Source of the DNA: an uncultured Verrucomicrobiae bacterium
GTDB taxonomy: Bacteria > Verrucomicrobiota > Verrucomicrobiia > Opitutales > JABDGR01
Length of the DNA: 56,718 nt
Direction: 5' to 3'
Assembly: GCA_963765205.1 (NCBI GenBank)
Contig: CAVXVB010000010.1
Coordinates: forward strand, 1 to 56,718
Part shown: positions 1 to 56,718 of the stretch, piece by piece
Layout: each line of letters begins with the position of its first letter
How positions within the stretch are numbered: the first letter of the stretch is position 1
Made by a program: the position numbers and the translations under genes
Notes under the pieces: generated by a model
What the model was told of the DNA's origin: nothing
Seen by the model: only the letters and a program-made list of their open reading frames with translations
Database searches by the model: none

Positions 1-3000
1 CAGGTTGGCCGTGCCGTTTTGGGTACATTACCGGCCCCGGAGATGATGCCGTTGAACGCACTGTTCGCGCTTTGAGCGAAGACCAAGTTCGTCGCGTCCA
101 CGAGGTTGCCGCCCAACCCGGAGGTGCTCCCGGTCAGCGTCAGCGTGCCGCTATTGATCGTCGTCGTGTTGCTGTAAGTGTTGTTGCCGGCCAGCGTGAG
201 ATTCGCGCTCCCGTTTTGCGTCACGTTGCCCGCCCCCGAAATCGTCCCGTTGAACACGCTGTTCGCGCTTTGCGCGAAGACCAGGTTCGTGGTGTCCACA
301 ATGTTGCCGGTCAATTGCGAGGTGTCGCCCGTGAAGGTCAGCGTGCCACTATTGATCGTGGTGGTATTGCTGTAGGTGTTCACGCCCGCCAGGGTCAGGT
401 TCGCGCTGCCATTCTGGCTCACGTTGCCCGCCCCCGAGATCGTCCCGTTAAACACACTGTTGGCACTCTGCGCAAAGACCAGGTTCGTCACATCCACGAT
501 GTTGCCCGTCAGGCCCGAGGTGTCGCCCGTCAGCGTCAACGTCCCGTTGTTGATCGTGGTCAGGCCGCCGTAAGTATTGGCCCCCGCCAGCGTCAGATTC
601 GCGCTCCCGTTTTGCGTCACGTTGCCCGCCCCTGAAATCGTCCCGTTGAACGCGCTATTGGCACTCTGGGCGAAGACCAGGTTCGTCACATCCACGATGT
701 TGCCCGTCAATCCACTCGTGCTGCCCGTCAGGGTCAGGATGCCGCTGTTGACCGTGGTCAGCCCGCCGTAAGTGTTCGCGCCGGCCAGCGTCAGATTCGC
801 GCTCCCGTTTTGCGTCACGTTGCCCGCCCCCGAAATCGTCCCGTTGAACACGCTATTCGCACTCTGGACAAAGAACAAGTTCGTGGCGTCCACCAAGTTG
901 CCGGTCAACCCGGAGGTGCTGCCGGTGAGAGTCAGCGAACCGCTGTTGATCGTCGTCAGGCCGCCATAAGTATTGGCCCCCGCCAGCGTCAGGTTCGCGC
1001 TCCCATTCTGGCTCACATTGCCGGAACCCGAAATCGTGCCGTTAAACACGCTGGCCGCCGTCTGGGCGAAGACCAAGTAGGAGCTGTCGGTGATGTTGCC
1101 GCTCAAACCGGAAGTGTCGCCCGTCAGCGTCAGCGTCCCGCTATTAACCGTGGTGGTGCCACCATAAGTATTGGCCCCCGCCAGGGTCAGATTTGCGCTG
1201 CCGCTCTGGCTCACGTTGCCGGAGCCGGAGATCGTGCCGTTAAACACGCTGGCCGCCGTCTGCGCAAACACCAGGTTCGTCACATCCACGATGTTGCCCG
1301 TCAGGCCCGAGGTGTCACCCGTCAAGGTCAGCGTGCCACTGTTGATCGTCGTCAGGCCACCATAAGTATTGGCCCCCGCCAGCGTCAGGTTCGCACTGCC
1401 GTTTTGCGTCACGTTGCCCGCCCCCGAAATCGTCCCGTTGAACGCGCTGTTGGCGCTCTGGGCGAAGACCAGGTTCGTCACATCCACGAGGTTGCCCGTC
1501 AATCCACTCGTGCTGCCCGTCAGGGTCAGGATGCCGCTGTTGACCGTGGTCAGCCCGCCGTAAGTGTTCGCGCCGGCCAGCGTGAGATTCGCGCTCCCGT
1601 TTTGCGTCACGTTGCCCGCCCCCGAAATCGTCCCGTTGAACGCGCTGTTGGTGCTCTGCGCGAACACCAGGTTCGTCACGTCCACCAGGTTACCCGTCAG
1701 ACCCGAAGTGTCACCCGTCAGCGTCAGCGTCCCGCTGTTGATCGTTGTCAGGCCGCCATAAGTATTGGCCCCCGCCAGCGTCAGGTTCGCACTCCCGTTC
1801 TGGCTCACGTTGCCGGAGCCGGAGATCGTGCCGTTAAACACGCTGGCCGCTGTCTGGGCGAAGACCAGGTAAGAACTGTCAGTGATGTTGCCCGTCAAAC
1901 CAGAAGTGTCGCCCGTCAGCGTCAGCGTCCCGCTGTTGATCGTCGTCAGCCCACCATAAGTGTTCGCGCCGGCCAGCGTCAGGTTCGCGCTGCCGTTCTG
2001 GCTCACGTTGCCCGCGCCCGAGATCGTGCCGTTAAACACGCTGTTCGCCGTCTGCGCAAACACCAGGTTCGTCACGTCCACGATGTTGCCCGTCAGGCCG
2101 CTCGTGTCGCCGGTGAAGGTCAGCGTGCCGCTGTTGATGTTGGTCGTGTTGCTGTAAGTGTTCGCGCCCGCCAGGGTCAGGTTGGCCGTGCCGTTTTGGG
2201 TCACATTACCGGCCCCGGAGATGATGCCGTTGAACGCACTGTTCGCGCTTTGAGCGAAGACCAAGTTCGTCGCGTCCACGAGGTTGCCGCCCAACCCGGA
2301 GGTGCTCCCGGTCAGCGTCAGCGTGCCGCTATTGATCGTCGTCGTGTTGCTGTAAGTGTTGTTGCCGGCCAGCGTGAGATTCGCGCTCCCGTTTTGCGTC
2401 ACGTTGCCCGCCCCCGAAATCGTCCCGTTGAACACGCTGTTCGCGCTTTGCGCGAAGACCAGGTTCGTGGTGTCCACAATGTTGCCGGTCAATTGCGAGG
2501 TGTCGCCCGTGAAGGTCAGCGTGCCACTATTGATCGTGGTGGTATTGCTGTAGGTGTTCACGCCCGCCAGGGTCAGGTTCGCGCTGCCATTCTGGCTCAC
2601 GTTGCCCGCCCCCGAGATCGTCCCGTTAAACACACTGTTGGCACTCTGCGCAAAGACCAGGTTCGTCACATCCACGATGTTGCCCGTCAGGCCCGAGGTG
2701 TCGCCCGTCAGCGTCAACGTCCCGTTGTTGATCGTGGTCAGGCCGCCGTAAGTATTGGCCCCCGCCAGCGTCAGATTCGCGCTCCCGTTTTGCGTCACGT
2801 TGCCCGCCCCTGAAATCGTCCCGTTGAACGCGCTATTGGCACTCTGGGCGAAGACCAGGTTCGTCACATCCACGATGTTGCCCGTCAATCCACTCGTGCT
2901 GCCCGTCAGGGTCAGGATGCCGCTGTTGACCGTGGTCAGCCCGCCGTAAGTGTTCGCGCCGGCCAGCGTCAGATTCGCGCTCCCGTTTTGCGTCACGTTG

Positions 3001-4705
3001 CCCGCCCCCGAAATCGTCCCGTTGAACACGCTATTCGCACTCTGGACAAAGAACAAGTTCGTGGCGTCCACCAAGTTGCCGGTCAACCCGGAGGTGCTGC
3101 CGGTGAGAGTCAGCGAACCGCTGTTGATCGTCGTCAGGCCGCCATAAGTATTGGCCCCCGCCAGCGTCAGGTTCGCGCTCCCATTCTGGCTCACATTGCC
3201 GGAACCCGAAATCGTGCCGTTAAACACGCTGGCCGCCGTCTGGGCGAAGACCAAGTAGGAGCTGTCGGTGATGTTGCCGCTCAAACCGGAAGTGTCGCCC
3301 GTCAGCGTCAGCGTCCCGCTATTAACCGTGGTGGTGCCACCATAAGTATTGGCCCCCGCCAGGGTCAGATTTGCGCTGCCGCTCTGGCTCACGTTGCCGG
3401 AGCCGGAGATCGTGCCGTTAAACACGCTGGCCGCCGTCTGCGCAAACACCAGGTTCGTCACATCCACGATGTTGCCCGTCAGGCCCGAGGTGTCACCCGT
3501 CAAGGTCAGCGTGCCACTGTTGATCGTCGTCAGGCCACCATAAGTATTGGCCCCCGCCAGCGTCAGGTTCGCACTGCCGTTTTGCGTCACGTTGCCCGCC
3601 CCCGAAATCGTCCCGTTGAACGCGCTGTTGGCGCTCTGGGCGAAGACCAGGTTCGTCACATCCACGAGGTTGCCCGTCAATCCACTCGTGCTGCCCGTCA
3701 GGGTCAGGATGCCGCTGTTGACCGTGGTCAGCCCGCCGTAAGTGTTCGCGCCGGCCAGCGTGAGATTCGCGCTCCCGTTTTGCGTCACGTTGCCCGCCCC
3801 CGAAATCGTCCCGTTGAACGCGCTGTTGGTGCTCTGCGCGAACACCAGGTTCGTCACGTCCACCAGGTTACCCGTCAGACCCGAAGTGTCACCCGTCAGC
3901 GTCAGCGTCCCGCTGTTGATCGTTGTCAGGCCGCCATAAGTATTGGCCCCCGCCAGCGTCAGGTTCGCACTCCCGTTCTGGCTCACGTTGCCGGAGCCGG
4001 AGATCGTGCCGTTAAACACGCTGGCCGCTGTCTGGGCGAAGACCAGGTAAGAACTGTCAGTGATGTTGCCCGTCAAACCAGAAGTGTCGCCCGTCAGCGT
4101 CAGCGTCCCGCTGTTGATCGTCGTCAGCCCACCATAAGTGTTCGCGCCGGCCAGCGTCAGGTTCGCGCTGCCGTTCTGGCTCACGTTGCCCGCGCCCGAG
4201 ATCGTGCCGTTAAACACGCTGTTCGCCGTCTGCGCAAACACCAGGTTCGTCACGTCCACGATGTTGCCCGTCAGGCCGCTCGTGTCGCCGGTGAAGGTCA
4301 GCGTGCCGCTGTTGATGTTGGTCGTGTTGCTGTAAGTGTTCGCGCCCGCCAGGGTCAGGTTGGCCGTGCCGTTTTGGGTCACATTACCGGCCCCGGAGAT
4401 GATGCCGTTGAACGCACTGTTCGCGCTTTGAGCGAAGACCAAGTTCGTCGCGTCCACGAGGTTGCCGCCCAACCCGGAGGTGCTCCCGGTCAGCGTCAGC
4501 GTGCCGCTATTGATCGTCGTCGTGTTGCTGTAAGTGTTGTTGCCGGCCAGCGTGAGATTCGCGCTCCCGTTTTGCGTCACGTTGCCCGCCCCCGAAATCG
4601 TCCCGTTGAACACGCTGTTCGCGCTTTGCGCGAAGACCAGGTTCGTGGTGTCCACAATGTTACCGGTCAATTGCGAGGTGTCGCCCGTGAAGGTCAGCGT
4701 GCCAC
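1..4705. repeat. Tandem 2178-bp super-repeat (11 x 198-bp units), ~2.15 copies visible
   Basis: Sequence at 1 recurs at 2178 and 4356; identical shadow ORFs at 178/2356/4534 and 810/2988. Confidence 0.95.
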
Positions 4706-7700
4706 TGTTAATGTTCGTCGTACCGCTGTAGAGGTCCGCGCCTCCGAGGGTCAGGTTGCCTCCGCCGTTCTCGGTCAGCGCACCCGCGCCACTCAGCACG
4801 CCCGACAAGGTAGCGTTCAATCCATTTGTATTAATTGTTGAGTTGGTGGAGCTGACCAAGGTCATGTTAATGGTCGAACTCAAATCCGACGCGGTCACTT
4901 GAATAATGCCGCCGCCCAGGTTGAAGGCATACATCCCGGCCCCGGCCGAGATATTGCCCGCCCCGCCGACTTCCAGCACGCCACTGCTATTCAAATTCAC
5001 GGTGCCGTTGGAACCACCGTTGACGGCGAGTTCCAAGGCTCCGAGCGCCACGGTGCCACTATTGGAAATTGTCAGGCTGCCCACGTTGCCCACACCCACA
5101 TAAAGCGTGCCCGACCCGAGGTTCCAAATCGAATTCGCACCATCCACCACTACCGTGCCAATGGAGGTAATCGAATCCAGATAACTCGTGCCGCTGAGGA
5201 CCGTGCCACCGTTGGAAACCGTCAGGGCGCCCGAACCGAGGTCGCCCACGTAGAGGGAATTCGACCCGAGGGTCCAGGTCGAATTCGCGCCCGTCACCAG
5301 CACGGTGCCGTTGGAGCCGGTCTGGTTGCCGAGAATGCCTGCGCCGCTGGTCAGGGTGGCACCGCTGGAAATCGTCAGGTTGCCATTGCCGGCATCACCC
5401 ACATAAATGTTGTTCGACCCGAGGCTCCAGGTCGAATTCGCGCCGGTCACCAGGACGGTGCCGTTGCCGTTGGTCGTGTAGCCCACTTCGCCGATCTGGC
5501 TGCTCACGGTGCCGCCATTGGAAATCGTCAAATTGCCTGTATTTCCAAAACCCACGAAAAGGGTGGACAAATTATCCAAAGTCGAATTGGCGCCGGTCAC
5601 GGTCACGTTGCCGGGGCCGCTGGCACCAATCAGAACCTCGTGGCCCGTGACATTGCCGCCGTTGGCAATCGTCAGGCTGCCCGCGCTATTATCACCCACA
5701 TAAAGGAAGTTGCCGGCATTGCCGAAGTTCCAAGTCGAATTGGTGTCGGTCACCAGCACACTGCCAGGAGCCGTAAAGTTGGCGCCGTCATTACCAATAA
5801 TGCCTCCGGCACTGCTGACGTTGCCGCCGCCGGAAATCGTCAAGTTGCCGGCGGAAGTATTGCCCACCATCAACTGATTGGTGTCCTCGATGGCCGCCGT
5901 GGAGCCGTTCACCGCCAGCGTGCCCCCGTTGATCGTTGTGTTGCCAGTGTAGTTGCTGGCACCCGTGAGCGTCAGGGTCGCACTGCCGTTTTGGGTGACG
6001 GCGCCGGAACCCGAAATAACACCACCATAAGTGCTGTTGCTGCTTTGATCGAAGACCAAGTTCGTGGCATCGGCAATGTTGCCCGTCAGCCCGGAGGTGC
6101 TGCCCGTGAGGGTCAGCGTGCCGCTGTTGATCGTCGTCGTCCCGCCGTAGGTGTTCGCCCCCGCCAGGGTCAGGTTCGCGCTGCCGCTTTGCGTCACGTT
6201 GCCCGCCGCGCCCGAGATGGTCCCGTTGAACACGCTGGCCGCGCTCTGGGCGAACACCAGATTCGAAGTGTCCACCATGTTGCCGCCCAAACCGGACGTG
6301 TCATTCGTCAAGGTCAGCGTGCCGTTGCTGATCGTCGTCGTGCCGCCGTAGGTGTTCGCCGCGGTCAAGGTCAGGTTCGCGCTGCCGTTTTGCGTCACGT
6401 TGCCCGCCGCGCCCGAGATGGTCCCGTTGAACACGCTGGCCGCCGTCTGCGCAAAGACCAGGTAGGAACTGTCAGTAATGTTGCCGGTCAAGCCCGAGGT
6501 GTCGCCCGCCAGCGTCAGCGTGCCGCTGTTGATCGTCGTCGTGCCACCATAGGTGTTCGCCCCCGCCAGCGTCAGGTTCGCGCTGCCGCTTTGCGTCACA
6601 TTGCCCGCCCCCGAAATCGTGCCGTTGAACGCGCTGTTTGCGCTCTGGACAAAATACAGATTCGTGACGTCCACCAGGTTGCCCGTCAAGCCGGAGGTGC
6701 TGCCCGTGAGGGTCAGCGTGCCGCTGTTGATCGTCGTCGTCCCGCCGTAGGTGTTCGCCCCCGCCAGGGTCAGGTTCGCGCTCCCGCTTTGCGTCACATT
6801 GCCCGCGCCCGAGATGGTCCCGTTGAACGCGCTGCTCGCGCTCTGGACGAAGACCAGGTTCGAAGTGTCCACCAGGTTGCCCGTCAACCCGGAGGTGCTG
6901 CCCGTGAGGGTCAGCGTGCCGCTGTTGATCGTCGTCGTCCCGCCGTAGGTGTTCGCCCCCGCCAGGGTCAGGTTCGCGCTGCCGCTTTGCGTCACGTTGC
7001 CCGCCGCGCCCGAGATGGTCCCGTTGAACACGCTGGCCGCGCTCTGGGCGAACACCAGATTCGAAGTGTCCACCATGTTGCCGCCCAAACCGGACGTGTC
7101 ATTCGTCAAGGTCAGCGTGCCGTTGCTGATCGTCGTCGTGCCGCCGTAGGTGTTCGCCGCGGTCAAGGTCAGGTTCGCGCTGCCGTTTTGCGTCACGTTG
7201 CCCGCCGCGCCCGAGATGGTCCCGTTGAACACGCTGGCCGCCGTCTGCGCAAAGACCAGGTAGGAACTGTCAGTAATGTTGCCGGTCAAGCCCGAGGTGT
7301 CGCCCGCCAGCGTCAGCGTGCCGCTGTTGATCGTCGTCGTGCCACCATAGGTGTTCGCCCCCGCCAGCGTCAGGTTCGCGCTGCCGCTTTGCGTCACATT
7401 GCCCGCCCCCGAAATCGTGCCGTTGAACGCGCTGTTTGCGCTCTGGACAAAATACAGATTCGTGACGTCCACCAGGTTGCCCGTCAAGCCGGAGGTGCTG
7501 CCCGTGAGGGTCAGCGTGCCGCTGTTGATCGTCGTCGTCCCGCCGTAGGTGTTCGCCCCCGCCAGGGTCAGGTTCGCGCTCCCGCTTTGCGTCACATTGC
7601 CCGCGCCCGAGATGGTCCCGTTGAACGCGCTGCTCGCGCTCTGGACGAAGACCAGGTTCGAAGTGTCCACCAGGTTGCCCGTCAACCCGGAGGTGCTGCC

Positions 7701-10700
7701 CGTGAGGGTCAGCGTGCCGCTGTTGATCGTCGTCGTCCCGCCGTAGGTGTTCGCCCCCGCCAGGGTCAGGTTCGCGCTGCCGCTTTGCGTCACGTTGCCC
7801 GCCGCGCCCGAGATGGTCCCGTTGAACACGCTGGCCGCGCTCTGGGCGAACACCAGATTCGAAGTGTCCACCATGTTGCCGCCCAAACCGGACGTGTCAT
7901 TCGTCAAGGTCAGCGTGCCGTTGCTGATCGTCGTCGTGCCGCCGTAGGTGTTCGCCGCGGTCAAGGTCAGGTTTGCGCTGCCGTTTTGCGTCACGTTGCC
8001 CGCCGCGCCCGAGATGGTCCCGTTGAACACGCTGGCCGCCGTCTGCGCAAAGACCAGGTAGGAACTGTCAGTAATGTTGCCGGTCAAGCCCGAGGTGTCG
8101 CCCGCCAGCGTCAGCGTGCCGCTGTTGATCGTCGTCGTGCCACCATAGGTGTTCGCCCCCGCCAGCGTCAGGTTCGCGCTGCCGCTTTGCGTCACATTGC
8201 CCGCCCCCGAAATCGTGCCGTTGAACGCGCTGTTTGCGCTCTGGACAAAATACAGATTCGTGACGTCCACCAGGTTGCCCGTCAAGCCGGAGGTGCTGCC
8301 CGTGAGGGTCAGCGTGCCGCTGTTGATCGTCGTCGTCCCGCCGTAGGTGTTCGCCCCCGCCAGGGTCAGGTTCGCGCTGCCGCTTTGCGTCACATTGCCC
8401 GCGCCCGAGATGGTCCCGTTGAACGCGCTGCTCGCGCTCTGGACGAAGACCAGGTTCGAAGTGTCCACCAGGTTGCCCGTCAACCCGGAGGTGCTGCCCG
8501 TGAGGGTCAGCGTGCCGCTGTTGATCGTCGTCGTCCCGCCGTAGGTGTTCGCCCCCGCCAGGGTCAGGTTCGCGCTGCCGCTTTGCGTCACGTTGCCCGC
8601 CGCGCCCGAGATGGTCCCGTTGAACACGCTGGCCGCGCTCTGGGCGAACACCAGATTCGAAGTGTCCACCATGTTGCCGCCCAAACCGGACGTGTCATTC
8701 GTCAAGGTCAGCGTGCCGTTGCTGATCGTCGTCGTGCCGCCGTAGGTGTTCGCCGCGGTCAAGGTCAGGTTCGCGCTGCCGTTTTGCGTCACGTTGCCCG
8801 CCGCGCCCGAGATGGTCCCGTTGAACACGCTGGCCGCCGTCTGCGCAAAGACCAGGTAGGAACTGTCAGTAATGTTGCCGGTCAAGCCCGAGGTGTCGCC
8901 CGCCAGCGTCAGCGTGCCGCTGTTGATCGTCGTCGTGCCACCATAGGTGTTCGCCCCCGCCAGCGTCAGGTTCGCGCTGCCGCTTTGCGTCACATTGCCC
9001 GCCCCCGAAATCGTGCCGTTGAACGCGCTGTTTGCGCTCTGGACAAAATACAGATTCGTGACGTCCACCAGGTTGCCCGTCAAGCCGGAGGTGCTGCCCG
9101 TGAGGGTCAGCGTGCCGCTGTTGATCGTCGTCGTCCCGCCGTAGGTGTTCGCCCCCGCCAGGGTCAGGTTCGCGCTCCCGCTTTGCGTCACATTGCCCGC
9201 GCCCGAGATGGTCCCGTTGAACGCGCTGCTCGCGCTCTGGACGAAGACCAGGTTCGAAGTGTCCACCAGGTTGCCCGTCAACCCGGAGGTGCTGCCCGTG
9301 AGGGTCAGCGTGCCGCTGTTGATCGTCGTCGTCCCGCCGTAGGTGTTCGCCCCCGCCAGGGTCAGGTTCGCGCTGCCGCTTTGCGTCACGTTGCCCGCCG
9401 CGCCCGAGATGGTCCCGTTGAACACGCTGGCCGCGCTCTGGGCGAACACCAGATTCGAAGTGTCCACCATGTTGCCGCCCAAACCGGACGTGTCATTCGT
9501 CAAGGTCAGCGTGCCGTTGCTGATCGTCGTCGTGCCGCCGTAGGTGTTCGCCGCGGTCAAGGTCAGGTTTGCGCTGCCGTTTTGCGTCACGTTGCCCGCC
9601 GCGCCCGAGATGGTCCCGTTGAACACGCTGGCCGCCGTCTGCGCAAAGACCAGGTAGGAACTGTCAGTAATGTTGCCGGTCAAGCCCGAGGTGTCGCCCG
9701 CCAGCGTCAGCGTGCCGCTGTTGATCGTCGTCGTGCCACCATAGGTGTTCGCCCCCGCCAGCGTCAGGTTCGCGCTGCCGCTTTGCGTCACATTGCCCGC
9801 CCCCGAAATCGTGCCGTTGAACGCGCTGTTTGCGCTCTGGACAAAATACAGATTCGTGACGTCCACCAGGTTGCCCGTCAAGCCGGAGGTGCTGCCCGTG
9901 AGGGTCAGCGTGCCGCTGTTGATCGTCGTCGTCCCGCCGTAGGTGTTCGCCCCCGCCAGGGTCAGGTTCGCGCTGCCGCTTTGCGTCACATTGCCCGCGC
10001 CCGAGATGGTCCCGTTGAACGCGCTGCTCGCGCTCTGGACGAAGACCAGGTTCGAAGTGTCCACCAGGTTGCCCGTCAACCCGGAGGTGCTGCCCGTGAG
10101 GGTCAGCGTGCCGCTGTTGATCGTCGTCGTCCCGCCGTAGGTGTTCGCCCCCGCCAGGGTCAGGTTCGCGCTGCCGCTTTGCGTCACGTTGCCCGCGCCG
10201 GAAATCGTGCCATTAAATATGCTGGTCACGCTTTGGGCAAAGACCAGATTCGTCGCATCCACGATATTGCCACCCAAACCAGAGGTGTCGCCCGTCAAGG
10301 TCAGCGTGCCACTGTTGATGGTCGTCGTGTTGCTGTAGGTGTTGTTGCCCGCGAGGGTCAGATTTGCGCTGCCACTCTGCGTCACGTTACCCGCGCCGGA
10401 AATCGTGCCATTAAATATGCTGTTCGCGCTTTGGACGAAGACCAGGTTCGTCGCGTCCACGATGTTGCCACCCAAACCAGAGGTGTCGCCCGCCAGCGTC
10501 AGCGTGCCGCTGTTGATGGTCGTCGTGTTGCTGTAGGTGTTGTTGCCTGCGAGAGTCAGGTTTGCGCTGCCGTTTTGCGTCACATTGCCCGCGCCGGAAA
10601 TCGTGCCATTAAATATGCTGTTCGCGCTTTGGGTGAAGACCAGGTTGGTCGCGTCCGCAATGTTGCCCGCCAACTGGGAGGTGTCACCCGTGAAGATCAA

Positions 10701-13700
10701 GGTTCCGCTGTTGATGTAGGTGTTGCCAGAATAATTGTTCACGCCGCCGAGCGTCAGAATGCCGCCGCCCGCACTCGTGAGCGCGCCGGCACCGGTAATA
10801 TTTCCGCCGTAGGTCAGGGCGGTCAGTGTGTCCACGCTGAAAGTCCCACCGGTGACATTGAGCGTGATGCCGCGATTCGCGCTGAGGGTAAAGTTAGCGG
10901 TGGTTTCAAGGGTGCCCGTGTCAAAGGTCAGGCTGTTGAGCGTGGGCGAGCCCGGAACGGCGCCCAGATTGTCATCCGCGCTAATCGCCAGCGTGCCACC
11001 ATTAATGTTGGTGGAGCCGTTATAGACGTTATTGCCGGAAAGGGTCACCAAGCCGGAGGTGGTTTTAAGCACACCGATGGTGTAGCCTGTGTTGGTGCCC
11101 AAGCGGGCACTGACCAGGCCGCTATATAAGTCGAACGGATTGTCGCTCGAGATGATACCGGTTGTGCCGGTGATGTTGCCGGCCACGAGGGTCAACTGGC
11201 CCAGGCCGAGATTCTGGTTATTCCCGTTGATTGTCAAATAACCGCCGGAGACCGTCACGGCACCACCGCCAAGCACGGCAGCCAAGGGTACGCCGTCCAC
11301 CGACTGCAAGTTCAGGGTGCCGGCCTCGATGAAGGTGCCGCCGCCGTAAGAATTGTTGGTTCCGGCAATGTTCACCGTGCCGCCGCCCAATGAACCGTCG
11401 GATAACTTGGTCAAAGAGCCGCTGCCGCTGAGTTTCACATTGATGCTGCCGTTCTCGACATTGAAGGCGGTCGCCGCGCTCAACTGGGCCGAACCGGTGA
11501 CCAGGCCGCCATTATCCAAATCAAGGGTGTCCACGACCGTGTTAAAGTTCGCAATGTTGAAGTCGGAGTTAACCGGATTTAAGCTGGTGGTGTTGCCGTT
11601 CACAATCAATGTCGTGGTCGGGGAAAGACCCTGGGTGACGCCCATGAGCAACGTGCCCTGGTTGATGGTCGTGCTGCCCGTGTAGTTGCTATTATTCGCA
11701 AACGTCTGCACGGTGCCGGGACCCGTCAGAATCAGACCACCCGCGGAGGTGCCGTTCGTGATTGTGCCGTTGATATCAATGGTGTCACCTGTCGCCACGG
11801 CCACCGTCAAATCGCCCGCGACGGTAATGAGCCCCGAAACCGTGGCCGTGCCGGTGACCGTGGTGCCCATGGCCAGGGTCTGGCTGAGGCCATAATTATT
11901 GCTGAAAATCGGATTGGTAATCTTGATACCCGCCGCACCCAGCGCCAACGCCGGGGTGTCGCCCGCCAGCGTCGAGGCATTGGCGATGTTCACGGCGCCA
12001 GTGCCCAAAGATCCATTGCTGTTGGCAGTCAACGTCCCGTTGATCACCGTCGTGCCGCCGCCGTAGGTGTTGGTGCCGCCCAGCGTGGCGGAGTCGGAGC
12101 CGGACTTGACCAGTTCGATGTCGCTGGTGCCCGGGGTAATATTCCCGTTATACGTCAAGTTATAGCCAAGGGAACCATTGATGGTCAAGACGCTGAGGCT
12201 GCCGCCGTTGTTGGTCACAATGTTGTTGGCCGGGCCGGCGGAGGCCAAACCCGCCAGCGTTTGATCGTAGCCATTTAGATCATAAGTGTTGGTATAAGAC
12301 CCGGTGTCGGCAGTTGTATTGCCCAAGGTCAGCGTCGTGGTGACGGGCAGGGCATTCGCGATGCCATTGATGATTGTGCTGTTGCCATACACATAGGTGG
12401 GGCCAAAATAATTATTTTGGGACTCGAAGGTGACGGTCGTGTTGCCGTTAATCACCAAGTCGGAATTGAAACTGCCCGAGTTGCCCGTGATCTGGTTGTA
12501 AATAACGAACGTCCCACCGCTCAGGACCAGCACCGTGCTGTTCTTGCTGATGAAAGTTACCGTCCAGCGTCAGTGTGCCCCCCCCGTCATTCGTGATGGT
12601 GCTGTTACTGGAATTAATGGTGATGTTGCTCGTAAAGGGGACGGTGTCGTTGGTAACCACCAAAACGCCGGGTGTGGTATTCGAGCCGAGGGTGATGCCG
12701 CTGGGCGAGCCTTCCGACTCGGTGCTCGCATAATCCAGGTTGCCCATGGCGACCGTAACGCAGCCGGTAAAGGTGTTGTCGCCCGACAGAAGCCAGGTGC
12801 CCAAGCCCGTTTTGTAGATGGAGGTGGGGTCACCCACGCCATAGTCGGCAATGTTCGCCGCCAAGACATTGGGAACGGAATTAGTGCCGGAGCTGCCGGT
12901 CAGGGTTAACGTATGCGCACCCGCGCCCAGGAGCGTAATGTTGGAGGTGTTGCTGAAAGTAATCACGCCCGAGCCCGAAGCATCCAGGGTGCCGCCATTG
13001 AGTCCGATGCTGAAGGAGCGGTCCGTGGTGGCCGTCCCGCCGGTATATTGCAGGGTGCCACCGTTAAGAATTAGGTTGGAGGCACTGCTGGAGGATGCGC
13101 CGATGCCGCTGACGTTTCCGCCAATGTCCAGCAACGAAACGCTGATCGTGCCGTTGTTGATGGTTGTGGCCCCGGTGTAATTGTTCGCGCTCGGGAGGAA
13201 CAGCGTGGCGCTGCCGTTTTGCGTCACCGTGCCGGCGCCGTTAATCACCCCGCTGAACGTGCTGTTGCTGGTTTGGTTGAACACCAGCACCGAATTGTCC
13301 ACGATGCCGCCGCCCAATTGCGAAGTGTCGTTCGAAAAGATGAGCGTCCCATTGTTGATCGTCGTCGTGCCATTATAAGAGTTCGCGCCCGCCAGGGTCA
13401 GGTTCGCCGTGCCGTTTTGCGTCACGTTGCCCGCGCCCGAAATCGTCCCATTAAACGCACTGTCCGCCGTCTGGTTGAACACCAAGTTCGCGGCGTCGGC
13501 TACGTTGCCGCCCAAACCGCCGGTATTCCCGGTGAAAATCAGCGTGCCCGAGTTGATGCTCGTCAGGCCCGAGTAGTTGCTGGCGTTGGTGAGCGTCAGG
13601 TTTGTATTGCCATTTTGCGCCACGTTGCCCGTGCCCGCAATAATCCCGGTAAACGTGCTGTCCGCCGTCTCGTTGAACGCCAAGTTCGCGGCGTCGGCCA

Positions 13701-16700
13701 CGTTGCCGCCCAAACCGCCGGTGTTCCCCGTAAAGATCAGCGTGCCCGAGTTGATGCTCGTCAGGCCCGAGTAGTTGCTGGCGTTGGTGAGCGTCAGGTT
13801 CGTATTGCCGTTTTGCGCCACGTTGCCCGTGCCCGCAATGATCCCGGTAAACGTGCTGTCCGCCGTTTGGTTGAACACTAAATACGCGGCGTCGGCCACG
13901 TTGCCACTTAATTGCGAGGTGTCATTCGCGAAAATCAGGGTGCCGGAATTGATGCTCGTCAGGCCCGAGTAGTTGCTCGCGCTGGTGAGTGTCAGGTTGC
14001 TCGTGCCGTTTTGCGCCACATTGCCCGTGCCTGAAATGATCCCGTTATAGGTGCTGTCCGCCGTCTGCGCGAAGACCAGGTTTGTGCTGTCCGTGATGTT
14101 GCCGCCCAACTGCGAAGTGTCCCCGGCGAAAATTAGCGTGCCGCCGCTGATCGTCGTCGTGCCATTATAAGTGTTGACGCCCGTCAGGTTCAGCGTGCCC
14201 GCGTCAGTCTTCGTAAGCCCGTAGCCCAGGCCTCCGTCGGCGATAATTCCGCCATACGTCAAAATGTTGCCCGAGGTTACGTCAATCGTGCCCCCGTTCG
14301 AATCGAGCGCGATGCCGCGGTTGGCGCTCAACGTGAATGTCGCATTCGCCTCCAGCGTGCCGCCATTAAAGATCAGGCTGCCCGGCGTCGCCACGCCCGG
14401 CACCGCGCCGACGTCCCCATCCGCCGTAATAATCAGCGTGCCGCCGGCCAGCGTCGTCGTGCCCGTGTAGGTGTTAGCATTCGAGAGCGTCAGGTTCCCC
14501 GCGCCGGTCAAAGTCAGCGACCCGCTGGAGGAATTGTCCTCATTGTCATTCGCGATGACCCCGCTGATCGCGACATTGCCGCCGCTGGCAATGTTAAGCG
14601 TGAGGGTGAAGTTCGTACTGACATTGGAATTATCGAGATATACGGAACCGGAGAGGGTCGTGCCTGCGGGAGTGGGATTATTGAATGTCAGCGTGTTGCT
14701 GGCCGCGTTGATCACAGTACCCCCGAGGTTGAGGGCATGACCGTCCGTGCTGGCGCCCAAGGTCGAACTCGCGGTGATGTTGATCGAATTGGTGAGGGTG
14801 GTTCCCGCAAGAGCGTCCGCCTCGAGCGTGCCGCCATTGAGGACCAGGGTGCTCGTGCCCAGCGCTCCGACGTTGCCCAGAATGAGCGTTCCGGTATTGA
14901 GCGTCGTGTTGCCGCCATAAGTGTTGGCTCCGTCGAGGGTAAGATTAGTCGCATCGTTTTTGGTCAACCCCAAAGTTCCATTGAGAACCGCGTTCGCCTC
15001 CTCCGTGCCGTTATTACCGATGAAAGCGGCGTTGAGACTGGTCAGCGTGCCATTTTGAATCGTGCCCGTGCTGGTGGCGTTGCCGATTGACACGTTGCCG
15101 ACCGTTTGCGGCGTGCCACCGAGGTCCAGCGTGCTGTTGCCATGCACGGTCAATTTGGCGACGGTGGTATTGCCCAGCGTGCCGCTCCCGGTGATGTCCA
15201 GCGTGCCTGCGCCTAGGATGGTGGTGCCGTTGTAGGTGTTGGCACCGCTCAGAATGAGCGTGCCGACATTCGCCGCGTTGTCGAGTGTCAGGCTGCCCGT
15301 GTTGGCGCTATCAATAATGCTGCCGCTAATGGTGACGGTGTCGCCGTTGGCAATCAGGAGGGTAAGGGTGTGCGCGGCCGTGGTGCCGGTGTTGAGATCA
15401 ACGGTTCCCGTGAAGGTCGTGTTGCCATTGAGGTTGAGGATGTTGGTGGCATTGTTCGTCAGGCCGCCAAAGGTGAGGTTCGACGGGCCGCCGATGGTCC
15501 CATTGGTGGCGGCCAGGACGACATTGTTATAAAGTTGGTATCCCGTCCCGCCATCCAAGCCATCCCCGGCCACCGTGCCATTGCCGAGGTAAAGCGTGCT
15601 GGCGCCCAAGGCGCTGCTGTTGCCGACAATGAGTGTCGCGCCCGTGCCGATCGTCGTGTTGCCCGAGTAGGAATTGGCGCCCGTCAGCGTCACCTGGCCG
15701 TTGCCCGTGATGGCCAGGGAGCTGTTTGTGACATGGCTGAGATCATTGCCAATGGGCGCACTAATCATGACATTATTGCCGACCGAGCCTGTCGCCAGCG
15801 TAAGCGTGTAGCAGCCGGAGCCATCTGAGAGGTAGAAGGCGGGGCCGCTAAATGTCGTGCCATGGATATTGTTGAAGGTGACGATGTTATTGCCAATGTT
15901 GGTCAAAATTCCATTGAGAATAATGGCATTGGAGTCGGTGCTGTTGCCCAGGATGACATTGGCGGTGACATCAATGTTATTGGACAGCGGGCTTCCGGCC
16001 AAACCATCCACGTCGAGCGTGCCGCCGCCGAGGCTGAGCGTGCCCGTGCCCAAAGCCAAGGTATTGTCCACATAAAGCGTTCCCGCATCGAGGGTCGTGC
16101 CACCCGTGTAAGTATTGGTCTCGCTAAGGGTGAAACTGCCGGTGCCAACTTTAACCAGCGCACCACCCGGGGTCGTGCCGTCGGCGAGGATGCCGTCATA
16201 AGTGCTGGTGATGTTGTCATTGCCCACCGTCAGCGTCACCGGCGCGGTGCCGGCTTGATTTTCCAAATACAGAATAGTGAGCACGTCCGTCAGGCCGCCG
16301 AAAGTCGCCGCCGTCAAGGAACCAAAGCTTAAATTTCCGCCCTCGATGTCCAACGTGCTGTCCTGCAGAGCGGCGGGGTTGCCCAAAACCAGCGTGCCGC
16401 CGGTCAGGTTCGTCGCGCCGGTGTAGGTGTTCGCGCCGCCGAGCGTCAGGTTGCCCGTCCCATTCATGTTTATGCCGCCAGTCGTCGTGGCGATAACGCC
16501 ATTCAGGATCAGATTCCCGGGACCCTGCACTGTGATGTTGTCCGTCGCGCCGGTGATGCCGCCACCAAGGGTCAGATTGGCCGTGCCGTTTACCGTAATA
16601 TTGCGCGAGGCATTCATCGTCACCGCGCCCGTGCCCAGGTTCAAGTCATTGGTGCCGCCGTAAGTAAAGTCGCCGTCCAATTTCACCAAATTACTGTTGA

Positions 16701-19700
16701 TGAGATCAGTGAACGTAATATTGGTGTTGTCAATCGTGCCGCCATTGATGGTGAGGGTGCCGGCTGCGTCCACCGCCGTGTTGCCATTGATATTGAGCTC
16801 CCCGCTGTTGAGCGTCACGCCGCCGGTGGTTCCGTCATTCTGGCCGCTCAGGGTGAGGTTGCCCGTGCTATTACTCATCGTCTCGGTGATGCTGCCCGTG
16901 CCTAACGTAATGTTGCCGGAAAGATCCAGAGTGCCCGCGCCTGTCACCACCACACTCTTGTTTGTGGCAGTAATCGGCCCACCGATAGTCAAAGTGCTCG
17001 CGTTAATGGTCAGCGTGGAGGTGGCGGTCAAATTCACCGCGCCCGTGCCAACATTCAAGCTGTTCGAACCAATAAAAGTGAAGCTGCCGCCGATGCTCAA
17101 GGGGTTGTTGGTCGTCAAGGGATTGGAGGAACCCATGTTGCTGCCGGCATCCAAATTACCGCCAGAGATGGTCAGTATGTTGGTCAGTGCGTTGGAGCCG
17201 ATGGCCGAGGCGGTGCCGTTGCCCGGATTATTAATGACCAGCGTGCCGGTTGAAAGCGTCGTGCCGTTGGAGTAAGTGTTGTTGCCGCTCAGGGTCAGCG
17301 TGCCGGTTGTCGTCTTATTCAACCCCACGGCCCCCGCCAAAGTCGCATTCGCAGCCTCCGTGCCGCTCTCCCCCACGTAGGTAGCGTTACTGATTAGAGT
17401 GCCATTTTGAATCGTGCCACCATCAATGGTCACGGTGTTGAAGGTCTGGCTCGGTAAACTGCCTCCAAGATCCAAGGTGCCGCCGCTAACAATCAACGCG
17501 CCCGGCAAATTGTTCGCGGTGGTGAGGTAGAGCGTGCCCCCGGCCACCGTGGTCGTGCCGGAGTAGTTGTTGGCCGCGCCACTCAAAGTGAGGCTGCCCG
17601 TGCTGGTAGCGGCGAGGGTCAGGCTGCCGGCATGACTGGTGCTGCTATTGATGACATTACCACTGACGAGGGCGCTGGAGCTGATGTTGAGCGTGAGCGT
17701 GCGGGCGGCGGCGTTGTCACTATCGAGGTCAAAATTTCCGGGGAAGGTCACACCTCCGGTATTGGTAATGTTGAGGGTGTTATCGGCGGCGTTGGTCAAG
17801 CCGTTGAACGTCAGGGCCGATGGGCCGCTGATGGTGGAATTGGCGGTGATGCTAATGTTGTTAGTTAGCGTATACCCACCCACACTGTTTCCATCCCCCT
17901 GGATCGTGCCGCCGGCGAGGATGAGCGTGCCACTGCCCAACGCGGTGCTGTTTGTGCCGACACCGAGCGAACCATTACCGATGACCACGGTGGCGTTCGG
18001 GTTGATGGTCGTGGTACCGCTGTACGTGTTGGTGCCATTGAGGGTCACCGCGCCCGACCCGCTTACCCCGCTGACCGTCAACGAACTCGTTGAGGCACTG
18101 CTCGAGTCATTGGCAATGGCCGCGCTGATCGTGGCGCTGGCGCCTGTGCCGAGTGAAAGACTAAGGGTATGATTCGTCGGAGAATTTGAGAGATAGAAGT
18201 TTGTGCCATTGAAAGTCGTGCCATTGGCGTTGTTAAGGGTGAGGGTGTCGGTGGCATTATTGGTCAAATTGCCGCTTAAGTTGAGGGGATTTTGATCGGT
18301 ATTGTTGCCAATCGTTGAAGTCGCGGTGACGGTAATATTATTGCCCAACGGAGTTCCAACCAAGCTATCCCCGTCGAGTGTGCCGCCAGAGAGGAGGAGC
18401 GTGCCGGTGCCGAGCGCCGAGGAAGTCGCGACTTCCAGTTCGCCCGCATGAAGCGTCGTGGTGCCATAACTGCTGCCGGTGCCGCCTAGAATCAACTCGC
18501 CCAAGTCCATCTTGGTCAAGGCCCCCGAACCGGCAATCGTGCCGTTGTAGGTCAGCACCGTGTCCGTGGCCACGTCAAACGTGCCTCCGCTCGAATTGAG
18601 CGTGATACCGCGATTACCATTCAAAGTGACGGGTGCCGTCATGTTCGTCACCAGAAGCGTGCCGCCGTTAAAGGTCAATTGGCCGGGCGTAGCCGAAACT
18701 GGCGCTGTGCCTAGGTTGGTGTCCGTACTGATGCTCAGCGTGCCACCGTTGATGTTGGTCGCGCCGCTGTAACTATTGGTCGCATTCGTCAGCGCGAGGG
18801 TCTTGGTACCGTTGGTCGTCAAGACCCCCGTGCCCGAAATCGCCCCGCTGAAAGTGCTGTTCACCGTCTGGTCGAACACCAGGTTCGCGTCATCCACAAT
18901 GCCGCCACCCAACTGCGAGGTGTCCCCGGTGAAGATCAGCGTGCCGCCATTAATAGTCGTGCTGCCCGTGTAACTATTAATCCCGCCGAGTGTAAGGGAG
19001 CCGGTTCCAGCCTTGATTAGCGAACCGCCCGCGCCTGCTCCCGAGCCGTCGGTAAGCACACCGTTATACGTGCTGCTGGCACCGCCATTACCCACCGTCA
19101 GCGTTACTGGCCCCAAGTTACCCGCATTCGCCAAAACCACCGTTGGATTGGTGCCGGACAAACCACCAAGGGTCGCCGTCGTTAAGGTGCCAAAGCTTAA
19201 CACCGCGCCGGAGTCATAGGTCAAAGTGCTGTCCTGCAAGGCGAGCGGATTGCCTAAAAGCAGCGTGCCGCCCGAAAGCGTCGTGGCGCCGGTGTAAGTG
19301 TTCGCCCCGGATAGAATCCACTCGCCGCTGCCGGTCAAGGCAACCGAGGTGGCTTTGGTAACACTACTATCAGAAATGACCGCGGATATACTGGCGGTGC
19401 TGCCAGAACCGCCGGTGAGGGTCAGGGTCTTCGCCCCGACGCTGGTGGTGGTAAAGATGCCATTGAAGTCCAGGGTGCCCGTGCCTTCATCATCCAGCGT
19501 GCCCCCGCCGGTGGTGCCGCCTAGGTTGATCGCAAGGTTGGTGCTGTTTCCCCCGCCGGTATATTGTAAAACACCAGTCGCTGTGCCTGCGCCGAGGGTG
19601 ATGGTGCCCCCGGAGTTGGGCTGGCCGACCGCGCTCGCGACGCCGACATTGTCAATCGTGTTGATCGAAAGGGTCCCGTTATTGACCGAGGTGTTGCCGC

Positions 19701-22700
19701 TGTACGTGTTAACTCCGCTGAGTTGCAACGTGCCGGCGTCCATCTTGGTCAGCGTTCCCGAACCCGTGCCAGCAGCGATTATGCCTCCGTAGATCACCGT
19801 CGTGCCGGTGGCCGCGTCAAACGTGCCTCCGCTCGAATTGAGCGTGATACCGCGATTACCATTCAAAGTGACGGGTGCCGTCATGTTCGTCACCAGAAGC
19901 GTGCCGCCGTTAAAGGTCAATTGGCCGGGCGTAGCCGAAACTGGCGCTGTGCCTAGGTTGGTGTCCGTACCTGATGCTCAGCGTGCCACCGTTGATGTTG
20001 GTCGCGCCGCTGTAACTATTGGTCGCATTCGTCAGCGCGAGGGTCTTGGTACCGTTGGTCGTCAAGACCCCCGTGCCCGAAATCGCCCCGCTGAAAGTGC
20101 TGTTCACCGTCTGGTCGAACACCAGGTTCGCGTCATCCACAATGCCGCCACCCAACTGCGAGGTGTCCCCGGTGAAGATCAGCGTGCCGCCATTAATAGT
20201 CGTGCTGCCCGTGTAACTATTAATCCCGCCGAGTGTAAGGGAGCCGGTTCCAGCCTTGATTAGCGAACCGCCCGCGCCTGCTCCCGAGCCGTCGGTAAGC
20301 ACACCGTTATACGTGCTGCTGGCACCGCCATTACCCACCGTCAGCGTTACTGGCCCCAAGTTACCCGCATTCGCCAAAACCACCGTTGGATTGGTGCCGG
20401 ACAAACCACCAAGGGTCGCCGTCGTTAAGGTGCCAAAGCTTAACACCGCGCCGGAGTCATAGGTCAAAGTGCTGTCCTGCAAGGCGAGCGGATTGCCTAA
20501 AAGCAGCGTGCCGCCCGAAAGCGTCGTGGCGCCGGTGTAGGTGTTCGCGTTGCCGAGCGTCACGTTGCCCCCGCCGGCTATCGTTAGCCCGCTGGCAGAT
20601 GCATCGCTGCTATCGTTGGAAATAGGAGCACTGATGGTGACATTGGCGCCAGGGGCCAGCGAAAGGGTGAGGGTGTGATTTATGCCCGAATTGGAGAGAT
20701 AGAAAGCAGAGCCGGAGAAAGTTGTACCCCCAGGAGTAAGGTTGTTGAAAGTGAGCGTGTCATTGGCACTGTTCATCAAAATACCGCTGAATGTAAGGGA
20801 GTAAGTGTCGGCACTGCTGTCAATGGTTGAACTCGCGGTAATATTGATTGGATTGTTCAAGCTATATGCGTTTTGATTATCCCCTTCGATCGTGCCGTTG
20901 TTGAGCACAAGCGTGCCACCGATGCCGAACGCCGCGCTGTTTGTGGTAACCCCGGGATTGGTAAGTGAGCCACTGCCAACGACCACGGTTGCGCCGGTGC
21001 TGAGCGTCGTGTTCCCCGTATAGGTGTTCGTGCCATTCAGCGTCACCTGACCCACCCCGCTTATAATCAGAGAACTCGTTTCAGTATTAGAAACTGCATC
21101 ATTGGCGACGACCCCATTGATGATGGTATCGGCACTGGCGACCGTCGCCAGGGTGAGGACGTTGTTGGTGCTGGCATTGGAGAGATAGAACGAATTGTTA
21201 AAGCTCGTGCCGGCCGTATTATCGACGTTGAGGGTGAAGTTGCCATTATTCGTCACCGTGCCGGTGAAGGTTAGGGCTGAACTGCCGCCAAGGCCGCTGC
21301 CAAGGGTTGAAGCTTTCGTTATGCTGATGGGATTGGCCAGCGTATAGGGATTGAGGCCGTCCCCCTCCAACGTGCCGCCGTTGAGGACAATCGCACCCGT
21401 GCCCAGCGCAAGGTTATTGCCAACGACCGCCGAGGCGTTGCCGATAACCAGCACGCCCGCTGAGAGCGTAGTCGTGCCGGAATAACTGCCGCTCGAGCCG
21501 CCCAAAATCAGCGTGCCCGTGTCCATTTTGGTCAGGTTCCCCGCGCCGGTAATCGTGCCATTGTAGGTCAGCACTTTGCTGGCAGCCACGTCAATATTGC
21601 TGCTGCTGCTCGTGTCGACGGTAATGCCGCTGGGATTGGGACTTAGCGTGAAAGTTGCCGTGGTGAGCAACGTGCCGCCGTTGAAAATCAACGCTCCGGA
21701 GCCCAGATTATCATCGGCGCTGATGCTCAGGGTGCCGCTGTTGATGGTTGTGGAACCTGTGTAAGTATTGTCCCCGCTGAGGGTAAAGGTGCCGGTTCCC
21801 GATTTTATGAGCGATCCACCCGATGATCCGTCGCTGAGATCCCCGCTGTAGGTGCTGCTCGTGGTGCCGTTGCCCACCGTTAGGGCTACCGCCACTGGAG
21901 TGTTGTTCTCCAAAATGAGATTCTGGCTGCCAGTCAAACCGCCAAAAGTCGCCGACGTCAAACTGCCAAAACTCAATGTTCCGCCGTTGAGGTTCACGGT
22001 GCTGGCCTGCAGGGCGAGAGCATTCCCCAGCATTAGCGTGCCGCTGGTAAGGGTCGTCGCACCCGCGTAGGTGTTCGCGCCGCTGAGGGTGAGTTGCCCA
22101 GAGCTAACGGTTACATTGCCGGCCGTGCCCGTGCTGGAAATCACGCCGGAAACCACGGTGCTGCCCGTGCCGGAAAAATTCGCGGTCTGGTTGGCCAGCG
22201 CCATATTCCCCAGGGTGAGTTGCGGACCGGTGCCCGATCCATCGTTCGTGATGTTCAACGTGACGATGCCGGTGCCCAGAATGATGTTCGACGTAATGTT
22301 GACGGCCCCGTAGAAGGAGGAATCCAGCAGCAATTGCGGCGCGGTGCCATTGAAGGTCAGGGTGCGCGTGGTTGGCGTGCTGGATATTGTGTAACTAATC
22401 GTATCCGCGGTGCCGCCGCCGCTGTTGTTGAATTCCAGTTCGTTCAGGGTGATGTTGGTCGTCAGGGTGATGGTTTGCGTCGAAAGTGTATCGTTCGCAT
22501 AGTTGAAGTCAGCCCAGGCCGTGGCCGAATTCGGAGCGATCGCTGGCGACCAATCCGAGGTATTACCCCAAGTGAGATTTCCATTCCCCAGCCAGTAAGT
22601 GGGCGTCTGCGCCTCCGCGCGCGGCGCCGACACCAAACCTAGGCAGACCAGCGCCACCAAGCCCAACCACGCGGCGGCAGGCCGGGCGGCGGGGCGTCGA

Positions 22701-22786
22701 AGTCGTGCCGTCCGGGGTGGTCCCAGAAGGCGAAGCAAAGGAAAAGCGTGTGACGTGCTGGAGCCGGAGCGGATGGAGTTATTCAC
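1..22786 (-). CDS. Giant secreted adhesin-like protein with autotransporter-associated beta-strand repeats (>7,500 aa; 3' end outside window; single-base indels at ~19970, ~12554, ~24)
   Basis: ORFs 19910..22786 and 12448..19920 and the unlisted minus frame continuing to position 1 join into one Gly/Thr/Asn/Ser-rich protein with many G(A/V)NTY(S/T)GxTTINxGTL repeats. N-terminal signal peptide (...WLGLVALVCLGLVSAPRAEA/Q). T5SS/PEP-CTERM-associated-type repeats (VLVTGANSTW...YVG..GSGALTVSNGG) at ~5000-5900. Confidence 0.9.
6090..10196. repeat. Tandem 798-bp super-repeat (201+201+198+198 bp), 5 full copies plus a partial
   Basis: Identical shadow ORFs at 6151, 6949, 7747, 8545 and 9343 (period 798). 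Confidence 0.95.
18573..20539. repeat. ~724-bp direct duplication inside the adhesin (18573-19296 and 19815-20539)
   Basis: The copies read identical except for one extra C at ~19970; identical shadow ORFs at 18776/20019 and 19013/20256. Confidence 0.93.
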
Positions 22787-23546
22787 AGGGAAATAATAGG
22801 ATTAAGGCGGAGCTTGGAATGACGATAAAAAGTATAGGAAGCAGGGAACGGGCCACGCGGGGTGGTCAGTCCATCTGGGCACGGGCGCTCAATTGGCGGC
22901 GATATTGTCAGTTAACCCGATGGCCCGCAACACTTTTTTATGCCTATTCTTTTACAATCTCTAGGGTAAAAAAGTGCAAAAATAGGCTTGCCAATCCGGC
23001 CGGTTTACGTTCTCAATGAGGATTCGTCAGGCCGCTTGGTTTGCGTTAATCTTTGCGATTCCCAGGAATAGCGTCGAATTATAACGCTCAAAGGGATAGG
23101 TTATTGACAGTTTTTTCAGGGTGTCAATAAACTAACGAAAGATTAGGTTTTTTGATTTTGGGCGATTCTCCTGGCTGGCTCGCCAATCAGATGGTCCCCA
23201 GCCGGATGTTGGGCGTCTCCCCAATCCCGGTTCGCCGCCAAGCTGCACTCGCCCGCCCGTCGTGCTCCCCCCAACGTTACTCAGACCAACCAGACAGGCA
23301 TTTCGTTGCCTTGCATAGCATACGGAGGTTCACTCAATTCAGCCACTCGAACCGAGCTTTTGAGCCATTGACGACTCCAGGATTGATCGGCCATCCGAAT
23401 CCAAGATCAAGACGATCTGAATCTTGTCGAAATATCCGCCCCCGTCCTGCAATCCAACTATTCTTTTGGGGCCGGGCCATCCGTGCAATCTGCCCAATTC
23501 GCGGTCGCGACCAGCACCCTTAGGCTCGCCTGGCCATGCCATGGTC

Positions 23547-23582
23547 AAAAAAATGGCCATGGGCAAAATTGCCCATGGCCAT
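23547..23582 (-). terminator. Rho-independent terminator of the OmpH/Skp gene
   Basis: Perfect inverted repeat ATGGCCATGGGCAA-aa-TTGCCCATGGCCAT followed on the minus strand by a T7 run, ~50 bp past the stop codon. Confidence 0.8.
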
Positions 23583-23632
23583 ATTCTTCGCCCCGCGATT
23601 GGGGACGATGATCCAATTATAGTCAGCCAGCC

Positions 23633-24271
23633 TTACTTCGAGGTGCCGGTGGTCTTGGCCGGGGCGGCTGCCGGAGTGACGCTCGGCACTTCGGGGGCCG
23701 GCGAGGGCGGCGCGCTGTTCAGCTCCGTGATGATCTCCTTCGAGATGTCCCAGCTCGGGTCGTAATACAGGGCGATGTCCGTCGTCGTCACCGCGCCCAC
23801 GCCGCGCTTCTTCGCAATGTCGGCGGCCGCGGAGCGGATCTTCAGCACGACGGCTTGCAAATAAGTCTGGCGCTGGAGGCTCAGTTGCTGCTCGGCGTTC
23901 TTCTGGAACGTCGTCGCTTCCTGCTGCTTGGACTGATACAGGCTCGCCACGCTGTCAAATTCGGTCTTGATCTTGTCTTTGTCGGCCTGGACGGTGGCGT
24001 TGGCGTATTGTTTCTGCAAATCCTGGGCCTTGGACAGGGCCGCGTTCATGTCGTTCGCAATGCTGTTGAGGTTGCCATTGTCGCCTTCGACGGCGCCCTG
24101 GAACTTCAGCGTCAAGGCCTGCGCCTCGATGCTGCCGGCGAGCACGGCGTTCATGTCCACGACCAAAAAAGCGGGCTTGGGGGCGGACATGGAGTCCGCG
24201 GCGTGGGTGGCCACGGGGGCGGCGGCCATGAGGGATGCAACACAGAGGAGGGACAGAGCGGTTTTTTTCAT
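23633..24271 (-). CDS. OmpH/Skp family periplasmic chaperone
   Basis: Signal peptide MKKTALSLLCVASLMAAAPVATHA; 'VVDMNAVL' N-terminal strand, long coiled coil, 'IAKKRG...LYYDPSWDISKEII' C-terminus. Alternative start at 24283. Confidence 0.8.
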   Translation of the reverse strand: MKKTALSLLCVASLMAAAPVATHAADSMSAPKPAFLVVDMNAVLAGSIEAQALTLKFQGAVEGDNGNLNSIANDMNAALSKAQDLQKQYANATVQADKDKIKTEFDSVASLYQSKQQEATTFQKNAEQQLSLQRQTYLQAVVLKIRSAAADIAKKRGVGAVTTTDIALYYDPSWDISKEIITELNSAPPSPAPEVPSVTPAAAPAKTTGTSK

Positions 24272-24527
24272 GGAGGAGATCATTTGAGTTCGTTGAAGAG
24301 GTATGCCGTTGGAGGGGGGTTTATTGGCATGAAGGAGACAGCAAATCATAAATCACATTCCCTGACAACTAGAAAATGTAACCTATGACATATATATGAC
24401 AATGTAGCCGGAATCAGTTGGGGACGGATTTCCGGCGGATCTTCAGCCGCCTTTGCGGGGGCCTTGCGTTCCGCGCCTCTTTCCCATCACTATCTGCCTG
24501 CCCGGTGCTTCTCTCCGCTCCCCGCCC

Positions 24528-26082
24528 ATGCAATCCGATAAGGAACTCTACCGCCAGTTGCGCGTTTTGCCCGCGGATATTCTCTGGGCCGACGAAGTCC
24601 CGCGCTTTGACCGCGCCCCGCCGCCCGAGCGGATGCGGCGCGTCGCCCTCATCCGCGCGGTCGGGGTCGCGTTTGCCGCCACCGGCACCGCCGAACAAAA
24701 AGCCGCCGTGCGCGCCTGGCTCACCCGGTTGTTGCAGGACCCGGCCGAGAAAATCCGGCGCTACGCCATGGCCGCCCTGCCCAAAATCGGCGCCGGAGCG
24801 AGCGAGGAGGTGCAACTCCTTTCCCTCCTTAAAACCGCTTCCGGCGAACGCGAAAAAAAGTCCCTCGGCCAGGCCCTCGAAAAAATCGGCGGCGCGGCGA
24901 CCCTCGCCGCCGTCACCGAAGCCCCCGGGCTGCTCCCCCAAACCGAGCAAAAGGTCAAAGCCAGCCTCGCCCGCGCCGCCCAGCCCAGCACCGTCCGCCT
25001 CGACCGCGTCTTCACCCCCCGGCGCGGCCTGCGCATCCACCTGCGCTGCCGCAAGGGCTTGGAAGCCATTGTCCGCGATGAAGTTAGGGAATACATCGCC
25101 CGGCACGGCAAATTTCGCCTCCTCGAATTCCGCGGCCAATGCGTCGCCCTCACCCCCACCGCGCCGTTTGCCCTGGCCGATTTATATACCCTGCGCTGTT
25201 TTGACACCCTCGGTTTCGGCCTCGGGGTGGTCCGCGCCCCCACCCCCGCCCAGTCCATCGAGCCGCTCGCCGAAGTCATCACCTCGCCCCTGACGCGCCA
25301 GCTCCTCGAAGCCTTCACCGAGGGTTCGCTGCGCTACCGGCTCGATTATGTGGGCAAAGGCCACCAGCGCGGGGCCGTCCGCCTCGTCGCCAATCGCGCC
25401 TATGCGCTGTGCCCCGACATCCTCAACGACCCCCGCGAAGCCCCCTGGGCCATTGACCTCCACCCCATTCAGGGCGGCTGCTCGGTCGAATTGCGCCCCA
25501 AACTCACCCCCGACCCGCGTCTCTATTATAGAACCGACGACGTTTGGGCCGCCTCGCACCCGCCCCTGGCTGCCTGTATGGCCCGCGTCGCCGGCCGCAT
25601 GAAGGACGAAATCGTCTGGGACCCCTTTTGCGGTTCCGGCCTCGAACTCATCGAAAGCGCCCTGCTTGGCGGCGTCCAAAGCCTCCACGGCACGGACCTC
25701 GACCCCGCGGCCCTGGCGATCGCGCAGGCGAACTTCACTGCGGCGAAGCTGCCCAACGTCACCGCCCATTTCAGCCTCGGCGATTTCCGCGACCACGCCC
25801 AAATCGCGGGCCTCGGCCCCCGCAGCGTCACCCTGATCATCACCAACCCCCCGATGGGCCGCCGCATCCGCGTCCCCAACCTCCACCAACTCATCAGCGA
25901 CCTCTTCCGCGTCGCGGCCGAAGTGTTAAAACCCGGCGGCCGCCTCGTCTTTCCGGAATCCCCTCCGCCTCGAACCGGCGGACCGCACCCTCCAACTCCA
26001 AACCCAACAAACCATAGACCTCGGCGGCTTCGATTGCCGCCTGGAGGTGTATCGAAAGGTGGGGGTCGGGTCACAAATTTAG
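24528..26082 (+). CDS. HEAT-repeat-fused SAM-dependent RNA methyltransferase (UPF0020/RlmL-TrmG10-like), with one +1 indel at ~25955
   Basis: Motifs VWDPFCGSG and IITNPPMG; N-terminal HEAT-like 'LLQDPAEKIRRYAMAALPKIG'. Removing one G at ~25955 gives a plausible end (...FPNPLRLEP...IDLGGFDCRLEVYRK...) stopping at 26082. Confidence 0.75.
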
Positions 26083-26828
26083 GCCACCTCTAATTCAAGA
26101 CGGCGATATTCCGGATTTTTTGGCGTTGGCATCTCATCATAGGTTTTGCCTGCCAATTCGCGACCCGTGAGGTCTTTTCTAACGCCACCCCATTGCTTGA
26201 AGAAGAATGCCGTGTTGGCCTTTCTGCATTGCTTGAAGATGGAACGCACCCACTCAATTTTCATTTCACGTGAACCCGGGCCACTTTCACCGCCAACGAT
26301 GACCCAATCAATCCCTTCAAGGGGTAAAGCGTCGATTGGCCCAATGAGTGGTTCCAAAGACAAAAAGCGGACGGCGGCGGGCACCAATTGAAGATCATGT
26401 ATGCGATTCACAACGCGAGCATCCTCTACGCTGACACCCATCCACACATTCGGCGCCCAATCGAGTTCGCGTGCGAATTCCGCCAGGCGTTCACTCCGCT
26501 TGGTCAGAATTTGAAACGTATGTTGGGGACAGGCTCGCATCGTTGCGAAGATTTTTTTAATGAATGCGAGCGGAACTTTTTCGTGAAAAAGGTCGCTCAT
26601 GGAATTCACAAAGACCAGTTTAGGCGTTTTCCATGACTTTGGGGCATCAATAAGATCGTTATGCAGCGTGAGGTCGAAGCCATTTTTATATCGCTCTGTG
26701 CCCATTGCTTGAAGCCGCATTGCCATGCGCTCGGCATAACAATGTTTGCAGCCAGCACTAACCTTGCTGCAACCCGTGACCGGGTTCCAAGTTGATTCTG
26801 TCCATTCGATATGTGAATTGCCGCGCAT
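26079..26828 (-). CDS. DUF5131 / phage Gp37-Gp68 family three-Cys-motif protein
   Basis: IEWTESTWNPVTGCSKVSAGCKHCYAE (Cx6Cx2C), FVNSMSDLFH, FLSLEPL, WVIVGGESG, FFFKQWGG. Confidence 0.92.
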   Translation of the reverse strand: MRGNSHIEWTESTWNPVTGCSKVSAGCKHCYAERMAMRLQAMGTERYKNGFDLTLHNDLIDAPKSWKTPKLVFVNSMSDLFHEKVPLAFIKKIFATMRACPQHTFQILTKRSERLAEFARELDWAPNVWMGVSVEDARVVNRIHDLQLVPAAVRFLSLEPLIGPIDALPLEGIDWVIVGGESGPGSREMKIEWVRSIFKQCRKANTAFFFKQWGGVRKDLTGRELAGKTYDEMPTPKNPEYRRLELEVA

Positions 26829-26832
26829 TTTT

Positions 26833-27987
26833 TTAGATTCCTAAATTAGACTGAACGTTCTTAAGGCCAAATTGGCCAAATCGCAACACTTTCACTTTGT
26901 TTTCCGGAAAAGAGCCTGCCTTTCGCGCTTCAACCCCCATTGTTTCGACCTTCAGTCGTCCTTTACCTTCCAACACAGCAAGCATGGCTTTAGCATTGAG
27001 AAATGGTGTTTCGCAAAGCGCAAACATGTTAGCGTCCGCCATCGAAACCTCCTTCCCGTCAAATTCGCGATGAAGCGCTTCGGCATATTCTTCTGGCTTG
27101 TCGTTGTGAAAGAGAAATTCCTGCTCCACATGCGCGTCGGAGAATGAGTAAGAGCCGCTTTTATCGATTTTTTTCATCGCCTCCTTCATTTTCTCAAGTC
27201 CAAGTGGGTGTTTGGTCGCAAAAACAAGGTGGTAATTGAGCGTGTCTTGCCCTCCCCTCATCGCAAACGACCAAGTTAATACGCCAGGCAGCGTTTTAAG
27301 GCGCTTTTTATAAAGATCCAGAATTTGAACAGATAAACGCTTGAGGTCACCTTGTGCCGTCAACTCATTACGCCAACAATCATTTCCAAAGAGATCGGTC
27401 AATTGTGCCTCCCGGTTGTTGTTATTTTCCGCCGCGAACATTCGCCCAATGCCATCCGCATCAAGATTGATCAAAAGTTCTACCCTCTCTGCCTTCATAC
27501 AGTCCGCAAAAGTTCGGAATGGAATACCTGTCCCACCGAACGGGTCTGCGAAAACAAATAAAGGGCCCTTGCCGGCAAAAGGCTCTGGCACTTCTTTCCT
27601 CACCTCATTAATTCCATCGACAAATTCACACTGCTGCAAAGTTATCCCGATGCCCTGCCTTCCAATATAGGGTGCCACCGTCTCTTTCAGAATTTTGAAC
27701 CGATCGGCTTGGCTTTCAATAAAGGCGCAGTGGAATCGGCGTGCAATAAATTCATGGCCGAGACCTTGAATTGCTTCTTCAACCGCTCGCATGGCCGCAA
27801 GGGGCGACCCTTCGTCATGATTCCGATAATAGCCAGGCCCGGCGAACCCATCAACGTAAAGAATGACCTCGCCACGTCTACTTTTCCCAAATATGCGAAA
27901 CCAAGCATGTAGATAGCCTTTTAAAATGGCAATCTTTGCGATGGTGTGCGGATCTGCATCCCAGACCACTGGAAGCCGCTTTGACAT
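26833..27987 (-). CDS. tcmP: Three-Cys-motif partner protein (TcmP), methyltransferase-like fold
   Basis: PHTIAKIAILKGYL, YVDGFAGPG...GSPL, FVFADPFG, YHLVFATKHPLGLEKMKEAM; lies 4 bp upstream of the DUF5131 gene, its established partner. Confidence 0.88.
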   Translation of the reverse strand: MSKRLPVVWDADPHTIAKIAILKGYLHAWFRIFGKSRRGEVILYVDGFAGPGYYRNHDEGSPLAAMRAVEEAIQGLGHEFIARRFHCAFIESQADRFKILKETVAPYIGRQGIGITLQQCEFVDGINEVRKEVPEPFAGKGPLFVFADPFGGTGIPFRTFADCMKAERVELLINLDADGIGRMFAAENNNNREAQLTDLFGNDCWRNELTAQGDLKRLSVQILDLYKKRLKTLPGVLTWSFAMRGGQDTLNYHLVFATKHPLGLEKMKEAMKKIDKSGSYSFSDAHVEQEFLFHNDKPEEYAEALHREFDGKEVSMADANMFALCETPFLNAKAMLAVLEGKGRLKVETMGVEARKAGSFPENKVKVLRFGQFGLKNVQSNLGI

Positions 27988-28040
27988 GATAGGTAATCTG
28001 AAACATTCACCGGCCTAATCAAACCAAAAAATATAAAAAT

Positions 28041-29858
28041 TTACCGCGGCGGCGCGGCGGCTTCCAATTCCTCCCAGCGGGCGAAGGCTTGGGCGTGTTC
28101 TTGCTCAATAATTTCGAGCCGCTGTTTCGCCGCCGTCACCCCCGCCGCGTCTTTTTTATAAAAGCCCGGGTCGGCGAGTTTTTCCGCGAGTTGCGCCTGC
28201 TCGCGCTCGAGCGCTTCGATCCGCGCGGGCAATCCTTCGAGTTCCTTGCGTTCTTTCCCATTCGTTTTCGCGGAATTTTTGCCCGTGGATTTTTGCCCGC
28301 CGCCCGCCCGCGCCGGTGAATTTTTTGCGGAGGCATTGGAAACCGGCGCCTGGTTTGCCAGGCGCTGCTGCTTCCAGTCCGTGTAGCCGCCGACGTAATC
28401 GCCGATTTGCCCGCCGCCCTCGAAGACGAGCGTGCTCGTGACGACGTTGTCCAGAAACTCGCGGTCGTGGCTGATGACGAGGAGCGTGCCGTTGAACTCG
28501 ACCAGCAGGTCCTCGAGCAGTTCCAGCGTCTCGGCGTCCAGGTCATTGGTCGGCTCGTCCATGACGAGGACGTTGGCGGGCTTGGTGAAGAGCCGCGCGA
28601 GCAGCAGCCGGTTGCGCTCGCCGCCCGAGAGCACCCGCGCGGGCGTGCGCGCGCGCTGCGGCTCGAACAGAAAATCCTGGAGGTAGCTGATGATGTTGCG
28701 CGTCCGCCCGTCAATCGTCACCGTGTCGTTGCCCCCGGCGATGTTGTCCGCGACGGATTTCGCGTCGTCAATCTGCGCGCGGAGCTGGTCGAAGTAAACG
28801 ACTTCCAGGCGCGTGCCATGCGTGATCGTTCCGGAAGTCGGCGCGATTTCGCCGAGGAGCAGTTTGATCAAGGTCGTCTTGCCCGCGCCGTTCGGGCCGA
28901 TGAGGCCGATCTTGTCGCCGCGGATGATGGTCGTGCTGAAGTCGCGCACCAGCGGCGGCTGGCCGGGCCACGCGAAGGTGACATTTTCCACCGCGACGAC
29001 TTTGACGCCCGAGCGCTCGGCCTCGGCCAGCCGCAGCGTCGCGTTGCCGGTGCGCTCGCGGCGGGCGCGGCGCTCGGCGCGCATTTCCTGCAACTGGTTG
29101 ATGCGGCTTTGCGCGCGCGTGCGCTGGGCGCGGACGCCCCGGCGCACCCACGCCTCCTCCTGCGCGAGTTTTTTGTCGAACAGCGCGCGCTGTTTTTCCT
29201 CCGCCTCCAGCACCTCCTGCTTGCGCGCGAGGTAGGTGTCGTAGTCGCAGGACCAGCTCACCAGCCGCCCGCGGTCCAGCTCGATGATGCGCGTCGCGAG
29301 CCGCCGCAAAAACGCCCGGTCGTGCGTGACGAACAGCAGGCTGAGCTTCGATTCGAGGAGAAAATTCTCCATCCACACAATGGATTCCACGTCCAAATGG
29401 TTGGTCGGCTCGTCGAGCAGCAGCAAGTTGGGCTGGGCCGCCAGCGCGCGGGCCAGCAGCGTCCGCCGCTTGAGGCCGCCGGACAGCTCGGCAAATTCCT
29501 GGTGGGGGTTCAGGCGCAGGCGCGCGAGCAAGTCATCGAGCCGCACGTCCTTTTCCCAATCCTCCTCATGCCCGCCGGGGTCGCGCAGGCCCGCCGCCAC
29601 GATGTCGTGGACCGTGCCGCGCACGTCGGTTGGAATCTCCTGCGTCAGCCGGGTGGCGACGGAGCCGTCGGGCCGGAACACCGAGCCGGAGTCGGCGGCC
29701 AATTCGCCGGCGATGACGCGCATCAAGGTGGATTTGCCCGCGCCGTTGCGCCCCACCAGGCACACGCGCTCGCCGGGGTCCACCTGCAGGTTGACCTTGT
29801 CCAGGATGAGCGGACCGCCAAACGAGAGGTCGAGATCGAGCAGACTAAGCAAAGCCAT
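28041..29858 (-). CDS. uup: ABC-F family ATPase Uup
   Basis: Two ABC cassettes (GRNGAGKS / LSGG / LLLDEPTNHLD and GPNGAGKT / LSGGERNR / DEPTNDLD), 'EEAWVRRGVRAQRTR' linker, and Uup C-terminal coiled coil (ELEGLPARIEALE...RWEELE). Confidence 0.93.
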   Translation of the reverse strand: MALLSLLDLDLSFGGPLILDKVNLQVDPGERVCLVGRNGAGKSTLMRVIAGELAADSGSVFRPDGSVATRLTQEIPTDVRGTVHDIVAAGLRDPGGHEEDWEKDVRLDDLLARLRLNPHQEFAELSGGLKRRTLLARALAAQPNLLLLDEPTNHLDVESIVWMENFLLESKLSLLFVTHDRAFLRRLATRIIELDRGRLVSWSCDYDTYLARKQEVLEAEEKQRALFDKKLAQEEAWVRRGVRAQRTRAQSRINQLQEMRAERRARRERTGNATLRLAEAERSGVKVVAVENVTFAWPGQPPLVRDFSTTIIRGDKIGLIGPNGAGKTTLIKLLLGEIAPTSGTITHGTRLEVVYFDQLRAQIDDAKSVADNIAGGNDTVTIDGRTRNIISYLQDFLFEPQRARTPARVLSGGERNRLLLARLFTKPANVLVMDEPTNDLDAETLELLEDLLVEFNGTLLVISHDREFLDNVVTSTLVFEGGGQIGDYVGGYTDWKQQRLANQAPVSNASAKNSPARAGGGQKSTGKNSAKTNGKERKELEGLPARIEALEREQAQLAEKLADPGFYKKDAAGVTAAKQRLEIIEQEHAQAFARWEELEAAAPPR

Positions 29859-29956
29859 AAGCACCCCACCCTACCCGCGAACCAGCGCGCCTGCAATGCG
29901 CAAAGGGAAATCCGTTCCACCGGGAAGGCGAATTGTCACGTTTGACGGTGCCTCAA

Positions 29957-30017
29957 GCGTCGCTACGCGACGCCTTGCGGATGGCGTTTCGTTTCCGCGG
30001 ACTCAAGCCCACGGCTA
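29957..30017. repeat. REP-like palindromic element, left island flank
   Basis: Hairpin GCGTCGC-tac-GCGACGC (29957-29973) and imperfect palindrome CCGCGGACTCAAGCCCACGG followed by CTA (29995-30017). Confidence 0.55.
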
Positions 30018-30057
30018 GTTCCACGTATGGATTCCATAAGCATTTGCGTCAGATGGT

Positions 30058-30180
30058 GTTAAATAAATCTTATGCTTTCGCAAAAGAGTATCTGGGTTGA
30101 AATTAAAGTTGTTTATTGATTATATATATTTAATAATATATAATATAGTTACGATAACAGAATAATTATATTTTCTAATG
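30058..30180 (+). promoter_or_regulatory. Very AT-rich region upstream of the STAND operon; probable promoter region
   Basis: TATATATATTTAATAATATATAATATAG and similar tracts in an otherwise GC-rich contig, 130-250 bp before the first operon gene. Exact -35/-10 not assigned. Confidence 0.45.
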
Positions 30181-30311
30181 GGAGCGGCAAGCGTTCGACG
30201 GCCCAACTGACCGATGAAAATACTACGAATGATGTTGGCGCAGGCCCACTTGTTACTCATATGATGACGGCGTGTAACTGTATCCCCCGCCCACCAACAT
30301 GCTTTACGGCC

Positions 30312-33300
30312 ATGAGCCCCAACCCCGAGCTTACCCGCCTGCCTTATCCCGTGGCGCTGACCGCGCAACGGCTCGAAGACGGCTTGGCCAGTGACGAGGA
30401 TGTAGTTAAGACACTGTTGCGGCTGAAGGATTGTTTTGAGGCATCCATCAAATACCTCGGTTCGGTAGTGCTAGTGGATTATTTTCATAGCCCCGCTGTC
30501 CAGTCGGCGCGCACGGAAGCTCTGCTGCAAAAGATGATTCGACCGTCGCTGGGGGTGTGGGTGTCCACGATTGTCGGTGACGTGAGTCGATGGCTGGTAG
30601 CCAATTTGGACGACAGCCAAATTCCGCCGGTCGCGCGCTTGTTTATTTCGCCCGGTCAAGGTCAAGGGGCCAATCCCAAGTCCACGGAATTGTTTCAGCA
30701 AGCCGAGGCCTTTGTGGCCTACCGCAACGATGCCCTGGGGCACGGCGCACTTCGGTCGGATGCCACTTACCGGCAGGACCTCTCACGCTGGCAACCCCTG
30801 TTGCGGCAATTATTGGACGCCGTGGCCAGTCTCGCGCCGTGGCAACTATGCCTGGTCACGGATCCCGACCAATGCCAATCTTGGATGGGGCCTTTGCCCA
30901 GTGCATCCCGAGAATCGGTCCCTTTCCTGCGCGAGCAGGTTGGACATTTTGTCCTCATCCGCCCGGTGGAGCGCCTCCGCGTGGAGGTCAAAGACCTCCA
31001 TCCTTTTGTCTGTCTCCTTCCTGACAATGGACAAACGCACCGGCTGCATTATTATGATTTCCTGCACCGCTATCAGGAAACGCGCAAGGAAGCTGCCATG
31101 CTTGAATACGACGAGGGCTTCAAGCGAGCGTTCCCGGACCCACTGCCCGGACTGGAGGACGTTTTTACCCGGGAACTGCTGGCGCAGACCTTCAAGCGTC
31201 ATCAAAGTGCAATGCGCGAGATTGATGGCCGCGTCGCAAACTTCAGCGAATTGCTCGCCCAGCACGCGCACATCGTGGGCCGGGCGTTCGCGCTCGAACG
31301 GGTGCAAAAGTTTGTGGCGGAAAACGACCGCGGACTGCTGGTGATCGAGGCCGAGCCGGGCAAGGGCAAGACCGCCCTACTGGCGCACCTCATTGAGGAG
31401 ACTTTCGGCCATTATGCGCCCCCACCGGTGCATTTCTTCTACCGCCGCACTGCCGGCATTCAGAACCCCAACGTGTGCGTACGCAGTCTCTACGGCGCGT
31501 TGCTGGAAGCGCACAACCTCACTGAGGCCGAGGAATCGCGCGCGCAGCAGGACGCCGACGCCGTCTTTACCAAGCTCACCAACCTGCTTTCCCATGAGAT
31601 TGCACCGCGCCTTTTGCCTAGCCGACCGCAGCTCATTTTCATAGACGCGCTCGACGAGGCGGGTTCTGGCTCCATGGGCAGTACCGCCTTCCAGCGCGTG
31701 CCCGAAAACATTCCGGCAGGGGTGTATTTCATCGTGACCACCCGCCCTGTGAAAGAACGCGCGTCCCTGGCCCGGCGCGACAACCTTCATTGGCTCAACC
31801 TCGACGCGCTGGAATTCCGTGAATACAACCTGTGGGACAGCCAATTGTATGTTATCACCAAAATGGCCGATGCGGGCCTGGGCCCGGACACGCTCGCGGA
31901 AATTGCGCGCCTGGGCGCGGGTAATTTTCTCGTGCTGACGTTGCTGTGCCGACACCTTCGAACGGGACTGCGTTCGTCGGAGGTCGCAGATTTTCTGCAT
32001 CGGCTGGCGACTAACGGCGCCAAAGACATGCTCGGGTTCATCTACGAGGAATTCTGGGAACGGCTGGCGGAACGCTGCACCAGTGCGGACATGAATGTGC
32101 TCTGTGATGTGGCCGGGCTGTTCGCCACTGCTCAAGCTCCTGTTACGGCGGACATTCTTTGCGAGTGTCTCGAGTTGCGCGCGGGGGACTGGGACTTCGC
32201 GCTCCGGCGCCTGGGGGAATATCTCGCCATCATGGACGAGGAGCAAGCGGACGCACGCCAAGTTTTTTATCGGATTTACCATGAGACGTTCGCCGATTTC
32301 CTGCGCGGCAAATTTCACACTCACGAGCACCGTTTTAATGAGCTGTTGGGCAATTACGCCCTCGGGTGGGCCGCGCGTGACGACGGCTACGAACGCACCT
32401 TCAGCCTGCGCTTCGCGCCGACGCACCTGATTGCCGCCCGCCGTTGGGACGATTTGGAAAAACTTCTCACTGATCTGACTTTCCTTGAAGCCAAAAACGA
32501 AGCTGGGTTGGTCTTCGACCTGGCCACCGATTTCACCAACACCGTCAACGCCGTGCCCGCCGGGCGGCCCCAGCGCCATATCTTGGAATTGCTGGGCGAA
32601 GCTCTACGTCGTGAAATTCACTTTATCGCCCGACATGCAAAAGACTACCCGCAGGCATTATTTCAAGTTCTTTGGAATAATTGCTGGTGGTATGATTGCC
32701 CGGAGGTCGTTCCTCACTATAAGGAAGCCAAAGGCGAGTGGGTGCAACCCGCCCTGAAGCTATGCACCCTCATGGAAAACTGGCGCACGCAAAAAGAAAC
32801 CGTCCAGCCGGGATTTTATTGGGTCTGCTCGAAAGGACTGCCCCTGCAACCGCTCGGTGGCGGGCAGAGGACCGTCCTGCGCGCACATGAAGGCCCGATT
32901 GAGAGCGTTTGCTTCTCACCGGACGGAAGCACGCTCGCCAGCGGGTCTTGGGACAACACAGTGCGGGTGTGGGACTCCGCCAGTGGCCGGGAACGGGCCA
33001 TCCTGCGTGGGCATGATCTCACAGTTACGAGTGTCTGTTTCTCGCCGGACGGCGTACTCTCGCCAGCGGATCGGATGACAAAACGGTGCGGTTGTGGGAC
33101 GCCGCCAACGGGCAGGAACGGGCCGTCCTGCGCGGACATGAAGGCTTGGTTTCGAGCGTCTGTTTCTCGCCGGATGGGCGCATGCTCGCCAGCGGGTCGT
33201 CAGACAAAACGGTGCGGGTCTGGGACGCCGTTAGCGGCCAGGAATGGGCCGTCGTGTGCGGACATGAAAGCGGGGTTACGAGCGTTTGTTTCGCGCCGGA

Positions 33301-34758
33301 TGGGCGCACCTTCGCCAGTGGGTCGTCAGACAAAACGGTGCGGGTCTGGGACGCCGCCAGCGGCCAGGAACGGGCCGTACTGCGCGGACATGAAGACCGA
33401 GTTTCGAGCGTCTGTTTCTTGCCGGACGCGCACACCCTTGTCAGCGGGTCTTATGATCGTACCCATGAGGGTGTGGGATGCGGCCAGCGGCCAGGAACAG
33501 GCCGTCGTGCGCGGACATATACACCGGGTTTCGAGCGTTTGTTGCTCGCCGGACGGAAGCACACTCGCGAGCGGGTCGTGGGACAAAACGGTCCGGGTGT
33601 GGGATGCCGCCAGTGGCCGGGAACAGGCCGTCCTGCGCGCACATGAAAGTCCGGTATGGAGCGTATGTTTCTCGCCAGACTCGCGTACGCTCGCCAGCGG
33701 GTCTTGGGATCACACGGTGCGGATATGGGATGCAGCCAGCCGCCAGGAACAAGCCATCCTGCACGGTCATCAAAGCGGGGTTAAGAGCGTTTGCGCCTCG
33801 CTAGATGGGCGCATCCTCGCCAGCGGGTCGTCAGACAAAACCGTGAGGGTGTGGGATGCGGCCAGCGGCCAGGAACGACGCGTCCTGCGCGGTCACCAAG
33901 GCTCGGTTTCGAGTATTTGTTTCTCGCCGGAGGGGTGTACCTTTCGCCAGCGGATCGTATGACAGCTCAGTCCGGTTGTGGGACGCCGCCAGCGGTCAGG
34001 AAAGAGGCGTCCTATGCGGACATGAAGACTCGGTTTTGTGTGTTTCTTTCTCACCAGACGGGCGAACTTTCGCCAGCGGGTCACGGGATCACACGGTGCG
34101 GGTGTGGGACGTCGCCAGTGGCCAGGAACGATTCATCCTGCGCGGACATGAAAACTGGGTTACGAGTGTTTGTTTCTCATCGGATGGGAGCAAAATCGCC
34201 AGCGGGTCGTGGGACAAAACAGTGCGGGTGTGGGACGTCGCCAGTGGCCGGGAACAGGCCGTCTTGCGCGGACATGAACGCGAGGTTACGAGCATTTGTT
34301 TCTCGCCGGACGGGCGCAGCATCGCCAGCGGCGGGTCGTGGGGCGACCTCACGGTGCGGGTGTGGAACGTCGCCAGTGGCCGGGAACAGGCCATTCTGCG
34401 CGGTCATAAAAGCCGGGTTTCGAGCGTTTGTTTTTCGCTGAATGGACACACCCTCGCCAGCGGGTCGTATGACAAAACGATGCGAGTGTGGGAACCCGCC
34501 AGCGGAAAATGCCTTGAGGTGATTCAGGGATCCGGGGATACACAGGCCATCGCAGCGGGTTGTGAAAGTTTTCCCTGGTGGGCGTTGAGTCAGCAATTCG
34601 AAACTGTCATCGAGTGCGCCACCAGGAAAATTCCTGTGGCGTGGTTCGAGGCCGCCATTGAAAATATCAACACCAATCCTAATGGACGCGCTTGGACGGG
34701 CCGCTTGGTGAACCAAATTTACTTTATTCGCCTCGAAGATGGGGCCGATAAATCATGA
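30312..34758 (+). CDS. NLR-like STAND (NACHT/AAA-type) ATPase #1: HEPN-like N-terminus, ATPase, 13 WD40 repeats (~1480 aa after correcting indels at ~33053, ~33463, ~33942)
   Basis: Walker A AEPGKGKT, Walker B LIFIDALDE, HFFYRR, YRIYHETFADFL; N-terminal RNDALGH. WD40 repeats are continuous across ORFs 30261..33962, 33086..33646 and 33856..34758. Confidence 0.88.
32878..34510 (+). repeat. 13 tandem, highly similar 126-bp WD40-coding repeats
   Basis: L(R/C/H)(G/A)H...V.SVCFSPDG..LASGS.D.TVRVWD.ASG.E recurs at ~126-bp spacing with DNA-level similarity. Confidence 0.92.
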
Positions 34759-34797
34759 AGCATTTCAAATGCAAGTTCCACGCAACTCTATCAACAT

Positions 34798-35718
34798 ATG
34801 CATACCGCAGACTTAATCCGCCGTGAAGGGGTGGAGAATGCCGAGCCGTTTTCTGCGATGCTGCCGACGCTGGAGCATTGCTTCGGGCAACTTTCGGTCA
34901 AAAGGCAGTCGCACCTTGATGCTGTGACGCGGTTGGGCCACGGCTTCATCCAATTGCGCCGACGCGAAGAACCAAACTATCCGAACGCTGCCACCGGCCC
35001 CGAGGCGGAACGATCCACCCTGCGTCTTTTGCTGGCGTGGAACCTCCATGATTTCGGCGACATCCCGGTCAAAATTCCCGTCGAGTTTATTCACACCGAG
35101 GCCACGGCCCGCCGCCGCGAGGAAATCAAGCGCGGTGACTGGATTTCCTCCGCCCCTTACGACGACGAAAAATTCGACGCGCCGATCCGCGGCTGGCTCA
35201 TCCACCAGGCTATTCGCGCCGCCCTCGACGCCGACGCGCCATTGACGGCCCCATCCGACGCCATCATCACCCAGCTTGGATTGCCAGCCACCTTGCGGCG
35301 CAAGCTCAGCGCTTTGGAACGCGAGCAACTCGACTGGAACGCGCTCGTGGCCTACCAGCACCATGAGTATTTCGACGGCAAGGGCTGGCCGCGCGGCGTC
35401 AAACTCGACCCGAACGACCCGCTGATGGACGTGACGTTCGCCGATTTTCAAAGCGGCTGGTATGCCGACAAAATGTCGCGCGGCGACAAAGCGCGCCCGA
35501 TTTCCGCCACGCTGCCCGCCGACGTTTTTGCTGCGATGGAAGTGCGCCAAATCGAGAGCCTGGCTCGCAACCCCGCCGGGGCGCCGATGTATCACCGGGG
35601 CTGGCTCGCCTTGGTCAAAGCGTATCCCACCGAGGTTGACGCCTTGATTGACGGCATTTTCCCTGACGTGCGCCGACGCCGGGAAAAGCCGCCTGCACTA
35701 CCTGCGAAGGCCGGATAG
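34798..35718 (+). CDS. Stand-alone HD-GYP-like phosphohydrolase
   Basis: SHLDAVTRLG, AWNLHDFG (HD), QHHEYFDGKGWPRG (matches HHExxDGxGYP with GWP) and VTFAD, in HD-GYP order. Confidence 0.75.
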   Translation: MHTADLIRREGVENAEPFSAMLPTLEHCFGQLSVKRQSHLDAVTRLGHGFIQLRRREEPNYPNAATGPEAERSTLRLLLAWNLHDFGDIPVKIPVEFIHTEATARRREEIKRGDWISSAPYDDEKFDAPIRGWLIHQAIRAALDADAPLTAPSDAIITQLGLPATLRRKLSALEREQLDWNALVAYQHHEYFDGKGWPRGVKLDPNDPLMDVTFADFQSGWYADKMSRGDKARPISATLPADVFAAMEVRQIESLARNPAGAPMYHRGWLALVKAYPTEVDALIDGIFPDVRRRREKPPALPAKAG

Positions 35719-35796
35719 TGGCTTGCGCCCGCCAGACCTCATCCACAAACTTTGCCGTTTCACCCATCGGCTTGAATAACCCCAGGAATTGTTCCC

Positions 35797-38700
35797 ATGC
35801 ACTGTCCCAAATGTCATGGCCCGATGACCCGAGGCGAAGGTTTTTGGGTGTGCCTGAAGTGCGGGCACAAGGTAGCGACGCCGTCCGGCGCAACAGTGGA
35901 ATTCGCGGCGGAGTTGGACGCTTGGCCGCATGTGCTGGCCGCGCCGCTGGCCGAGTATGGCCGCGCGGCCACGCCCTACGAGCGCCTGCACCGCCTCACC
36001 GACGCCGTGGAAGTGCTGACCCGTTTTTGCACGACAATTATATTGGCGGATTTGCTTTCCCGCCGGAATGAATTTCCCGAAGACGTGAGGCTGGCGCTCG
36101 CCACCGATCTCGAACGCCCTTCGTTTGGCCGCTGGTGTGGTCTGCTGCGAACGAGTTTGTCGGCGTTGCCCAAGCAAAACTTTGTGGTACCCAAGTTGCC
36201 GGTTTTCGTACAGAAAAATTTGCTTCCTCTGCTTGATGATCTCATCCCGATGCGCAACCAGCTCGCGCACGCCGGCCGCCTCACCGAAAAGCTGGAAAAA
36301 CAATGGAGGGAGGAATGGCCGCCGCGGCTCAAGGAGCTGGTGCATTCGGCGGCGTTTTTTGCGGAGGTTGAAATTGTCGCCGAGCCTGCAGCCGGCGGGA
36401 TTTTTATACTGCGCGGCGTTCCCTCTCCCGGTGAATCGTTTCCGGTTTATGATCTGAAAAAACTCCCGGCGGATGCGCCGTCGCCGCAACCCGATCGGCT
36501 CTTGCTTTGTTGCGGCCCGCGCGCGGTGGATCTTTTCCCGTTGCACGCTTACGGCGACGTGTTTCATTATCTCGATAAAGGGCGTGAGGAAAAGCGTTCC
36601 GCCGGCGGATCACAGGCAACAGACCCACGCGCGTTTTTCGAGCCGGTGCCCGAGGCCTCGCCGTCCGGCTTGCTTTATTTCCGGCGCGGCGAGAAAGATT
36701 ATTTGGAATACACGAGTTTTTCCGCGCAAGCGGCGCACAGCCAGGAGGGTTTCGCCGCTCTCGAAAAATTCAAACAAGTTTTTCGCATTGAAGAATGGCG
36801 GCGCGCGGCGGCGGCGGTCGAGGCACGCCGGGAGTTTGATTTTCGCCCGTGGATGCGCGAATTGCTCGAACTATTAGTGGGACGCGACGCGCAAGTGGAT
36901 CAGGTCAACCAATGGCTCAAAAGCGCGAATGGCGGCTTGTGCTGGCTGCACGGGCATCCGGGGGTGGGGAAGTCGGCTTTCATGGCGGCGATGGCGGATC
37001 GTTTTTTCACCGATGAGCGCAAGGTTTGTAAAATCGTCCATTTCTTCCGGGCCACCGATGCGCGTGGCAACCGCATGAAGTTTCTGGAGAACGCGCTCAC
37101 CACGCTTGGCGCCGCCTTTGGCCGCGCGGAAACTCCCTCCACTGATCCGCGCGAGCGGCAGGATCAGTTCGCCAAACTTTTGCGCGAAACCGCCGCCGCC
37201 GAGCAGGGCAGGCCAGAACGCGAACGCAAGCGCATCATTTTCCTGCTCGACGGCCTGGATGAGGTGGCGCAGAACGACCGGGACTTTGCCGACGTGATTT
37301 TCCAAAACCTCGCACCGGGGGTCGTGTGGGCGTGCGCGGGCCGCGAGGAATTTGAACTAGGAAAGCGGTTTCGCGCGCACCAGGCCCATTTGCCTTTTGG
37401 CGAAAACGGCCTGCCGGCGCTGACCGATGGCGACGTGCGGGAAATTCTCGACCACGAATGCGGGCGGCAGATTTACGAACTCATCGCGCGCGACCGGCCC
37501 GAGACGCCGCCCGGCGGAAACAGCAACCCGTTTCTGGAGGAACTAGTGAAACGCTCCGCGGGCCTGCCGTTGTATTTGCGATTATTGGTGCAGGATATCC
37601 GGGAGGGGCGGCTTTCGTTCAAGGAAGGCCAGGAGAAAAATCTGCCGCATGGGCTGACCAGCTACTACGAGCGTTTGCTGGAACGGTTGCAAATCAGCGA
37701 CGTGTCGGCAGTGCTAACGCCGGTGTTTTGTCTGCTCGCCGTGGCCAAGGCGCCGCTGACTTTTGAGACGGTCAAATTGCTTATGGCTGAAGACCGGCTT
37801 TTGAAACGCCCCGGCGGCGAAAACTTGCTGCGGCGCGCGCTGGACTTTGGCCACCTCATGCTCAAACGCGTGACGATCGCAGAACTGCCCAATGACGCCG
37901 CAGCCGCCACCGAGCCCAAGACCGAAACCGGCTACACGCTCTACCACGAATCCTTCCGCGAGCACCTGCTGCAAAGCGACACGGTGAAAGAAAGCATCGG
38001 CGCCGCCAAGGACGACCTCAGCCAATTCGCCGTGCATTGGGAACAATGGAAAAACCGGTTATTTCCCTTCCGCTACGCCCTCAGATATGGCCCAGCTCAC
38101 CTCATCGAATTGCAACGCTGGGACGAAATCGAAAAACTGCTTACGACCATTTTCTTCCTAGAAGCGAAAAATGAGGCGGGCCTGGTCTTCGACTTGGCGA
38201 AGGATTTCACAAACACCATCAGCGCAATCCCTACTCTCCGACCACATCTTGGCATCTTGAGATTGCTGAACGAAGCTCTTCGTCGAGAAATTCAATTCAT
38301 AGCGCGTCACTCAAAAGACTACCCGCAGGCCTTATTTCAGATAATGTGGAATCTGGGCTGGTGGCATGATTGCCCGAATGTAAAGTCAACACATAATATT
38401 GATATTGAAAAAAGTAAAATAGAGCAATCTAACGCACAGACAATTTTTAATCTACGTGTAATCTTGGAAAATTGGCGTACACAAAAGGAAGCCACCCAGC
38501 CGAACCATTTTTGGGTTCGTGCAAAACATGCGCCAAATATACCGATCGGTGGAGTCCACCTTTCAGTACTACGTGGGCATGAAAATACCGTGCTTAGTGT
38601 AAGTGTCTCAAAGGATGGTAGGATAATTGCCAGTGGGTCGATGGATAAAACCGTAAGAATCTGGGATGCAGAGTCAGGGCGTGAACTGATGATTCTACGT

Positions 38701-40530
38701 GGGCATAATGATTGGGTGGAGTGCGTTGCGTTTTCGCCGAATGGGAAGAGTATCGCCAGTGCGTCTGGACAATGGCTTCTTGAACCTGGAGACAATACAG
38801 TTCGCATTTGGGATCTAGCAACCCGCTGTCAAGTTGCAGTCCTTAAAGGGCATTCAAGAAAAATTAAGAGTGTTGATTTTGCGCCAGACGGCACTATAAT
38901 TGCCACTGCTTCTGAAGATGGCACGATACGGTTGTGGGATGCAGTTACCGGAGAAGAATTTGCGATTCTTCAAGGACATGAAGAGGGTGTGGTGTGTGTA
39001 TGTTTTTCACCAGACGGGACTAAGATCATCAGCGGATCGTCGGACTTTTCGGTGCGAATTTGGGATGTGAAATCTAGGCGACAACTCGCTGTCTTTAAAG
39101 GGCATCAACGCTTAGATAACGCTTTACACTCTGGAATCACGAGCGTAAGTTTTTCTCCAGATGGGACAAAAATTGCTAGTGGATCGGACGATAAAGATAA
39201 CACAATTCGGATTTGGGACGCAGCTTCTCGTCGTCCTCTCACTGTTATTACAGGTCATCAAAATGGAGTTAAAAGCGTCTGTTTTTCGCCGGATGGATCG
39301 AAGCTTGTTAGTGGTTCCTCAGACAATACGGTTCGGGTATGGGATGTGGTGTCCGGCAATCCTGTTTCGATTCTAAAAGGGCATGAAGGCGGAGTAGAGA
39401 GTGTGAGATATTCGCCGGATGGGAGTAGAATCGTAAGTGGGTCGTGGGACAAAACTATACGAATTTGGAACGCTCATTTTGCAGGAGAGTTCGGCGTATC
39501 TGATCTGGAAGATGATTGGGTAGAGGGCCTAAAATATTCACCGGATGAAAAGACGATTGCCTGCGGAGCTAACTCAAGTGTGCTAGTATGCCACACGGAT
39601 TCCGGGAATGTACACTTCGTTACTCGTGGACATGAAGTTGAAGCAAGCAGTATGAGTTTCTCGCCGGACGGGAAGATTTTTGCCAGCGGAACATTGAACT
39701 GTGCCGTGCAGGTATTCAACGTTGCTTCCGGGAAGCTGCTCTTCACTTTAAAAGGACATACTTGGAGGGTTGTAAACGTAATCTTTTCGCCGGATGGAAA
39801 AAAGATTGCCAGCGGTTCTTGGGACAACACTATACGATTGTGGGATGCAGAGTCAGGGAGAGAACTTGCTACCTTTAAAGGGCATCATCATTCGGTTGAC
39901 TGCGTAGCGTTTTCGCCAGACGGGGCGAAGCTTGTAAGTCAGTCAAAGGAAGACCACACAGTACGGTTTTGGGATACAATCACCGGGCAAGAGTTGGTTG
40001 ATCTGATTGGGTTTGGGGACAAGGGGATTGCAAGCCTGAAGTTTTCGCCTGACGGATTGAAACTCGCAATTGTTTCAGAAGCCGACTTAGTGTTGATATG
40101 GGACACAGTGAATTATTGCGAGCATGTAGCCATCAGAAGTATAAGTAGACATGGTATTTCAAGCATCAACTTTTCGCCGGATGGGAGAAAGCTTGCCATT
40201 GGATTTGGAGAAAACTTGTGGCTCGGACAACATGTTTTGGCCGGGGACGGAATGATGAAAGTATACGATGTCGAAAGTGGATTGTGCCTTGAGGTGTTTC
40301 ATGGTGGAGGTGATACACGGGCGATTTCGGCGGGTCCAAATCAATTTCCTTGGCGAGCGATTCGTCAACGAGTTGAAACTGTAATTGAGGACGCAGCGAA
40401 TGGTACTCCTGCGGCCTGGTTCGAAGAAGCAATCGAAAACATTATTACCCATTCCTCAGGTAGGATGTGGACCGGAAAACACGCAAACCACCTTTACCTT
40501 ATCCAGTTAGAAGGCGGGAAAACAGGTTGA
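35797..40530 (+). CDS. NLR-like STAND ATPase #2: Zn ribbon, HEPN-like domain, ATPase, 13 WD40 repeats (1577 aa)
   Basis: CPKC..CLKC at the N-terminus; RNQLAH; Walker A GHPGVGKS, Walker B IFLLDGLDE, GLPLYLR, YTLYHESFREHL; GH...FSPDG...WD repeats. Confidence 0.9.
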   Translation: MHCPKCHGPMTRGEGFWVCLKCGHKVATPSGATVEFAAELDAWPHVLAAPLAEYGRAATPYERLHRLTDAVEVLTRFCTTIILADLLSRRNEFPEDVRLALATDLERPSFGRWCGLLRTSLSALPKQNFVVPKLPVFVQKNLLPLLDDLIPMRNQLAHAGRLTEKLEKQWREEWPPRLKELVHSAAFFAEVEIVAEPAAGGIFILRGVPSPGESFPVYDLKKLPADAPSPQPDRLLLCCGPRAVDLFPLHAYGDVFHYLDKGREEKRSAGGSQATDPRAFFEPVPEASPSGLLYFRRGEKDYLEYTSFSAQAAHSQEGFAALEKFKQVFRIEEWRRAAAAVEARREFDFRPWMRELLELLVGRDAQVDQVNQWLKSANGGLCWLHGHPGVGKSAFMAAMADRFFTDERKVCKIVHFFRATDARGNRMKFLENALTTLGAAFGRAETPSTDPRERQDQFAKLLRETAAAEQGRPERERKRIIFLLDGLDEVAQNDRDFADVIFQNLAPGVVWACAGREEFELGKRFRAHQAHLPFGENGLPALTDGDVREILDHECGRQIYELIARDRPETPPGGNSNPFLEELVKRSAGLPLYLRLLVQDIREGRLSFKEGQEKNLPHGLTSYYERLLERLQISDVSAVLTPVFCLLAVAKAPLTFETVKLLMAEDRLLKRPGGENLLRRALDFGHLMLKRVTIAELPNDAAAATEPKTETGYTLYHESFREHLLQSDTVKESIGAAKDDLSQFAVHWEQWKNRLFPFRYALRYGPAHLIELQRWDEIEKLLTTIFFLEAKNEAGLVFDLAKDFTNTISAIPTLRPHLGILRLLNEALRREIQFIARHSKDYPQALFQIMWNLGWWHDCPNVKSTHNIDIEKSKIEQSNAQTIFNLRVILENWRTQKEATQPNHFWVRAKHAPNIPIGGVHLSVLRGHENTVLSVSVSKDGRIIASGSMDKTVRIWDAESGRELMILRGHNDWVECVAFSPNGKSIASASGQWLLEPGDNTVRIWDLATRCQVAVLKGHSRKIKSVDFAPDGTIIATASEDGTIRLWDAVTGEEFAILQGHEEGVVCVCFSPDGTKIISGSSDFSVRIWDVKSRRQLAVFKGHQRLDNALHSGITSVSFSPDGTKIASGSDDKDNTIRIWDAASRRPLTVITGHQNGVKSVCFSPDGSKLVSGSSDNTVRVWDVVSGNPVSILKGHEGGVESVRYSPDGSRIVSGSWDKTIRIWNAHFAGEFGVSDLEDDWVEGLKYSPDEKTIACGANSSVLVCHTDSGNVHFVTRGHEVEASSMSFSPDGKIFASGTLNCAVQVFNVASGKLLFTLKGHTWRVVNVIFSPDGKKIASGSWDNTIRLWDAESGRELATFKGHHHSVDCVAFSPDGAKLVSQSKEDHTVRFWDTITGQELVDLIGFGDKGIASLKFSPDGLKLAIVSEADLVLIWDTVNYCEHVAIRSISRHGISSINFSPDGRKLAIGFGENLWLGQHVLAGDGMMKVYDVESGLCLEVFHGGGDTRAISAGPNQFPWRAIRQRVETVIEDAANGTPAAWFEEAIENIITHSSGRMWTGKHANHLYLIQLEGGKTG

Positions 40531-40563
40531 TTTTAGAGAACTGTCCTTTTATCACTCATCTTT

Positions 40564-43426
40564 ATGACTTTTACCTTCTGGACGGAATCGACTGCCGCAG
40601 TGGTGGAACCACGTGGACAGCAAACGTTCCAACTGTTGGTTCGCCGGGAGGGTGGACAGCTGGCGTCAAATGTGAAGCTGACGGTGGCCGTGTCCGCCGA
40701 GCCAGAGGGGGCGACATTCAAGGCACCGCGTTTCATTCAAACAAGTGGCAAGGGCATCGCGTCACTTCCTTTGCATGCGGGCGAGACGGTTGGGAAATTC
40801 ATAATTACAGTTTCCGTCGGTAAATGTTGCTGGATAGGAACGCTTTTTGTCACAGCGATTAATATTCCATACGCGCCGAGTTTGAATCTCACCGCACAAC
40901 AGGAGCAACTTCTGCGGATGCTTTATTGGGACAAGCAACGTTTGCAGGTGTTGCGTACTTTTGGCGGTGGGATGAGCGGCAGCGCCGTGCTCCAAGTGCA
41001 GGCAACCGATCTGCACGGGCGCAACGCCAAACAGGTGGTCAAAATCGGTCCGCGCGACGCGATGGGCGAGGAGGGCAAGAACTACCTGGCGCTCGCGGCC
41101 GCACTGCGAGAAAACGCCGCGCGAGTGGAGGCCTACGCCGAGTTTGGCCTGGCCGGCGCCATTGTTTACGCCGACGCCGGGGAGAGCAGCGCGCTTGAAG
41201 CGGTCAAGCCTTTCACCGACTTTTATACGGAACGCGAGCCGGAAGAAATCGCGCAGGCTATATTCGCTGTGTTGGGCCGGGGTCTGCCAAAAGTATATGC
41301 CCAGCACGAGGTCAAGCCGTTCACTCTGGGACAACTGGTGCATAAGTTCATGCCCGAGCACTTGGTGGTTTCTCTCGCGGGCGGACAGGGTGGGTGTGGA
41401 GTTTATCGGACGGGCGAGACACCGAAGCTATCGGCCAAGATCAAAAAACTCACCTCAAAGGATATCGAGCATATTGATCCGAGGGTGGCCAAAAGCGACT
41501 TGATCGTGCTGGCTGGTTTTCGCATCAGCAAAATGCAGGACGGCGATCTGAACCTCGAAGACAGCGCGCAAGAGCGCTACAAAGTCAAGGTTCGCTACGA
41601 CGGCGCGAAGGTGGCGGGTTTCACGTCGGGCGACACCGTGGATATCGTGGCGCGGGTGGTCACGAACCGCGAAGAGCGGATGAAATTCGCCGTGGGCGAT
41701 TGTCTCCAGCGCTTTGGTCTCAAGAGGAACCGCTTTGGATATGAATTGGCGGGTGAGAACTATCCCGATCCTCTGAGCTTGCTTAGCCAAGTTCTCGCCC
41801 AGCCGTGCGACACCGCGCTGGGCATTATTCACGGCGACTTGCACTGGGACAATGTGATGCTGGAATCGCCCTCTAACTGGCGGCTGATTGATTACGGGCT
41901 GACCGGCTCCGGCCCGATTTTATTTGATTATATCAAGCTTGAAACCTATCTGCGACTGAAAGTCTTGTCGAGGGATTCGAGCATCACTCCGACCCAGTTG
42001 CTGGAGTTTGAGCGCGCCCTGGTGAATAATCCCATCGGGCGGCTGGCCGACGCCCCGCCGTTGCCTCCGGTGCTCGCCAAGGCAGCGGACGCGATTCGCA
42101 CGATTCGGCGGCTGGCCCGGCCGTATTTGAGAAACGACTTCTTCGATTACATCCATTTTCTCTTTGCCTATGCTCTCGCCCTGGCGAAGTACTACCCAGC
42201 TCCTGAGCAATGGGAGACAGTCAAAACCGATGCTGCGGGCAAGAAAAAGTGCGAGAATCTGTCGCGTGAGTTTTTTTATGTGCTCGCTCCGGTGCTAGTG
42301 CTCGGGCGGCTGATTAAATGGAACCAGGTTGCGCACCAGCGTCGGGACAAACCGGCGGATTTTCCCCTCTCCTTGCACTTTGTCGGTCATGGGGAGACGC
42401 TGATTCCTAAACCAGACATGGTGTCGCTCGACGTGGGCAATGCCAGCGTACCCGGCGTAATTGACCATCATTTTAAGGGGCTGTCGAAAGATTCATCACC
42501 CCGTTGCACCGCGCAAGTAGTTTGGCAGCAACCCGAACTCGTGAGCCAGCATGTTGGGCTGAACCCTGTTGAAAACGTAACCTGGGTTACCCATACCGGA
42601 CCCGATTTTGACGCCGTTGCTTCCACCTATCTGGCTTGGCACCTGGCCTGCTTCGGATTTTTCCCACCAGGAGCCGCCGAAATTGGCGAAGTATTCCGCG
42701 CTGGTGGATGCAGGAAGCGAATTTCTGGAGACTGTTGCATTTCCTGAACGCACACCCTACGCGTTATTCACTATGCAGCTGAGCGGAGTGGAGGACAAAC
42801 ATCTCAGTCCCAAAGTAACTACTTTGCGCGATATTGAAATGATGCGGCAGGGGTTTCGCATGCTGGATTACTTGTCTGGCCTCGAAGCAACGGGAATCCA
42901 TGCTTTAGACTCGAACCTGGCCCCGCACGAACATGGGTTTTGGAACGTCCTCCTGAACATTCGGCAGGATGAGCTGAAGTTTAAAGAACATGATCTAAAG
43001 CTCGCCCGCCACATTACGGTAAGGTTTTGTCAAAATGACCGCGTCACGGAAGGAAAAGGCTTGGTTTTGCAGTTGCCCCAGGCAAAATTGTTCAAGGCGT
43101 GGGCACGGCGCGACAAGGAGACTGACGTGTTGGTCGTGCACTGGGTGGAATCGCCAAGCATCATCATTAGCGTTCCGCCAACGAGGCCGGGCGCGTTAAG
43201 AGGATTAGGCGCCGCGCTGGAACGCGCGGAAACCCAAAAGCGAATTATTCTCGGCCAGCAACGGCCCGGCCCGCCGCGCTGGCCCGACGTGGACAACAAT
43301 GATCCCTGGTATGACGGACGCAGCCCAACCCACAACTACACAATTGTGGCTGCCCCGCGCGGAGGCAGTGTGCTGGATTTGGAGGCCGTGGTTAATGTTC
43401 TTTCAAAAGAAGTATGGTGGCAATAG
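40564..43426 (+). CDS. Fusion of Ig-like domain, APH/protein-kinase-like phosphotransferase and DHH-like phosphoesterase (~950 aa after correcting a +1 indel at ~42685)
   Basis: GGGMSGSAV Gly loop, VVKIG, IIHGDLHWDNVM, LIDYG; then LDVGN...VIDHH...VTHTGPDFDA. ORFs 40564..42747 and 42608..43426 overlap and join at GAAE-(I/L)AKYSALVDAG. Confidence 0.78.
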
Positions 43427-43453
43427 CCTCTTTTTTACTTCACCCTTCTGCGA

Positions 43454-44401
43454 ATGAGCGCAATTGTAAGCATCGGTCTCAAGTTTCAGCGCGCCGCCCA
43501 TTGGCTGGGGCCGGAGTGGCTTCATCGGGCGCACACGGCTCTCACAGCCCATGAGGACCGCAAGTATTCTGGAGCTGTTGCTGACGGCGCCGCCTGCCTT
43601 GAAAGCGTGCTGAAGGCTTTACTGGTTGCCTGGAATCTGTCCGTGCCGGAAGCGGCCACGCTCGGACCGCTCATTGGCCGCGTTCGTGACAGCGGTCGCG
43701 CGCCTGGCGAATTGCTCGAACGTCTGAACGAAGCGGTTGTAATTCGCAACCGTGCCGTGCATGACCGGCCCGCGAAACTCATCAAAACTCAAGAGGCCGA
43801 CGCCTTCATGCTGCTTAGTGATTTGGGCCTTATAGTCGAATGGAGTTTGGAACTTATCGGCAGTTCGGATGAATACACCCCACAGGAAGCGGTGCCTGTA
43901 TTTTTAAGCGTTGGCACTCCGCATCGGCTTGACCAGGTCCAGTTTCTTTATCTCCTTCGTGAAAAAATGCGTGCACTGGGTGTCGAACTTCGTACCCTAA
44001 CCGCAGCAGTCTTTGACGAAAATAGCCCATTCTACCAATTGGCCGACATCCTTGCGGAATGCCAGGGTGTTTTAGTGGTGGGATTGGAGCGGTCACATGC
44101 ATATACGGTTTTCGAGAAGGAACATTCATTGGAGGAAACCCTACAAAAAGACCGTTATATTCCCACTGCTTGGAACCAAATCGAAGGCAGCATGGCTGCG
44201 GCGTTGAAACTACCCGTGTTGGTTTTGCGTGACAAACGGCTAGTCGAAGAAGGCATTTTTGAGGCGTCAAATCACCGCCATCGTATCTTTGTATTTGATC
44301 TGCATGACCAATGCCGAAACCTGTCTGAGGAATTAAGCGGGTTTCTCGCCGGCTGGGTGCAGTGTGTCCGTGTAGAGATGCCGAAAAAACGCATCGGTTG
44401 A
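43454..44401 (+). CDS. HEPN-like (DUF4145-type) domain fused to a TIR-like/Rossmannoid nucleotide-processing domain
   Basis: AACLESVLK...TLGPLI...IRNRAVHD; C-terminal VFLSVG...ILAECQGVLVVGLER...PTAWNQIEGSMAAALKLPVLVL. Confidence 0.68.
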   Translation: MSAIVSIGLKFQRAAHWLGPEWLHRAHTALTAHEDRKYSGAVADGAACLESVLKALLVAWNLSVPEAATLGPLIGRVRDSGRAPGELLERLNEAVVIRNRAVHDRPAKLIKTQEADAFMLLSDLGLIVEWSLELIGSSDEYTPQEAVPVFLSVGTPHRLDQVQFLYLLREKMRALGVELRTLTAAVFDENSPFYQLADILAECQGVLVVGLERSHAYTVFEKEHSLEETLQKDRYIPTAWNQIEGSMAAALKLPVLVLRDKRLVEEGIFEASNHRHRIFVFDLHDQCRNLSEELSGFLAGWVQCVRVEMPKKRIG

Positions 44402-44495
44402 TGTCACTGACAGTAAGACTGTTGCGACTGGTAGTCGCCCCATTCTGACGGGTGGGTCATTTTGCCACACTTGGCTCAGCGTTTCGATAGATCTC

Positions 44496-44638
44496 TGGAC
44501 TTAAGGGGTGGCTTAAGACCATTACCAGGCAGCTGGCGGCAAAACATTGGTTTGGCCTTGTTTCGGTTGAGTAGATTTTGTAACCACTTGCCGTGGAATC
44601 ACTAACTTCAAATGGCAAAAAGTGTCCGTAAGCCCACG
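44496..44638. repeat. 143-bp direct repeat, copy 1
   Basis: Aligns without gaps to 45539-45681 (offset 1043); 59/63 identity over 44576-44638. Confidence 0.85.
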
Positions 44639-44817
44639 ATTACAAACATTCCATGCCCGTTTCATATTGCCGCTGTAAAGATTCGCTCCACATGAACCAG
44701 GGTTACCCGTTCAAATTTGGGCGGACAAAAAACCGCCGGTTGCTTTCTTTAAAATCCACGTTATCGATCAAGTGTTGAAATTTAACCAACCCGCCTAGCG
44801 ACGGCATTTCTTCGGCC

Positions 44818-45522
44818 ATGTCACCTTTGTCCAGCGCGCTCCGGGCTTATCATGCCGGTGATTTATCCGCGGCGTTCATTATTCGCCGCGACGATGGATT
44901 TGAACGCCGCATCCCGGCGTCGGCCTTTTTCGCCGATGGCGAGCTTCCCCCAATAGAGGCCCAGGCACTTGCGCTATGCAGAGGCCGGATTCTCGATGTT
45001 GGAACGGGAGCTGGAAGGCATTCCCTTAATCTGATCCGAAGGGGCTACGTGGTTACTTCCTTGGAGGTCTTGCCCGAAATGGAGGCCATTCTCCATGACA
45101 GAGGAGTCCGTCGGGTTGTCATATCGGACCTATTCGCATTCAATGGAGAAAGCTTCGATACCCTTCTGCTGTTGATGAACGGTATCGGAATGGTTGGCAC
45201 CCTCGAAGGCCTCAACCGGTTTCTACACCATGCTCACCGGATCGTTGAGCCGAACGGACAAATCCTCTGTGATTCGGTTGACGTGTCCATGACGAACGAC
45301 CCGGTTCATGTAGCCTACCGGCGGCGAAACGTTGAGCGGGGGCGTCCACCAGGTCAGCAGACGTTCACGATGATCCACCAAGCGCTGACTGGAGATGAAT
45401 TCCATTGGCTTCACGTCGACTTTGGATCGCTGGCCGAACATTGCAGGGGCGCGGGTTGGCTTGCGGAGTTGATCGCGCAGAAGCCAAATGGGCATTACCT
45501 CTGCCGTTTGTCAAAAATATGA
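44818..45522 (+). CDS. Class I SAM-dependent methyltransferase
   Basis: GRILDVGTGAGRHSL, FDTLLLLMNGIG, F.WLHVDF; 234 aa. Confidence 0.88.
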   Translation: MSPLSSALRAYHAGDLSAAFIIRRDDGFERRIPASAFFADGELPPIEAQALALCRGRILDVGTGAGRHSLNLIRRGYVVTSLEVLPEMEAILHDRGVRRVVISDLFAFNGESFDTLLLLMNGIGMVGTLEGLNRFLHHAHRIVEPNGQILCDSVDVSMTNDPVHVAYRRRNVERGRPPGQQTFTMIHQALTGDEFHWLHVDFGSLAEHCRGAGWLAELIAQKPNGHYLCRLSKI

Positions 45523-45538
45523 GGATTCGATTGGCTAA

Positions 45539-45681
45539 TGGGCTTAAAGGGTGAACTAAGGTCGTTACCATTACACTTCTGCTAAAGCGCTGATTTATCC
45601 TCGCCACGAAGGGATCGGTTTTGTAACCACTTGACGTGGAATCACTAACTTCAAATGGCAAAAAATGTCCTTAAACCCACG
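45539..45681. repeat. 143-bp direct repeat, copy 2
   Basis: Matches 44496-44638; starts 16 bp after the methyltransferase stop codon. Confidence 0.85.
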
Positions 45682-45710
45682 GCTATGCTCGAAGCCTCGC
45701 TATGCGAGGC
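45673..45710. repeat. REP-like palindromic element, right island flank
   Basis: AAACCCACGGCTA followed by hairpin GCCTCGC-tat-GCGAGGC (45694-45710), the same architecture as the hairpin at 29957. Confidence 0.55.
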
Positions 45711-45787
45711 AAAGGCGCGCGATGCGCATGGGCAAATGGCAAGAAGTGCGGGTGGGGCCATGGTTAAGTTCACTCACCCTTTGTCGC

Positions 45788-45872
45788 TTCGCCCTTCGTC
45801 TTTCCCCTCCGCCCTTGGCCCCTTCGCCTTTCGTCTTTCACTTCTTAATTCTTAATTCATAATTCTTAATTC
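45788..45872. repeat. Degenerate heptamer tandem repeats
   Basis: TTCGCCC/TTCGTCT/TTCGCCT-type units followed by TTCTTAA TTCTTAA TTCATAA TTCTTAA. Confidence 0.75.
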
Positions 45873-45885
45873 CTCCCCCTCCCCC

Positions 45886-47347
45886 TCACCGCCGCGCGTC
45901 CTTGGCCCATTCGTAAACTTTCACATACTGCTTGGTGCTGGTCGTCCACGAAAAATCCTTTTTCATCCCATTAAGGCGCAGCGCCAGCAAATCCGCCGGG
46001 CGCTCGGTGTAGGTGTCGTAGGCGCGCTGGAGGGCGGAGTGCAGCGCGCCGGCCGTCGGCTCCTGGAACAAAAAGCCCGTCCCCAGCCCGCGGCCCTCCT
46101 GATACGGCTCGACCGTGTCCACCAGCCCGCCCGTGGCGCGGACGATGGGCGGCGTGCCGTAGGCCTGCGAATACATCTGGTTGAGGCCGCACGGCTCGAA
46201 GCGGCTGGGCATGACAAAAAAGTCCGCGCCCGCCTCGATGAGGTGCGCGAGTTGCTCGTCAAAGCCGATATAAGTGCCCACGCGCCCGGGATAATGCCGG
46301 GCCAATTCGCGGAAGGCCTCGGCCAGGCCCGCGTCGCCCGCGCCGAGCACGACGAACTGCGCGCCCATTTCCTTCAGCAAACCGGGCACCAGGGCGGCGA
46401 GCAGGTCCAGCCCCTTTTGCGGGTAGAGCCGCGCGATGGCGGCGAAAATCGGCGTCGCGGTCTGCTGGTGCAGGCCGAAGCGCTGTTGCAGGGCCGTCTT
46501 GCACGCGACCTTGCCGCTCATGTCCATCGGGCTGTAGAGCGCGGGCAACCGCGGGTCGCAGGCGGGATTCCACTCGTCCACGTCAATCCCGTTGGTGACG
46601 CCGATCAGGTCGCCTGCGCGAAAGCGCAGCAGGTCGTGCAGGCCGCAGCCGCCCGCCTGGCCCTGGATTTCCTGCGCGTAATGGCGCGAAACGGTGGTGA
46701 TTTTCGTCGCGTGATACAGCCCGCCCTTCATGAAATTGATCTGGCCGAAGCTCTCCAGATTGTCGGCTGAGAACAGCCAGGCCGGCAGGCCGGCGAAATC
46801 GAGGGTGCCGCGCGGGCTGTAGCCCTGGTCCTCGAGGTTGTGGATGGTGAACACGCTCGCCGCGCGGCCAAGCGGCCAGGGGCCTGTCCACCGTGTTGAG
46901 ATACACCGGCGCCAGCGCGGCGGGCCAGTCGTGCGCGTGGACAATGTCGGGCGTCCATTGATCCGCCCGGCACCAGTCCAGCGCCGCGCGGGTGAGGAAG
47001 ACGAAGCGGTCGGGGTTGTCGCCGTAGCCCGTGCCGTTCTCGCCATAAATGCCGATGCGGCCAAAATAGCGGCCGAACTCGATGAAGTTCATCTCGGCGT
47101 CCGACCCCGGCAGGGGCGTGCGCCAGACGCGGCAAAATTCCTCGATGCCAAAGCCCAGGTGGACGCTGACCACGCCCGCAAACGCGCGCCAGGCCGGGCC
47201 GGGCTTTAAAAACCCATAGAGCGGGCACACCACCCGCACCTCGTGCCCCTGCCCCGCCAATTCCTTCGACAGCGCGCCCACCACGTCGCCCAGCCCGCCC
47301 GTTTTCGCAAACGGCGCCACTTCGGTCGAAATCATCAGGATTTTCAT
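45886..47347 (-). CDS. glgA: Glycogen synthase (~486 aa after correcting a +1 indel in the G4 run at ~46880)
   Basis: EVAPFAKTGGLGDV, HAHDW, VFTIHNL, NGID, QKGLDL, MPSRFEPCGLNQMY, RATGGLVDTV split over two overlapping ORFs. Confidence 0.95.
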
Positions 47348-47401
47348 GGAGAGGGTTTTAGGAATTCACCGCCAGGAAGCGAAGGACGCAAAGGAGGAAT
47401 T

Positions 47402-48580
47402 TTAGGAGTCTGCTGGAGGCGGATTCGCCGCCTTTGGCGTCGGGTGCTCGCTATTCGATGTTGGATGTTCGCTGTTGGAAGTTGAATGTTCCTCGGGGTC
47501 TTCCGGCAGCTTGAGTTTGAAATTCAAGATGGGTAACAACAGCAGAAGCCCGGCCAAGGTCAAGGCCAACACCAGATAGCCTGCGAAATCATGGACGGTG
47601 AAAAGATGGAAGCCCGGGTTCACCGCCGGATGGCCGGCGGCGTCGAGCACCGCGTGGCCGTTGGCGTCCTGCAGGTATTCGGGATGCCGCCAAAAGTCCG
47701 CGTCAATGGCGTTGAATGTATCGGTGTTATAGGCGTAGGCCCAGCCCGTCAAAAACATGCTGCGCACGATGTTCATGCCAAAGGCCAGCACGGCCGCCAT
47801 GCCCAGCAGCGTGACTTTTTTCCAATAGCGATCCATGAACACCGCGGCCAGGAACGAGCCCGCGAACAGGCACGCCGTCAGCGAGCGGATGCCCGAGCAG
47901 GCGTCCGCCACGCCCACGACGCCGTGCGGCAAGACCAGCGTGCTCCCCTCGCGCACGATTTCATAGCCGAGGGCATTGAACAAATTCGAGACGATGCGCA
48001 CCACCCATTCGAGCAGCACGAGTTTCACCCGCGTCCCCAACAATAGCATGAGCGGCGCGGAAATCAGCCAGGCCAGCGCCGGAAACACCAACAGCGCCAC
48101 CACCCGCCCGCGCCGCGGCAGCGTGACCGCGCGGCCCTGCGCGTCCGTCCGCGCCACCAGAAAGCCCATCGCCAGCACAAAGGCGCCCAGCCCCAGGCCC
48201 AGCGCCACCGCGGAGTCGGTGTCCGGCCCGGTCACCGCGCGCAAAAATCCGCCGTAGAGAAACAGCAGCAAACTGCCGCATACCACGAGCGAGGCGAAAA
48301 AATTCAGTCCGCCCGTGAGCGCGTCTTCGGGCAACGCGGGGGTGCCGGGTGCGCCAGCCTCCCCGATGAGGATGGCTTTCAGCGGCGGCCAGCGGTCATT
48401 CAGCACGTAGGCCACAAACACCGGCACCAGGTAGCCAAAGCTGAAATCCTCCTCGGTGCTCCAGTAATTCAACTGGTCGGCAATGACGAGCACGATGAGG
48501 CCCAGCGCCAGCCACGCGGCCCATTGGACCTCGGGCCGCAACCGGGAAAAATCGCCAAGCCGCCGTGCGTTTGCTTCCAT
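47402..48580 (-). CDS. Exosortase/archaeosortase family transpeptidase
   Basis: Multi-pass membrane protein with VADACSGIRSL (Cys), NIVR (Arg) and HDFAG (His); directly downstream of a PEP-CTERM gene. Confidence 0.9.
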   Translation of the reverse strand: MEANARRLGDFSRLRPEVQWAAWLALGLIVLVIADQLNYWSTEEDFSFGYLVPVFVAYVLNDRWPPLKAILIGEAGAPGTPALPEDALTGGLNFFASLVVCGSLLLFLYGGFLRAVTGPDTDSAVALGLGLGAFVLAMGFLVARTDAQGRAVTLPRRGRVVALLVFPALAWLISAPLMLLLGTRVKLVLLEWVVRIVSNLFNALGYEIVREGSTLVLPHGVVGVADACSGIRSLTACLFAGSFLAAVFMDRYWKKVTLLGMAAVLAFGMNIVRSMFLTGWAYAYNTDTFNAIDADFWRHPEYLQDANGHAVLDAAGHPAVNPGFHLFTVHDFAGYLVLALTLAGLLLLLPILNFKLKLPEDPEEHSTSNSEHPTSNSEHPTPKAANPPPADS

Positions 48581-48715
48581 AAGGTGGGGCTAAGCCAAGG
48601 GCAGCGCAAACGCCGCGCTCTTTCAATCTCAAAAGGCTCGGGCGGGCCGCAACTGCGCGAGGTGCCCGCCTTAATTCCACCTTAAACCCGTTTTCAAAGG
48701 CATTTAGCCGGGTTG

Positions 48716-51700
48716 TTAGGCGACCACGGCCGGGGCCGCGCGATTCTTGCGCCGGCGCCATTCGCGCAGCAGGGCCAGGCCGGCCAGGGACGCGCCCGCC
48801 GCCACCGTGCCCGGTTCGGGCACCGCCGTGATGAAAGGCACCACTTCACCGTTCGCGGTGATGACCGCGTCGAAATTGCCCGTCAGGCCGTTGAAACCAA
48901 AGGATGGATCCTGCGGATTGACGAAGATGATTTCCCCGAGCTGCCCGGTGTAGGCGGAGCCGTCGAGGCCCGCAAAATTGGTTTCCGTGGTGCCCCCATT
49001 AAAGGTGATCTGGTCCTGGCCGCCGCCCCCATTGAGGCCTTCCACATAGTTGCCGGAAATATTCGACGCGAAATTGCCGACCCAATTGTAAATGTAGAGC
49101 GTCTGGCCCGGCGTCCAGTTGGCGGTGTTGCTGGCCGCAAAATTGATGATGTTGCTGCCCGACCCGAGGGTGAGGTTCGAGTTGGCCGTCAGCGTCAGGG
49201 TATTCAAGGTTTCCGTAAAACTGGACTGGGCGGCGACGCCATTGGTCGAGGAGAAGGCCGTCAGCCCCGTGCCGCCGGCGTTGGCGGCATTGGTCTCCCA
49301 CGTGCCGCCGTTGAGCACCATGTTGACGCTCGGCCCCAGCGTGTTGTTCGTGTCCGTCAGCAGCGTGCCGCCGGTGTTGACCGTCAGGGTGTTCGAGTTG
49401 TTGATCAAGGCGGTGCCGCCGAGCGTATGTACACTACCGTTGCCGTAGAAGGTGTTGGCGGTCGTGTTGCCTTGCAATTCCAGGATGCCGCTGTTGACCG
49501 TGGTCGTCCCGGTGTAGGTGTTGTTGGTCGTGGCGTTGGAAATGAACAAGGAGCTGCCCGCGCTCATGTTGGCGGCGAGATTCAGGTTGTTCGAGGCTCC
49601 CGCGAGGGGGGTCGAAATCGTCGTGTTGCCCGCGCCCATGAAGGTCAGCGTCGCCCCCGTGCTGGAACTGATGTTGGAGCTGTAGGTGCCCGTGAAGTTC
49701 AGGCTGTTGGCCGCCGTGTTGATCGTCGCACTCGAGTTGGCGATGACGCTGCCGGCCCAGCTGTTGGTGCCATTGACATTCTCCAGCGCCCCCGCTCCGC
49801 CCGGGCCGCTGCCGTTGAGCGTGAGCAGTTCGTTCGGCACGGCGATGGCGGCGTTCCCCGACGTCTGCACCAGTTGCAGTTGCGCCCCGGCGTCCACCTG
49901 CGTGCCTTCGTTCGCCAGATTATTGCTGGCGCCCAAGGCGTTGCTCGCGGTGATAATGAGGGTGCCGCCCTGGACTTCCGCCGAGCCGGTGAAGGAATTC
50001 TGCACCAGGGTGGTGCCGGCATTAATTTGCTGGTTCGTCAGCGCCACGATGCCGTTGCCCGTCTGGATGAAGGAGCCGCCGGTGAGGGTGGCGTTGATGT
50101 CCAAATCGCTCACCACGCCGTCCACCGCGCTCCGGGTGGCATGCGTCACGTTGATGTTCGTCAGCGTGCCGCCCCCCGCGCCGCCCATGTTAAAGTTGCC
50201 GGAAATGAGGGAAGTGTTGCCGTTGGCTTGGATGGTGATGCTCGAATTGCCATTGGTGGCCAGCAGGCCCGTGCCCGTGGTGATGTAGCCCCCATTCATC
50301 GTCAGGTTCGAGATCGTCTGGGCATTGTTGTTGGTGTTGAACTCGCCGCTCTGGTTGACCAGCACCGTGGAGAGGTAATTAATGGGGTGGGCGACGCCGC
50401 TGGCAATTTCCAGAATGGCGGTGTTGCCCGTGCCGGTGGTGGTGCCAATGACGATGTTGCCGAGGATGCCGAGGTTGCCGCCCAGCGCCGGGTTGCTTTG
50501 TCCGATGGTGTAGTTGCTGCCGTTGGAATTGGTGTTCACAATCAGCGTGCCGTTTTGGATGGTCGTCAGGCCGGTGTAGGAATTGGCCGCGGAGTTATAT
50601 TCCACAGTGCCGGCGGTGTTGACGATGACGTTGCCCTGGTTGCCCGTGATGTTCGAGTTGATGAAGGTTTCCGTGCCGGCGTTGCCGATGAACGTCAGCG
50701 TGTTGTTGCCGATGCTGATGTTGCTGATGTTTCCGGCGTAATTAAGCGGTAGCTGGGTAAAGTTGGTCAGGGCGGTGCCGTTGCCGAGGGTGAGGCAGCC
50801 GCTGGTGCCCGCGCCCGAGCTGATGGTCGCGTTGCCACTCAACGCGATGTTGCCGTCCCAGTAGCTGGTGGCGTTCACGGTCGCGGCATTGAGCAGCGCG
50901 GCGGCGGTGACCGTGCCGTTGCCGTTGCCGTTCCCGCTGATGGTCAGCAACGAGCCGGTGCTGCTGCTGTTCCCCGAGCCGGTCTGGTAGCCGTTGTCCA
51001 GTTGCAACGTCGCGCCGCTTGAAACCGTCGTGCCCAGGGCGTTGACGCCGAGGGCGTTGTTGGCGGAAAGCTCCAAGGTGCCGGCGCTGACCAGCGTTGC
51101 GCCGGTGTAAGTGTTGTTGCCGCCCAGCACGAGGTCGCCCGCCCCCGCCTTGGTCAGGCCAAACGCGCCGCTGACCACGCCGTCCAGGGTCAGGGTATTG
51201 CCGGAGACGGTGATGGTCGGTGTCACACCGAGGGTGACATTGCCGGTGCCCAGATTGAGCGAGGCATTGCTGCCGACGTAGGTAAAGCTGCTGTTGAGGT
51301 TGACCGCATTGTTGGTCGCCACGGTCTGGTTGCCGCCGGTGCTGGTGTTGTCAATCTTGCCCCCGTTGATGACCAAGGTGCCCGTGCCCAGCGCGGAACT
51401 CGTGCTATTGCCGCCCTGGTTGATGTCCAAATTGCCATTGGCATTAAGGGTGGTGTTGCCTGTGCCGATATTATTGCCGCTCAACACCAAAGTGCCGTTG
51501 GTGATGATGGTGCCGCCGTTGTAGCTATTATTGCCGGACAAGACCAAAGTGCCGCTCCCGCCGGCCGTGCTATTGCCCAGGGTCAGGGAGAATGGCGAGG
51601 CCTGCGTGTTGACCGCGCCGGTGCTGGTCGTGCTGCCGCCGATGTTGCCGCCCACCGTCAGCGTGTTGCCGCCGACGAAGACCGTCTCATTCTGGCCGAG

Positions 51701-52975
51701 GGCGACCGCGCCCGTGCCCATGTTCAAGGTATGGGTGCCGTTGAAGGTGAAGGAAGTGCCATTCCAAACTTGGGCGACATTATTGGAAAGCGTTGTGAGC
51801 GTCGCATTGGTGTTGTCAAAATTGCCGCTCGTGATCGTGAAGGTGCCCGTGCCCAACGCCGCGGCGCTGTTGAGTTGCAGCGTGCCGCCGTTCAAAATCA
51901 GCCCGCCGCTGAAAGTATTGGTGCCATTGAGCGCCAGCGTGCCGCCGCCAGTCTCGGTGAGACTGAATGCACCCGTGATGGCCCCGGCGATGGTCAGCGT
52001 GCTTGCGCTGTTGGTGAGCACGACATTCGCGCCGAGCGTCGTGCCGTCCGTGCTATTGCCCAGGGTCAGGGTGTTCGAGCCGGTAAACGTCCAGTTGGCG
52101 TTCCAATTCTGGGCATTCGTCACGGCGAGCGCGCCGCTGACGTTCAAAGTGCCGCCATTGATATTCAGCGTGCCGGTGCCCAGGGCGGTCGCACTGCCCA
52201 GCGTGATCGTGCCTTGGTCTAAGTAGGTGGCACCTGTGTAAGTATTGGCACCGGAAAGGCTCAGGTTGCCCGCGCCCGATTTCGTGACGGCAATGCCCCC
52301 TTTGATTATTGCGCTGATCGTCAGGCCGTTGGCGGCGGTCGCGTTCTCCACGAAGATGACGAGTTCATTACCGGCTCCGGCGGTTATGTTACCGGTGCCA
52401 GTGCCGGAAATGGTGGCCCCCGTCGAGTTGGAGGACTCCAGGATGCCACCCGTGTTGATGGTTAGCGCGTGAGTGGTGGTCTCGCTGATCGTCTCGGCCG
52501 TAGTATTGCCTGCTGTATTGTCAAAAGTCAGGGTGCTGACCGTTTCATTCGCGTTCAGGGCCGTGGTGTTGCCGTTATTGAGGAGATCGTTGATCGAGGC
52601 ACTATAAGTGGTGGCGTTAGTGACGTAGCCGCCCGCTACGACGGTCATGGCGGTCACATTGCCGGCGCCAGTTGCTGCGGCGGAACTCGTTGCCCAGTCG
52701 GTGCCGTTGACAGTCATATAGGCGATGCCGTTGGAGGCGGCGCTGACCAGCACGCTCTTCGCAGCCTGAATGGTCAGCGTGCCATTGACGATCTCGGTGG
52801 CATTGGTGGCCCCGACATTGACGGTGCCGCCGGCATTGCGGGTGATCGTGCCTAATAGAATCTCCACGCTGGTTGCGCTGTTCAAGTTCGCGGTGAGGGC
52901 CGAAGCGCCGGCATTGAAGGTCGTGTTGGCGAAGGTCTGGGTGTTGGTGCCGCTGCCATTCACCAACAACGTGCC
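48716..52975 (-). CDS. Large PEP-CTERM-anchored beta-strand-repeat surface protein (5' end lost at the fold-back)
   Basis: C-terminus AVPEPGTVAAGASLAGLALLREWRRRKNR; passenger-type GxNTYTGxT repeats. The first ~43 aa of the listed ORF come from the inverted arm. Confidence 0.9.
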   Translation of the reverse strand, partial: GTLLVNGSGTNTQTFANTTFNAGASALTANLNSATSVEILLGTITRNAGGTVNVGATNATEIVNGTLTIQAAKSVLVSAASNGIAYMTVNGTDWATSSAAATGAGNVTAMTVVAGGYVTNATTYSASINDLLNNGNTTALNANETVSTLTFDNTAGNTTAETISETTTHALTINTGGILESSNSTGATISGTGTGNITAGAGNELVIFVENATAANGLTISAIIKGGIAVTKSGAGNLSLSGANTYTGATYLDQGTITLGSATALGTGTLNINGGTLNVSGALAVTNAQNWNANWTFTGSNTLTLGNSTDGTTLGANVVLTNSASTLTIAGAITGAFSLTETGGGTLALNGTNTFSGGLILNGGTLQLNSAAALGTGTFTITSGNFDNTNATLTTLSNNVAQVWNGTSFTFNGTHTLNMGTGAVALGQNETVFVGGNTLTVGGNIGGSTTSTGAVNTQASPFSLTLGNSTAGGSGTLVLSGNNSYNGGTIITNGTLVLSGNNIGTGNTTLNANGNLDINQGGNSTSSALGTGTLVINGGKIDNTSTGGNQTVATNNAVNLNSSFTYVGSNASLNLGTGNVTLGVTPTITVSGNTLTLDGVVSGAFGLTKAGAGDLVLGGNNTYTGATLVSAGTLELSANNALGVNALGTTVSSGATLQLDNGYQTGSGNSSSTGSLLTISGNGNGNGTVTAAALLNAATVNATSYWDGNIALSGNATISSGAGTSGCLTLGNGTALTNFTQLPLNYAGNISNISIGNNTLTFIGNAGTETFINSNITGNQGNVIVNTAGTVEYNSAANSYTGLTTIQNGTLIVNTNSNGSNYTIGQSNPALGGNLGILGNIVIGTTTGTGNTAILEIASGVAHPINYLSTVLVNQSGEFNTNNNAQTISNLTMNGGYITTGTGLLATNGNSSITIQANGNTSLISGNFNMGGAGGGTLTNINVTHATRSAVDGVVSDLDINATLTGGSFIQTGNGIVALTNQQINAGTTLVQNSFTGSAEVQGGTLIITASNALGASNNLANEGTQVDAGAQLQLVQTSGNAAIAVPNELLTLNGSGPGGAGALENVNGTNSWAGSVIANSSATINTAANSLNFTGTYSSNISSSTGATLTFMGAGNTTISTPLAGASNNLNLAANMSAGSSLFISNATTNNTYTGTTTVNSGILELQGNTTANTFYGNGSVHTLGGTALINNSNTLTVNTGGTLLTDTNNTLGPSVNMVLNGGTWETNAANAGGTGLTAFSSTNGVAAQSSFTETLNTLTLTANSNLTLGSGSNIINFAASNTANWTPGQTLYIYNWVGNFASNISGNYVEGLNGGGGQDQITFNGGTTETNFAGLDGSAYTGQLGEIIFVNPQDPSFGFNGLTGNFDAVITANGEVVPFITAVPEPGTVAAGASLAGLALLREWRRRKNRAAPAVVA

Positions 52976-55900
52976 CGTTGTTGGTGAATGGCAGCGGCAC
53001 CAACAGCCAACCTTCGCCAACACGACCTTCAATGCCAACGGCGCTTGCAGGGCCCTCAGCACGAACTTGAACAGCGCAACCAGCGTGGAGATTCTATTAG
53101 GCATGCCGCCGGGCGCGCGTCAAATGTCGGGGCCACCAATGCCAGCGAGATCGTCGACGAGCCACTCAGCCCATTCAGGCTGCGAAGAGCGTGTGGGTCG
53201 GCACCGCCTGCCAACGGCATCGCCTATATGACTGTCAACGGCACCGAGCTGGCAACGAGTTTGCACCGCGGCAAGCTGGCGCGAGCAATGTGACCGCCAT
53301 GACCCGTCGTAGCGGGCGGCTACGTCACTAACGCCACCACTTATAGTGCCTTCAATGATCTCCTCAATAACGGCAACACCACGGCCCTGAACGCGAATGA
53401 ACGGTCTGCGCCCCTGACTTTAGCAATCCAGCAGGCAATTTCTAGGCCAAGACGATCAGCGAGACCACCACTCCACGCGCTTGACCAGTCACACGGGTGG
53501 CATCCTGGAGTCCTCCAAGAGGGCCTCATTTCCGGCACTGGCACCGGTAACATAACCGCCGGAGCCGGTGATGAACTGGTCATCTTGGTGAGGAACGCGA
53601 CCGCCGCCAACGGCCTGACGATCAGCGCAATAAGTGGAGGACATACCATCACGACAAAAACAACCTGAGCCTTTCCCAGTGCCAATACTTACACAGGTGC
53701 CACCTACTTAGACCAAGGCACGATCACGCTGGGCGGTGCAACACCCTGGGCACCAGCAGGCGACTAGGGATGGCGGACACTTGGACAAGTCTGCGGCGCG
53801 GTCGGCGTGACGGAGGGCCAGAATTGGGAACTGGACGTTTACCCGGCTCGAGAGACACCCTGACCCTGGGCAATGGCGAGCGGACGGCACGACGCTCAGC
53901 ACGAATGTCGTGCTCGCCGACGGCCGGGCGGGCTGAGCATGAGGGGGCCGTCACGGGTGCGTTCGGTCTCACCCAGACTGAAAGCGGGGGCTGGCGCTCA
54001 ATAGGCACCGAATATTTCAGCGGCGGGCTGATTTTGAACGGCAGCACTAGAAGCCGACGGCGCGGCGGCGGTGGGCACGGGCACCTTCCGCGTCACGAGC
54101 AGCAATTTTGACAACACCAAAGATGCGACACTCCACAACGCTTTCCAATAATGTCGCCCAAGTTTGGAATGGCACTTCCTTCAGCTTCGACGGCACCCAT
54201 AACTGAACATGGGCACGGGCGCGGTCGGCCTCGCGCAGTAGGAACGGTGTTCGTCGGCGGCCGGGCTTGGCTCGGTGGGCGGGGGCGTGGGCAGGCGGCG
54301 CGGCGCGCGCGCGGCCGGTGAGCCGAGCCTCACCGTGGGCCTGACCCTGGGCGATAGCATTTCGTCGGGGGCTGGGGTCAATCCGGCAATAATAACTACA
54401 ACAGCAGCGAAACGTGACCAACGGCACTTCGGTCTTGCAGCAAGGCAATGAGTGTACCCGGCACCGCGTCCACGCTAATGCCAATGGCAATTTGGACATC
54501 GACCAGGGCGGCGATGGCACAAGTTAAAGTCGGGCACGGGCACCTTGGCCGTGGACAGGAGCAAGATGGACAACACCAGCACCGGCGGCAGCCAACCGTG
54601 ACAACCAGACAATGCGGTCAACCTCAACAGCAGCTTCTATTTACGTCGGCAGCAATGCCTCGGCTCAATCTGGGCACCGGCAACGTCACCATATCTGGCA
54701 ATACCCTGACCCTGGACGGCGTGGTCAGCGGCGCGTTTGGCCTAGACCTAGGCGGGGGCGGCAACCTCGTGCTGGGCAGCAACAACGCTTACAGCCACAG
54801 AACGCTAGGTCAGCGCCGGCACCTTGGAGCTTTCCGCCAACAAAGCGCCTGGCGTCAACGCCCTGGGCACGACGGTTCCAGGGGGGAAACTGGACAACGG
54901 CTACCGAGCCCGGCTCGGGGAACAGCAGCAGCACCGGCTCGTTGGGCCATGCACCAGCGGGAACGGCAACGGCAACGCGGCACGGTCACCGCCGCCGCGC
55001 TGGGATGCCGCGACCGTGAACACCACCAGCTACTGGGTGGGAGTTCGGTCAGCATTGAGTGGCAACGCGACCATCAGTTTGGGCGCGGGCACCAGCGGCT
55101 GCCTCACCCTCGGCAACGGCACCGCCCTGACCAAGCTTACCCAGCTAGCGCTTATTACACAGGAACATATTCAGCATCAGCATCTGCAACAACACGCTGA
55201 AACATCGAGTGGGAAACGCCGGCACGGAAAGCTTCATCAACTCGAACATCTTCGGCAGGAGCAACGTCATCGTCAACACCGCCGGCGCTGAAGGTGAACT
55301 CAACAGGAAAACACGCGGCCTGACGACCACGTCCGAAACGGCACGCTGATTGTCTGGACGCCAATTCCAACGGCAGCGACTACACCATCGGACAAAGCGA
55401 CCCGGGCGCTGGGCGGCAACCTCGGCATCCTCGGCAAAAACGTCATTGGCACCACCACCGGCACGGGCAACACCGCCATTCTGGAAATTGCCAGCGGCGT
55501 GGCCCGGGCCATTAATTACCTCTCCACGGTGCTGGTCAACCAGAGCAGCAAGTTCAACACCAACAACAATGCCCAGACGATCTCGAACCTGACGATGAAT
55601 GGGGCTGCGTCACCACGGGCACGGGCCTGCTTCGGCCACCAATGGCAATTGGAGCATCACCGTCCGAGCCAACGGCAACACTTCCCTCATTTTGCGGGCA
55701 ACTTTTGACGTCGGCGGCGCGGCTGGGGGCGCCGCTGACGAACATCAAAGCATGAATCCCCAGCCGGAGCGCAGTGGTTGGCGTGGTGAGCGATTTGGAG
55801 AAAACGCCACCCTCACCGGCGGCTCCTTCATCAAGACGGGCAACGGCATGGTGGCGACGGGGGGTGCCGGCGCCGCCCTCGTGCGAGTTCCTTCCGCCCC

Positions 55901-56718
55901 CGGCTCAGCAGAAGTAAGGGCGGGCACCCTCATTATCACCGCGAGAGACTGGGCACCAGCAATAATCTGGCGAACGAAGGCGCGCCGTGAACGCTGGGGC
56001 GCAACCTCCGAGCTGGTGCAAACATCAGGAGATGGCCGCCATCGCCATGCCGACGAACTGCTCACGTTGACACCCGAGGCGGGGAGAGCGGGGGCGCTGG
56101 AGAATGTCAATGGCAAAAACTAGGCCGGCAGCGTCATCGCCAAACTCAAAATACCATTAAACAACACGGCGGCCGAGAGCAGGCACCTACAGCTCCAACG
56201 TGGGTTTTTCCAGCGCGGGGCCGACGCTGACCTTCCATGGGCGCGGGCAACACAAGACGATTTCGACCCCCCTCGCGGGACCCTCGAACAACCTGAGAGA
56301 ACACCAACATGAGCGCGGGCAGCTCCTTGTTGATTTCCAACGCCACGAACCAACAACACCTACACCGGGACGACCACGGTCAACGGCGGCATCCTGCAAT
56401 TGCAAGGCAACACGACCGCCAACACTTCTACGGCAACGGTAGGGTGGCCTAATACACTCGGCGGCGGGCGGCCTTAGATACGACAACTCGAACACACGGG
56501 CAACGGCGCTGCTGACGGACACGAACAAATGCAAGGCGTGGGAAACATGGTGCTCAACGGCGGGACACGTGGGAGACCGGAATCCCGCCAACGCCGGCGG
56601 CACGGAGCTGGGGTTCCTCGACCAATGGCGTCGCCACGCCCAGTCCAGTTTTACGGAAACCTTTGAATACCCTGACGCTGAGCACCAACTCGAACCTCAC
56701 CCTCGGGTCGGGCAGCAA
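52976..56718. other. Degraded inverted copy of 49152-52971 (fold-back chimera, probable sequencing/assembly artefact)
   Basis: Palindrome centre CACCAACAACG-tgcc-CGTTGTTGGTG at 52961-52986; the window end reverse-complements to 49152; dense indels only in the right arm. Confidence 0.93.

Follow-up and report, generated by a model that had tools for sequence, protein, structure and literature searches.

In the window, that is, the whole 56,718-nt stretch of an uncultured Verrucomicrobiae contig that was analyzed, five neighboring genes (G1 to G5, Table 1) are read here, with a probability of about 0.5, as an accessory immune cluster made of a recurring core, namely HEPN-headed NACHT receptors together with a HEPN-NDT/TIR double effector, to which G2 and G4 are add-ons. 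The cluster is built from known kinds of parts, and it is the sensor and double-enzyme core, not the whole set, that recurs elsewhere. The domains, their intact catalytic-type motifs and the recurrence of the core were observed directly. The proposal of the first-pass annotation that this is an accessory cluster of the immune or conflict type is supported.

Table 1. Features of the five-gene cluster and its flanking genes (positions in the window)
Feature	Position	Strand	Description
uup	28041-29864	-	
G1	30312-34758	+	HEPN-like head, NACHT, APAF1_C-like helical region, WD40 array
Tandem WD40 DNA repeat inside G1	32872-34505	+	Period 126 bp, strong internal conservation (TRF)
G2	34798-35718	+	Stand-alone divergent HD-GYP-like phosphohydrolase; start codon uncertain
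G3	35797-40530	+	Zn ribbon, HEPN-like head and small beta domain, NACHT, WD40 sensor
G4	40564-43426	+	Ig-like, TCAD9 (APH-type) kinase, DHH-like domain; one indel near 42685
G5	43454-44401	+	HEPN fused to NDT/TIR-fold domain
Methyltransferase gene	44818-45522		Located between G5 and glgA
glgA	45886-47347	-	

The first-pass annotation had described five co-oriented genes behind an AT-rich leader, in a compositionally patchy interval between uup and glgA, and each of these points was confirmed. The intergenic gaps are 39, 78, 33 and 27 bp, the leader lies upstream of G1, and the GC content of some 1-kb bins falls to 0.47-0.49, compared with 0.60-0.62 in most contigs; GC3 is also unequal among the five genes. 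The numbers of promoters (11 vs. 6.1 ± 2.6) and terminators (25 vs. 19.1 ± 5.0) found by scanning were near chance. In a genome of the same family, the glgA-uup interval carries unrelated cargo. A separate DUF5131-TcmP pair is located on the opposite side of uup. All domains named in the first-pass annotation are present in the five genes, and the labels TIR-like, kinase and HD-GYP needed refining.

Both G1 and G3 show the hallmarks of NACHT-clade STAND proteins, i.e., a Walker A motif (EPGKGKT in G1 and GHPGVGKS in G3), a D[GAS]hDE Walker B motif (DALDE and DGLDE) and a layout in which an N-terminal effector, here the HEPN-like head, is followed by a C-terminal WD40 sensor. Profile searches matched NPHP3_N in both (E 1e-12 for G1 and 2e-13 for G3) and APAF1_C in G1 (E 5e-4), and the AF2 model of G3 has a pLDDT of 92.5. 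The head of G1, which fits the family profile, contains RNDALGH at residue 138, and that of G3 contains R153-N-x3-H158. Since each receptor has its own HEPN head with an intact motif, neither looks like an effector-less sensor requiring a helper. The two proteins are 32% identical in the NACHT and 23% in the head; a recent duplication is ruled out by the former value. The WD40 array of G1 comprises 12.9 copies with 75% matches according to TRF, and the mean pairwise DNA identity is 0.75 across 11 anchored units. For G3, comparison with the seven closest homologues revealed 53-58% identity in the head and 54-71% in the NACHT; in the sensor, identity is at most 27%, with four of the seven aligning and three failing to do so. 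The body of this gene has a GC3 of 0.70 and its sensor 0.42. Such a diverged sensor with foreign GC3 suggests that sensors have been swapped, as happens in immune receptors.

The HEPN-like head represents a large family (4,310 clusters at E <= 1e-3 and 448 at 1e-30), for which no model in Pfam, PADLOC, NCBIfam or PHROG scored above its cut-off. The R and H residues are invariant in all 153 aligned domains that have residues at these positions (three further rows are gapped), spaced as Rx4H in 145 and Rx5H in 8. The best structural matches were the Roquin N-terminus (Z 10.4, rmsd 2.6, 121 aligned residues), a score short of the value that the tool sets for helical bundles, with unrelated rows reaching 8.5, and a HEPN toxin (Z 8.7); Foldseek returned nothing at E <= 1e-3. 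The structure comparison mostly covered the part of the head outside its additional beta domain (approximately residues 190-320). Among the best head matches of at least 600 aa, 129 of 130 contain the NACHT Walker B signature, and WD40 repeats were detected in 51 of the 113 matches of at least 1000 aa; two close homologues are annotated as TPR proteins. Family members have Zn-ribbon, SAM or HEAT caps and are often in tandem, and large genomes contain expansions of the family along with fusions to SAM, HEAT and kinase domains. The family is rare: in a sample from one phylum, at least 2 of 401 genomes contained it, a minimum given that scoring was confined to two candidates in each genome, and none of five close relatives did.

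G5 combines two enzyme-like halves, and its AF2 model has a pLDDT of 89.1. In an alignment of 43 sequences, R98 and H103 are invariant and E244 is conserved in at least 90%. The first half has the HEPN fold (vs. 2hsb: Z 14.3, rmsd 2.2, 117 aligned residues), and weak matches to DUF4145 and HEPN were obtained for 17 and 16 of the 43 homologues, respectively. The second half has the flavodoxin-like fold and conserved glutamate (E244) of TIR/NDT N-glycosidases. The fold behind the earlier label "TIR-like" is present, and it is matched equally well or better by nucleotide N-glycosidases (MilB, Z 13.8; NDT, 12.4) than by TIR domains (12.1). No homologue matched the Pfam TIR, TIR_2 and DUF4062, CBASS TIR or NDT models at E <= 0.1 (0/43), and TIR was dropped as a specific family name. 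Foldseek with G5 produced no useful match, only mis-aligned eIF2B rows. Full-length G5 was found solely in the seed genome among 401 genomes of another phylum, its TIR half in four, and no G5 in viral contigs. A complex prediction for the G3 head and G5, which was made without folded controls, scored 0.01 (mark 0.32) and speaks neither for nor against an interaction.

The first-pass annotation had proposed to abandon the idea of a system if its components never co-occurred elsewhere, and the HEPN-headed NACHT family and the HEPN-NDT/TIR protein do co-occur. The head family lies near full-length G5 homologues in three of the five contigs with at least 10 kb of sequence, one of which bears it twice, compared with none of seven TIR-only controls, and the association persists after the removal of 20 close sequences from the profile; the sample is small and gene orientations are mixed. 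The head domain is absent from the other two long contigs and from all nine short ones, and in one locus (L013) the neighboring gene is truncated by the contig end ahead of any NACHT. Two or more heads are present in five of the seven loci with at least 10 kb, including this window, and single receptors also exist (L060 and L068). By contrast, a fixed five-gene operon is not supported: 33 loci anchored on G5 gave no match to G2 or G4, and 14 DHH-anchored regions contain no NACHT, G5, G2 or TCAD9, the closest G4 homologues lying outside the regions covered. Neighbors and their orientations vary from locus to locus. On a Caballeronia plasmid, a degenerate DHH-like gene is oriented divergently from an adjacent receptor of the family, an unrelated HD gene adjoins a G5 homologue and receptors in Ga0351853_1042, and an ADP-ribosylglycohydrolase is next after G5 in L011.

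With regard to the remaining two genes, G2 keeps the motifs of an HD-GYP-like enzyme (H39, H84-D85, H136, HHEYFDGKGWP and D216, with GWP replacing GYP), as had been claimed, and its Pfam HD_5 match (E 0.018, 15.3 bits) stays below the cut-off of 27.2; the match to PDB 5z7c has an E-value of 0.35. Close homologues were found neither in plasmids, 300 other genomes, PDB nor PHROGs, and 15 of these genomes gave motif-level matches only (E >= 1e-4). The kinase predicted in G4 is present and could be refined to the TCAD9/APH type (E 5e-36, 125 bits vs. a cut-off of 40), with intact GGGMSG/K/E/HGDLH/DYG motifs. Weaker matches to Invasin_D3 (Ig-like, E 0.007) and DHH (E 0.025) flank this assignment, and the DHH-like domain contains LDVG, IDHH, HTGPDFD and DPWYDGR; the motifs of G4 are kept in ten intact homologues. 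Among DHH-like sequences, the triad is conserved (D 49/49, H 46/49, H 49/49) together with HxxPDxD (48-50 of 50), and 16 of 20 gave a weak Pfam DHH match. In canonical DHH proteins, DxD precedes DHH. The order in G4 is reversed, as positions 2-25 of the Pfam DHH model align at residue 677 and the triad is at 633, and the location of HxxPDxD downstream of the triad suggests a circular permutation. Elsewhere, this domain is fused to kinases, cyclases, TIR, CorA-like and caspase modules, and PADLOC CorA matches were obtained for six related proteins. Full-length G4 was absent from 400 other genomes of the phylum (nine weak kinase-motif matches), no locus came from viral contigs and no plasmid match was found.

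Several reading frames are needed to cover G1, its WD40 array containing three indels (near 33055, 33465 and 33930), at which repeat spacings are 125, 253 and 127, i.e., not multiples of 126; the single indel of G4 is spanned by the ten intact homologues (894-963 aa). These four indels are probably assembly errors. Genuine indels, with G1 and G4 as pseudogenes of a decaying cluster, would agree with four indels within 14 kb, a density above the strict genome-wide rate of approximately one per 13 kb. However, 311 strict frame switches occur across the genome, with glgA among the genes affected, compared with none in nine stretches from relatives, and all motifs are intact with no in-frame stops besides the frame shifts, making decay extremely unlikely.

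By analogy with what is known of STAND proteins and HEPN domains, an invader protein, most likely phage-derived, would be bound by each WD40 sensor, whereupon the NACHT module would exchange its nucleotide and oligomerize. Oligomerization may unite the HEPN heads into a composite RNase site, and the resulting cleavage of cellular RNA would halt growth or abort the infection. With an effector in each, the two receptors would broaden recognition rather than act as an obligate sensor-helper pair. G5, probably co-selected with the receptors, would supply a second RNase and a putative NAD+/nucleotide N-glycosidase. G2 and G4 may be nucleotide-modifying enzymes locally recruited from the same gene pool, which could damp or add to the response and would not be fixed members. 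Counting against this core-plus-add-ons reading are the low fold score of the receptor head, the small co-occurrence sample with its mixed orientations and the contigs that lack a head domain; in addition, the tight co-orientation of the five genes argues for more integration, and the density of four indels leaves room for decay of G1.

The co-orientation and short gaps speak for one integrated five-gene system, in which the receptors would work as a pair or would draw in G5 by contacts between HEPN domains. The G5 glycosidase would then produce a nucleotide signal, whose threshold or resetting would fall to the HD, DHH and kinase enzymes. The fusions of DHH-like domains to cyclases, TIR and CorA-like modules, which is the company of signal degraders such as NrN (PMC10600005), are in line with it, as are the DHH-like gene on the Caballeronia plasmid, the HD gene of Ga0351853_1042 and the ADP-ribosylglycohydrolase of L011. 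However, none of the five genes was found to encode a known cyclase domain or a known receptor for nucleotide signals, and the circuit of sensing, signaling and resetting envisaged in the first-pass annotation is therefore without support; the lack of G2 and G4 from the G5-anchored loci, the composition of the DHH-anchored regions, the HEPN motif retained by both receptors and the existence of single receptors also make an integrated system rather unlikely. An opposite view, which we consider unlikely on balance, is a defense-island pile-up of five independent modules in one insertion slot, with the G5-receptor link reflecting the general clustering of conflict genes. The varying neighbors and orientations, the low identity between G1 and G3, the gene-specific GC3 and the separate pair across uup fit such a pile-up, but a family as rare as the head would then hardly be expected near G5 in three of five long contigs.

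A role outside phage defense was also considered, i.e., kin/non-self recognition or stress-triggered death, with the near-identical WD40 units of G1 reshuffling like those of fungal heterokaryon-incompatibility receptors. The 126-bp array, the expansions and fusions of the family in large genomes and the NPHP3_N-type NACHT are compatible with this, but the tested prokaryotic STAND receptors of the consulted papers sense phage proteins and there is no sign of a multicellular habit here, so that we regard it as very unlikely. A more ambitious possibility, distinctly unlikely in our view, is a bacterial NLR network in which unlike HEPN heads of the divergent receptors, and of G5, would combine into composite RNase sites (two inputs being needed, or G5 being recruited via HEPN), while the NDT/TIR product would be checked by the HD-GYP-like enzyme, the permuted DHH domain and the small-molecule kinase. 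If true, the locus would encode an immune system with paired receptors and nucleotide tuning, for which the searches made gave no named counterpart.

The locus exposes three families that have no library model: the HEPN-like receptor head, the HEPN-NDT/TIR double effector, which tends to neighbor this head, and the motif-reordered DHH domain. If the receptors cut RNA upon activation, they would constitute a testable class of NLRs with RNase output, and tandem receptors with unlike heads would allow a direct test of plant/animal-style paired NLRs in bacteria.

The first-pass annotation did not recognize the combination as a named system, and PADLOC and NCBIfam, within the dates of these libraries, likewise gave no matching system, only WD40 cross-matches and weak STAND matches. 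Thoeris- and CBASS-type systems consist of a signal producer and a known receptor-effector (SLOG, Macro, CARF, SAVED or STING). No known receptor-effector was found by Pfam (13 gene pieces, E <= 5) or PADLOC, and membership in Thoeris was rejected for lack of this partner. The second half of G5 shares the flavodoxin-like fold and conserved glutamate with Thoeris ThsB, CBASS TIR, DUF4062 Swarozyc (10.64898/2026.05.01.722283), MilB and Rcl, and differs in that its family lacks their profile matches and no cognate receptor-effector was found at the locus. The G4 kinase has the TCAD9 match and active APH-type motifs in common with vWA-MoxR ternary conflict systems (PMC7159879), in contrast to which it shares a polypeptide with Ig-like and DHH-like domains; a scan of 12 ORFs between 26 and 45.5 kb revealed no vWA, MoxR or VMAP gene, and membership was rejected. 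The DHH triad is shared with NrN, the DHH phosphodiesterase that occurs with CorA in type III CRISPR (PMC10600005), and relatives of the G4 domain are fused to CorA-like modules, whereas HxxPDxD follows the triad in G4 and the scanned ORFs include no CRISPR or CorA gene. The Rx4-6H motif and helical fold are common to the HEPN RNase superfamily (PMC3710099), to which G5 is related as a DUF4145-like protein; the available part of that survey mentions HEPN-STAND fusions in bacteria as well as one instance of DUF4145-TIR-ATPase, and no linkage of HEPN-NACHT receptors to a two-domain HEPN-NDT/TIR protein was seen in it. In architecture, G1 and G3 resemble bNACHT (10.1101/2022.07.19.500537), for which HEPN-effector and beta-propeller types are described, and Avs STAND proteins (PMC13581612): the effector-NACHT-repeat layout, D[GAS]hDE Walker B and beta-propeller/TPR sensors are alike, and HEPN is among the listed effector types. 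The best Avs score at the locus is Avs1b (E 1e-3), and G1 and G3 are set apart from these proteins by a head without a model, the added beta domain, the caps, the frequent tandem arrangement and the nearby HEPN-NDT/TIR gene.

The architecture and motifs of the cluster can be read directly from the window, which is one entire contig of a 4.0 Mb genome in 12 contigs. G1-G5 run on the + strand from 30312 to 44401 with intergenic gaps of 39, 78, 33, and 27 bp, and an AT-rich leader precedes them; the first-pass annotation, which had described five co-oriented genes with gaps under 80 bp behind such a leader, is thus borne out. Three indels interrupt G1, all within its 126-bp WD40 array (which we take to resemble fungal incompatibility repeats), and one interrupts G4 near 42685. 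A crude coding-score scan counted 311 strict frame switches across the source genome, glgA being among the affected genes, which suggests an error-prone assembly, and 0 in nine stretches of relatives' DNA, for which the source-genome rate predicts about 7. Since ten intact G4 homologues (894-963 aa) also span the break near 42685, the four indels of the cluster are probably assembly errors. The ATG overlapping the G1 stop (window 34755-34826) gives merely a 23-residue frame, and the true G2 start may be hidden by one more indel.

Both receptors, G1 and G3, match NPHP3_N/NACHT (E = 1e-12 and 2e-13, respectively) and WD40 models and have intact Walker motifs, with only 32% identity between their NACHT domains. 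Their N-terminal 330 residues define a head family whose 12 seeds share 19-32% identity and invariant R153, N154, and H158. At E ≤ 1e-3 the head profile retrieved 4,310 clusters; 448 remained at 1e-30. In the best 150 proteins, selected with a profile that itself holds the motif, every one of the 153 aligned domains with residues at these positions has both R and H (156 aligned, 3 gapped there). Among the same 150, the NACHT Walker B signature was present in 129 of 130 proteins of at least 600 aa, WD40 in 51 of 113 of at least 1000 aa, and SAM-like and Zn-ribbon-like caps in 26 and 33 proteins, respectively. The G3 head model (pLDDT 92.5) best matched the N-terminus of Roquin (Z 10.4), followed by a HEPN toxin (Z 8.7); because unrelated helical bundles score up to 8.5, the HEPN assignment rests on motif and fold jointly. 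The seven closest G3 homologues are 53-58% identical in the head and 54-71% in NACHT vs at most 27% in the sensor, and GC3 is 0.42 in the WD40 sensor (window 38542-40527) vs 0.70 in the remainder of the gene. Sequence comparison thus shows sensor swapping and suggests that the G3 sensor came from another donor. Elsewhere, genome G401 has an expanded head family (L059, L060, L061) with HEAT-repeat caps and tandem copies, one adjoined by two Ser/Thr kinase genes, and at locus L064 a head fragment is followed by DUF4145 HEPN, WD40, and CHAT genes.

The search with G5 retrieved fifty other proteins, mostly full length, at 37-55% identity. The alignment of 43 sequences shows no variation at R98 or H103 and at least 90% conservation at E244; Pfam TIR, DUF4062, and NDT models matched none of the 43. 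The G5 model (pLDDT 89.1) resembles HEPN (Z 14.3) and, in its second domain, MilB (13.8), NDT (12.4), and TIR (12.1). Scans with the G5 alignment yielded 33 loci, both halves being matched in 15 loci on 14 contigs. The head domain was found on three of the five both-halves contigs with at least 10 kb of sequence (L011, L013, and Ga0351853_1042; see the table); the other two, L012 and L029, have no head, the sequence in each coming mostly from one side of the G5 homologue. No head was detected on the nine both-halves contigs below 7 kb, one of which (L026) has a WD40 tail immediately upstream, nor in seven TIR-only control loci of at least 10 kb. Co-occurrence was unchanged after 20 close sequences were dropped from the profile, and at least two heads occur in five of seven loci of at least 10 kb (the window counted, and three of the seven from one genome). 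The putative core of HEPN-headed receptor and G5 is therefore shown to recur. In all, the 31 kb Ga0351853_1042 (L027/L030) carries two HEPN-NDT/TIR genes as well as three NACHT genes with a HEPN head and one fragment.

Features of the window and of other loci
Contig or locus	Feature	Coordinates	Strand	Remarks
Window	Very long ORFs, 4177, 2490, 958, and 1462 aa	1-22786 and 48716-53104	-	ORF calls
Window	DUF5131 + TcmP pair	26079-27987	-	GC 0.48-0.49; matches PADLOC candidates PDC-M30, PDC-M41 A/B
Window	Class I SAM methyltransferase gene	44818-45522	+	416 bp downstream of G5
Window	glgA	45886-47347	-	Broken by a frame switch
L011	Core			Two tandem receptors, convergent with G5 homologue and ADP-ribosylglycohydrolase
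L013	Core			Head in next gene downstream of G5 homologue; gene ends at contig edge
Ga0351853_1042	Core			Receptor, G5 homologue, Hsp70-Swt1-HEPN, receptor in single run; then HD-CE/HD gene, second G5 homologue, third receptor
L146	Head fusion	2947-6696	+	HEPN-like head joined to Ser/Thr kinase and helical-repeat tail, NACHT replaced
L068 (Caballeronia plasmid)	Degenerate DHH-like gene	12203-14536	-	Divergent from family receptor; product C-terminus hydrophobic

G4 scores 125 bits against TCAD9 (cut-off 40), and its kinase motifs are kept in 10 homologues. In its C-terminal domain the DHH triad is conserved in 49, 46, and 49 of 49 sequences, and HxxPDxD is also kept. Canonical DHH proteins carry DxD before the triad; here it follows, which suggests a circular permutation. 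The domain's fusion partners in other proteins (P0077-P0113; L134-L147) are Ser/Thr kinases, TIR_2, and cyclase-TPR and CorA-like modules; triad-less forms are joined to a putative caspase domain identified by eye. Judged by these architectures, the domain is a shuffled module. A 60-member, all-viral Atlas cluster resembles the domain and offers a lead to a candidate phage counter-defence enzyme. G2 carries HD-GYP-like motifs with profile and PDB scores under cut-off, and no close homologue was found in plasmids, 300 genomes, or PHROGs.

Neither G2 nor G4 was matched across the 33 G5-anchored loci. In another phylum, 15 of 401 genomes carry the DHH-like domain, and 14 wider DHH-anchored regions from 10 of the 15 gave no NACHT, G5, G2, or TCAD9 match, with one kinase-fused head about 6 kb from a DHH-like gene; these counts cover G5- and DHH-anchored regions. 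The L068 DHH-like protein reached an hhalign score of 33.5 vs at most 21.1 in 30 shuffles. In these regions the proposal of a fixed five-gene operon finds no support, and the expected co-occurrence of components was seen for receptor head and G5, not for G2 and G4.

Among nine same-family genomes, eight matched uup. Five uup regions were compared, and only G813 has both glgA and uup, the other four contigs stopping early or differing in arrangement. There the two genes keep the window's order, and the ~9.8 kb between them holds unrelated genes, none matching G1-G5; the SAM methyltransferase gene was not found there either. No receptor head was found in the five relatives examined (87-96% complete genomes), and the DUF5131-TcmP pair was not found at the corresponding place in G808 and G813. 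The 1462-aa product has Gly/Asn/Thr-rich repeats and presumably a terminal VPEP motif, its neighbour presumably being an exosortase-like gene.

We favour, at a probability of about one half, self-contained sensor-RNase receptors with a linked G5 RNase/N-glycosidase and G2/G4 add-ons. WD40 sensors would bind a ligand, after which NACHT would oligomerise; HEPN catalysis proceeds via a dimer, and the heads would dimerise and cleave RNA. G5 would act as a linked RNase plus N-glycosidase, with G2 and G4 as putative add-ons. An integrated signalling circuit, as first proposed, is unlikely: Pfam and PADLOC profile scans for SLOG, Macro, CARF, SAVED, and STING domains or a cyclase found no known signal receptor or cyclase in G1-G5. 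An independent pile-up of genes is equally unlikely. A conflict role other than phage defence appears improbable, and decay, to be set beside the probable assembly origin of the indels, very improbable.

No published description of the G1-G5 combination was found in titles and abstract openings of mostly open-access literature, and the cluster, initially not recognised as any named system, remains unnamed after profile and literature searches. Seven supplementary files of PMC13581612 contain no mention of HEPN, TCAD9, or DHH, and three further large files may list this clade; passages of 10.64898/2025.12.03.692087 show no occurrence of HEPN, DHH, WD40, or kinase. The comparison literature also comprises PMC7159879, PMC8195603, PMC10600005, and 10.64898/2026.05.01.722283. 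Bacterial NACHTs with HEPN effectors and beta-propeller sensors are listed in 10.1101/2022.07.19.500537, and HEPN-STAND fusions are noted in PMC3710099. G1-G5 is, on predicted domains, a real, unnamed immune-type cluster assembled from known kinds of parts; it has a two-component recurring core and three families without library models, namely the receptor head, HEPN-NDT/TIR, and the motif-reordered DHH-like domain.
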